A stretch of DNA of 64,000 nt from Malacoraja senta. Taxonomy: Eukaryota. The stretch spans positions 434,001 to 498,000 of the forward strand of contig CM075988.1 in NCBI GenBank assembly GCA_038087875.1, read 5' to 3'. Positions 1 through 64,000 of the stretch are shown piece after piece. Below the pieces are notes generated by a model, which worked only from the letters and a program-made list of their open reading frames with translations, was not told the DNA's origin and did no database searches. The position numbers and the translations under genes are program-made. Position 1 is the stretch's first letter. Each line of letters starts with the position of its first letter.

Positions 1-1252
1 AGCTCGTGAGTTTACCGTAGTAGGACCTGGTGTCCTATATCACTATTGTATGTTCATGATGGCAAATAAGAATACTCTGTATATTCATTACCTTTGAATT
101 GTAGTTTTATGTAATCCTCCCATAATTTCTGTTCCATTTCACAATATCTATCAGACATACAGAATGTTGCAAGGTAATATCTTGCCCAAACTCTGTGTAT
201 CTTTCTATCTCAATAAATATCATAAAATATGCCATTGTTTCAGCCACATTATGACAAAATATAGAATGTAGGTTATTTGTTATCAGTCACCCCCATCCCA
301 GAAAAACAGTACTTAAAGATGAACATTTGTTTTACTAATTTACGAGCATGTACCATACAGAGTCCGTTGATCCATATCCAACAAACTATTGTGATAATTG
401 CATAAAAGGTATTATTGTCTAAAAATTTGGTGTGGAATGATAATCCATCTCAGTACTCATTTAGGCAAGTCCCAAGCTATAGATACTTTTCCCCCACCCC
501 CAATCCCCCTCGCCCGATCTTCATTGAACCTAGCATTTGACCGATCTTTTACTCAGCTGCTGTAACGTTTCCTTCCTATGCAAATCTCTGTGTAGCATCT
601 CTGTCCCTATCTTCCAATTCCACTTTGAAATAAAATACAACTTTTGACTTAAAAATTTCGCAGCAGGATCGCTATATAAATGCAAATATATGGTATTTTA
701 TCCTAGCATTCCCCCCCCCCCTTACCACCTCACAAGAAGCGTAACTTGAAGCGTTTGCATTTGGAGAAGTTCGATATGGACCAGGAATGAAAATTAATAG
801 CTATGAATCGATTAACAGCGAGCTACGAGGTGAGATTGAAACACCTGTCAGAGGGCTAAGAAACAATCCTGAGTTGACGGCATATTGTTTAAGTGACCAT
901 CTTGCAGCGACCTCACCATATTCTGGTTAAATATTTCACTTTGAAATTATATTCATTTATAACCGTTTGTAACATCAGTAACCACCTCAATGTTAATGCG
1001 TTTAGTACCGGGTATGCTTGAAACTATTTATTGTAATGTACTGTATCTTTAAAAAAAAAACTATATCAACCAAGTGTGAAAATTACACTGAATCGAACGA
1101 TGATTGAAAATGCGTGGGAATCGACTAATTTTTAAGTCGAAAGTTGTATTTTATTTCAAAGTGGGAATTTGAAGATAGGGACAGAAATGCTACACAGAGA
1201 TTTTAAACTCGGGAGAGCTCTTGGGTGAACTCGCACAGTGGGACAGGGCTTG
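1..1252. mobile_element. Right part of a probable PIF/Harbinger-like non-autonomous element (left end outside the window)
   Basis: 1205-1252 (ctcttgggtgaactcgcacagtgggacagggc) resembles the right TIR of the 34384-37332 element. Bases 1-20 resemble the reverse complement of its subterminal motif cacggtagactcacgagt. Confidence 0.45.
582..1203. repeat. Inverted repeat pair of about 76 bp (582-657 / 1127-1203), MITE-like
   Basis: aaatctctgtgtagcatctctgtccctatcttcc...gacttaaaaatt recurs as its reverse complement at 1127-1203 with few mismatches. Confidence 0.7.
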
Positions 1253-2959
1253 AGGCAGCATCTATGGAGCAAAGGAATTAGCCAACGTTTCGGGCCGGGT
1301 CTGAAGAAGGGTTTCGACCCGAAATGTTGCATATTTCCTTCGCTCCATAGAGGGGGGGGGGGGGGGTGGTGCAGGGAGTCAGATAGACTGTGCAATGACA
1401 GGGGGGGATCCCAGTGTGAGAGTGAGTCACCACCTGCGTACAGCGTTCCCACATCCCTCTTTTCCACCAAGCAAGGCACACTCCTCTCTCCCCTCTGCTC
1501 TCTCCCCCTTTCCTTCTCTCATCCTCCCCCCCTCTCTAAAGAAGGAGGCAGAGGGAGGGGGAGGGAGGTAGTGAGAGGTAGGGAGAGGGAGATTTAAAGG
1601 GTAACTGGTTTTGGTCTCCAATCACCTTACAAAGGGCAGCCAACAGTTGTGGTGAGGCAGAAGGGAGAACTCCCTCTCTCTCCAATTGTCTCTCTCTCTC
1701 CCCTTCTCTCTCTCCCCCCTCTCTCTCTCCCCCCTCTCTCTCTCCCCCTTCTCTCTCCAATTCTCTCTCTGCCCCTCTCCATCCTCTCTCTTCTCTCCAA
1801 TTCCCCCTCTCTCTCTCTCCCCCCTTCCTCTCTTCTCTCTCCAATTCTCCCTCCCCCACTCCTCTTCCCCCAGCCACGTTTACATCTACAGTTCACTCCA
1901 CGAGTGTGTGTGTGTGAGCCGAGCAGTGTTTCTCATTCTGACTCTGCTCCGTGAGCTGCTCATATTGACAGTAATCGTGTCCAACTCTTAACTGAAAACG
2001 AGTGGTTTGCAAACTGAAAATCCCCCCTCTCTGTCTCTCCACTGTCCCCCCCCCAACACACACAGACAGAGACACACCCAGACACACACGCAAATAGAGA
2101 GACACACACACATACACACACACACAGCCACAGAAACACAGAAACACAGACACACACACATACACACATAGCCACAGAGACACACAGCCACAGAGACACA
2201 CACACACACAGAGACACAGAGACATACACAGACACAGAGTCACACACACACACAGACAGACAGACACAGACAGACAGACACACACACACAGGGTTAAATC
2301 CCACCCGTACCCCGGTCCAGACATTAACCCCGACACCAATGTTAACACAGACTCAAACCTCCAACCAGGTCTGCTGTTGTACGGCAACGAATGAGTTAAC
2401 ACAACCCCCCCCCCCCCCACCCACCCCACCCCCCCCCACCCACCCACCCACGGCCCGTCTGCCCGTTCCCGGCGTTTAGCGTTGAATACTCACGGCTGAG
2501 TTCGCTGCGGTGCTGGGGCTTGCTGCCCTGTAGACTCCCACCCCCCCAGAGCCCGGTACTTACCCCCCCCCCCCCCCACCCCGGGTCTGCTCCGGCGGCA
2601 GCGAGTGACACAATTTAACGCATTTACTGAGGAATGTGGATCGATGCATTGTATAACTACTTGCTAACTACTGGCTGTTAGCAAGTGTTACAGTAGCAGT
2701 TAACACATCGTTTGTTATCCATGTTCGTTTTGAAAAAAAATCCGTATGGCGAATGTTTTTAAATCTGTGTTTAACATAGCGAATTTGTATTTCCATATGA
2801 AATACGGAAAATTAACACGGTGCCCAATTTGGAAAAATCGGTCCAATCGGCCTAGGGCCAGCCATGCTCACGCCCCTCTCCCTCTCCGTCTGTATCCCAG
2901 AGACAGGTTCCCGGTGACTATTCCCTCAACTCTCATCCCATATTCCGGTCCTCTGGTGA

Positions 2960-3440
2960 TTACAGAGTCATCCAAGACGGAAACTGGCCCTTCTGCCCAC
3001 ACCGAACAACATGCCCCATTAACCATCCACCTGCCTGCGTTTGACCAATATCCCCCTAAACCTTTCCGATCAATGTACCTGTCCATATGTTGTGATAGTA
3101 CCTGCCTCAACAACCTCCTGTGGAAGTTCATTCCATACACTCCTGTGTGAAAACGTTGCCCCTCAGGTTCTTATTAAATATTTCCCCTCTCAGCTTAAAA
3201 CGATGTCTTCCCCTACCCTGGGGGTAAAATACTGCATCTACCCAATCTATTCCTCTCATGCTTTTGTACACCTTGATAAGACCATCATCATCCTCCTGTG
3301 CTCCAAGGAATAAAGTCCTCGCCTGCTCAACCTCTCCATGTAGTTTGGACACTCTCGTCCTGGCAACATCCTCATGAATCTTCTCTGCACCCTTTCCAGC
3401 TAAAGAACATATTATGGTGACCAAAACTGAACACAATGCT
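2960..3440 (-). mobile_element. Old degenerate CR1 LINE 3' fragment
   Basis: Minus-strand remnants of the CR1 ORF2 C-terminus (GLIKVYKSMRGIDWVDA..., GNVFTQ). Confidence 0.65.
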
Positions 3441-3539
3441 GTCAAATCTATGATCATGTTTATCAAGGTAAAGTGATTTTTCCTATTGCACACAGGTAGG
3501 TAAGATTATTGACAGACATTAGTACAATTTCATCATTTT

Positions 3540-4990
3540 CCAATGTTCAATAGATTCAGGAACAGTTCCTGTGGATTGGAGGATAGCTAATGTTCTCCCA
3601 CTTTTCAAGAAAGGAGCGAGAGAGAAAACGGGGACTAACAGTTAGCCTGACCGGTGATGGGAAAGATGCTGGAGTCAATTATTAAAGAGGTCTTGGATTG
3701 CAGTAAAAGGATTAGTCCAAGTCAGCATGGATTTATGAAGGGAAATCATGCTTGACTAATCTTCTGGAATTTTTTGAGGATGTGACAAGTAAAATGGATG
3801 AAGGGGTGCCAGTGGATGTAGTGTATCGAGACTTTCAGAAAGCCTTTGATAAGGTCCCGCACGGGAGACTGTGAGTAAATATAGAGCACATGGTATTGGG
3901 GGTAGGGTGTTGACGTGGATAGAAAATTGGTTGGCAGACAAGAAGCAAAGAGTAGGAGTGAACGGGTCCTTTTCAGAATGGCAGGCAGTGGCGAGTGGAG
4001 TGCCGCAAGGCTCGGTGTTGGGGCCGCAACTGTTTACCATATATATTAATGATTTGGAAGAGGGAATTAGGAGCAACACTAGCAAGTTTGCGGAAGATAC
4101 AATGTTGGGTGGCAGTGTGAACTGTGAAGAGAATGTTAGGAGGTTGCAGGGTGACCTGGACAGGTTGAGTGAGTGGGCAGATGCGTGGCAGATGCGTATA
4201 ATATAGATAAATGTGAGGTTATCCACTTTGGCGGCAAAAGCAAGGGGGCAGATTATTTTCTCAATGGGGTTAGGTTAGGTAAGGGGGAGGTACAGCGAGA
4301 CCTGGGTGTCCTTGTACACCAGTCACTGAAAGTTGGCGTGCAGGTACAGCAGGCAGTGAAGAAAGCTAATGGAATGTTGGCCTTCATAACAAGAGGATTT
4401 CAGTATAGGAGTAGAGAGGTTCTTCTGCAGTTGTATTGGGCTCTGGTAAGACCACATCTGGAGTATTACGTACAGTTTTGGTCCCCTAATTTGAGGAAGG
4501 ACATCCTTGTGATTGAGGCAGCGCAGCGTAGGTTCACGAGATTGATCCCTGGGATGGCGAGACTGTCATATGAGGAAAGATTGAAAAGACTAGGCTTGTA
4601 TTCACTGTTTCTTATAGAAACATATAAAATTATAAAAGGACTGGCAAGCTAGATGCAGGAAAAATGTTCCCAATGTTGGGTGAGCCCAGAATCAGGGGCC
4701 GCAGTCTTAGAATAAAGGGGAGGCCCTTTAAGACTGAGGTGAGATCAAACTTTTTCACCCAGAGAGTTGTGAATTTGTGGAATTTCCTGACACAGAGGGC
4801 AGTGAGGCCAAATTACTGGATGGATTTAAGAGAAAGTTAGATATAGCTCTAGGGGCTAGTGGAATCAAGGGATATGGGGAGAAGGCAGGCACAGGTTATT
4901 GATTGGGGACGATCAGCCATGATCACAATGAATGGGCTGCTGGCTCGAAGGGCCAAATGGCCTCCTCCAGCACCTACTTTCTATGTTTCT
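3540..4990 (+). mobile_element. CR1 LINE (subfamily A), 5'-truncated, frameshifted RT plus 3' tail
   Basis: RT motifs GVPQGSVLGP, FAEDT, LVRPHLEY; 3' tail ttctatgtttct. Confidence 0.92.
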
Positions 4991-5044
4991 GTTGCTAATT
5001 CCCAGTTAACTATTTTAATTTAGTTTAGTCAATTGACATGTTTA

Positions 5045-5345
5045 GGGCAGCACGGTGGTGCAGCGGTAATGTTGCTGCCTCAGGGTGTCAGAGACCTGGG
5101 TTCGATCCTCACCTCGGCTGCTGTCTGTGCAGAGTTTGTACGTTCTCTCTGTGACCACGTGGGTGTTTTCCGAGTGCTCCGGTTTCCAACCGAACTCCAA
5201 AGATGTGCGGATTTGTAGGTTAATTGATTTCCGAAAATTGTAAATTGTCCCTCGAGTGTGTAGGATAGTGCAACTGTACGGGGTGATCGCTGGTTGGCGT
5301 GGACTTAGTGAGTCGAAGGGCCCGTTTCTGTGCTGTATCTCAAAG
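5045..5345 (+). mobile_element. tRNA-derived SINE (HE1/V-SINE-like)
   Basis: A box (tggtgcagcgg), B box (ggttcgatcc), V-domain-like body and a CR1-type 3' end (gaagggcccgtttctgtgctgtatct). Confidence 0.75.
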
Positions 5346-5557
5346 TAAAATCCAAAATCCAAAGTGTACCGAGGCAGAGAAATGCTTGTTTGCTGCTTGC
5401 GATCTAGTCAGGGGAAAGACTAGACATGATTACAATATTGGATGAAGGGAATAATATTTAGTGCAAGATGAAGTCCAATAAAGTCCATTCTAAGGTAGTC
5501 CGAGGGTCTCCAATAAGGTAGATAGTTATTCAGGACCGCTCTCTGGTTGTGGTAGGA

Positions 5558-6660
5558 TAGAGAACTGGCTGGCAAACAGGAAGGAAAGAGTAGGAGTAAA
5601 CGGGTCCTTTTCTCAATGGCAGGCAGTGACTAGTGGGGTACCGCAAGGCTCAGTGCTGGGACCCCAGCTATTTACAATTTATATTAATGAGCTGGATGAG
5701 GAAATTGAAGGCAACATCTCCAAGTTTGTGGATGACACTAAGCTGGGGGGCAGTGTTAGCTGTGAGGAGGATGCTAGGAGGCTGCAAGGTGACTTGGATA
5801 GGCTGGGTGAGTGGGCAAATGTTTGGCAGATGCAGTATAATGTGGATAAACGTGAGGTTATCCACTTTGGTGGCAAAAACGGGAAGGCAGACTATTATCT
5901 AAATGGTGGCCGATTAGGAAATGGGGAGATGCAGCGAGACCTGGGTGTCATGGTACACCAGTCATTGAAAGTAGGCATGCAGGTGCAGCAGGCAGTGAAG
6001 AAAGCGAATGGTATGTTGGCCTTCATAGCAAGAGGATTTGAGTATAGGAGCAGGGAGGTTCTACTGCAGTTGTACAGGGTCTTGGTGAGACCACACCTGG
6101 AGTATTGCGTACAGTTTTGGTCTCCAAATCTGAGGAAGGACATTATAGCCATAGAGGGAGTGCAGAGAAGGTTCACCAGACTGATTCCTGGGATGTCAGG
6201 ACTTTCATATGAAGAAAGACTGGATAGACTTGGCTTATACTCGCTAGAATTCAGGAGATTGAGAGGGGATCTTATAGAAACGTACAAAATTCTTATGGGG
6301 TTGGACAGGCTAGATGCAGGAAGATTGTTCCCGATGTTGGGGAAGTCCAGGACAAGGGGTCACAGCTTAAGGATAAGGGGGAAATCCTTTAAGACCGAGA
6401 TGAGGAAAAACTTTTTCACACAGAGAGTGGTGAATCTCTGGAATTCTCTGCCACAGAGGGTAGTTGAGGCCAGTTCATTGGCTATATTTAAGAGGGAGTT
6501 AGATGTGGCCCTTGTGGCTAAGGGGATCAGGGCGTATGGAGAGAAGGCAGGTACGGGATATTGAGTTGGATGATCAGCCATGATCATATTGAATGGCGGT
6601 GCAGGCTCGAAGGGCCGAATGGCCTACTCCTGCACCTAATTTCTATGTTTCTATGTTTCT
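5558..6660 (+). mobile_element. CR1 LINE 3' part, young copy with an open 312-aa RT C-terminal ORF
   Basis: ORF 5626-6564 (GVPQGSVLGP, FVDDT); (ttctatgt)n tail; nearly identical to 15971-16757. Confidence 0.95.
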
Positions 6661-8945
6661 ATCTGGGCAAATTTATTCCCAACCTCAGCGATCTATCTGT
6701 CCCCCTGCGACAACTGACGCACAAGGACACAGCATGGTCCTGGTACCCGCAACATCAATGAGTCTTCGAGACACAGCGAGCCAGTGCACTGATGCTGCCG
6801 TATTTCAACCTCAAGCCGCCGATCACCATCACCTGCGATGCATCCCAGTACGGGCTAGGTGCGGCGTGCCTACAGACAATCACCGACGGTGATGTGATGC
6901 CTGTCTCCAATGCATCACAAACCCTAACGGACATTGAACAACGCTATGCTCAAATTGAAAAGGAGCTGCTCGCCGTAGTTTTTTGCCTGTTCGAAATTCA
7001 AGGTCTTAATTTTTGGAAAAACCATCACTGATGAGACTGACCATCAGCCGCTAGTCACAATCCTGAACAAACCCATCCACGCTGCCCCGGCTCGTCTACA
7101 ACGCATGATGATGCAGCTGCAGTGTTTTGACTTCCGCATCATATACAGGAAAGGTAAAGACATGCACATACCAGACACGCATTCCAGACACTACCAGCAA
7201 ACGCCACCCCATCGAATGAGACGAATTCTCGTTCAAGAAAGTCTCGTTCGTGCCCACTGATCGTCTATGACGCCTTGCCGAGCACACAGCTGCGGACAAA
7301 ACTTCACAACTGCTAACTATCGTCATAAAGAACGGATGGCCCCACAAACAGTCAAACACCCCACTAGAAATACGACCCTACTTCCTGGTTCGTGAAGAGC
7401 TAGTGCTACAGGACGGGATAATCGTCAAAGGCCACAAGGCAGTCTTCCCTCCCACTCTACGGGGTGAGTACTATGACGATATCCACAGAGGCCACCCCGG
7501 CACAGAGACCACTCTAACACGGGCCCAAAACATGTTCTACTGGCCCGGAATGACAAGGCTCATACGTGAAAAGACCGAATCGTGCTCTACATCAATGACA
7601 CCACATCAGCAGAAGCAGCCCCTCCTGCCTCAGCCAGCTCCCTCCCTTCCGGGATCTTCACTGGCCGCCGACATCTTTGAATGGCACGGGAAACACTACC
7701 TTGTTTTGGTGGACTCCTACTCGAGCTGGTTCAAAATTGACCTGCTTCCAACGATCACCTCCGAGACAGTGATCCAGAAACTGCCAATCCACCTGTCCAT
7801 GCTTGGGGCACCTGTCCGCCTTCAAACTGACAATGGAAGGCAATTCACCAGTCAGAAATTCAAGAACTTTGCCGAATGGTGGAACTTTCAACACGTCACC
7901 AGCAGCCCAGAATACCCACAGTCCAATGGACTTGCCGAGCGTGCTGTTCGGAGCGCTAAACAACTCATGGAGCGCTCCTACCCAGCAAAATCTGACGTCT
8001 ACCTGGACCTACTCTACCTGCGGAACATTTCAAGGGACAGCGTTGTCGGCTCCCCCGCCCAGCGGCTAATGTCTCGCCAGACGCGTCCACCACTGCCTGT
8101 CTCCCAGCAACAGCTGCAGCCGCAGGTCCGTTCTCCCACCGCGATACAAAAGCGAGTGCAGTTTAAACGCGACACGCAAAAGCGGTTTTATGACAAGACC
8201 AGCAAGCCGCTTAAACCACTAGTACAAGGACAAGTGGTACACCTACAAACTGACAAAGGACATACCAAACTAGGGCACATTCATGGCCCTTGAAAGGACC
8301 CACGCCCCCACCTGGTCAAAGTGGATGGTGTCCTCTACAGTGGCAACCGTCAACATCTCCTACCAGTGAAGAAACCTCGTCCGGCGCCTGCGGGTCCTGA
8401 TGCCCCCCCATTCGTCTTTATACCAACGCCTTTTGCAGCCTTCCCACCACCTGTTGCGACCAAGACCACACACTCCCCGCGTTGGTCTGCCCCTGCGTCT
8501 CCTGTTGTAACCGGTGCCCCAGCCTCCCCGCGTCGGTCTACCCCCGGTTCCCCCATGGCGGTCTCTCCCCACAAGCCCATCGGGTCACCAGCGGCATTAC
8601 CAACCCCAGTCCACATCTTTTCGGAAGGAAAGGGGGATGAGGCGGTTCCTTACCGCACGAGGACCGGGTGGGTTAGTAGGCCACCCACTAGATACGGCGA
8701 TTTTGTTTAACCGTACCATATTCCCTCAGCTTATTGTTTAATGTGCCTTAGTTGCTTTTCATTTCTACGAGAAGAGATGTAGATTGGCTATTGCATGTTA
8801 GCCAATCAGAAGGCTTAGTAGTAATAACCCTGCCTAGTGCATGCTTTATAGTAAGGAGTCATTTATTATATACAGTAGTTGCAGCAGACTGAACGTACAA
8901 TGTACTCTAGATCGGACACTGGAATGTCTATTAAACATGCTTACA
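6661..8945 (+). mobile_element. Gypsy/Ty3 LTR retrotransposon 3' half (RT end, RNase H, integrase, PPT, 3' LTR)
   Basis: RNase H motifs CDASQYGLGA and YAQIEKELLA; integrase HHCC remnant, VLVDSYS, TDNGRQF, PQSNGLAERAV; purine tract before an LTR running TGTA(8778)...TACA(8945). Confidence 0.92.
8778..8945 (+). repeat. Short (about 168 bp) 3' LTR
   Basis: TG...CA ends, preceded by gagaagaga; contains CCAAT, a TATA-like run and ATTAAA. Confidence 0.65.
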
Positions 8946-10360
8946 CCCTTACCTGTATGCGAGTAAGGTAATTACAGTACACCTGTATAAGATCACCCCT
9001 CATCCTCGTGTGCTCCAAGAAATAAAATCCCAGCCTGCCCAAACTCTCCCTATAACTCAGGCCTCTCGAGGTCTGGCAACATACTCGTAAATATTCTCTG
9101 CACCCTTTCCGGCTTGAGAACATCTTTCCTGTAACACGGTGCCAAGAACAGAACACAATGCTCTAAATGTGACCTGTGGGGAATGATGTATTTAATATGT
9201 TTAGAGTAATGGATCAATGCGTAATGATGTGTTAATGTGGGAGCAATATAACTGTGCAATGAGTAATTCCTGAAATAATAGATTGTGTATTAATTAACAC
9301 AAGGAGTAATGCATTCTTGCAGGGGAGCAATGTTTCAATGCAGAGAGTGCTGCACTAACAGAGTAATGCATTAAGCCTAGCACAGCGATAAGTTACTCCA
9401 GCATTTTGTGTCTATCTATGATTTCTCTAACTTGAAGTAACCCTTGCATCCAGTCTCTCTCCATCCCTTCCCACCCAAGTCGCTGTACTATTTTCAAACT
9501 CATCGTGTTGAGTCTCGTTGTCTGTATATCTCATTTTCACCTAGCCCACAGTTTCCTTTATCATGGTTACCTGGTAGCATAACTTTCATTTAACTGTTCT
9601 ATATATCTCTATATTAACGTCTATATCTCTGGTTTCCCTTTTGCCTCTCTGAAGAAGGGCCCGACCCAGGGCCGGATTTAGATGAAGAGAGCCCCTAGGC
9701 CGTTCCACTTGTGAGGCCCCTCCCAATCCCCCACCCCCATGACTAGAGGAAGATGGTCCACCAGATTGACACCGATTTGCAGCTGAGCGTGTCCAATGAG
9801 ATAAGGGGCTGGAAAGCTGCACCTTTTTATTTATTTATTTATTGCCAGTGCTAGTGTCGAGTTATCGGCTTAAAACACTATTAGTCTGAAATGGAGGGCA
9901 AGGAAAATTACTGAAGGGTTGTTTAGAGACTACAGTGCATTATGACAGCATATGTAAGAAAGGCCAATGACAGTGTCAAAAATATTATACACCTTGCAGG
10001 GCTCTCACATAACTTTTTTTCTCTGTTGTCAGCCAGGCAACCTTGGAAGTTTTTTAGGTTGCCAAATGACAGTTTAGGTGGTCATTTAAGACGGTTTGCA
10101 TGACGCGTGCGATAATGTGCTCGGACGAAGTGCGTAGTTACCAGTCTGAATTATGCTCAATGAAGCATTCACATATTATTTCTGATTCAGATAAAGTCAC
10201 AAACTAAACATATTCACCAATCAAGGCATGATATATCCCACAATGACATGCAGCAATATTATAATACAGTATCTCAACTCTTTTTACACGTTGCAATGAA
10301 TGCAATTTCTATAAGATCTTTCTACATCCAAACAAAAATGTGGTTGGATTATTCAGCGTA

Positions 10361-10795
10361 TGATCAACCTCGGTGAGACCAAGCGCAGGCTTGGCGATCG
10401 CTTCGCACAACACCTCCACTCAGTTCGCAATAACCAACCTGATCTCCCGGTGGCTCAACACTTCAACTCCCCCTCCCATTCTGAATCTGACTTTTCTGTC
10501 CATGGCCAGAGTGAGGCCCACCGTAAATTGGAGGAGCAGCACCTCATATGTAGCTTGGGCAGTTTACACCCCAGCGGTATGAACATTGACTTCTCCAATT
10601 TCAGGTAGTCCCTGCTTTCTTCTCCCCTTCCCAGCTCTCCCTCAGCCCACTGTCTCCGCCTCTTCCTTTCTTCTTCCCGTCCCCCCCACCCTCACATCAG
10701 TCTGAAGAAGGGTCTCGACCCGAAACGTCGCCTATTTCCTTCACTCCATAGATGCTGCCTCACCCGCTGAGTTTCTCCAGCATTTTTGTCTACCC
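10361..10795 (+). mobile_element. Penelope-like element 3' fragment (GIY-YIG C-terminal part and pLTR tail)
   Basis: GETKRRLGDRFAQHL...RKLEEQHLI...GMNIDF; CTGAAGA...GAAACGTC core at about 10702-10729. Confidence 0.88.
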
Positions 10796-11416
10796 ATTCA
10801 CACAAGTTCTGTTATCCCACTTTCCTCACCTACTCCCTACACATTAGGGGAAATTTTACAGAGACAATTTAACCTACAAAGCCAATGCGTCTTTGGGATG
10901 TGGGAGGAAACCCACACGCTTGCAGGGAGAATGTGCAAATTCAATACAGACAGTGCCCGAGGACAGGATCGAACACAGATCTCTGGCGTGTGAGGCAGCA
11001 AGTCTACCAGCTGTGCCACTATATTTTGTTTTCCAACACACAAAAAATTATACGTTGATAAATTTGGTTACTAAAAAAATGAAAATATCCATTTTCAGTA
11101 TTAAATCTCCAAGTGACGCTATGTCCCCCTTTACAGCTACTGTCTGTTTTAATTCAGTTCAAGACTATGGGGCAGTACATTGGCCATAAAGTTGCTGCCT
11201 AATAGTGCCAGAGACCCGGAATTGATCCTGAATATGGGTGCTGTCTGTATGGAGTTTGCTCCTTTTCCTTTGATCACATGGGTTTTCTCCGGGTGCTCTT
11301 GTTTCCTTCCACATTCCAAAGGTGTGCAGGAATCTATTTCAGACCCAACCCAAAACGTTATATTTTCCTTTTGTCCAGAGATTCTGTCTGACCTGTTGAG
11401 TTACTCCAGCTTTTTG

Positions 11417-12018
11417 TCAAGTCAAGTCAAGGCAATTATATTTCTATAGCACATTTAAAAACATCTCCCGTTGACCAAAGTGCTTTACATCAGTGCAGGT
11501 ACTAACATGCTACATACAGTGGTACACAGATCTAACAATACAAACATAAATACATACATACAGCGCCCCCTCAAGAAACGCTTGTTAGTAGAAATAGGTT
11601 TTAAGTCTAGACTTAAAGGAGTCGATGGAGGGGGCAGTTCTGATGAGAAGAGCGATGCTGTTCCACAGTCTAGGTGCTGCAACCGCAAAAGTGCGGTCGC
11701 CCCTGAGCTTAAACCTGGACCACGGGATAGTCAGTGGCCCCAAGTCGGCCGACCTGAGGGACCTGGAGGTAGAATGGTGGGCTAGAAGGTTTTTGATATA
11801 GGTGGGGGCAAGCCCGTTAAGGGCTTTGCATACATATAGGAGGAGCTTGAAGTTGATTCTGCACCATACTGGGAGCCAGTGGAGAGGGGCCGGAATCTGG
11901 GTGATGTGGTCCCTTTTACGGGGACCCGTCAGAAGTCTCGCGTTTTGGACCAATTGCAGGCGGGATGATTGGCTGATGCCAGTGTCTAGGGATTTGCAGT
12001 AATCAAGGCGGGAGGAGA
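11417..12018 (-). mobile_element. L2 LINE 3' fragment
   Basis: VQNARLLT..RKRDHIT..LHWLPV..RINFKLLL..FKSRLKTY; (cttga)n tail; absent from the paralogous site at about 44120. Confidence 0.88.
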
Positions 12019-12730
12019 TGTGTCTATCTTCAGTTTAAATATATATATTTATTTATAAAGTTATATATTAATATATAAATATACACTGTTTTGTTTTCTC
12101 GTTTATAACATTGTTTACAGAGTACTATGTTTACATATTCTGTTGTGCTGCTGCAAGTAAGGATTTCATTGTTCTAACTGGGACGTGAGAATAAACACTC
12201 TTGACGCTTGACTTACGTCGCTAATGTGTGGGTTAGAACTAGTGTACGGGTGATCGGTGGTCGGCGTGGACTGAAAGACCTGTTTCCACGCTGTATCTTT
12301 AAATTAAACTAAAAACACTAAAACCAGAGGGAGTCTAAAGAAGGGTCTCTACCCGAAACCTCACCCAATTTCTTCTATCCAGAGATGCTGGCTGCTCCAT
12401 GGAGTTCCCCCGCACAATTAAAGCATGGAATAGTCTTCACCCTTCCATAGTTACCCAACCAGACGCAACTAAATTTAAGGTAGTTGTTTAAGAAGGAACT
12501 GCAAATGCTGGAAATTCGAAGGTAGACAAAAATGCTGGAGAAACTCAGCGGGTGAGGCAGGATCTATGGAGCAAAGGAAATAGGCAATGTTTCGGGCCGA
12601 AACGTTGCCTATTTCCTTCGCTCCATAAATTTAATGTAGCTCTTTTTCCCCCAAGAACCCTTTTTTTTGCTTAAGTCCAAGTCAAGTCAAGACAGTATTA
12701 TTGTCATGTGTCCCAGATAGGACAATGAAA

Positions 12731-15252
12731 GGTACACAAAAATGCTGGAGAAACTCAGCGGGTGCAGCAGCATCTATGGAGCGAAGGAAATAGGCAACGT
12801 TTCAGGCCGAAACCCTTCTTCAGACTGATAGGGGGTGGGGAGAAGAAAGGAAAAAGGCGGAGGAGGAGCCCGAGGGCTGAGGGATGGGAGGAGACAACCA
12901 GAGGGCTGAGGAAGGGGAGGAGACAGCGAGGGCTAGCAAAATTGGGAGAATTCAATGTTCATGCCCCCAGGATGTAGACTGCCCAAGCGGAATATGAGGT
13001 GCATTTCCTCCAATTTCCGGTGTTGCTTGCTGTGGCCATGGAGGAGACCCAGGACAGAGAGGTCAGATACGGAATGGGAGGGGGAGTTGAAGTGCTGAGC
13101 CACCGGGAGGTCAGGTTGGTTATTGCGGACCGACCGGAGGTGTTCGGCGAACCGATCGCCAAGCCTTCGCTTGGTCTCACCGATGTAGATCAGCTGACAT
13201 CTAGAGTAGCGGATGCAATAGATGAGGTTGGAGGAGATGCAGGTGAACCTCTGTCGCACCTGGAACGACTGCTTGGGTCTTTGAATGGAGTCGAGGGGGG
13301 AGGTGAAGGGACAAGTGTTGCATCTCTTGTGGTTGCAAGGGAAAGTACCCAGGGAGGGTATGGTACGGGAGGGAAAGGACGAATTGACAAGGGAGTTACG
13401 GAGGGAGCGGTCTTTGCGGAAGGCAGACATGGGGGGAGATGGGAAGATGTGGCGAGTGGTGGGGTCATGTTGGAGGTGGCGAAACTGACGGAGGATCACT
13501 TGTTGTATGTGACGGCTGGTGGGGTGAAAGGTGAGGACTAGGGGACTCTGCCCTTGTTGTGAGTGGGGGGATGGGGAGAGAGAGCAGTGTTGCGGGGAAG
13601 AAGTGTAGTCCAGAAAGCCATGGGAGTCAGTAGGTTTATAGTGAATGTCGGTCAGAAGTCTATCACCTGCGATGGAGATAGTGAGGTCAAGGAATGGTAG
13701 GGAAGTGTCGGAAATGGTCCAGGTGTATTTGAGTGCCGGATGGAAGTTGGTGGTGAAGCGGATGAAGTCAGTCAGTTGTGTGTGGGTGCAGGATGTGGCA
13801 CCAAAGCAGTCATCGATGTAGCGAAGGTAGAGGTCGGGGATGGGGCCCTGGTACGTATTGAACAAGGATTGTTCTACGCACTCGACAAAGAGGCAGGCGT
13901 AGCTGGGGCCCATGCCTGTGCCCATAGCTACGCCTTGTATTTGGAGGAAATGGGAGGAGTCAAATGAGAAGTTATTGAGGGTGAGGACCAGGGAGGGTGT
14001 CAGTGGCCGGGTATAGGTTGCTTCTCTGGTCGAGGAAGAACCAGAGGGCTTTGAGACCATCCTGGTGGGGGATGGAGGTGTACAATGACTGGACGTCCAT
14101 GGTGAAGATGAGGGGGTGAGGGCCTAGAGAATGGAATGCGCGGAGACGACGGAGAGTGTCTGAGGTGTCTTGAACATAGGTAGGGAGGGATTTAACCAAG
14201 GGGGATAGGATGGAGTCAAGGTAGGTGGAAATGAGTTCGGTGGGGCTCGAACAGGCAGAGACAATGGGTCTACCGGGACAGTCAGGTTTGTGGATTTTGG
14301 GGAGAAGGTAAAATCGGGCCATGCGGGGCTGGGGAATGATGAGGTTGGATGCTCGGTCGGGCAGGGCGTTGGAGTTGATGAAGTCGGTGATGGTGCTGGA
14401 GATGGTGGCCTGGTGCTCGTCAGTGGGGTCATGGTCCAGGGGTAAGTAGGAGGAGGTGTCCGAGAGTTGGCGCGTGGCCTCAGCTTTGTAGACATTGGCG
14501 CGCCAGACTACCACGGCACCTCCCTTGTTGGCGGGTTTGATAACCCAATCTGGGTTGTTGCGGAGTGAGTCGATGGCAGTGCATTCAGGGGGGGAGAGGT
14601 TGGCGTGAGACAGGGGAGTGGAGAAGTTGAGGCGGTAGTTTTTAATAAAGAGTTCTAAAGCCGGAAGGCTACGAGGGGGGTTCCATGAGGAGGGGGTGCG
14701 TTGGAGACGGGAAAAGGCGTCATCAGTGGGGGGCGAGGACTCCTTCCCATGGAAGTGCGCTGTGAGGCGGAGGCGACGGTAGAAACGTTCCAAGTCATGG
14801 AGGGTGCGGAACTTATTGAGGTGGGGACGGAGGGGGACAAAGGTAAGACCTCTGCTGAGGACAGACCGTTCGATGTCGGAGAGGGGGAGGTCGGGGGGGA
14901 TGGTGAACACCCGGCAGGGATGGGGGTTGGGGCCGGAGGAAGGCAGGTGGGTGGAATGGGGACGAGGCGACGTGTGGTGGGGGGGTGGTGGGTGGTCAGG
15001 GGGTGGGGGGGTGAGAGGGTTGTAGTGTGTGTGGGGAAGAGAAGTGGTCCCATAGTTGGAGAGGGATGGGGAAGAATCAGTGGAATTGCCACTGAGGTTA
15101 CCAGGGAAGGAAGACTAGCACTAGGACCCAGTGGAGTCAAACCCAGGAGAGTGGGAGTGAGCAGCGTGGAGGCTTCAGGCCCAGTACAGAGTCCAGTGAC
15201 GGCTGCTGGAGGGAGGGCAGTGGCGAGGGTCGGCGGACCCGATGCGATGGTC
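12731..15252 (-). mobile_element. Penelope-like retroelement (RT + GIY-YIG), frameshifted, 11-bp TSD
   Basis: IKPANKGGAVVV, PKIHKP, DVQSLYTSI, GVAMG, RYIDD, YIGETKR; TSD GGACAATGAAA at 12720-12730 and 15253-15263; empty site at about 43497-43507. Confidence 0.95.
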
Positions 15253-15429
15253 GGACAATGAAATTCTTGCTTGCTGCAGCACAACAGAATATGTAACATA
15301 ATACAGAACAGGAGATAAAAGTTCAGTGTGTTTATATACCATAGACTATATATACACAATAAATAAACAGATAAAATGCAATAGGCTGCTATTGTTCACA
15401 GTTTGGAGTTTAGTTCAGTTTAAATTCCG

Positions 15430-15780
15430 TTTAGAATATTTTTGGAGGACCAGGAAACCAGAAGCAAGAGTTACTCTAGGGAGTTACTCTAGGGAGTGAT
15501 TCTGCATTGGTTTTCAACGGTCGCGAAAAGGCGGTGACCGGGCAGCAATGGCGGCCAGATCTCCTACAATTCAAAGCGAGGGAGAAAGTGCCCAGCGCCG
15601 ACCAGTTGCCGTGGTAGTGCGCATGTGCAGGACGCTGTTGATGTGCTGGCAGTAGCAGTGCGCATCCGGGCTCCGCTATAGGGTCTTTAGTGCGCATGTG
15701 CAAGGCGGCCGGCAGGCAGGCTGTGCCGGCGGATGAGGAGCGAGCGGACAGCGGGGCCCGGCGGCCCGGACATGGGTATG
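15430..15780. promoter_or_regulatory. CpG-rich segment with NRF1-like (GCGCATGTGC x2) and YY1-like (ATGGCGGC) motifs
   Basis: Motif reading only; an inverted paralogue lies at about 43020-43320. Confidence 0.3.
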
Positions 15781-15872
15781 GGTACAGATACAGGTACAGG
15801 TACAGGTACAGATACAGGTAGATACAGGTACAGGTACAGGTAGATACAGATACAGATACAGGTACAGGTACA
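15780..15872. repeat. (GATACA/GGTACA)n hexamer microsatellite
   Basis: Directly visible. Confidence 0.9.
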
Positions 15873-15970
15873 GGCGGGCGGAGACCGAGAGAGAGAGGTA
15901 GGGGGGAGGGCGTCCAGCGTTGAACGACGTACATTTCGAGGCCCTAAGCTCCAGCCTATACGTAAATCCG

Positions 15971-16757
15971 GTTATCCACTTTGGTGGCAAAAACAGGAAA
16001 GCAGACTATTATCTAAATGGTGGCCGATTAGGAAATGGGGAGATGCAGCGAGACCTGGGTGTCATGGTACACCAGTCATTGAAAGTAGGCATGCAGGTGC
16101 AGCAGGCAGTGAAGAAAGCGAATGGTATGTTGGCCTTCATAGCAAGAGGATTTGAGTATAGGAGCAGGGAGGTTCTACTGCAGTTGTACAGGGTCTTGGT
16201 GAGACCACAACTGGAGTATTGCGTACAGTTTTGGTCTCCAAATCTGAGGAAGGACATTATAGCCATAGAGGGAGTGCAGAGAAGGTTCACCAGACTGATT
16301 CCTGGGATGTCAGGACTTTCATATGAAGAAAGACTGGATAGACTTGGCTTATACTCGCTAGAATTTAGGAGATTGAGAGGGGATCTTATAGAAACTTACA
16401 AAATTCTTATGGGGTTGGACAGGCTAGATGCAGGAAGATTGTTCCCGATGTTGGGGAAGTCCAGGACAAGGGGTCACAGCTTAAGGATAAGGGGGAAATC
16501 CTTTAAGACCGAGATGAGAAAAACATTTTTCACACAGAGAGTGGTGAATCTCTGGAACTCTCTGCCACAGAGGGTAGTTGAGGCCAGTTCATTGGCTATA
16601 TTTAAGAGGGAGTTAGATGTGGCCCTTGTGGCTAAAGGGATCAAGGGGTATGGAGAGAAGGCAGGTACGGGATACTGAGTTGGATGATCAGCCATGATCA
16701 TATTGAATGGCGATGCAGGCTCGAAGGGCCGAATGGCCTACTCCTGCACCTATTTTC
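15971..16757 (+). mobile_element. CR1 LINE 3' fragment, young
   Basis: Open RT C-terminal ORF to 16678, near-identical to 5856-6645. Confidence 0.95.
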
Positions 16758-17224
16758 CAATTGGTGTATGTGACAATAAATGTCCTTTGTCCTAGAACAA
16801 CAGTCACTGTCTCAACCTTAATGAGACCACGAATTAAAGAGGTGACTTCAGAAACGGGAAGTCAAGGAGGTTTCAAGGTCAGTTTAGTCAGGGGAACAGG
16901 TGGCAGCTTTCGTTAATAACAAGACACAGAGTGCTGGAGTAACTCAGCGGGTCAGGCAACCTCTCCAGAGAACCTGTATAGAGGACGTTTTACAGAGTCC
17001 TGGAGTAACTCAGCGGCAACATCTTTTTGTTTAGTTTAAGTTTAGAGATACAGCGCGGTAACAGGCTCTTCGGCCCGCACATTAACACTATCCTACACGC
17101 ACTCGGGACAATTTACACTTATACCAAGTCAATTAACCTACAAACCTGTACGTCCCTGAACTCCCCCTCCTCCCGCTCTCTCTCTCTCTCTCTCTCTCTT
17201 TATCCCCTTCTCTCTCGCAGATGG

Positions 17225-17400
17225 GCACAGAATGCTGCAGTAACTCAGCGGGACAGGCAGCATCTCCGGAGAGAAGGAATGGGTGACGTTTCGGGTCGAG
17301 ACCTGTCTGAAGAAGGGTCTTGACCTGAAACGTGATCCATTCCTTCTCTCCAGAGACGCTGCCTGTCTCACTGAGTCACTCCAGCATTTGGTGTCTATCT
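17225..17400. repeat. Palindromic (head-to-head) Penelope pLTR-derived repeat
   Basis: Arms of about 80 bp that are reverse complements, centred on gtctgaagaa. Confidence 0.75.
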
Positions 17401-17484
17401 TATGTTTAAAGCAGCACAGGCAGGGAGGGAGGGAGGGAGGGAGTTCCTTCATACACACACACCCCTCCCTCCCTCCCTCCCTGT

Positions 17485-17540
17485 GTGGGCGGGCACAGTG
17501 ACGAGGGGGTGGGGAAGTAGGAAGTCTGTAGTTTCGATGC
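17485..17540 (+). promoter_or_regulatory. Candidate UNC93B1 promoter motif cluster
   Basis: GGGCGG, TGACG, GGGGAAGT, GGAAGT and AGTTTCG in about 55 bp of non-repetitive sequence 0.75 kb upstream of the putative ATG exon. Confidence 0.35.
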
Positions 17541-18273
17541 GGGGAGTGGGAGATCGAGAGAGGAGACATACAGGGTAGAGGAACAGGGAGCGGGAGGGTA
17601 ATGTTTGTGAGAGGGAGGGAGGGAGAGAGAGAGAGAGAGGGGAAGAGAAAGATAGAGAGAGAGACGGGGAGAGTGGAGGCAATGTGTGTCTGTTTGTGAG
17701 AGAGGAAGTGGGAGAGGGGGGGAGGCAATGTGTGTGTGTGTGTGAGAGTGAAGTGGAGAGACTGGGAGGGGGAGTGTAGAGAGACAGAAAGGGAGAACAA
17801 GAGAGAGAGGGTGTGGGGATAGGGAGATCTAGAGAGGTGAGACACAGTGGGTGAACTGGGCAGGGGGAGATGGGAGAGTAGAGGGGCAATGTGTGTGTGT
17901 GTGTGGGGGGTAGAGTGGCTGTGAGATGGAGGTGGGAGAGGGGAGCGCCAATGTGTGTGAGAGTGACTGGAGGAGAGAGGGACAGATATGGGAGGGGGAG
18001 GTCAATGTGTGAGGGAGTGTGGAAGAGAGAGATTGGAGGATAGAGAGAGGGAGATCGAGAGAGAAGGTGGAGGAAGTGGGCAGGGGAAGAGGGGTGCGTC
18101 GAGCAGTCAGAGAGAGAAAAGAAGAGAGGGAGAAAAAGTGAGAGAGACGGGGAGGGACAGAGAGAGACTGGGGGATAGTGAGGGTCATAGGGATGAGTGA
18201 GGGGTCGTGGGTTACTATGACCTCTACTGATCTCTGACCCCTGCCCCCCCCAGGCCCCACCGGTTAAAGGGCG

Positions 18274-18363
18274 ATGGATGGAGATGGTTGCCTTGACGAC
18301 GGGCGGAATGGGATGGCGGCCAGGGAGCGACTGGTGACCTTTCACCCCGATGACGACACCCAG
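18274..18363 (+). CDS. UNC93B1: Probable first coding exon of UNC93B1 (MDGDGCLDDGRNGMAARERLVTFHPDDDTQ)
   Basis: Pyrimidine tract plus CAG acceptor at 18251-18253; gcgATGG Kozak context; 30 open codons; phase-0 donor CAG|GTAC matches the phase-0 start of the next exon. Sequence homology is not itself recognisable because this N-terminus is variable. Confidence 0.6.
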
Positions 18364-19191
18364 GTACTCGTGGGGTAGCCGCGTGTCGAGGGTCGGGCGC
18401 ACTGATCTGTCACCCCTGGGATCTCGGCTGGGGTCAGCGCCTGGGAATAAGAAGTGGAGCAAGAACAGGCCCTTCGGCCCACAATGAGATTGATAGTCTT
18501 GATTAGTATTCGGTTATGGGGAGAAGGCAGAATGGGGTTGAGAGAGAAAGATAGATCAGCCATGATTTTGTAGGAAGGAACTGTAGATGCTGGTTTAAAC
18601 CGAAGATAGACACAAAAACCTAGATTAACTCAGGGTGACGGGCAGTATCTCTGGAGAGAAGGAATGGGTGACATTTCGGGTCGAGACCCTTCAGACTGGT
18701 TAGGGATAAGGGAAATGAGATATAACGGGAGGTTGCACGGCAATCGTGGTCACAACTGAGGAGTACGGACGATGTGTCCAAACAATCTCCTTGGTTGGTA
18801 TTGACCCTTACTTAGTGCCTGAAGCTGAGAGACCCCGTGACATCTCCCAAATGCCAGAAGTTAATTCCATGGATATCATGGCCTACCTGATCTCAACGCC
18901 CCATCCATACACAGCAAAGATCTTTCAGGCCTACAAGTCATCTGAGGCTTACAATCAGTTTGCAAATGGTTGGTTCCACAACACTAGTGTATACATCCCA
19001 AATAATTCTCCACACTTATGAGTGGTGTGTGGAAAAATAAGTTTTCTATCATTATGCTATTGATATGTATATTTTGGCAAATAATAAAATGTCCTGACAG
19101 CTTAAACACCCACTGCCTTTCAAATACATTGTCAATTTGCTGAGGTTGATTATGTCCAATTAACAGCTAACAATTATGCCATTCCTTGGCT

Positions 19192-22100
19192 TAGAAACAG
19201 AGAAAATAGATGCAGGAGGAGGCCATTCGGCCCTTCGAGCCAGCACCGCCATTCATTGTGATCATGGCTGATCGTCCCCTATCAATAACCCGTGCCTGCC
19301 TTCTCCCCATATCCCTTGATTCCACTAGCCCCCAGAGCTGTATCTAACTCTCTCTTAAATCCATCCAGTGATTTGGCCTCCACTGCCCTCTGTGGCAGGG
19401 AATTCCATAAATTCACAACTTTCTGGGTGAAAACGTTTTTCTCACCTCAGTCTTAAATGACCTCCCCTTTATTCTAAGACTGTGGCCCCTGGTTCTGGAC
19501 TCGCCCAACATTGGGAACATTTTTCCTGCATCTAGCTTGTCCAGTCCTTTTATAATTTTATATGTTTCTATAAGATTCCCCCTCATCCTTCTAAACTCCA
19601 GTGAATACAAGCCTAGTCTTTTCAATCTTTCCTCATATGACAGTCCCACCATCCCAGGGATCAATCTCGTGAACCTACGCTGCACTGCCTCAATCACAAG
19701 GATGTCATTCCTCAAGTTAGGAAACCGAAACCGTACACAATACTCCAGATGTGGTCTCACCAGAGCCCTATACAACTGCAGAAGAACCTCTTTACTCCTA
19801 TACTGAAATCCTCTTGTTATGAAGGCCAAAATTCCATTAGCTTTCTTCACTGCCTGCTGTACCTGCACGCCAACTTACAAGGACATCCAGGTCTCGCTGT
19901 ACCTCCCCCTTACCTAACCTAACCCCATTGAGATAATAATCTGCCCCCTTGTTTTTGCCGCCAAAGTGGATAACCTCACATTTATCTATATTATACTGCA
20001 TCTGCCACACATCTGCCCACTCACTCAACCTGTCCAGGTCACACTGCAACCTCCTAACATCCTCTTCACAGCTCACACTGCCACCCAGCTTTGTGTCATC
20101 TGCAAACTTGCTAGTGTTGCTCTTAATTCCCTCTTACAAATCATTAATATATATGGTAAACAGTTGCGGCCCCAACACCGAGCCTTGCAGCACTCCACTC
20201 GCCACTGCCTGCCATTCTGAAAAGGACCCGTTCACTCCTACTCTTTGCTTCCGGTCTGCCAACCAATTTTCTATCCATGTCAACACCCTACCGCCAATAC
20301 CATGTGCTCTAATTTTAGTCACCAATCACCTTATCAAAGGCTTTCTGAAAGTCTAGATACACTACATCCACTGGCACCCCTTCATCCATTTTACATGTCA
20401 CATCCTCAAAAATTCAAGGATTTCCCTTTCATAAATCCATGTTGACTTGGACTAATCCTTTTACTGCTATCCAAATGCCCCATTATTACCTCTTTAATAA
20501 TTGACTCCAGCATCTTAACCATATAACCATAACAGCATGGAAACAGGCCATCTCGGCCCTTCAAGTCCGTGACAGACATTAATAAAAAATAAAAAATTAA
20601 AAATAAAATACTCCCCCCTAGTCCCATCTACCTGCACTCAGACCATAACCCTCCATTCCTTTCCCGTCCATATACCCATCCAATCTATTTTTAAAGGATA
20701 ACATCGAACCTGCCTCTACCACTTCCACTGGAAGCTCATTCCACACAGCTACCACTCTCTGAGTAAAGAAGTTCCCCCTAATGTTCCCCCTAAACTTCTG
20801 TCCCTTATTTCTCAAGTCATGTCCCCTTGTTTGAATCTTCCCTACTCTCAATGGGAAAAGCTTATCCACGTCCACTCTGTCTAACCCGCTCATAATTTTA
20901 AAGACCTCTATCAAGTCCCCTCTTAACCTTCTGCGCTCCAAAGAATAAAGACCTAACTTGTTCAACCTTTCTCTGTAACTTAGTTGCTGAAACCCAGGCA
21001 ACTTTCTAGTTAATCTCCTCTGTACTCTCTCTATTTTGTTGACATCCTTCCTATAATTAGGCGACCAAAATTGTACTCCATACTCCAGAATTGGCCTCAC
21101 CAATGCCTTGTACAATTTTAACATTACATCCCAACTTTTATATTCAATGCTCTGATTTATAAAGGCCAGCACACCAAAAGCTTTCTTTACCACCCTATCT
21201 ACATGAGATTCCACCTTCAGGGAACTATGCACAGTTATTCCTAGATCCCTCTGTTCAACTGCATTCCTCAATTCGCTACCATTTACCGTGTACGTCCTAT
21301 TTTGATTTGTCCTGCCGAGATGTAGCACCTCACATTTGTCAGCATTAAACTCCATCTGCCATCTTTCAGCCCACTCTTCCAAATGGCCTAAATCTCTCTG
21401 TAGACTTTGAAAATCTACTTCATTATCCACAGCCCCACCTATCTTAGTATCATCTGCATACTTACTAATCCAATTTTCCACACCATCATCCAGATCATTG
21501 ATGTACATGACAAACAACAGTGGACCCAACACAGACCCCTGAGGCACCCCACTAGTCATCGGCCTCCAACCTGACAAACAGCCATCCACCATTACTCTCT
21601 GGCATCTCCCATTCAGCCACTGTTGAATCCATCTTGTTACTCCACCATTAATACCCAACAGTTGAATCTTCTTAACCAACCTTCCATGAGGAACCTTGTC
21701 AAAGGCCTTACTGAAGTCCATATAGACAACATCCACTGCTTTACCCTCATCAATTTCCCTAGTAACCTCTTCGAAAAATTCAAGAAGATAAGTCAAGCAT
21801 GACCTTCCAGGCACAAATCCATGTTGACTGTTCCTAATCAGACCCTGCTTATCCAGATGCTTATATATATTATCTTTAAGTATCCTTTCCATTAATTTGC
21901 CCACCACTGACGTCAAACTAACAGGTCTATAATTGCTAGGTTTACTCTTCGAACCCTTTTTAAACAACGGAACAACATGCGCAGTACGCCAATCCTCCGG
22001 CACTATTCCCGTTTCTAATGACATTTGAAATATTTCTGTCATAGCCCCTGCTATTTCTACACTAACTTCCCTCAATGTCCTAGGGAATATCCTGTCAGGA

Positions 22101-24788
22101 CCTGGAGACTTATCCGTTTTCATATTTTTCAAAAGTGTCCGCACTTCCTCTTCTTTGAATCTCACAGTTTCCATTGCTACTCTGCTTGTTTCCCTTACCT
22201 CACATAATTCCATATCCTTCTCCTTCGTGAATACCGAAGAAAAGAAATTGTTCAATATCTCCCCCATCTCTTTTGGCTCTGCAGATAGCTGTCCACTCTG
22301 ACTCTCTAATGGACCAATTTTATTCCTTGTTATCCTTTTGCTATTAATATAGCTGTAGAAACCCTTTGGATTTACTTTCACCTTACTTGCCAAAGCAACC
22401 TCATATCTTCTTTTAGCTTTTCTAATTTCTTTCTTAATATTCTTTTTACATTCTTTATACTCCTCAAGCACCTCATTTACTCCATGCTGCCTATAATTAT
22501 TGTAGATCTCTCTCTTTTTCCGAACCGTGTGCAATTTCCCTTGAAAACCATGGCTCTTTCCATTTTTTACTATTTCCTTTCAACCGAACAGGGACATAAA
22601 GATTCTGTACTCTTAAAATTTCACCCTTAAATGTCCTCCATTTTTCTTCTACATCCTTCCCATAAAACAAACTGTCCCAATTCACTCCTTTTAAATCCTT
22701 TCGCATCTCCTCAAAGTTAGCCTTTCTGCAAACAAAAATCTCAACCCTAGGTCCAGTTCTGACCCTCTCCATAATTATATTGAAACTAATGGTATTGTGA
22801 TCACTGGACCCGAAGTGCTCCCCGACGCATACCTCCGCTACCTGCCCTGTCTCATTTCCTAACAGGAGGTCCAGCACTGCCCCTTCTCTAGTAGGTACCT
22901 CTATGTACTGCTGCAAAAAACTATCTTGCACACATTTTACAAACTCCAAACCATCCAGCCCTTTTACAGAATGTGTTTCCCAGTCTATGTGTGGAAAATT
23001 GAAATCTCCCACAATCACTACCTTGTGCTTACTACTAATATCTGCTATCTCCTTACATATTTGCTCTTCCAATTCTCGCTCCCCATTTGGCCGTCTATAA
23101 TACAGCCCTATAAGTGTTGCTACTCCTTTCCCATTTCTCAGTTCCACCCAAATAGCCTCCCTAGACGATCCCTCTAATCTATCCTGCCAAAGCACTGCTG
23201 TAATATCTTCCTTGACAAGCAATGCAACACCCCCACCTCTTGCCCCTCCAATTCTATCACCCCTGAAGCAACGAAATCCAGGAATATTTATTTGCCAATC
23301 ACAGCCCTCCTGCAACCATGTTTCACTGATCGCCACAACATCATACTTCCAGGTGTCAATCCAGGCTCTAAGCTCATCCACCTTTCTTACAATGCTCCTA
23401 GCATTAAAATATACACATTTAAGAAACCCACCACCACTTATTCTCTGTTTATTATCTTTTTCTTCTTTCTCACCTACATTTTGGGTCCGAGTGCTTCCCT
23501 TCTCTGCCTCCTGCCTCCCACATTTTCCACTAGCTTTCTCTATTTGAGTCCCTCCCCCCAACCGTTCTAGTTTAAAGTCTCCCCAGTAGCCTTTGCAAAT
23601 CTCCTCGCCCACAACCGGTCAGGCAAATCTTTCCCACAACCGGTCAGGCTAACTGGTCTGTAATTCCCCGTTTTCTCTCTCGCTCCTTTCTTGAAAAGTG
23701 GGATAACATTAGCTATCCTCCAATCCACAGGAACTGATCCTGAATCTATTGAACATTGGAAAATTATCACCAATGCGTCCACTATTTCTAGAGCCACCTC
23801 CCTGAGGACCCTGGGATGCAGACCATCAGGGCAGGGGATTTATCATCCTTCAGTCCCATTAGCCTACCCAATACTATTTCTCGACTAGTGAAAATTTATT
23901 TCAGTTCCTCTACCCCCTTAGATCCTCTGTCCTCCAGTACATCTGGGAGATTGTTTGTGTCTTCCTCAGTGAAGACAGATCCGAAGTACCTATTTAACTC
24001 TTCTGCCATTTCCTTGTTGCCCATAATAATTTCACCCGTGTCTGCCTTCAAGGGACCCACATTTGACTTTGCCACACTTTTTTCCTTAACATATCTAAAT
24101 ACGTTTTTACTGTCCTTCTTTATATTCCTGGCCAGCTTCCCCTCGGACTTCATCTTTTCAGCCCGTATTGCCCGTTTTGTTTCCTTCTGTTGTCCTATGA
24201 AAGTTTCCCAATCCTCTGGCTTCCGGCTACTCTTTGCTGTGTTATACATCTTAGTTTTATTCTATCCCTAACTTCTCTTGTCAGCCACGGTTGCCTTCTA
24301 CTCTCCTTAGAATCTTTCTTCCTTTTTGGAATGAAATGATCCTGCGTCTTCCGGATTATGCCCAGAAATTCTTGCCATTGCTGTTCCACCGTCATTCCTG
24401 CTAGGATCCCTTTCCAGTCTACCTTGGCCAGCTCCCCTTTCATGCCTTCATAGTCCCCTTTGTTCAACTGCATCACTGCCACTTCCGATTTAACGTTCTC
24501 CTTCTCAAATTGCACTACCTTCTCAAATGATCACTACCTCCAAGCGGTTCCTTTACCTCGAGTTCTCTTATCATATCTGGTTCATTGGATAACACTAAAT
24601 CCAGAATTGCCTATTCTCTGGTCGGCTCCATTACAAGCTGCTCTAAGAATCCATCTCGGAGGCACTCTACAAACTCTCTTTCTTTCGGTCCTGCACCAAC
24701 CTGATTTTCCCAGTCTACCTGCATATTGAAATCCCCCATCACCACAGTGGCATTACCTTCGTTACATGCCAGTTTTAACTCCTTGCAT
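19192..24788 (-). mobile_element. CR1 subfamily A, degenerate, interrupted by a CR1-B insertion
   Basis: RT fragments at 19413-20516; APE/linker fragments at 23627-24788. Confidence 0.92.
20517..23607 (-). mobile_element. CR1 subfamily B: ORF1 end plus near-complete ORF2 (APE+RT, one frameshift near 22530)
   Basis: NARS, ISETWL, GDFN, SDH, YRPVSL, DFSKAFD, YADD; (tatatggt)n tail; short TSD ATCTT. Confidence 0.96.
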
Positions 24789-26299
24789 CTGAGTAAAATG
24801 TAATTCAAAACCCTCAAATGGTTCGCGATATTAATGATAAATTTAGCTTCAGAAGCGTTTTTCTTTTACATGTAAAACCCACTTGAGAACCATGGGCGAT
24901 TTAAAAATGTTACAGCCAGATTTATCACTTCTGAAACTTTTTTGATACCAAAGGAATCAAGAAAAAACACAAATAATGCCTTACTGTTGATCAAAAGCAC
25001 TGAGCAAACGCGATAGTTCCCAATACTTTCAATCTTGATATCTGCACGGCCAATGTTCGCCAACCAGTTTAGCTGTTGTCCCTTCAGCTCTCGCTTCTCT
25101 CTACCGTCATTTCTCCTCACGTTTGGAATTCTGAAGTAGGATAAATGTCTCTCGCGGTTACCCTGATTTCCACAATTATTTACAGCGCAAAAATTGACCA
25201 TTTCGGCGTTTTTTAACAGGTAAGGAAGTACGCGTCCCTTGTATTTATGGTGTATGCCGTAGGCTGTCATGTCCTCCACATGAATTGAGCTGCTCCGTGC
25301 ATCACGCCCTTTGACCCGATGACCTTACGTGCAACCCCCCTATGTAGACGATGATGTGGAGAGATAAAGAACAAGGAATAAAAGATATGCAAAAAAGTAA
25401 CGATGATAAAGGAAACAGGCCATTGTTAGCTGTTTGTTGAGTGAAAACAAGAAGCTAGTGCGACTTGGGTGGGGAGGGATGGAGAGAGAAGGAATGCCGG
25501 GGCTGCCTGAAGTGAGAGAAATCAAATCATACCATTCATATCATAAGCTGCTCAAGCAAAATATGAGATGCTGTTCCTCCAATTAGCGTTTAGCGCCATT
25601 GACAGTGGAGGAGACCTAGATCAGAAAAGTCTGTGTAGGAATGAAGAAGTGTCCAGCAACCGGGAGATCAGGTTGGTTCAGGCGGGCTGAGAGAAGGTGT
25701 TCAGCGAAATGTTCGCCCAGTCTGCGTTTGGTCTCGTTGATGTATAAAAGACCATATCGTGAACAACGGATACAGTAGATGAGGTTGGAGGAGGTGCACG
25801 TGAACCTCTGCCTAACCTGAAAGTCCCTGTGCAGAGTCGAGGGAGGAGGTAAAGCACAAGGGTTGCATCTACGGTAGCAGCGGAAAGTACCTGGGGAGAG
25901 GGTGGTTTGGGTGGGAAGGGACGAGTTAACCAGGGAGTTGCGGAGGGAAAAGTTTCTGCGGAAGGCGGAAAAGAGTGGACATGGGAAAATGTGGCTAGTG
26001 GTTGGATCCCGTTGGAGGTGGCAGAAATGTCTGAGTTGTAGACTGAGATGTGTTGTATGCGACGGCTTATGGGATGGAAGGTAAGGCCTATTGGGGACTG
26101 TCTCTGTTGTGACTAGGGGGGGGGGAGCAAGGGCAGAGCTGCGGGGTACCGAGGAGACCCGAGTGAGCGCCTCATCTATGATGGGAGACGGAAACCTCCG
26201 TTCCCTAAAGAATGAGGACATCTCGGCTGTCAATCAGCCATGATTGAATGGCAGAGTAGACTTGATGGGATGAATGGCCTAATTCTGCCCCGGGGACTA

Positions 26300-26813
26300 G
26301 GCTGGGGATGCAACCTGGGCCTTTCCTGCTGCCTCTGCAGCCGACAGTGGGCTCAGGCCCGGGTACACGCTCCCTCTCTCTCCCTGAGATCGATGAGTTT
26401 ATGGGGCAGGGGTACAACAAGGAGTAGGCCGGAGATGGAACCTCAACCTCGATTGGAGGGGGGGAGTAGATGCAGCCTGGGCTTTTCCCGCTGCCTTAGG
26501 GTCCCGGGAGTGTGCACGAAGGCCCAGGTACACTCTCCCTCTCCCCCAACAGAATGTCGAATTTATGGGGCAAGATTATATCGAGGAGTGAGCCGGGGAT
26601 GCAACCTGGGCCTTTCCTGCTGCCTGCCACCCTGTGACTGGGCACAGAGTGCCGGGTACTCTCTCTCCCCGTACAGATCGATGAGCATGGGGCAAGATCA
26701 CAACGAGTAGGCCAAGGATGGAGCCTGGGCCCTGTCTGTGGGTGAGGGATGCAGCCTGGGCCTTTCCTGTTTGCTCAGACCCCGTGACTGGGTACATTCT
26801 CCCCCTCTCACAG
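26300..26813 (+). repeat. Three degenerate tandem copies of the exon-2 acceptor plus first 30-36 nt of the exon
   Basis: AG|ATCGATGAGTTTATGGGGCAG-like units start at 26389, 26553 and 26677, each preceded by gatgca.cctgggc.ttt and a pyrimidine tract. Confidence 0.85.
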
Positions 26814-26949
26814 ATCGATGAGTTTATGGGGCAGGATTACAACGAGGAGGAAGAGGAGCGGCGATATTACCGGCGGAAACGTCTAGCCACCGTCAGGAAC
26901 CTGGTCTGTGCCAGCCTGGCCAGTATGCTGATCTACGCAGTCTACCTGG
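26814..26949 (+). CDS. UNC93B1: UNC93B1 coding exon 2
   Basis: IDEFMGQDYNEEEEERRYYRRKRL...YAVYL; cag| acceptor, G|GT donor, phase 0 to 1. Confidence 0.95.
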
Positions 26950-26974
26950 GTGCGACGTTCCCCTCTCGTCACCC

Positions 26975-27355
26975 CCTCTCTCTCCCCAGTCTCCCACCTC
27001 TCTCCCCCAGTCTCTCTCTCTTCCCCCCCAGTCTCTCTCTCCCCCCTCCCCCTCAGTCTCTCTCCCCCCCAGTCTCTCTCTCTCCCCCCCAGTCTCTCTC
27101 TCCCCTCCACTCTCTCTCTCTCCCCCCCCCCAGTCTCTCTCTCCCCCTCAGTCTCTCTCTCTCTCCCCCAGTCTCTCTCTCTCCCCCCCTCAGTCTCTCT
27201 CTCTCTCCCCCCCAGTCTCTCTCTCCCTCCCCCAGTCTCTCTCTCTCTCCCCCTCAGTCTCTCTCTCCCTCCCCCAGTCTCTCTCTCTCTCCCCCCTCAG
27301 TCTCTCTCTCTCCCCCCCAGTCTTGTTCTCTCCCCCAGTCTCTCTCTCTTCCCCA
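26975..27355. repeat. (cagtctctctctccccc)n CT-rich minisatellite
   Basis: Directly visible. Confidence 0.85.
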
Positions 27356-27449
27356 GTGTCTTTCCCCATCTCCACCCACCCCTCCCTCCCCCACGACTCT
27401 CCCAGTTCAATTCAGATTAGTTTAATTTATTGTCATGTCAGAGTCATGG

Positions 27450-28670
27450 AGTGACAGAGCGTGGAAACAGGCCCTTCGGCCCAACTTGCCCACACCGGCC
27501 AACGATGTCCCAGCTGCACGAGTCCCACCTGCCTGTGCTAGGTCCATATCCCTCTAAACATGTCTAACTTTCTTAAATGATGGAATAGGCCCAGCCTCAA
27601 CTACCTCCTCTGGCAGCTTGTTCCAAACACCCACCACCCTATGCGTGAAAAAAATTACCCCTCGGATTCATATTAAATCTTTTCCCCTTCACCTTGAACC
27701 AATGTCCTCTAGTCCTCGATTCCCCTGCTCTGGGCAAGAGACTGTGCCTCTACCCGATCTATCCCTCTCATGATTTTGTATACCTCTATAAGATCACCCC
27801 GCATCCTCCTGCACTCCAAGGAATAGAGACCCAGCCTACTCAACCTCTCCCTAGAGCTCACACCCTCTAGTCCTGGCAACACCCTTGTAAATCTTTTCTG
27901 AACCCTTTCAAGCTTGGCAATATCTTGCCTATAACATGGTGCCCAGAACTGGACACAATAATCAGTCTGAAGAACGGTTTCAACCCGAAATATCACCCAT
28001 TTCTTCTCTCCAGAGATGCTGCCTGCCCGTTCCCGGCTGAGTTACTCCAGCATTTTGTGTCTACCTTCTATTTAAACCAGCATCTGCAGTTCTTTCTTAC
28101 ACAATACTCTACATGCAGTCTCACCAATGTCTCATACAACTGCAACATGACCTCCCAACTTCTATACTCGTGTGTGTCGAGGTACAGTGAAAGTCTACTT
28201 TGTTGCGTGCTAACCAGCCAGTGGAAAGACTATACATGATTGCAATCGAGCCGTCCACAGTCTACAGATACAGATACAAGGTAATGTCCAGTAAAGATAG
28301 TTGAAGGGTCTCCAATGAGGTAGATGGGAGGTCAGGACCACTCTTTAGTTTGTGAGAGAATGGTTCAGTTGCCTGATAAGAGCTGTGAAGAAACTGTCCC
28401 TGAATCTGGAGGTGTGCATTTTCACACTTCTGTACCTCTTGCCAGATGGGAGAGGGGAGAAGAGGGAGTGACCAGGGTGAGACTGATCATTGATTATGCT
28501 GCTGACCTTGCCGAGGCAGCATGAAGTGTAGATGTAGTCGATGGAAGGCAGGTTGGTTTGTGTGATGGTCTTGGCTGCGTACACAACTCTCTGCGATTTC
28601 TTGCGGGGCTTGGATGGAGCTGTTCCCAAACCATGCAGTGATGTATCCCGATACAATGCTTTCTACAGCG
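27450..28670 (-). mobile_element. Old CR1 3' fragment, pLTR-type short repeat and Rex1-like 3' fragment
   Basis: YCVQFWAP..LERVQKRFTR (27709-27996); GYITAWFGN and HPGHSLFSPLPSGKRYRS (28345-28670). Confidence 0.75.
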
Positions 28671-28714
28671 CATTTGTTTGATGCCTGGGTTTCCCCACCC
28701 CCCACTTCACCCAG

Positions 28715-28868
28715 GCCTCCTCCAAATGCAACTGATCCTCCACTACGATGAGACGTACCGGGAGGTGAAGTACGGGAACATGGGTCTGCAGGACATCGAT
28801 CGCAAGATGCTGATGGGCATCAATGTCACGCCCGTGGTGGCCCTGTTGTACACACCCGTCCTCATCAG
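28715..28868 (+). CDS. UNC93B1: UNC93B1 coding exon 3
   Basis: GLLQMQLILHYDETYREVKYGNMGLQDIDRKMLMGINVTPVVALLYTPVLIR; cag| and AG|GTGAGG; phase 1 to 2. Confidence 0.97.
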
Positions 28869-29367
28869 GTGAGGTCTCATCTACATCTCTCATCTCATCT
28901 CCATCATCCCCATCTCCGTCCCCGTCTCCTTCACCATCCCCGTCTCCTTCCCAATCTCTATCCTCATCCCCATCCCCACCTCATATCCTTCTCAAATCTC
29001 AACAACGTCACGCCCGTGGTGGTCCTGTTGTACATGCCTGTCCTTATCAGGTGAGGTCTCTAATCCCATTCTCATCCTAATCTACATCTCCATCCCATCT
29101 CATCTCATCCCACCCTCATCATAATATCCCTCTCCATCTGATCCCATTTCATCTCCTTGTCAACTCATCACATCAACAGGTGGTGGCCCTGTTGCATACG
29201 GGGTTGCAGGCTCATCAGGTGAGGTCTCATCTCCATCTCCATTCTTTCTCCTCTCCCCTCCTCTCCATCTCCCCTCTTCTCCCCTTGCCCTCCCATTCCC
29301 CTCCTGCTGGTCTGACGTTTACCCTCTTACCCCCACCCTGACCTGATCTTTACCGTCTCACCCCCAG

Positions 29368-29529
29368 GTTTTTGGGGACCAAGTGGATGATGTTCTTGGC
29401 CATTGGAATCTACGCCCTCTTTGTCTCCACCAATTACTGGGAGCGTTACTACACCCTGGTCCCATCAGCAGTGGCCATTGGTGCGGTCATCGTACCACTC
29501 TGGGCGTCTGTGGGGAATTACGTTACTAG
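29368..29529 (+). CDS. UNC93B1: UNC93B1 coding exon 4
   Basis: FLGTKWMMFLAIGIYALFVSTNYWERYYTLVPSAVAIGAVIVPLWASVGNYVTR; cag| and AG|GTAC; phase 2 to 2. Confidence 0.97.
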   Translation, partial: VFGDQVDDVLGHWNLRPLCLHQLLGALLHPGPISSGHWCGHRTTLGVCGELRY

Positions 29530-30556
29530 GTACGTCCCCCCCCCCCCGCAGCCTAAATCCTCCGTACCCTCCCGTACTCTGCTCCCCGTACTCCAAACTA
29601 CTCCCTGTTCCACTGTGGGTGTCTATGGGGAACCACGTCACCAAGTACGACCCGCATCTGTACCCCTGAACCCTCATACCGCTCCCCTCCTGTACCCCAA
29701 ACCACTCTGGTCGGGTCGGGAGGGCACAGGACAGAAGATTGGGAGGGGAGGGAAGGGGACAGAAGGGGTGGGGATGGGACGGGCAGAGCTGCCAAGTAGT
29801 ACGGATTTTCCGTATTTTGTACGGCAATGCGATCAGAATACGAATGTACGGATTTGCTTTGTAAAATACGGATTTTCCTGTTTCATCTTGCTGCTTAAAA
29901 AATGCAAAGATATAAAAAGTCATACTGTACCTCTAAACATTATAGCAGATTAAATCTATTAGCATTTTAAATTTCAAGATCTGGAAGCTTTGATCTGCGT
30001 GTCCCAGTCCAGGTTTAAACAGCGCTGTCAGTTTAACGCGTGGGAATTTAAGCGAACAGCGCTATGGGTTCTAGAAATAGTGCTCCCAGCTGGAGCGTTA
30101 TTGCCTTTACATATAGCGCTATGGCCACTGTGCAATCGGTCACACACTGTTAGGAGGTAGGGAGAAGGAGAGAGGGAGTAGGATGGAGGGAGGGAATAAG
30201 AGAGGGAGGGAGAATAAAAAGGAAGGAGAGAGGGAGAAAGAGAGGAGGGTGGGAGGGAAAGAGGGAGGGAGAGAGAGAGAGAGAAAGGGAGGGTGGGGGG
30301 GAGAGGGAGGGAAAGAGCGAAGGAGGGGGAGGCTTCCAAAATGGCTTCTACATCATCATCTGGTGCTAAAAGCAGGAAGCAGCCGTTCAAACAGCAGTAT
30401 ACAAAGAGATGGCAATGAATGCACTGTCAAGTAAGATGCGTAGAAGAAATGTCAATTGGTAGCAAAGTTATGCATCCTTGTACCCTTACATGGGTGTGAC
30501 CGCACATTAAAAAAAAAAAAAAAATTAAGCAAAATGGCATCGCGTAAAAATACTGA

Positions 30557-33500
30557 TTTCAAGTTCAAGTCAAGTGAGTTTATTGTCATGTGTCCCTGAT
30601 AGGACAATTAAATTCTTGCTTTGCTTCAGCACAACAGAACATAGTAGGCATTAACTACAAAACAGATCAGTGTGTCCATATACCATTCTATAAATATAAA
30701 CACACATGAATAAATAAACTGATAAAGTGCAAATAACAGATAATGGGTTATTATTAATGTTGAGTTTTGTCCGAGCCAGGTTTAATAGCCTGATGGCTGT
30801 GGGGAAGTAATAATGATAATAATAATAATGGATGGGATTTATATAGCGCCTTTCTAATACTCAAGGCGCTTTACATCGCATTATTCATTCACTCCTCAGT
30901 CACACTCGGTGGTGGTGAGCTACTTCTGTAGCCACAGCTGCCCTGGGGCAGACTGACGGAAGCGTGGCTGCTAATCTGCGCCTACGGCCCCTCCGACCAC
31001 CACCAATCACTCACACACATTCACACACATTCACACGCAGGTAAAGGTGGGTGAAGTGTCTTGCCCAAGGACACAACGACAGTATGCACTCCAAGCGGGA
31101 TTCGAACCGGCTACCTTCCGGTTGCCAGCCGAACACTTAGCCCATTGCGCCATCTGTCGTCCAAAGTAGCTATTCCTGAACCTGGTCGTTGCAGTCTTCA
31201 GGCTCCTGTACCTTCTACCTGAAGGTAGCAGGGAGATGAGTGTGTGGCCAGGATGGTGTGGGTCCTTGATGATACTGCCAGCCTTTTTGAGGCAGCGACT
31301 GTGATAGATCCCCTCGATGGAAGGTAGGTCAGAGCCGATGATGGACTGGGCAGTGTTTACTACTTTTTGTAGTCTTTTCCTCTCCATGGTACTCAAGTTG
31401 CCGAACCAAGCCACGATGCAACCGGTCAGCATGCTCTCTACTGTGCACCTGTAGAAGTTAGAGAGAGTCCTCCTTGACAAACCGACTCTCCGTAATCTTC
31501 TCAGGAAGTAGAGGCGCTGATGTGCTTTCTTAATAATGGCATCAGTGTTCTCGGACCAGGAAAGATCTTCAGAGATGTGCACGCCCAGGAATATGAAGCT
31601 CTTGACCCTTTCAACCATCGACCCGTTGATATAAACGGGACTGTGGGTCCCCATCCTACTCCTTCCAAAGTCCACAATCAGTTCCTTGGTTTTGCTGGTG
31701 TTGAGGGCCAGGTTATTGTGCTGGCACCATATGGACAGTCACTCGATCTCTCTTCTATACTCTGACTCATCCCCATCAGTGATACGTCCCACAACAGTGG
31801 TGTCGGCAGCGAACTTGATGATGGAGTTCACACTATGTCCGGCTACGCAGTCATGAGTATAGAGTGAGTACAGCAGGGGGCTGAGCATGCAGCTTTGAGG
31901 TGCTCCCGTGCTGATTGTTATCGAGGCTGACACATTTCCACCAATACGAACAGACTGTGGTCTGTGAATGAGGAAGTCGAGGATCCAATTGCAGAGGGAT
32001 GCGCAGAGACCCAGTTCTGCGAGGTTGGTAACCAGCTTGGAGGGGATGATTGTGTTAAATGCCGAGCTGTAATCGATGAATAACAGCCTGACATATGAGT
32101 TTTTGTTGTCCAAGTGGTCCAGAGCGGAGTGGAGGGCCAGCGAGATCGCATCCACCGTTGATCTGTTGTGGCGGTAAGCGAACTGCAGTGGGTCCAGGTT
32201 TTTGTCGAGGTAGGAGTTGATTTGCTCCATGATCAACCTCTCTAAGCACTTCATCACCACGGGCGTTAGTGTCACAGGTCGATAGTCATTGAGGCACGTC
32301 ACCTTACTCTTCTTGGGCACTGGTATAATCGATGCCCTTTTAAGCCAGGTGGGGACCTCAGACCTCAGAAGTGAAAGGTTGAAAATGTCCGTAAAGACTC
32401 CAGCTAGTTGGTCCGCACAGGTTTTTAGAACACGACCGGGTATACCATCAGGTCCAGGCGCTTTTCGAGGGTTCACCCCTCTGAAGGATTTCCTGACGTC
32501 GGCCTCTGTGACTGAGACTGAAATACCATCACAGCGAATGGGGGCTCGGGAAGGCACATCGGTGTTCTCCCTATCAAAGCGTGCGTAAAACGCATTGAGC
32601 TCATCAGGGAGTGATGTTTCTGTACTGTCCTCACCTCTGGGGGTGCGCTCTTTAATTGCTGCCTGTAGGCAGGAAGAAGCAACACCGTGGTATGGTCGGA
32701 TTTACCGAAGTGAGGGCGAGGGATAGAACGATAGGCATTCTTGATGGTGGTGTAGCAGTGGTCGAGGGTGTTTGGTCCTCTGGTGCAGCAGGAGACATGT
32801 TGGTGGAAGTTAGGGAGTGATTTCTTTAGGTTTGCCTTATTGAAGTCCCTGGCTATGGTGGTGAACGCCACGGGATAAGACGTCTGGTGTTTGTTGACCA
32901 TGGCGTGCAGCTCCTCCAGTGCCAGACGGACGTCTGCCTGGGGTGGGATGTAGACCGCGGTCATGATGATGGAGGTGAATTCCCTTGGGAGGTAGAAGGG
33001 ACGACACTTCACCGCCAGATGTTCGAGGTGTGGAGAGCAGGAGTTGGACAGGACTGCCACTTCTGAGCACCACGCAGAGTTGACCATGAGGCAGACGCCC
33101 CCTCCTCTCCCTTTCCCAGATGCAAGTGTACGGTCCATACGGTGGATGGAGAAACCTTCAGGCTGGACCGCTGAGTCTGGGGAGCTGGGGGGTGAGACAT
33201 GTCTCTGTGAAACAGAACACAGAGCATTCCCTCAGCTCCCTTTGACAAAGCAGCCTTGCCCTTAAGTCCTCCACTTTATTTTCAAGGGACTGTACGTTGG
33301 CCAGTAGGATAGTAGGGAGAGGGGGTCGAAGTCCCCTGCGCTTCAGTCTGACCTGAAGTCCTGCCCGTCGGCCACGTTTCCGGACACAATGGAAGCTCCC
33401 CCTTTGTTTCCAGGTGCTGAGTTTACTGTACCTGCTGTTTCTGCGGACCTGCTCTGGAACGGGGATTCCTTCACAGACGGCAGCTCCAGCTCCGTAACGA

Positions 33501-33873
33501 ACGGGGGTTCCCTCAAAGTCGGCAGCTCCAGCTTCATTGTTCCTGGGAGATCTGGCCCTTGGGCTCTGGAGATCATCCCGGGGTTCCCAGGTACGGTACC
33601 TGGGATCCACAGTCGGGTCGGGAGTTGATCCACAGTCGGGTCGGGAGTTCCACAGCCAGCGTGGGAAAGTTTAAAGTCTGGGGCTCCCGCAGCTGCGGGA
33701 GATCGCGAAATTGCCAGCGCTTTCAGCTGCCCAAGCAGCTTGTCTGAAACGGCACCGATTACTGCCGTTTCCCTGATGCAGGTAAGTTGATAGAAGTTGT
33801 AGGTGAACCTTTTGTGTTGTGGTGCTCCGCAACAGTCGCCGCAGGCAGGCGCCATCTTGAGCATCTCCTCAGC
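30557..33873 (-). mobile_element. Rex1/Babar LINE, near full length, degenerate
   Basis: LLANVQSL, FTET, GKSDH, YRPVTL, LFIDYSSAFNTI, FAADT; TSD AAAATACTGA at 30547-30556 and 33874-33883; (cttga)n tail. Confidence 0.9.
30810..31163 (-). mobile_element. tRNA-derived SINE with L2-type 3' tail, inserted in Rex1
   Basis: A box TGGCGCAATGG, B box GGTTCGAATCC, aagcgccttgag..aaggcgctatataaat stem-loop, (tta)n tail, TSD AAGTA. Confidence 0.85.
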
Positions 33874-34074
33874 AAAATACTGAAGTGCTCTGACAAAACT
33901 TGGCAGCTTTGGACGGGAGGGAAAGAGACGGGACTGGAGGGGAGGAGGGGAGGGGACAGAACTGATGGGGACGGGGAGAGGATGAATGGGATGGGGAGGG
34001 AAGGGGACAGGTGGGGACGAGAAGGGAAGGGAGGGATTTACAACCTCTGTTAATCGTTGATGTTTCCCCTACAG

Positions 34075-34204
34075 AATGGCACAGAGGTATTATGAGTACC
34101 AGCATTACAAGGAGGGACATGTACAGGAGCAGAGGAAAGCACCAAAGGGGGCCTGTCACCCATACATCATCGTCTTCCAATCCATCTTCTACTTCATCTT
34201 CAAC
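34075..34204 (+). CDS. UNC93B1: UNC93B1 coding exon 5
   Basis: MAQRYYEYQHYKEGHVQEQRKAPKGACHPYIIVFQSIFYFIFN; cag| and |GTGAGT; phase 2 to 0. Confidence 0.95.
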
Positions 34205-34383
34205 GTGAGTCAAAATAGAGGAAGTGAGGGGGGAGGGAGAAGGAGAGAGCATGGGAGACAGAGAGGGAGGGAGGGAGGGAGGGAGGGGGGGGGGGGGGAG
34301 AGAAAAAAAATTTCTACCAAGGAATTAATGTAGAATTCTGTCAACTCAGTAGCTTCCTTTCTTGTTCTGCTGTTCATACATAA

Positions 34384-37332
<2,949 letters not shown>

Positions 37333-37780
37333 TAACTTACACAGTCCCAGTTCTAGTTCAGTTCATTAATCTGCAATTATGAGATAAGGCAAAGATTCAT
37401 CTCCAAGGAAAACTGCAAAGTGCCTGCCCTTTAGTATTGGATAGATTGAGTGGACGGTCTGTGCTGTTCCAAGTTTGCGGTGATTGTGGTGAGTTTCCCC
37501 CAGCCATCTCGCCCAGTGTACGTTGACCAGCACGGTTCACCAACCCTTGTTACAGAGGTTCTTTGTGCAGGTGTTACCCGAAGCCCAAAGGTTTTGTGGA
37601 GGTTCTGCGTTAGGATCGGGCACGCAGCGAGCTAGCAAGAGGGCTGTCAGATCAGATCAGCCCAGGTTGCCGAGTGGCCGAAGAGAGGATTTTAATGGGT
37701 CGTGATTAAACTGTTCCATCTGTGCGGCATCGCCAGCTCTCTCCCTCCCAGATCCCCCACCCCAACTGTCGACAAAGTCT

Positions 37781-40700
37781 TTTTAAATTTTTTTATTTTT
37801 AATTTTATTTATTAGAAGCACATTACGTTACAACCACATCCATTAGTACTCGTCACATATATTTTAATACAATTAATGTACTCCGGTTTTTTTTAACATT
37901 AATAAAGGGAGAGGATAAGATTAAGAGAAAGAGGAAAGTGAAGGAAAAGGTGAAAGTGTAAAAAAAAAAAAAAAACCGTGACAACAAGAAAGAACAAAGA
38001 CCCTATAAGAAAACGAGTTAAGAAGTAGATCCTAGAAAAGAAGAAGAAAAAGAGAAAGGAAAAAGAGAAGAACAAATACCTTTTTTATCAGCATCCTGCA
38101 AATGGGACATACCAAATCTCCAATTTTCATCCCCCCCCTACCCGACCTCAGTTTTTTTTTAAAGTACCTTTGCACCCTAATAATTCTATAAATGCCGACC
38201 ACGTCAGGAGGAAGTGGTCTGGTTTACCTGCCAGGAGGAGTCTTATCTCTTCTAGGTGTAATGTTTCAAACATATTTGAAATCCACATGTTTATAGTTGG
38301 TATTGGAGCATTTTTCCAAAATTTTAGGATTCACTTTTTTCCAGTTATTAACCCATAGTCTATTAGTTTCTTTTGAAACACATTTAGTTCTGGACTATCT
38401 TCCGTTATTCGGAAGATAATCCATTCTGCTTTGGGTATCAGTTTTATTTTAAATAATTTTGTAAAGATTTCAAAAATGTCAATCCAAAATTTTTGAATTT
38501 TTGTACAAAAGACCAATGAATGGGCTATAGTAGCTTCTTGAGATTGACATTTATCACAGTTTGATGATATATTTGGGAAAATTTTATGGATTTTAGTTTT
38601 AGAATAGTATAATCTATGTAAAATTTTGAATTGTATTAAAGTATGTCTTACATTTATCGAACATTTATGCACTTTTAATAAGTATTCATTCCACTTTTCC
38701 TTTGAGATTTTAATAGCTAAATCTTGTTCCCATTCTCTTCTAATACCCGTAGATGGTATTTCTACATTTAAGATAATATTATACAAATATGATATTGAAT
38801 TTGCTGAATCAGCTTTTATCTGCATTGCATCATCCAAAACATCTACTGGGCTATTATAATGATCTTTTATATATTTTTTCAAATAGTCACATATTTGAAA
38901 ATATTTAAAATATTGATTATTTCCAAGTTTATATTTTATTTGTAATTGCTGAAATGATAGTAATTTTCCAGTTTCATACAGGTCACCGAACGTTTTAATT
39001 CCTAGTCTATCCCATTGTATGAAGGCTTTATCTGTAGTAGAGGGATTAAACAAAGGGTTATTAACTATGGGAGATAAAAGTGAAAAATGTCTTAATTTTA
39101 AATTTTGTTTTATTTGTTTCCAAATTCTGATTGTACTATGTATGATTGGGTTCTTATTATAGTTTATGTTATCCAGTTTCGTTGGTGAGAGGAGGATCGC
39201 TCCAATGTTTCTAGAGGAACAGTCCTCTCTCTCCATTACAATCCAATCCACTTGCTGAGCAATATCCATCAGTTGAATCATATTTTTAATATTTACTGAC
39301 CAATAATAATACATGAAAGTAATGAGTGCTAAGCCCCCTAGTACTTTGGGTTTGTTCAGGTGTATTCTTTGTATTCTATGTGGTTATATGGTTATATGGT
39401 TATGTGATTTATAGTCCCATATAAAATTAGTAATGTCTGAGTCCAGTTTTTAAAAAACTTCTTTGGTAAGTATATAGGAATCGATTGAAATAGGTATAAA
39501 ATTTGTGGAAGAAAGATCATTTTTATTGCATTTATTCGGCCTATTAAAGACATCGGGAGCGTTTTCCAAAATTTAATTAATGTATTTAATTTATTAAGTA
39601 AAGGCTCAAAATTTGCTTTAAACATACCTTGATATGTTCAGGGATTTAAATTTTTCTGTAGCTATTTTAAAAGGGAATTTTAAAAGATGTGTTGAGTCTT
39701 TCGGTTTTATTGACATAATTTCACTTTTATTCCAGTTTATTCTATATCCAGAAAAAGATCCAAAGTCTTCAATTAAGTTTAATATATTTGGTATAGTGAT
39801 TTGAGGTTTTGTAATGTACAGTAATATATCATCCGCGTATAAAGATATTTTATTATTTGAGTATTTAGTATTATACCCATGGATATCGGGATGTATTCTA
39901 ATTTTTTCTGCTAACGGTTCAATTATAAGAGCAAACAACTGTGGTGATAATGAGCACCCTTGTCTATTTCCCCTTGATAGTTGAAATTTTGAAGATAATA
40001 TATTATTAGTTAATATTCTAGCTGTAGGTTTATTATATAGTAATTTAATCCATAAAATAAAATTCTTTCCCAATTGGAATTTTTCTAATACTTTATCCAT
40101 ATAATTCCATTCTACTTGATCAAATGCTTTTTCAGCGTCCAGCGAAATAATTGATAATTCTTGTTCTTCAAATTTATGTGAATGCATTATATTGAGTAAA
40201 CGTCTCATATTATTAGCTGAGTATCTCTTCGGGATAAACCCCGTCTGATCTGGATTTATTAGTTTGCTAATATATTTACTTAATCTTCTAGGTAATGTTT
40301 TTGCTAATATTTTTTTATCTGTGTTTAACAGTGCAATAGCTCTATATGAACCCGGTTCTTCTATATCTTTGTTTTTTTAAAGTTTTAATGTAATCGTTGA
40401 TTCAGCTAATGTATCAGGTAGTATTTGTTTTTTAAAAGCATGTTGGTACATTTTTTGTAATCTAGGTATAATTTTATCATAGAAATTTTTATAAAATTCA
40501 TTAGTAAATCCATCAGGACCTGGAGTTTTTCCATTCTTTAGTGATTTTATTGTATCTTCTAATTCCTTAATTGAAATTTGTGCTCCCAATTCCTCTTGTT
40601 CCTTCACCTCTAACTTTGGAAGATTACAGTTATCCAGAAACTCAGTAATTTTATAGGAATCAGTTGTCGTTTTAGATGTATACAGATTCTCATAAAATTG

Positions 40701-41952
40701 TGCAAATCTTTTATTAATATCCTTCGGTGTAGTTAGTAACTCCCCTCTATCTGATTTAATCTTTGGGATCGTATGTTCTTTTTCACGTTTTTTTAGCAGG
40801 TGGGCCAGAAGTTTATGCGATTTATCCCCAAATTCAAAGTACTCTTGTTTTGTAATTTGAAAAAGTTTTATCAGTTTGGCTGATAATAATTTATTTAATT
40901 TAAATTTCAGAATTATTATTTTATTATGTTTTTCTATTGATGGATCTTTAGCATTATCTATATCCATTTGTCTAATAAGTTCCTCTAGTTGTTTTTGTTC
41001 ATTCTTATTCTTTTTATTTTGAAAAGCTTGGTATGAAATTATAATACCTCTAATATATGCTTTAAAAGATTCCCATAATACAGTAGGCGATATGTCTGGA
41101 GTGTCATTTATTTCAAAAAAGGCATCCATTTGTTCTTTTAAATATATACTCGCTTGTGGATCTTTTAAGATATGAGAGTTAAATCTCCAGAACGATTTAT
41201 TCTTAGACATCCCTTCCAGTTTAAAAAAAAAGTTAATGGTGAATGATCTGAAATAGAGTTTGTATGATATGTTGGGTTAGAAATATGAGGGATTAATTTG
41301 GTGTCCGCCAGGAAATAATCTATATGTGAGTATGTTTTGTGTACCATTGAATAAAACGAGTATTCCCTGCCAGTTGGATTAGCAATTCTCCAAACATCTG
41401 CTATATTAGTGTTTATATAAGTATTTAAAAATTCACCAGATTTAGATTTCGTATTCCCTCTCAGTTTTTTGCTTGATTTATCTAAATACGGATCTAAAAC
41501 ACAGTTAAAGTCTCCTCCTATTATAACATTTTGATAGTTAGACTCTGCGATTCTATTCAAAATTTTATTTTAAAAATGAGGGTTGTCAAAGTTAGGCGCG
41601 TATATATTTACCAAAGTGATTGGAGTATCATGAATTTCTCCATTAACTATTAAGTATCTCCCTTCAATGTCTGTTATAGTATCCTTTGCTTTGAATGGTA
41701 TACCTTTTCTTATAATAATTGACGTACCTCTAGATTTCGAGGTAAATGAAGAATGGTATGTTTGACCTATCCATTTCGCCCTCAACCTAGGTTGATCATG
41801 GGATTTTAGATGAGTTTCTTGTAAAAAGATAATGTCAGAGTTGTACAATTTCAGCTGATCTAGTATCTTAGCCCTTTTAATAGGTTCATTAATACCTCTT
41901 ATATTCCAACTGCAGATTGAGACTCCTCCTAGGCTCTTTTGCTTAGCATCTT
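37781..41952 (-). mobile_element. L1 LINE, ORF2-only 5'-truncated copy, frameshifted, 16-bp TSD
   Basis: SWNIRG, FLQETH, GGDFN, SDH, SLDAEKAFD, RQGC, YADD and a C-terminal CCHC motif; A-rich tail; TSD ACTGTCGACAAAGTCT at 37765-37780 and 41953-41968. Confidence 0.95.
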
Positions 41953-42959
41953 ACTGTCGACAAAGTCTGACTGAGAAAATGCTCCCAGTCATATTACGGG
42001 TTGGCTCCAGGTTTGCCCACTCACTGGGGCGGGCGGTACCTCTTTCAAAGAGAGCGAGAACAGGTCCCGTCAGCTGCGGAGCTGTGACCGACTCCTGTGT
42101 GAAGTCTCTAGCTTGGCTACGGTTGAAATGGCTGCAAATTTGTATAATTATCACCGCCCGGTCACCCGGACCCAGCTCCCAACTGTGTGCCCTGACAGAC
42201 TGGAACCAACCCCAGAGGTTAACACGACAGCATCTTTATTTAAGCCAACCCACCTCGAAAGTTTAACCAGCCTGTTCGAATCCAATCTGAACTTTCCAGC
42301 CTACCCCCCACACAGCACATTCTCCTTGTTTCCTTCAATCCAGGAAGGTTGTTTAGTTAGGAATGTAAGGACTGTCTCAAATTGGTTCACCACACAACAT
42401 GTAATTCGTGTAAATTAATATCGAATTTGAATGGCGGTAACTCAGGCTAATGCCAGAGATTTGATAATTGACAGGTTTGTTCCAGGCATTCTTGTGTTTT
42501 CACGCTGGTGCTGTATTGAGTCAATAATTTAAATAGATACAATTGTGGATTTGTGCAGCTGCAGTATGGTATTTGACGGATACATTTATTTACAAATCTC
42601 ATTGAAATTAATCCGCAGGTCCCTACACACACAGTAGCTCAGCTGGCGAGACTGTTTATCCCGAATGACCTATGACCTGGGCATGTGCAGTTGAAATACC
42701 GAACCCGCTTATTTAATACAGAGAAATGTAAGGTGTTGCATTTTGGGAAGTCTAACATGGGCAGAACCCGCACACTGAATGGTCAGCTTCTGGGGAGTGT
42801 TGAAGAGCAGAGGGATCTAGGACAAAGTTACACAGGGCTGGAAATTAACGGTTGCCCGGGTGCCAATGGCCACCTAACGTCCCGCCGGGCAACCTAAAAG
42901 TCGTGTCATTTTGCCCGGGTTGGCAAGCAACCAGGACACGTGCCGTTCAACTCTGAGCA

Positions 42960-45700
42960 GGCCCCCCTCTCTATCTCTCTGTCTCTCCATCTCCGCCCGC
43001 CATCCGTGTCCGGGCTGCCATGTCTCTACTCTCCTGCCGCTCCTCATCCGCCGGCACGGTGACCTCCTTGCACATGCGCACAACCACGGCCAGCACATCA
43101 TCGGCCGCCCTGCACATGCGCACTACCACGGCAACTGGTCGGCGCCGGGCACTTTCTCCCTCCCTTTGCATTGTGGGAGATCTGGCCGCCATTGCTGTCC
43201 GGTCGCTGCCTCGCCGCGACCACTGAAAACTAACGCAAAATCGCTTCCTAGAGCTGGAGTAACTCCCTCTTGCTTCTTGGTTTCCTGGTCCTCCAAAAAT
43301 ATTCTAAATAGAATTTAAACTGGAGGTGGTGGAGGGTCCATCACCAAACTGCAAACTCTGAACAATAACATCCTATTGCATTTTATCTATTTATTTATTG
43401 TGTATATGTATAGTCTATGGTATATAGACACACTGAACTGTTATCTCCTGTTCTGTATTATGTTTACATATTCCGTTGTGCTGCAGCAAGCAAGAATTTC
43501 ATTGTCCTATCTGGGACACATGACAATAAAACTCTCTTGACTCTTGACTTGGACAAGCAAAAAAAGGGTTCTTGGGGGAAAAAAGAGCTACCTTAAATGT
43601 AGCTGCGTCTGGTTGGGTAACTATGGTAGGGTGAAGACTATTCCATGCTTTAATTGTGCGGGGGAACTCCATGGAGCAGCCAGCATCTCTGGATAGAAGA
43701 AATTGGGTGACTTTTCTGGTTTTAGTGTATTTAGTTTAATTTAAAGATACAGCATGGAAACAGGCCCTTCGGCCCATCGAGTCCACGCCGACCACCGTTT
43801 ACCCGTACACTAGTTCTATCCCACATATTGGCGACGTAAGTTAAAAGTGTTTTATTCTCTCACGTCCCAGTTAGAACAATGAAATCCTTACTTGCAGCAG
43901 CACAGTATATGTAAACATAGTACTCTGTAAACAATGTTATAAACGAGGAAACAAAACAGTGTATATTTATATATGAATATATATATGTGTGTGTGTGTGT
44001 GTATATATATATATACCCACACACACACAATTTTCCTCTTGGGATTAATAAAAGTATATCGTATAGTATCGTGTGTGTAGGAAGGAACTGCAGATGCTGG
44101 TTTAAACTGAAGATAGACACAAAAAGCTGGAGTAACTCAACAGGTCAGACAGAATCTCTGGACAAAAGGAAAGTACGTTTTGGGTTGGGTCTGAAATAGG
44201 TTCCTGCACACCTTTGGAATGTGGAAGGAAACAAGAGCACCCGGAGAAAACCCATGTGATCAAAGGGAAAAGAAGCAAACTCCATCCAGACAGCACCCAT
44301 ATTCAGGATCAATTCCGGGTCTCTGGCACTATTAGGCAGCAACTTTATGCCCATTGTACTGCCCCATAGTCTTGAACTTAATTAAAACATACAGTAGCTG
44401 TAAAGGGGGACATATCGTCACTTGGAGATTTAAGACTGAAAATGGATATTTTCATTTTTTTAGTAACCAAAGTTATCAACGTATAATTTTTTGTGTGTTG
44501 GAAAACAAAATATAGTGGCACAGCTGGTAGACTTGCTGCCTCACACGCCAGAGATCTGTGTTCGATCCTGTCCTCGGGCACTGTCTGTGTTGAATTTGCA
44601 CATTCTCCCTGCAAGCGTGTGGGTTTCCTCCCACATCCCAAAGACGCATTGGCTTTGTAGGTTAACTTGTCTCTGTAAAATTGCCCCTAATGTGTAGGGA
44701 GTGGGTGAGGAAAGTGGGATAACAGAACTTGTGTGAATGGGTAGACAAAAATGCTGGAGATACTCAGCGGGTGAGGCAGCATCTATGGAGCGAAGGAAAT
44801 AGGCGACGTTTCGGGTCGAGCCTTCTTCAGACTGATGTGAGGGTGGGGGGGACGGGAAGAAGAAAGGAAGAGGCGGAGACAGTGGGCTGAGGGAGAGCTG
44901 GGAAGGGGAGGAGAAAGCAGGGATTACCTGAAATTGGAGAAGTCAATGTTCATAGAGCTGGGATGTAAACTGCCCAAGCTACATATGAGGTGCTGCTCCT
45001 CCAATTTACAGTGGGCCTCACTCTGGCCATGGAGGAGGCCCAGGACAGAAAGGTCGGATTCGGAATGGGAGGGGAAGTTGAAGTGCTGAGCCAATAGACA
45101 ATAGGTGCAGGAGTAGGCCTTTCGGCCCTTCAAGCCAGCACTGCCATTCAATGTGATCATGGCTGATCATCCCCAATCAGTACCCCGTACCTGCCTTCAC
45201 CCCATATCCCCTGACTCCGCTATCTTTAAGAGGCCTATCTAGCTCTCTCTTGACAGTATCCAGAGAACCGGCATCCACCGCCCTCTGAGGCAGAGAATTC
45301 CACAGACTCACAACTCTCTGTGAGAAAAAGTGATTCCTCGTCTCTGTTCTAAATGGCTTACCCTTTATTCTTAAACTGTGGCCCCTGGTTCTGGACTCCC
45401 CCAACATTGGGAACATGTTTCCTGCCTCTAGTGTGTCCAAGCCCTTAATAATCTTATATGTTTCAATAAGATGCCCTCTCATCCTTCTAAACTCCAGAGT
45501 GTACAAACCCAGCCACTCCAGTCTCTCAGCATATGACAGTCCCGCCATCCCGGGAATTAACCTTGTAAACCTACGCTGCACTCTCTCAATAGCAAGAATG
45601 TCCTTCCCGGGAGATCAGGTTAGTTATTGCGAACCGAGCAGAGGTGTTGGGCGAAGCGATTGCCAAACCTACTTTTGGTCTCACTGATGTAGAGCAGCTG
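42960..45700. repeat. Copy 2 of the inverted segmental duplication
   Basis: Reverse-complement match to 10361-15760, minus three insertions and plus its own CR1 insertion. Confidence 0.9.
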
Positions 45701-45980
45701 ACACCTGGAACAGCAGATGCAATAGATGAGGTTGGAGGAGGTGCAGGTGAACCTCTGCCACACCTGGAAAGACTGCTTGGATACTTGAATGGAGTCGAGG
45801 GGGGAGGTAAAGCGACAAGTGTAACATTTCCTGCGGTTGCAAGGGAAAGTGCCAGGAGAGGTGGTGGTTTGAGTGGGCATCGACGAATTGACCAGTGAGT
45901 TACGGAGGGAACAGTCTCTGCGGAAAGCCGACAGGGGAGGAGTTGGGAAGATGTGGCCAGTGGTGGGATCCCATTGGTAG
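44740..45980 (-). mobile_element. Penelope-like 3' fragment split by CR1
   Basis: GIY-YIG remnants at 45620-45980 and 44924-45092. Confidence 0.88.
45093..45607 (-). mobile_element. CR1 3' fragment
   Basis: QRRFTRLIPGM...FFSQRVVSLWNSLP. Confidence 0.92.
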
Positions 45981-46147
45981 GCAAAAAAGCTGGAGAAAAT
46001 CAACAGGTGAGGCAGCATCTATGGGGCAAAGGAATAGGTGTTTGAGACCCTTCTTCAGACTGATGTCGGGGGGGGGGGGGGGCTAGCCAAGCGAAATATG
46101 AGGTGCTGTTCCTCCAATTTGTGGTGGGCATCACACTGGCTATGGAG

Positions 46148-46347
46148 NNNNNNNNNNNNNNNNNNNNNNNNNNNNNNNNNNNNNNNNNNNNNNNNNNNNN
46201 NNNNNNNNNNNNNNNNNNNNNNNNNNNNNNNNNNNNNNNNNNNNNNNNNNNNNNNNNNNNNNNNNNNNNNNNNNNNNNNNNNNNNNNNNNNNNNNNNNNN
46301 NNNNNNNNNNNNNNNNNNNNNNNNNNNNNNNNNNNNNNNNNNNNNNN
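46148..46347. other. Assembly gap (200 N)
   Basis: Run of N. Confidence 1.
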
Positions 46348-47345
46348 CTCACAATATTCAAAATTTGGGCTTACCAGCGCAATTTAAAGCCTCCGCATTA
46401 CATCCCTGTTTGGTATACAAGCCCTCTTGAAATAAATGCTAGCATTGAGTTTGATTTCTTTACTACTGATTTGACTTGCATATGAACTTTTGGGAATCCT
46501 GCACCAGCATTCCCAAGTCCCTTTGGCAAAGTTTGCAACTCTGATTTATGGATTCGCACCCATTTATTAAATAGTCTACACCTTCATTCCTATTACCAAA
46601 ATGCATGACTCCACACTTTGTTACACTATATTCCATCTGCCACTTCTCTATCACTCCCAGTCCAAGTCCTGCAGAGTTCCTGTTTTCTCTACACTACCTG
46701 CCCGTTCACCTATTTTCTATCATCCGCAAACTGCCACAAAGCCTTCAATCCCCTCGTCCAAATCATTAATATACAATGTGACGAGCCACCGACCCTTGCG
46801 GAACTGCACTAGTCACTGGCCACCAACCAGAAAAATCCCCTTTATTGCCGCTCTTTATTTTCTGCCATCCAGCCAACCTGCTACTCCATGCTAGTATCTG
46901 CCCTTTGATATCATGGCCTCTCATCTTCCTTAGCAGCCTCACCTGTGGCACCTTATCAAAGGCTTTCTGAATAGCTAAGTAAACAAGATCTACTGACAAG
47001 ATCATTGAATTCTCCCAATTCTGCTAACCCTTGCTGTCCCCTCCCCTTCATCAGCCCTCTGGTTGTCTCCTCCCCTCCCCCAGCCCTCGGGCTCCTCCGC
47101 CTTTTCCCTTTTTTCCTTTCTTCTCCCCACCCCCTATCAGTCTGAAGAAGGGTTTCGGCCCGAAACGTTGCCTATTTCCTTCGCTCCATAGTTTCTCCAA
47201 CATTTTTGTGTACCTTCGATTTTCCAGCATCTGCAGTTCCTTCTTTAACACAAGATCTACTGACTCCTTTGTCCTGCTATTTACTTTTTCAAAGAATTCC
47301 AGAAAATTTGTCAAGCAAGACCTCCTGTCACAATGCCATGCTGAC
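46348..47345 (-). mobile_element. Old CR1 RT fragment with a Penelope pLTR insertion (about 47003-47247)
   Basis: QKAFDKVP, VPQGSV; duplicated acaagatctactgac on both sides of the insertion. Confidence 0.75.
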
Positions 47346-48073
47346 TTCGGCCTACAGTGCCCTCCATAATGTTTGGGACAAATTTTGTATTTGCCTCTGT
47401 ACTCCACAAATTGAGATTTGTAGTAGAAAAAAAACACGTGGTTAAAGTGCACATTGTCAGATTTTAATAAAGGTAATTTTTATACATTTTGGTTTCAGCA
47501 TGTAGAAATAACAGCAGTGTTTATACATAGTCCCCCCATTTCAGGGCACCATAATGTCTAGTATTTTGTTGCATACCCTTTGCATGCAATGACTGCTTGA
47601 AGTCTGCGATTCATGGACATCACCAGTTGCTGGGCGTCTTCTCTGGTGATGCTTTGCCAGGCCTGTATTGCAGCCATCTTTAGCTTATGCTTGTTCTGGG
47701 GGATAGTCCCCTTCAGTTTTCTCTTCAGCATATAAAAGGCATGCTCAATTGGGTTCAGATCAGGTGATTTTAAGTTAGCCATTCATGAATTGACCATTTT
47801 TTGCTTTGAAAAACTCCTTTGTTGCTTTAGCAGTATGTTTGGGATCATTGTCTTGCTGTAGAATGAACCGCCAGCCAATGAGTTTTGAAGCATTTGTTTG
47901 AACTTGAGCAGATAGGATGTGTCTACACACTTCAAAATTCATTATGCTACTGCCATCAGCAGTTGTATCATCCATGAAGATCAGTGAGCCAGTACCTTCG
48001 GCAGCCATACATGCCCAGACCAGAACACCCCCACCATCGTGTTTCACAGATGAGGTGGTATGCTTTGGATCTT

Positions 48074-51000
48074 CAAGTTCACACTTATTGCCACATGCAC
48101 CAATTAAAGTAGAGTGGAATTTGATTTACCACGCAGCCACACAATCAAAAACAGCACAATACACCATAGAATACAACATGAACATCCACCACAGTGGAAT
48201 CAACATTCTTCACTGTGGTGGAAGGCAATAACGTTCAATCAGTTCTCCTCAGTTCATCCGTGGTCAGGGCCATAAACCCTCCGTAGTTGCCGCTACAGAC
48301 GGCCGGATGTACAGGCCCTCTCAGGATGATCCAAACTCCAGAGTCTGGACGGTCGAACACACTCGCTTGGAGTTCCCAAATCGGCCACTTTCATACCGGA
48401 GACGTAGCTTCAGGATGTGATCGGCTGCAGGCCGGCGGTCCGAGCTCTTCTCCGGCGATCCCCGGCAAGGGATCCCAGACTCCGGATGGTAAGCCCACGC
48501 CACGTCCATGGCTAGAAGCTCCGCAGACCACAGTCCTATGATGCAAAGTCACCAGGCCAAATCTCATAGAAACATAGAAAATAGGTGCAGGAGGAGGCCA
48601 TTCGGCCCTGCGAGCCAGCACCGCCATTCATTGTGATCATGGCTGATCGTCCCCAATCAATAACCCGTGCCTGCCTTCTCCCCATATCCCTTGATTCCAC
48701 TAGCCCCAAGAGCTCTATCTAACTCCCTCTTAAATCCATCCAGTGATTTGGCCTCCACTGCCCTCTGGCAGGGAATTCCATAAATTCACAACTCTATGGG
48801 TGAAAACGTTTTTTCTCACCTCAGACTTAAATGGCCTCCCTTTATTCTCAGACTGTGGCCCCTGGTTCTGGACTCGCCCAACATTGGGAACATTTTTCCT
48901 GCATCTAGCTTGTCCAGTCCTTTTATAATTTTATATGTTTCTATAAGAATCCCCCTCATCCTTCTAAATTCCAGTGAATACAAGCCTAGTCTTTTCAATC
49001 TTTCCTCATATGACAGTCCCGCCATCCCAGGGATCAATCTTGTGAACCTACGCTGCACTGCCTCAATCACAAGGATGTCCTTCCTCAAATTAGGAAACCA
49101 AAACTGTACACAATACTCCAGATGTGGTCTCATCAGAGCCCTATAAAACTGCAGAAGAACCTCTTGACTCCTATACTGAAATCCTCTTGTTATGAAGGCC
49201 AACATTCCATTAGCTTTCTTCACTGCCTGCTGTACCTGCAGTGACTGGTGTACAAGGACACCCAGGTCTCGCTGCACCTCCCACTTACCTAACCTAACCT
49301 AACCCCATTGATATAATAATCTGCCCCCTTGTTTTTGCCGCCAAAGTGGATAACCTCACATTTATCTATATTATACTGCATCTGCCACGCATCTGCCCAC
49401 TCACTCAACCTGTCCAGGTCACCATGCAACCTCCTAACATCCTCTTCACAGTTCACACTGCCACCCAGCTTTGTGTCATCCGCAATCTTGCTAGTGTTGC
49501 TCCTAATTCCCTCTTCCAAATCATTAATATATATGGTAAACAGTTGCGGCCCCAACACCGAGCCTTGCGGCACTCCACTCGCCACTGCCTGCCATTCTGA
49601 AAAGGACCCGTCCACTCCTACTCTTTGCTTCCTGTCTGCCAACCAATTTTCTATCCATGTCAACACCCTACCCCCAATACCATGTGCTCTAATTTTACTT
49701 AGCTGTCTCCCGTGCGGGACCTTATCAAAGGCTTTCTGAAAGTCTATATACACTACATCCATCATCATTTGTCACATCATCAAAAAATTCCAGAAGGTTA
49801 GTCAAGCGTGATTTCCCTTTCATAAATCTATGTTGACTTGGACCAATCCTTTTACTGCGATCTAAATGCCCCATTATTACCTCTTTAATAATTGACTCCA
49901 GCATCTTTCCCACCACTGAAGTCAGGCTAACTGGTCTGTAATTCCCCGTTTTCTCTCTCACTCCTTTCTTGAAAAGTGGGATAACATTAGCTATCCTCCA
50001 ATCCACAGGAACTGATCCTGAATCTATTGAACATTGGAAAATGATCACCAATGCATCCACTATTTCTAGAGCCACCTCCGTGAGGACCCTGAGATGCAGA
50101 CCATCAGGTCCAGGGGATTTATCATCCTTCAGTCCCATTAGCCTACCCAATACTATTTCTCGCCTAATGAGAATTTCTTTCAGTTCCTCTACCCTCTTAG
50201 ATCCTCTGTCCTCTAGTACATCTGGGAGATTGTTTGTGTCTTCCTTAGTGAAGACAGATCCGAAGTACCTATTCAACTCTTCTGCCATTTCCTTGTTACC
50301 CATAATAATTTCACCCGTGTCTGCCTTCAAGGGACCCACATTTGACTTTGCTACTCTTTTACCCGTAACATATCTGAAGAAGCTTTTACTGTCCTTCTTG
50401 ATATTCCTGGCCTGCTTCCCCTCGTGCTTCATCTTTTCAGCCCTTATTACCCGTTTTGTTTCCTTCTGTTGTCCTATGAAAGTTTCCCAATCCTCTGGCT
50501 TCCGGCTACTCTTTGCTGTGTTATACATCTTTTCTTTTAGTTTTATTCTATTCCTAACTTCTCTTGTCAGCCACAGTTGCCTCCTACTCCCCTTAGAATC
50601 TTTCTTGGAATGAAATGATCCTGCGTCTTCCGGATTATGCCCAGAAATTCCTGCCATTGCTCTTCCACCGTCATTCCTGCTAGGATCCCTTTCCAGCCTA
50701 CCTTGGCCAGCTCCCCTCTCATGCCTTCATAGTCCCCTTTGTTCAACTGCATCACTGACACTTCCGATTTAACCTTCTTCTCAAATTGCAGATTAAAACT
50801 AATCATATTATGATCACTACCTCCAAGTGGTTCCTTTACATCGAGTTCTCTTATCAAATCTTGAGTTCTCTTATCAAATCTTCGAGTTCTCTTATCAAAT
50901 CTTAGGAGATCAGAGCCCTCATTTCTGGCGACCCCCGGCAAGGGTTCGCACCGCTCCGCAATGGAAAAATTCCCGCTGCGCCCGCTGCTGAAGTTCTGGG

Positions 51001-51190
51001 CCCGACTACGATAAAGGCCGCTCCACTCCAAGTTGTTAGGCCATGAGGGAGGCGCCTCTCCGTCGAGGAGGTGACTGAAAAACAGTTTCCCCCTTTTTCC
51101 CCCACACAAGACACTAAAACAAACATTTGCACATACTAAAAAAAAAACAATAAAAGTCGAAATAGCCCCCAACCGAAGAAAAGGACATCT
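48074..51190 (-). mobile_element. Unclassified non-coding insertion in Tc1 (own sequence about 48074-48564 and 50904-51190)
   Basis: Interrupts the transposase; has a cttgaa-type tail; no ORF recognised. Confidence 0.45.
48565..50903 (-). mobile_element. CR1 subfamily A, 5'-truncated
   Basis: RT ORF fragments at 48816-50657; (ttctatgt) tail; caaatct at both junctions. Confidence 0.93.
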
Positions 51191-52070
51191 TGGGCAGTTC
51201 CTTCTCTCCTCTATACTTTGCTCTTGCCATCACTCTGATATAAATTTATCTACATCTCATCTGTCCACAAGACCTTTTTCCAGAACTGTGGTTGCTCTTT
51301 TAAGTACTTCTTGGCAAACAATAACCTGGCCATCATGTTTTTACAGCTAACCAGTGGTTTGCTTCTTGCAGTGTAGCCTCTGGATTTCTGTTCATGGAGT
51401 CTTTTGCGGACAGTGGTCAATGACAAATCCACACCTGAAGAATGTTTCCGATCTATCGGACAGGTGTTTGGGGATTTTTCTTTATTATAGAGAGAATTCT
51501 TCTGTCATTAGCTGTGGAGGTCTTCCTTGGCCTGCCAGTCCCTTTGCAGTTAGTAAGTTCACCAGTTCTCTTTCTTCTTAATGATGTTCCAAACAGTTGA
51601 TTTTGGTAAGCCCAAGGTTTGGCTGATGTCTCTAACAGTTTTATTCTTGCTTCTCAGTCTCATAATGACTTTCATTGGCACAACTTTGGTCCTCATGTTG
51701 ATAAACAGCAATAAAAGTTTCCAAAGGTGATGGAAAGACTGGAGGAAAGACTAGAGGCTGAGAGCTCTTTTATACGTGCATTAAGGAGGCAATTAAACAC
51801 ACCTCAGCAATTACAAACACCTGTGAAGCCATGTGTCCCCAACATTACGGTGCACTGAGATGAGGGGACTATGTATAAACACAGCTGTCATTTCAACCAG
51901 AATGTATAAAAATGGTCTTTAATGAAATCTGACACAGTGCACTTTAACCATATGTGATTTTTTTAAATTACAAATCTCAAATTGTGGATTACAAAGGCTG
52001 GGTCTTTGTCGCAAACATTATGGAGGGAACTGTATTTTATCGTGAAATTCTAAGTACTTTGTAACCTTAT

Positions 52071-52899
<829 letters not shown>

Positions 52900-54119
52900 G
52901 TTGTCTTTACATCTTCGCAAAAACACTGCGTGGTGACGATTACATTATTACATATTCCGATTGACATTTTTCCCGTCGAGGCCGGGAGCAATATGCTTTA
53001 TTTCTCAACTTATCCTCGACTCATTACTGATTAAATGTCTAAAAAAGTCAAAAGACTTTGAAATTAAAACCACCAGCTTCAACTGATGATGTCACAATGG
53101 CGCAACTAGCAGAGACCAGCCTCAGTGAAGATTTAATCCTATATTTGACACGTTACTCGTGATTAAAGCTTTAAAAATGCCAACACACAAAATGTTTACA
53201 TATTCTGATTCACATTTTTCCCCTCAAGGCAGCGAGCACTTTCACTGAACATTTTATGCTTTATTTCTCAATTTATTACTGATTAAAGTTTAAAGAAATC
53301 AAAATACCTTCAATTTCAACTGACCAGCTTCAATTAATGATGTCACATTGGCTCGACTAGCAGGGGGAGGGCGAATTGCTATTGAAAAATGCAGGGCGTG
53401 CAATTTAATTTTTTTTAAATATCACTGCTGAGGAAGGCAAGGGGAATCTTACATTCAGGAATGGCTTGAGTTGGAGGACCACGCCTCACGTGGGAACTAT
53501 GGGTAGGGAACGGGTGCATTGGGGGAGTAGACCCAACAGGTCTGCCCTAGGTCTAGTATATACTAAAACTCTGATCTTGTACGTGTGTATATGTGTATAT
53601 GTGTGTGTATATGTGGGTGTCTTTACATATTCACAAAAACACTATGCAGTAACGATAACATTTTTACATATTCTGATTCACATATTTCCCCTCCAGGCCA
53701 AGATGACCTTATCTGAACATTTTATGCTTTATTTCTTGACATCTATATAATTAAAAATTAAATGTGACCACTTCCTGTTTGCACTGTATATTGATTTTAG
53801 AAAAAATGCTACCACTTACGGCTGTGATTTTTGGCCGCCCCCCTCCAGCTGATTTTTCTCATCGATGAAAAATAAAAGTCTTATTAATGTTTTAAAAATG
53901 TTGAGATTCTCTCTCCTGTCAATCACGCCATGAAGGCCACGCCCCTTCCGGTGAGAGGGGGAGGGACTATAAAACCCGGACGTGTGGACCTGCGTCAGTC
54001 ACTGCAAGATGGGGGAGGGAGAGGTTACAGCTCTCTGTCTGAGCTGTGAATCAACTGAACACTGAACACATGTCTACTAGACTGTGAGTGTGGTTTTACT
54101 GACCTGTGAGTGCCCTTAA

Positions 54120-54612
54120 TGTGGTTTGAAATTGAAGGTTGAAAATGTGGTTGGTTTGAAAAGCAAATTTGGTTGATTTGAAAAAGCAAGTGTGGTTTGT
54201 TTGAAAAGGCAAGTGTGGTTGGTTTGAAAAGGCAAGTGTGGTTGGTTTAAAATGGCAAGTGTGGTTGCTTTGAAAAGGCAAGTGTAGTTGCTTTGAAAAG
54301 GCAAGTGTGGTTACATGAGGGAGTAACATGAGGGGGAACTTCTTTACTCAGAGAGTGGTGGCTGTGTGGAATGAGCTTCCAGTGAAGGTGGTGGAGGCAG
54401 GTTCGTTTTTATCATTTAAAAATAAATTGGATAGTTATATGGACGGGAAAGGAATGGAGGGTTATGGTCTGAGCGCAGGTATATGGGACTAGGGGAGAAT
54501 ACGTGTTCGGCACGGACTAGAAGGGTCGAGATGGCCTGTTTCCGTGCTGTAATTGTTATATGGTTATATGGTTATATGGTTGCTTTGAAAAGGCGAGTGT
54601 GGTTGCTTTGAA
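54120..54612. repeat. 23-bp minisatellite (gtgtggttggtttgaaaaggcaa)n, interrupted by a CR1-B 3' fragment (about 54313-54580)
   Basis: Directly visible; the insert carries a (tatatggt)n tail. Confidence 0.85.
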
Positions 54613-55045
54613 AATTTATACAATTAAAAGTCAAATCCTGACCACTTCCTGTTTGTGCTGTATATTGATTTTAGAAAAATTGCTGCCACTTACGGCTGTG
54701 ATTTTTGGCCATCTTACTCAGAGTCCCCCTCCAGCTGTCAGGGCCAGAGGATTTATCCGATCGATGAAAAATAAAAGACATTACTTTAAAAAAAATGTTG
54801 AGATTCTCTCTCCTGTCAATCACGCCATGAAGGCCACGTCCCTTCCGGTGGGATGGGGGGCCTATAAAACTCGGAAGTGTGGACGTGCCGCAGTCGCTGC
54901 CAAATGGGGAGGGAGAGATCACGACTCTCAGTCTGAGCTGTGAATCAACTGAATACTGAACACATGTCTACTAAACCGTGAGTGTGGTTTTATGTGCTTT
55001 TATGTGGTTTATTTGGAACTGTGTTTGGAAGGAATACATTTTTTT

Positions 55046-55530
55046 ATGTGCCTTTTGACTGTGGAGCTAATTGAGAAGTGTGCCTTTCGACTGTGTTGCT
55101 AATTGAAAAGTGTGCCTTTTGACTGTGCCGCTAATTGAAAAGTGTGCCATTTGACTGTGCCGCAAATTGAAGTGTGCCTTTTGACTGTGCCGCTAATTGA
55201 AAAGTGTGCCTTTTGACTGTGCCGCTAATTGAAAAGTGTGCCTTTTGACTGTGCCGCTAATTGAAAAGTGTGCCTTTTGACTGTGCCGCTAAGTGAAAAG
55301 TGTGCCTTTTGACTGTGCCGCTAATTGAAAAGTGCCTCCACTCTGCTTGATGTGCTGTGCGGTTGGATTTCCTGCCTGCACTCTGCTTGGAGTGCAGTGA
55401 GGTTGGACTTGCTGCCTGCAATCTGCTTGCTGTGAGGTTGGACTTGCTGCCTGCACTCTGCTTGGAGTGCTGTGAAGTTGGACTTGCTACCTGCACTGTG
55501 CTTGGAGTGCTGTGAGGTTGAACTTGCAAT
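55046..55530. repeat. 32-bp minisatellite (gaaaagtgtgccttttgactgtgccgctaatt, about 9 copies) followed by an array of about 42-bp units
   Basis: Directly visible. Confidence 0.9.
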
Positions 55531-55907
55531 GTTTTAAGACTCATTCACATTTTAAACTTTAATAAATCCTTTTTCCACTTGCCATGTCTGTGTGTTCTTC
55601 ATCACAATGGGTACCTAATGGGCAGGAATGGCTGCGCTGTCGGAGAGCCACTAAGAGTGCATGGGGGGGCAGGTTGATGGAAGATGGACTGAATGCGTGG
55701 GGGGAAGGGGAATGGCAAGCAGCAGAGTTGGGGGGTGAAGGGAGGTGGGGTATCTGAGTGAACTGCCACCACACCAGCTGTAAGTGACTGAACTGCCAGC
55801 CCACCAGCCATGACTCACTGAACTGCAAGACCAAGAATCCATTCAGTCCACGATGTCCATACTAGCCCTCTGGAAGCCAGTCCCTACAGCCCACAACACC
55901 CATTCTA

Positions 55908-57766
55908 TGGTGCCAGGATCCAGGATGTCACGGACAGAGTGCAGAAAATCTTCAAGGGCGAAGGTGAACAGCCGGAAGTGGTAGTGCATGTCGGCACAAA
56001 CGATGTCGGAAAGAAGGAGATGAATATTCTGCAGCGTGACTTTAGAGAGCTCGGTAAAATGCTGAAAAGCAGAACCTCCAGGGTTGTAATCTCTGGTTTG
56101 CTTCCAGTTCCTCGTGCTGGCGAGAACAGGAACAGGAAGATACAGGACCTGAATGTGTGGCTGTGCAACTGGTGCAGGGGGCAGGGATTTAGATTCTTAG
56201 ATCACTGGGAACTGTTTTGGAGTAAGGGGGAGCTGTACAAAAGGACAGATTGCATCTTAACAGGTGGGGGACCAGCATTCTGGCAGGCAGGTTTGCCACT
56301 GCTACACGGGTGGTTTTAAACTGAATAAGGGGGGTGGGGTGTCAAATGGGATAGTCGAGGACGGAGTTATAGGGAAAGAGAGTAAAGGGATGGTTAATGA
56401 CCCCAGAATTAACGGGAAAGGAAGCTCACAAAGGGATAGGAGACTATGCCCTAGTGTAATAGGGATCGATGTGAAAGGTGAGATGCGTAAGGAATTAAAA
56501 GTATTGTATATGAATGCGCGAAGTATAAGAAGTAAAGTAGATGAGCTTGAGGCTCAGTTAGAGGTTGGTAGATATGACATTGTAGGGATTACTGAGACGT
56601 GGCTGCAGGAGGATCGGGCCTGGGAACATAATATTCAGGGTTATACATCCTAAAGAATGGACAGGCAGGTGGGAAGAGGAGGGGGGTAGCTCTGCTGTTG
56701 AGGGATGGAATTCAGTCCCTTGCGAGGGAAGGCACAGGGACTGACGAGGTAGAGTCACTGTGGATTGAGTTGAGGAATTGTAAAGGCAAGAAGACACTAA
56801 TTGGTGTTATCTACAGACCCCCAAATAATAGCCCGGATGTAGGGTGTAAGTTGCAGCAGGAGTTAAAACTGGCATGTAACAACGGTAATGCCACTGTGGT
56901 GATGGGGGATTTCAATATGCAGGTCGACTGGGAAAATCAGGTTGGTTCAGGACCCCAAGAAAGAGAGTTTGTAGAATGCCTCCGAGATGGATTCTTAGAG
57001 CAGCTTGTAATGGAGCCGACCAGAGAACAGGCAATTCTGGATTTAGTGTTGTCCAATGTCAGATATGATAAGAGAACTCGAGGTAAAGGAACCGCTTGGA
57101 GGTAGGGATCATAATATGATTAGTTTTAATCTGCAATTTGAGAAGGACAACGTTAAATTGGAAGTGGCAGTGATGCAGTTGAACAAAGGGGACTATGAAG
57201 GCATGAGAGGGGAGCTGGCCAAAGTAGACTGGAAAGGGATCCTAGCAGGAATGACGGTGGAACAGCAATGGCAGGAATTTCTGGGCATAATCCGGGAGAC
57301 GCAGGATCATTTCATTCCAAAAAGGAAGAAAGATTCTAAGGGGAGTAGGAGGCAACCGTGGCTGACAAGAGAAGTTAGGGATAGAATAAAACTAAAAGAA
57401 AAGATGTATAACACAGCAAAGAGCAGCCGGAAGCCCGAGGATTGGGAAACTTTCATAGGACAACAGAAGGAAACAAGACGGGCAATACGGGCTGAAAAGA
57501 TGAAGTACGAGGGGAAGCTGGACAGGAATATAAAGAAGGACAGTAAAAGTTTCTTTAGATATGTTAAGGGAAAAAGAAAAGCCAAGTCAAATGTGGGTCC
57601 CTTGAAGGCAGACACGGGTGAAATTATTATGGGCAACAAGGAAATGGCAGAAGAGTTGAATAGGTACTTCGGATCTGTCTTCACTAAGGAAGACTCAAAC
57701 AATCTCCCCGTTATACTGGAGGACAGAGGATCTAAGGGTATAGAGGAACTGAAAGAAATTTTCATT
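55908..57766 (+). mobile_element. CR1 subfamily A: ORF1 3' half (esterase) plus ORF2 APE/linker, degenerate
   Basis: VVVHVGTND; LYMNARS, ITETWL, GDFN. Confidence 0.93.
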
Positions 57767-59756
57767 AAAACACTGATTGGCTCTAGCCCAAGAGGGAGGA
57801 GCCCAAGAGGGAGGAGAGACGTGAGTCAGAGGGGGGAAAACAGTTGAAAAGGAGAGGCAAAGCACAGGCAGACTTTACTCAGAGCTGCTGTAGATTTGGA
57901 AGCAACAGCAGGAGAAGATTAGCAAGAGAAAACACTGATTGGCTCTAGCCCAAGAGGGAGGAGAGAAGTGAGTCAAAGCGGGGAAAACAGTTGAAAACTG
58001 AGGAATTTGGATTGTAAATTGATAAATTAGGCAATTTATCAGTCAATATAAGCAAGACTGCTCTTAGGGAGCGGCCTTGTGAGAAAAGTGTGAGTCTTTG
58101 GCTCTAGAGTCTTCGGCGAGGAGGCTGAGGGAGGACGCTACGCAAAACACTGCAGAGGGAGAGACGAAAGAAGGAGATGTCAGGCAAGCTGATTCAGTGT
58201 GATGCTTGCAGTATGTGGGAGGTCAAGGACACTGCTGGTGCCTCTGGCTGCTACAAATGTGAGAAGTGCATCCAGGTACAGCTCCTGAAGGGCCGTGTTG
58301 GGGAACTGGAGAAGCAAGTGGATGACCTCAGGTTTTTCCGAGAAACGGAGTCGTTCCTCGACAAGTCCTACAGTAAGATTGTTACACCTAAGGTACTGGA
58401 AGAGAGAAGGTGGGAGACAGTGAGAAAGGGAGGGAAGCATGGAATGCAAACGTCCCCGGGTGTTGTACCTCTTGTGAACAGGTTCACCCACTTAGAAGCT
58501 GTCGGGACAGAAGACGTTTTAACACTGAGCGACAGACTGGCTTGCGATGCGAATAGGGCTGTTGAGCCAGAACCAAAAAGGCCAAAGTCAGGCAACGCCA
58601 TTGTAGTGGGAGACTCCATTGTGAGAGGTACGGACAGGGGTTTCTGCGGCAACAGACGGGATTCGAGGATGGTGTGCTGCCTTCCTGGTGCCAGGATCCA
58701 GGATGTCACGGACAGAGTGCAGAAAATCCTCAAGGGCGAAGGAGAACAGCCGGACGTGGTAGTGCATGTCGGCACAAACGATGTCGGAAAGAAGGGGATG
58801 AATATTCTGCAGCGTGACTTTAGAGAGCTCGGAAAAATGCTGAAAAGCAGGACCTCCAGGGTTGTTATCTCCGGTTTGCTTCCAGTTCCTCGTGCTGGCG
58901 AGAGCAGGAACAGGGAGATACGGGACCTGAATGTGTGGCTGAGGAACTGGTGCAGGGGGCAGGGATTTAGATTCTTAGACCACTGGGATATGTTTTGGAG
59001 TAAAAGGGAACTGTACAAAAGGGACGGATTGCATCTTAACAGGTGGGGGACCAGCATTCTGGCAGGCAGGTTTGCCACTGCTACATGGGTGGTTTTAAAC
59101 TGAATAAGGGTGGTGGGGTGTCGAATGGGATAGTTGAGGATGGAGTTAAAGGAAAAGGGTTTCTTAAATGTGTGAGCGTAGACACAGAGGGGTGTAAAAT
59201 GAGGGTAGAAGCAATAAGTAGCAAGGTGAAAAGTAAAAGTGGCAGGCAGAGCAAAATCCAGGGCACAAATCAAAAAGGGCCACTTTTCAACATAATTGTA
59301 TAAGGGGTAAGAGTGTTGTAAAAACAAGCCTAAAGGCTTTGTGTCTCAATGCAAGGAGCATTCGTAATAAGGTGGATGAGTTGAATGTGCAGATAGCTAT
59401 TAATGACTATGATATAGTTGGGATCACGGAGACATGGCTCCAGGGTAACCATGGCTGGGAGCTGAACATCCAGGGATATTCAATATTCAGGAAGGATAGA
59501 CAGAAAGGGAAAGGAGGTGGGGTAGCATTGCTGGTTAGAGAGCAGATTAACGCAATAGAAAGGAAGGACATTAGCTTGGAGGATGTGGAATCAATATGGG
59601 TAGAGCTGCGAAACACTAAGGGGCAGAAAACGCTAGTGGGAGTTGTGTACAGGCCACCTAACAGTGGTAGTGGAGTTGAGGATGGTATCAAACAGGAAAT
59701 TAGAAATGCGTGCAACAAAGGTAAAACAGTTATAATGGGTGACTTCAATCTACATA
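57767..59756 (+). mobile_element. CR1 5' portion: 5' UTR, intact ORF1 and start of ORF2
   Basis: Tandem 5' UTR units, ORF1 at 58177-59103, APE motifs from 59339; cut by CR1-B at about 59757. Confidence 0.93.
58177..59103 (+). CDS. CR1 ORF1p (C4 zinc finger, coiled coil, SGNH esterase), intact 308 aa
   Basis: CDAC...CEKC, heptad leucines, VGDSIVR, HVGTND, DGLHLN. Confidence 0.9.
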   Translation: MSGKLIQCDACSMWEVKDTAGASGCYKCEKCIQVQLLKGRVGELEKQVDDLRFFRETESFLDKSYSKIVTPKVLEERRWETVRKGGKHGMQTSPGVVPLVNRFTHLEAVGTEDVLTLSDRLACDANRAVEPEPKRPKSGNAIVVGDSIVRGTDRGFCGNRRDSRMVCCLPGARIQDVTDRVQKILKGEGEQPDVVVHVGTNDVGKKGMNILQRDFRELGKMLKSRTSRVVISGLLPVPRAGESRNREIRDLNVWLRNWCRGQGFRFLDHWDMFWSKRELYKRDGLHLNRWGTSILAGRFATATWVVLN

Positions 59757-62700
59757 TAACCATATAACAATATAACCATAACAGCACGGAAACAGGCCAT
59801 CTCAGCCCTTCAAGTCCATGCCGAACGCTTTTTTTGTTGTTTTTTTTTGTTTTTTTGTACTTCCTCCTTGTCCCATCTACCTGCACTCAGACCATAACCC
59901 TCCATTCCTTTCCCGTCCATATACCTATCCAATCTATTTTTAAAGGATAACATCACTTCCACTGGAAGCTCATTCCACACAGCTACCACTCTCTGAGTAA
60001 AGAAGTTCCCCCTAATGTTACCCCTAAACTTCTGTCCCTTAATTCTCAAGTCATGTCCCCTTGTTTGAATCTTCCCTACTCTCAATGGGAAAAGCTTATC
60101 CACGTCCACTCTGTCTAAACCGCTCATAATTTTAAAGACCTCTATCAAGTCCCCTCTTAACCTTCTGCGCTCCAAAGAATAAAGACCTAACTTGTTCAAC
60201 CTTTCTCTGTAACTTAGTTGCTGAAACCCAGGCAACATTCTAGTAAATCTCCTCTGTACTCTCTCTATTTTGTTGACATCCTTCCTATAATTAGGCGACC
60301 AAAATTGTACTCCATACTCCCGAATTGGCCGCACCAATGCCTTGTACAATTTTAACATTACATCCCAACTTCTATATTCAATGCTCTGATTTATAAAGGC
60401 CAACACACCAAAAGCTTTTTTTACCACCCTATCTACATGAGATTCCACCTTCAGGGAACTATGCACAGTTATTCCTAGATCCCTCTGTTCAACTGCATTC
60501 CTCAATTCGCTACCATTTACCATGTACGTCCTATTTTGATTTGCCCTGCCGAGATGTAGCACCTCACATTTGTCAGCATTAAACTCCATCTGCCATCTTT
60601 CAGCCCACTCTTCAAAATGGCCTAAATCTCTCTGTAGACTTTGAAAATCTACTTCATTATCCACAACACCACCTACCTTAATATCATCTGCATACTTACT
60701 AATCCAATTTTCCACACCATCATCCAGATCATTGATGTACATGACAAACAACAGTGGACCCAACACAGATCCCTGAGGCACCCCACTAGTCACCGGCCTC
60801 CAACCAGACAAACAGCCATCCACCATTACTCTCTGGCATCTCCCATTCAGGCACTGTTGAATCCATCTTGCTACTCCACCATTAATACCCAACAATTGAA
60901 TCTTCTTAACCAACCTTCCATGAGGAACTTACTGAAGTCCATATAGACAACTACCACTGCTTTACCCTCATCAATTTCCCTAGTAACCGCTTCGAAAAAT
61001 TCAAGAAGATTAGTCAAGCATGACCTTCCAGGCACAAATCCATGTTGACTGTTCCTAATCAGACCCTGCTTATCCAGATGCTTATATATATTATCTTTAA
61101 GTATCCTTTCCATTAATTTGCCCACCACTGACGTCAAACTAACAGGTCTATAATTGCTAGGTTTTTAAACAACGGAACAACATGCGCAGTACGCCAATCC
61201 TCCGGAACTATTCCCGTTTCTAATGACATTTGAAATATTTTGGTCATAGCCCCTGCTATTTCTACACTAACTTCCCTCAATGTCCTAGGGAATATCCTGT
61301 CAGGACCTGGAGACTTATCCGTTTTCATATTTTTCAAAAGTGTCCGCACCTCCACTTCTTTGAATCTCACAGTTTCCATTGCTACTCTGCTTGTTTCCCT
61401 TACCTTTCCATATCCTTCTCCTTGGTGAATACCGATGAAAATAAATTGTTCAATATCTCCCCCATCTCTTTTGGCTCTGCAGATAGCTGTCCACTCTGAC
61501 TCTCTAATGGACCAATTTTATTCCTTGTTATCCTTTTGCTATTAATATAGCTGTAGAAACCTTTTGGATTTACTTTCACCTTACTTGCCAAAGCAACCTC
61601 ATATCTTCTTTTAGCTTTTCTAATTTCTTTCTTAATATTCTTTTTACATTCTTTATACTCCTCAAGCACCTCATTTACTCCATGCTGCCTATAATTATTG
61701 TAGATCTCTCTCTTTTTCCGAACCAAGTGTCCAATTTCCCTTGAAAACCATGGCTCTTTCCAATTTTTACTATGTCCTTTCAACCAAACAGGGACATAAA
61801 GATTCTGTACTCTTAAAATGTCACCCTTAAATGTCCTCCATTTCTCTTCTACATCCTTCCCATAAAACAACATGTCCCAATTCACTCCTTTTAAATCCTT
61901 TCGCATCTCCTCAAAGTTAGCCTTTCTCCAATCAAAAATCTCAACCCTAGGTCCAGTTCTGACCCTCTCCATAATTATATTAAAACTAATGGTATTGTGA
62001 TCACTGGACCCGAAGTGGTCCCCGGCGCATACCTCCGCCACCTGCCCTGTCTCATTTCCTAACAGGAGGTCCAGCACTGCCCCTTCTCTAGTAGGTACCT
62101 CTATGTATTAACCATATAACCATATAACCATATAACCATTACAGCACGGAAACAGGCCATCTCGGCCCTTCAAGTCCGTGCCGAAATTTTTTTTTTAAAT
62201 TTTTTTTTTTTAAAATAAATACTTCCCCCTAGTCCCATCTACCTGCACTCAGACCATAACCCTCCATTCCTTTCCCGTCCATATACCCATCCAATCTATT
62301 TTTAAAGGATAAAATCGAACCAGCCTCCACCACTTCCACTGGAAGCTCATTCCACACAGCTACCACTCTCTGAGTAAAGAAGTTCCCCCTAATGTTACCC
62401 CTAAACTTCTGTCCCTTAATTCTCAAGTCATGTCCCCTTGTTTGAATCTTCCCTACTCTCAATGGAAAAAGCTTATCCACGTCAACTCTGTCTAACCCGC
62501 TCATAATTTTAAAGACCTCTATCAAGTCCCCTCTTAACCTTCTGCACTCCAAAGAATAAACACCTAACTTGTTCAACCTTTCTCTGTAACTTAGTTGCTG
62601 AAACCCAGGCAACATTCTAGTAAATCTCCTCTGTACTCTCTCTATTTTGTTGACATCCTTCCTATAATTAGGCGACCAAAATTGTACTCCATACTCCAGA

Positions 62701-64000
62701 ATTGGCCTCACCAATGCCTTGTACAATTTTAACATTGCATCCCAACTTCTATATTCAATGCTCTGATTTATAAAGGCCAGCACCCCAAAAGCTTTCTTTA
62801 CCACCCTATCTACATGAGATTCCACCTTCAGGGAACTATGCACAGTTATTCCTAGATCCCTCTGTTCAACTGCATTCCTCAATTCTCTACCATTTACCAT
62901 GTACGTCCTAATTTGATTTGTCCTGCCGAGATGTAGTACCTCACATTTATCAGCATTAAACTCCATCTGCCATCTTTCAGCCCACTCTTCCAAATGGCCT
63001 AAATTTCTCTGTAGACTTTGAAAATCTACTTCATTATCCACCACACCACCTATCTTAGTATCATGTGCATACTTACTAATCCAATTTTCCACACCATCAT
63101 CCAGATCATTGATGTACATGACAAACAACAGTGGACCCAACACAGACCCCTGAGGCACCCCACTAGTCACCGGCCTCCAACCTGACAAACAGCCATCCAT
63201 CATTACTCTCTGGCATCTCCCATTCAGCCACTGTTGAATCCATCTTGCTACTCCACCATTAATACCCAACAATTGAATCTTCTTAACCAACCTTCCATGA
63301 GGAACCTTGTCAAAGGCCTTACTGAAGTCCATATAGACAACATCCACTGCTTTACCCTAATCAATTTCCCTAGTAACCTCTTCGAAAAATTCTAGAAAAT
63401 TAATCAAACATGACCTTCTAGGCACAAATCCATGTTGACTGTTCCTAATCAGACCCTGCTTATCCAGATGCTTATATATATTATCTTTAAGTATCCTTTC
63501 CATTAATTTGCCCACCACTGACATCAATCTAACAGGTCTATAATTGCTAGGTTTTCTCTTAGAACCCTTTTTAAACAACGGAACAACATGCGCAGTACGC
63601 CAATCCTCCGGCAATATTCCCGTTTCTAATGACATTTGAAATATTTCTGTCATGGCCCCTGCTATTTCTACACTAACTTCCCTCAATGTCCTCGGGAATT
63701 GCTGGGTATTGCTGGGTATTGCTGCAAAAAACTATCCTGCACACATTTTACAAACTCCAAACCATCCAGCCCTTTTACAGAATGTGTTTCCCAGTCTATG
63801 TGTGGAAAATCTCCCACAATCACTACCTTGTGCTTACTACTAATATCTGCTATCTCCTTACATATTTGCTCTTCCAATTCTCGCTCCCCATTTGGCGGTC
63901 TATAATACACCCCTATAAGTGTTGCTACAACTTTCCCATTTCTCAGTTCCACCCAAATAGCCTCCCTAGACAGGCCCTCTAATCTATCCTGCCAAAGCAC
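59757..64000 (-). mobile_element. CR1 subfamily B (59757-62109 and 63716-64000), interrupted by another CR1-B
   Basis: ORF2 fragments; host sequence tatgtatt|gctgcaaaaaac resumes at 63716-63721. Confidence 0.93.
62110..63715 (-). mobile_element. CR1 subfamily B 3' half nested in its own family
   Basis: RT ORFs at 62229-63686; (tatatggt)n tail; TSD GTATT at 62105-62109 and 63716-63720. Confidence 0.93.

What the first reader, a model, noticed from the sequence alone, without database searches (positions are those of the whole stretch)
23440..23607. CR1-B ORF1/ORF2 junction: in-phase U_UUA_AAC slippery site and an ORF2 with no AUG before its endonuclease
Seen: on the - strand ORF1 ends GAG ACT TTA AAC TAG (heptamer 23576-23570, stop 23569-23567). 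The -1 frame runs open from here (FKLERLGGG...FLKCVYFNARS) through the whole APE domain, and its first Met comes only after SDHNTISFNII. A G-rich tract (GGTTGGGGGGAGGG) begins about 6 nt downstream. Established: UUUAAAC in X_XXY_YYZ phase is the coronavirus-type -1 frameshift heptamer, whereas well-studied LINEs such as L1 use reinitiation. Inference: ORF2 is made as an ORF1-ORF2 fusion by programmed -1 frameshifting. Overlapping CR1 ORFs have been noted before, so novelty needs a literature check.
Basis: partly seen in the sequence, partly recalled or inferred. Interest (0 to 1): 0.72.

Follow-up and report, generated by a model that had tools for sequence, protein, structure and literature searches.

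The report
Slippery frameshift site in vertebrate LINEs
A common jumping gene of sharks, rays, frogs, reptiles and birds (a CR1-type LINE) ends its first gene with a virus-style slippery sequence, and its second gene continues one base back, so ribosomes probably slip and make one fused protein, as retroviruses do, instead of restarting as human L1 does.

Summary
Observation confirmed, with one addition: this copy is 5'-truncated, keeps about 13 ORF1 codons and sits inside another CR1. It reads U_UUA_AAC-UAG; the -1 frame runs into the APE domain, first AUG at codon 269. The site is deeply conserved: 15 of 16 CR1-type junctions carry TTTAAAC and one GTTAAAC, while silent ORF1 sites are saturated between groups (background chance 0.013). 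ORF1 ends in Leu-Asn-stop in 58 of 66 and 98 of 107 homologues. The APE motif lies in the -1 frame in 11 of 12 junctions, and in 8 of 16 that frame is closed 2-6 codons upstream. A G-run lies about 10 nt downstream; no hairpin or pairing partner was found. Against: 8 of 11 junctions have an in-frame AUG before the APE, four of them 2 nt after the stop, so 'no AUG' is not general; nothing here measures translation. Best reading: programmed -1 frameshift giving an ORF1-ORF2 fusion (0.72). Not found in 10 literature searches, but four key papers were unavailable. The scan noted the same idea before in shark LINEs (e1-8041403).

The parts
23570..23576 (-). Slippery heptamer T_TTA_AAC in ORF1 phase (X_XXY_YYZ)
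   Evidence: 15 of 16 junctions identical, 1 GTTAAAC
23567..23569 (-). ORF1 stop codon TAG, directly after the heptamer
   Evidence: a stop follows directly in 15 of 16 junctions
23567..23606 (-). Surviving 3' tail of ORF1 (…ARRFAKATGETLN*), last helix of the SGNH esterase; the copy is 5'-truncated here
   Evidence: matches the C-termini of P0019/P0026; loose ends at 23609 continue into ORF1
23550..23563 (-). G-rich tract; conserved core G-run 23559-23554 (10 nt after the heptamer) and a second run 23552-23550; candidate stimulator, partner unknown
   Evidence: offsets +17..+21: G in 13/15, 15/15, 14/15, 11/14, 13/14 junctions; no hairpin; no consistent long-range partner
23412..23576 (-). 55-codon -1-frame linker without AUG (FKLERLGGG…GFLKCV) between shift site and APE motif
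22797..23408 (-). APE endonuclease domain of ORF2 (PF03372, residues 57-260 of the -1 frame)
   Evidence: E 4.8e-17
22770..22772 (-). First in-frame ATG of ORF2 in this copy (codon 269, past the APE domain)
20618..22579 (-). Rest of ORF2 with the reverse transcriptase (PF00078 at about 21952-21302), in another frame than the APE part (decay of this copy)
20517..20530 (-). 3' end microsatellite of the element (ATGGTT-type repeats)
23608..23649 (-). 5' insertion junction: target-site duplication AAGAT (23631-23627, second copy 20516-20512) and a 17-nt duplication of target DNA (23649-23633 / 23624-23608); the host is another CR1's RT
   Evidence: host RT residues stop at 23612 and resume at 20516
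59094..59103 (+). Sister junction TTTAAAC TGA ending a complete ORF1 (58129-59103, zinc-finger-like N-terminus plus SGNH esterase, P0001)
56315..56324 (+). Sister junction TTTAAAC TGA; -1 frame open 64 codons to the APE motif
   Evidence: 92-93% identical to the 59094 junction, so counted as one lineage with it

Best explanation
The locus is a 5'-truncated CR1-clade LINE, and the site is a programmed -1 ribosomal frameshift signal shared by vertebrate CR1 elements with an esterase ORF1. Ribosomes translate ORF1 to U_UUA_AAC with the stop as next codon. Most terminate and release ORF1p ending in Leu-Asn. A fraction slips back one base (tandem tRNA-Leu/tRNA-Asn re-pairing, UUA AAC to UUU AAA) and reads on through a variable 33-93-codon linker into APE-RT, giving an ORF1p-ORF2p fusion that sets a Gag:Gag-Pol-like ratio. 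The likely stimulators are the adjacent stop and a G-run about 10 nt downstream that acts without a classic hairpin or pseudoknot (protein-bound linear motif or G-quadruplex). Shown: the anatomy, the conservation, the phase. Inferred: slippage, the fusion protein, the role of the G-run. Some bird subfamilies with an AUG 2 nt after the stop may use reinitiation as well.
For: (1) 16 junctions (3 window, 13 metagenome loci): TTAAAC 16/16, TTTAAAC 15/16; the exception G_UUA_AAC is the tolerated equine arteritis virus form (PMC5009743 passage). (2) Control: in the same ORF1s TTA is 17 of 142 Leu codons, AAC 25 of 57 Asn codons, T 25% of third positions, joint 0.013; five conserved Leu columns use TTA 2 of 49 times and a conserved Asn column splits 6 AAT / 5 AAC; fourfold-site identity between the skate locus W59094, L001, L002 and the bird-type loci is 0.0-0.67 on 4-17 sites per pair, mostly 0.2-0.35. 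(3) Proteins: 58 of 66 top hits that reach the last motif end L-N (55 of them exactly 20 residues after it; named sources include rays, sharks, coelacanth, a teleost, frogs and a turtle), and 0 of 58 have K/E/Q/M/W (residues without a U-ending codon) before LN, against 35 and 25 at the two positions before; bird-type set 98 of 107 end L-N, 0 of 98 such residues. (4) The solved ZfL2-1 esterase chain ends two residues short of the profile end without LN (4C1B), so the fold does not need it. (5) APE motif in the -1 frame in 11 of 12 junctions, over linkers of 33-93 codons. (6) In 8 of 16 the -1 frame has a stop 2-6 codons upstream, so it cannot be entered by upstream initiation. (7) Related subfamilies in RNA run X23 and contig run X1 show 26 listed differences in 23430-23564 and none listed in 23565-23587; no splice joint or indel is listed at the site. 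(8) U_UUA_AAC is among the most shift-prone heptamers for mammalian ribosomes (PMC5009743 passage). (9) P0033, a database protein from a stingray, reads in one frame from the esterase through …REGFKLNLQG… into the APE motif, the shape of the predicted fusion (one copy or gene model only).
Against: No translation data at all. No stimulatory structure: z +0.44 for the 107 nt after the stop; in 14 junctions z ranged -2.7 to +1.5 with no shared fold, and a G-quadruplex was predicted in only 4 of 14; no consistent long-range partner. 8 of 11 in-frame junctions have an AUG before the APE motif, and 4 of 8 bird type-I loci have it 2 nt after the stop. About 90% of X23 reads carry a G-to-C change inside the G-run, and variants at 23547 (63%) and 23548 (43%) together make an in-frame ATG in at least about 6% of reads. 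3 of 12 junctions are not stop-free to the APE motif (W59094, L008, L021; probably decay, not tested). One search hid 21 lower-support variant rows, so 'none at the heptamer' holds only for the listed rows. A search for long natural ORF1-ORF2 fusions found none among 14 hits (weak). The 16 junctions amount to about six lineages, grouped by eye.
Confidence: 0.72

Rival explanations
1. Termination-reinitiation, as in L1 and SART1: ribosomes stop at the ORF1 UAG/UGA and restart at an AUG or other codon just downstream; heptamer and G-run serve to pause or position the ribosome, and ORF2p is a separate protein.
For: In-frame ATG 2 nt after the stop in L004, L005, L007, L014, GTG in L006, L008; an in-frame TTG at 23561 in this copy. 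Reinitiation is the mechanism described for L1 and SART1, and caliciviral reinitiation tolerates start-codon changes (PMC2881922 and PMC5972666 passages).
Against: That codon is CGG, AAG, AGG, GCG, TCG, TGG, GAC or GAA in 10 of 16 junctions. Reinitiation does not explain an invariant X_XXY_YYZ in slip-ready phase, a G_UUA_AAC variant, or a fixed -1 phase in lineages without an AUG (3 of 11).
Confidence: 0.15
2. TTTAAAC-stop plus G-run is a cis element for something other than frame change (ribosome pausing, protection from nonsense-mediated decay, RNA packaging, protein binding), and ORF2 is made by another route.
For: Conservation is at nucleotide level and includes a G-run without a partner; no canonical stimulator.
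Against: A phase-independent element need not sit in X_XXY_YYZ phase at the last two ORF1 codons with ORF2 always in -1 (11 of 12).
Confidence: 0.08
3. Protein constraint (C-terminal Leu-Asn of ORF1p, perhaps with an overlapping FKL of ORF2p started upstream) plus shared ancestry produces the pattern.
For: LN is invariant at protein level; FKL is also encoded by TTTAAACT elsewhere in CR1 ORF2 (supplement of PMC4316615).
Against: LN alone gives T-TTA-AAC with probability 0.013; silent sites are saturated between groups; upstream stops in the -1 frame in 8 of 16 leave no room for an upstream start; the solved esterase lacks LN.
Confidence: 0.03
4. The frames are joined at RNA level (splicing, editing or polymerase slippage at the T/A run), not on the ribosome.
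For: The site holds short T and A runs; P0033 shows a fused form in a database protein.
Against: 2754 RNA reads of a related subfamily list no joint and no indel at the site at the 5% threshold; the runs are only 3-5 nt long.
Confidence: 0.02

Closest known systems
Viral -1 programmed frameshifting at U_UUA_AAC (coronavirus IBV) and G_UUA_AAC (equine arteritis virus)
   Same: Identical heptamers, same phase, replicase or RT in the -1 frame (PMC5009743 passages).
   Different: No pseudoknot or stem-loop 5-9 nt downstream was found; a stop follows at once; the host is a non-LTR retrotransposon.
Retroviral and Ty3/gypsy gag-pol -1 frameshifting (incl. PEG10, PNMA3)
   Same: Structural ORF fused at low frequency to the enzymatic ORF through a heptamer (PMC5009743 passages). 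Stops directly after the shift site in RSV and BYDV are recalled, not from a call.
   Different: ORF1 is a coiled-coil/SGNH esterase protein, not Gag; no protease is seen that would cut the fusion.
Dictyostelium TRE5-A / TRE3-A (APE-type non-LTR elements)
   Same: A review legend states that both require a -1 frameshift for ORF2 (PMC5911963 passage).
   Different: Other clade and kingdom; the passage gives no heptamer or measurement; whether it was tested could not be seen.
Human L1 and silkworm SART1 ORF2 translation
   Same: Bicistronic LINE RNA in which ORF2 depends on ORF1 translation.
   Different: Those use termination-reinitiation (63-nt spacer in L1, overlapping stop-start in SART1) and give separate proteins.
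Trans-activated frameshifting of arteriviruses and cardioviruses (PRRSV nsp1beta with PCBP)
   Same: A minority of stimulators begin 12-15 nt after the shift site, can be linear RNA, and use proteins (PMC5009743 passages); the CR1 G-run starts at the 11th nt.
   Different: G-rich rather than C-rich; no factor is known; a resemblance of position only.
CR1-clade LINEs with esterase ORF1 (chicken CR1, ZfL2-1 ORF1p)
   Same: SGNH esterase ORF1 (PMC3905857 passages), APE-RT ORF2, microsatellite 3' end.
   Different: The papers seen describe two ORFs without a frameshift signal.

Membership tests
CR1-clade non-LTR retrotransposon | ORF2 with N-terminal APE and central RT | tested here: met
   PF03372 E 4.8e-17 and PF00078 E 2.2e-35
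CR1-clade non-LTR retrotransposon | ORF1 with SGNH esterase | tested here: met
   Only the tail is in this copy; it matches esterase ORF1s P0019/P0026; sister ORF1 P0001 hits PF13472; profile hits ZfL2-1 ORF1p 4C1B at E 1e-42
CR1-clade non-LTR retrotransposon | 3' microsatellite tail, 5' truncation, short target-site duplication | tested here: met
CR1-clade non-LTR retrotransposon | RT groups with reference CR1 elements in a phylogeny | tested here: inconclusive
   No tree with named references; RT part 47-48% identical over about 620 aa to bird-type loci L004/L014, 22-27% to two other LINEs of the window. The name CR1 for the bird-type elements is recalled.
Programmed -1 ribosomal frameshift site | X_XXY_YYZ heptamer in zero-frame phase | tested here: met
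   U_UUA_AAC
Programmed -1 ribosomal frameshift site | Downstream ORF in the -1 frame, open from the site | tested here: met
   359 codons here; -1 frame in 11 of 12, stop-free in 9 of 12 junctions
Programmed -1 ribosomal frameshift site | Heptamer conserved beyond protein constraint | tested here: met
Programmed -1 ribosomal frameshift site | 3' stimulatory stem-loop or pseudoknot 5-9 nt downstream | tested here: not met
   z +0.44; no shared fold in 14 junctions. Pseudoknots were not modelled; only nested folds and duplex scans. Not every known site has one.
Programmed -1 ribosomal frameshift site | Measured frameshifting or transframe protein | not testable with these tools
   needs reporter assay, Ribo-seq or MS
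Termination-reinitiation (L1/SART1 type) | Conserved start codon at or near the ORF1 stop in ORF2's frame | tested here: not met
   ATG in 4 of 16, GTG in 2 of 16, other codons in 10 of 16 at that position; AUG-independent restart cannot be excluded

The most novel reading that the evidence does not exclude
Esterase-ORF1 LINEs as a group make a Gag-Pol-like ORF1-ORF2 fusion by translational recoding, and like retroviruses they switch between modes: -1 frameshifting at U_UUA_AAC with a structure-free G-run stimulator in vertebrate CR1 (possibly a host-protein- or G-quadruplex-driven site), in-frame UGA-C readthrough in the L2-like loci L011, L027, L030, and perhaps A_AAA_AAC in a distant group whose ORF1s share x-Lys-Asn near the C-terminus. 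The membrane-binding esterase would then carry the RT with it.
Probability: 0.3. Interest if true: 0.87.

Novelty: new variant of a known kind. Interest (0 to 1): 0.74.

Why it matters
CR1 is the most abundant repeat of the chicken genome (over 410,000 fragments, 11.8%; PMC11835228 passage) and fills this window, yet the reviews seen explain LINE ORF2 translation by reinitiation only. A frameshift site kept from cartilaginous fishes to birds would mean that a major vertebrate LINE clade uses retrovirus-like gene expression, that its RT is made as a fusion with a lipid-binding esterase (PMC3905857 passages), and that ORF2 annotations starting at the first AUG are wrong. It would add a large natural family of -1 sites without a classic pseudoknot, and a review of 2016 says natural G-quadruplex stimulators were anticipated but unknown. 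The claim can be tested with a 100-nt cassette.

Tried and rejected
No whole genome is held for this window, so subfamily counts in this genome could not be made. Scans of viral contigs with the vertebrate ORF1 alignment and with the distant x-K-N group, and of genome contigs, found no relatives; a scan with the APE part gave one weak unrelated viral hit, L036 (not used). Of 35 loci, 13 were counted; dropped were 18 that end before the junction (L003 ends inside the heptamer), 3 L2-like loci with another junction type (L011, L027, L030) and L035, which looks like an unrelated bacterial hydrolase. DNA runs X21 and X22 gave 2 and 0 reads, no test; small-share runs were not used. Local hairpin or pseudoknot stem: rejected on z-scores. 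Long-range partner for the G-run: best duplexes fall at unrelated places. G-quadruplex as universal stimulator: predicted in 4 of 14 only. Long natural fusions: none in 14 hits. Supplements of PMC4316615 (file 2 searched, file 1 not available) and PMC8665684 (1 file) held no ORF1 junctions. The raw count of TTTAAAC in the window (29 vs 9.2) was rejected as evidence because other repeats cause it. Alignment A1 was built from 50 of 121 proteins chosen mostly for ending in LN, so it was used only as a search query; the counts come from the unfiltered lists. Searches of earlier findings by sequence and for the readthrough idea returned nothing. No structure or complex prediction was run.
Full report
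1. The observation. On the minus strand the window reads GAG ACT TTA AAC TAG, with TTTAAAC at 23576-23570 and TAG at 23569-23567. The -1 frame from 23576 is open for 359 codons, carries the APE domain at residues 57-260, and has its first ATG at 22772, codon 269. The G-rich tract is at 23563-23550. The copy is a 5'-truncated insertion into another CR1's RT: host RT residues stop at 23612 and resume at 20516, with a 5-nt target-site duplication, a 17-nt duplication of target DNA at the 5' junction and a short microsatellite tail. About 13 codons of ORF1 remain. They are ORF1's end: esterase ORF1 proteins P0019 and P0026 end in the same residues, and 520 RNA reads and 28 contigs have a loose end at 23609 that encodes HLNPRGTNIL. 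ORF2 is split between two frames near 22580-22500. No genome is held; the best ORF1 hits are from the little skate, so the host is probably a skate or ray.

2. Chance. The 7-mer alone means little: 29 copies in the window against 9.2 expected, most in unrelated repeats, and FKL is encoded the same way near the end of amniote CR1 ORF2. What counts is the position. The window has two more ORF1 ends, at 56315 and 59094 (+), both GTT TTA AAC TGA; they are 92-93% alike around the junction and count as one lineage.

3. Conservation in proteins. The esterase part of P0001 (window 58129-59103) found 131 proteins, 120 listed. Among ranks 2-79, 66 of 78 reach the last conserved motif; 58 of these end in Leu-Asn, 55 exactly 20 residues after the motif; the 8 others are truncated, fused or changed. 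Named sources include rays, sharks, coelacanth, a teleost, frogs and a turtle; a lizard hit ends LK. The residue before LN varies (G, T, Y, A, C, S, F, L, D, H) but is never K, E, Q, M or W, the residues without a U-ending codon (0 of 58, against 35 and 25 at the two positions before, background 19%). A bird-type ORF1 (L007) found 446 proteins, 120 listed, named ones from birds; 98 of 107 that reach the end finish in LN, 0 of 98 with a forbidden residue, though here the residue is mostly Ala. Among ranks 80-121 only 2 of 36 end in LN, so the feature belongs to the vertebrate group. The solved ZfL2-1 esterase ends without LN.

4. Conservation in DNA. A metagenome scan gave 35 loci. Thirteen hold a CR1-type junction; 18 end too early, 3 are L2-like and 1 is unrelated. 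With the three window junctions that makes 16, about six lineages by eye (this family; the 56315/59094 pair; L001; L002; eight bird type-I loci; three bird type-II loci). TTAAAC is present in 16 of 16, TTTAAAC in 15, GTTAAAC in L002; a stop follows directly in 15 (L024 has TGC). Controls: in the same ORF1s T, TTA and AAC together are expected at 0.013. Five conserved Leu columns use TTA 2 of 49 times and a conserved Asn column is 6 AAT to 5 AAC; fourfold-degenerate identity between the main groups is mostly 0.2-0.35, on few sites per pair (11 of the 16 junctions). The APE motif could be located in 12 junctions: 11 in the -1 frame, 9 stop-free, linkers of 33-93 codons. In 8 of 16 the -1 frame is closed 2-6 codons upstream, so it can be entered only at the site or after it. 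A G-run begins 10 nt after the heptamer at a fixed offset (G in 13/15, 15/15, 14/15 at +17 to +19), often with a second run 7 nt later.

5. Reads. Run X23 (poly(A) RNA of another organism, 2754 reads, mostly 90-95% or less alike) and X1 (6577 contigs) list 26 variable positions in 23430-23564 and none in 23565-23587; depth peaks in the bin over the junction; no splice joint or indel is listed there. Twenty-one weaker rows were not shown. X21 and X22 gave no test. Reads lie on both strands, so this shows neither full-length sense transcripts nor translation.

6. Results against. No hairpin: z +0.44, 140 of 200 shuffles fold as well; no shared fold in 14 junctions, G-quadruplex predicted in 4; no common long-range partner. 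The missing AUG is not general: of 11 in-frame junctions 3 have none before the APE motif (this copy, L001, L021), 4 have one 2 nt after the stop (L004, L005, L007, L014) and 4 have one at codons 23-90. In X23, variants at 23547 and 23548 together give an in-frame ATG at codon 10 in at least about 6% and at most 43% of reads, and about 90% of reads have a G-to-C change inside the G-run. No long natural fusion was found (weak).

7. Mechanism. Best reading (0.72): tandem slippage of tRNA-Leu and tRNA-Asn on U_UUA_AAC, helped by the adjacent stop and the G-run, gives a minor ORF1p-linker-APE-RT fusion. Shown are anatomy, phase and conservation; slippage, fusion and the stimulator are inferred. 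Reinitiation (0.15) is the main rival and may coexist in bird subfamilies; it does not explain the slip-ready heptamer, the G_UUA_AAC variant or the fixed phase where no AUG exists. A non-frameshift cis element (0.08), protein constraint (0.03) and RNA-level joining (0.02) follow.

8. What is known. PMC5009743 (passages; first 300,000 of 449,034 characters held) lists U_UUA_AAC among the most shift-prone sites and G_UU(A) as the equine arteritis virus variant, describes protein-dependent stimulators 12-15 nt downstream, treats mammalian LINE ORF2 as a novel initiation, and has no hit for CR1. PMC2881922 and PMC5972666 (passages) give reinitiation for L1 and SART1. PMC5911963 (passage) says TRE5-A and TRE3-A require a -1 frameshift; PMC5405496 (passage) suggests +1 frameshift, reinitiation or readthrough for Paramecium LINEs. 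So recoding in LINEs has been proposed in other clades. Term searches in PMC4120745, PMC8665684, PMC3905857 (0 hits for frameshift), PMC4255032, PMC5006619 and PMC11835228 (hits on other subjects) gave nothing on a CR1 frameshift. Ten library searches (listings seen) found no paper proposing it. Not held: Haas 1997, Kajikawa 1997, Kapitonov and Jurka 2003, Kojima 2005. [quoted passage not shown] I recall, without a call, that overlapping ORFs were noted for turtle CR1; an earlier suggestion of frameshifting there or in Repbase cannot be excluded. Supplements not seen (file 1 of PMC4316615) may hold junction sequences.

9. Verdict. Real, deeply conserved, and most simply read as a programmed -1 frameshift site in a dominant vertebrate LINE clade: a new variant of a known kind, untested at the bench. 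Interest 0.74. The boldest reading, that esterase-ORF1 LINEs switch between frameshift and readthrough to make the same fusion, rests on three L2-like loci with TGA CTG (in L030 the same frame stays open to the APE motif) and on a conserved x-K-N in 19 of 22 distant ORF1s for which no DNA was obtained; probability 0.3.

Noticed in passing
L030 about 4470-4480, L027 about 740-750, L011 about 2945-2955: L2-like loci with an esterase ORF1 lack the heptamer; ORF1 ends in TGA followed by CTG, and in L030 the same frame stays open to the APE motif (LLNVRSL). This looks like a UGA-C readthrough context (context recalled, not from a call).
   Followed up: partly
proteins P0085-P0115 (alignment A2): A distant ORF1 group (one named hit from a crab) has x-Lys-Asn at about the same distance from the last motif in 19 of 22 proteins, followed by a variable tail; x is always a residue with an A-ending codon (P, S, T, A, R, Q), compatible with A_AAA_AAC. 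No DNA was found.
   Followed up: partly
window 56200-56600 and 59000-59450 (+): Two elements share ORF1's end and the first 60 nt or so after the heptamer (92-93%) and then switch to different linkers and APE sequences: module exchange with a breakpoint just behind the site. The 59094 linker also holds a 34-nt piece like the APE start of the finding's family.
   Followed up: partly
window 59094-59345 (+): In this copy the APE motif is out of the -1 frame (probably a one-base indel in the linker), and a CG-to-TG difference creates an ATG in the -1 frame 3 codons before the heptamer that the 56315 copy lacks.
   Followed up: no
window 23608-23649 (-): The 5' junction carries a 17-nt duplication of target DNA plus two extra T between the target-site duplication and the element, typical of template jumping at the end of reverse transcription (inference).
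   Followed up: no
P0033: A stingray database protein of 425 aa runs in one frame from the esterase through FKL into the APE motif; it may be a copy with a one-base indel near the site or a gene-model artefact.
   Followed up: no
P0005: A CR1 ORF1 protein is filed under Pseudomonas aeruginosa on a 4.2-kb contig, probably host contamination.
   Followed up: no
loci L003, L006, L009, L010, L013, L015-L020 and others: Many contigs of one assembly end within or just before the ORF1 end, which cut the number of usable junctions.
   Followed up: no
window 7271-8293 (+), 12933-15114 (-), 31031-33231 (-), 38331-41276 (-), 29342-29953 (+): Other elements by their translations only: a gypsy-like integrase, a Penelope-like RT/GIY-YIG element, two further LINE types, and what looks like an exon of a host membrane-protein gene; long CA microsatellites at about 35.1-36.2 kb and 52.2-52.9 kb. 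Labels are recalled, not tested.
   Followed up: no
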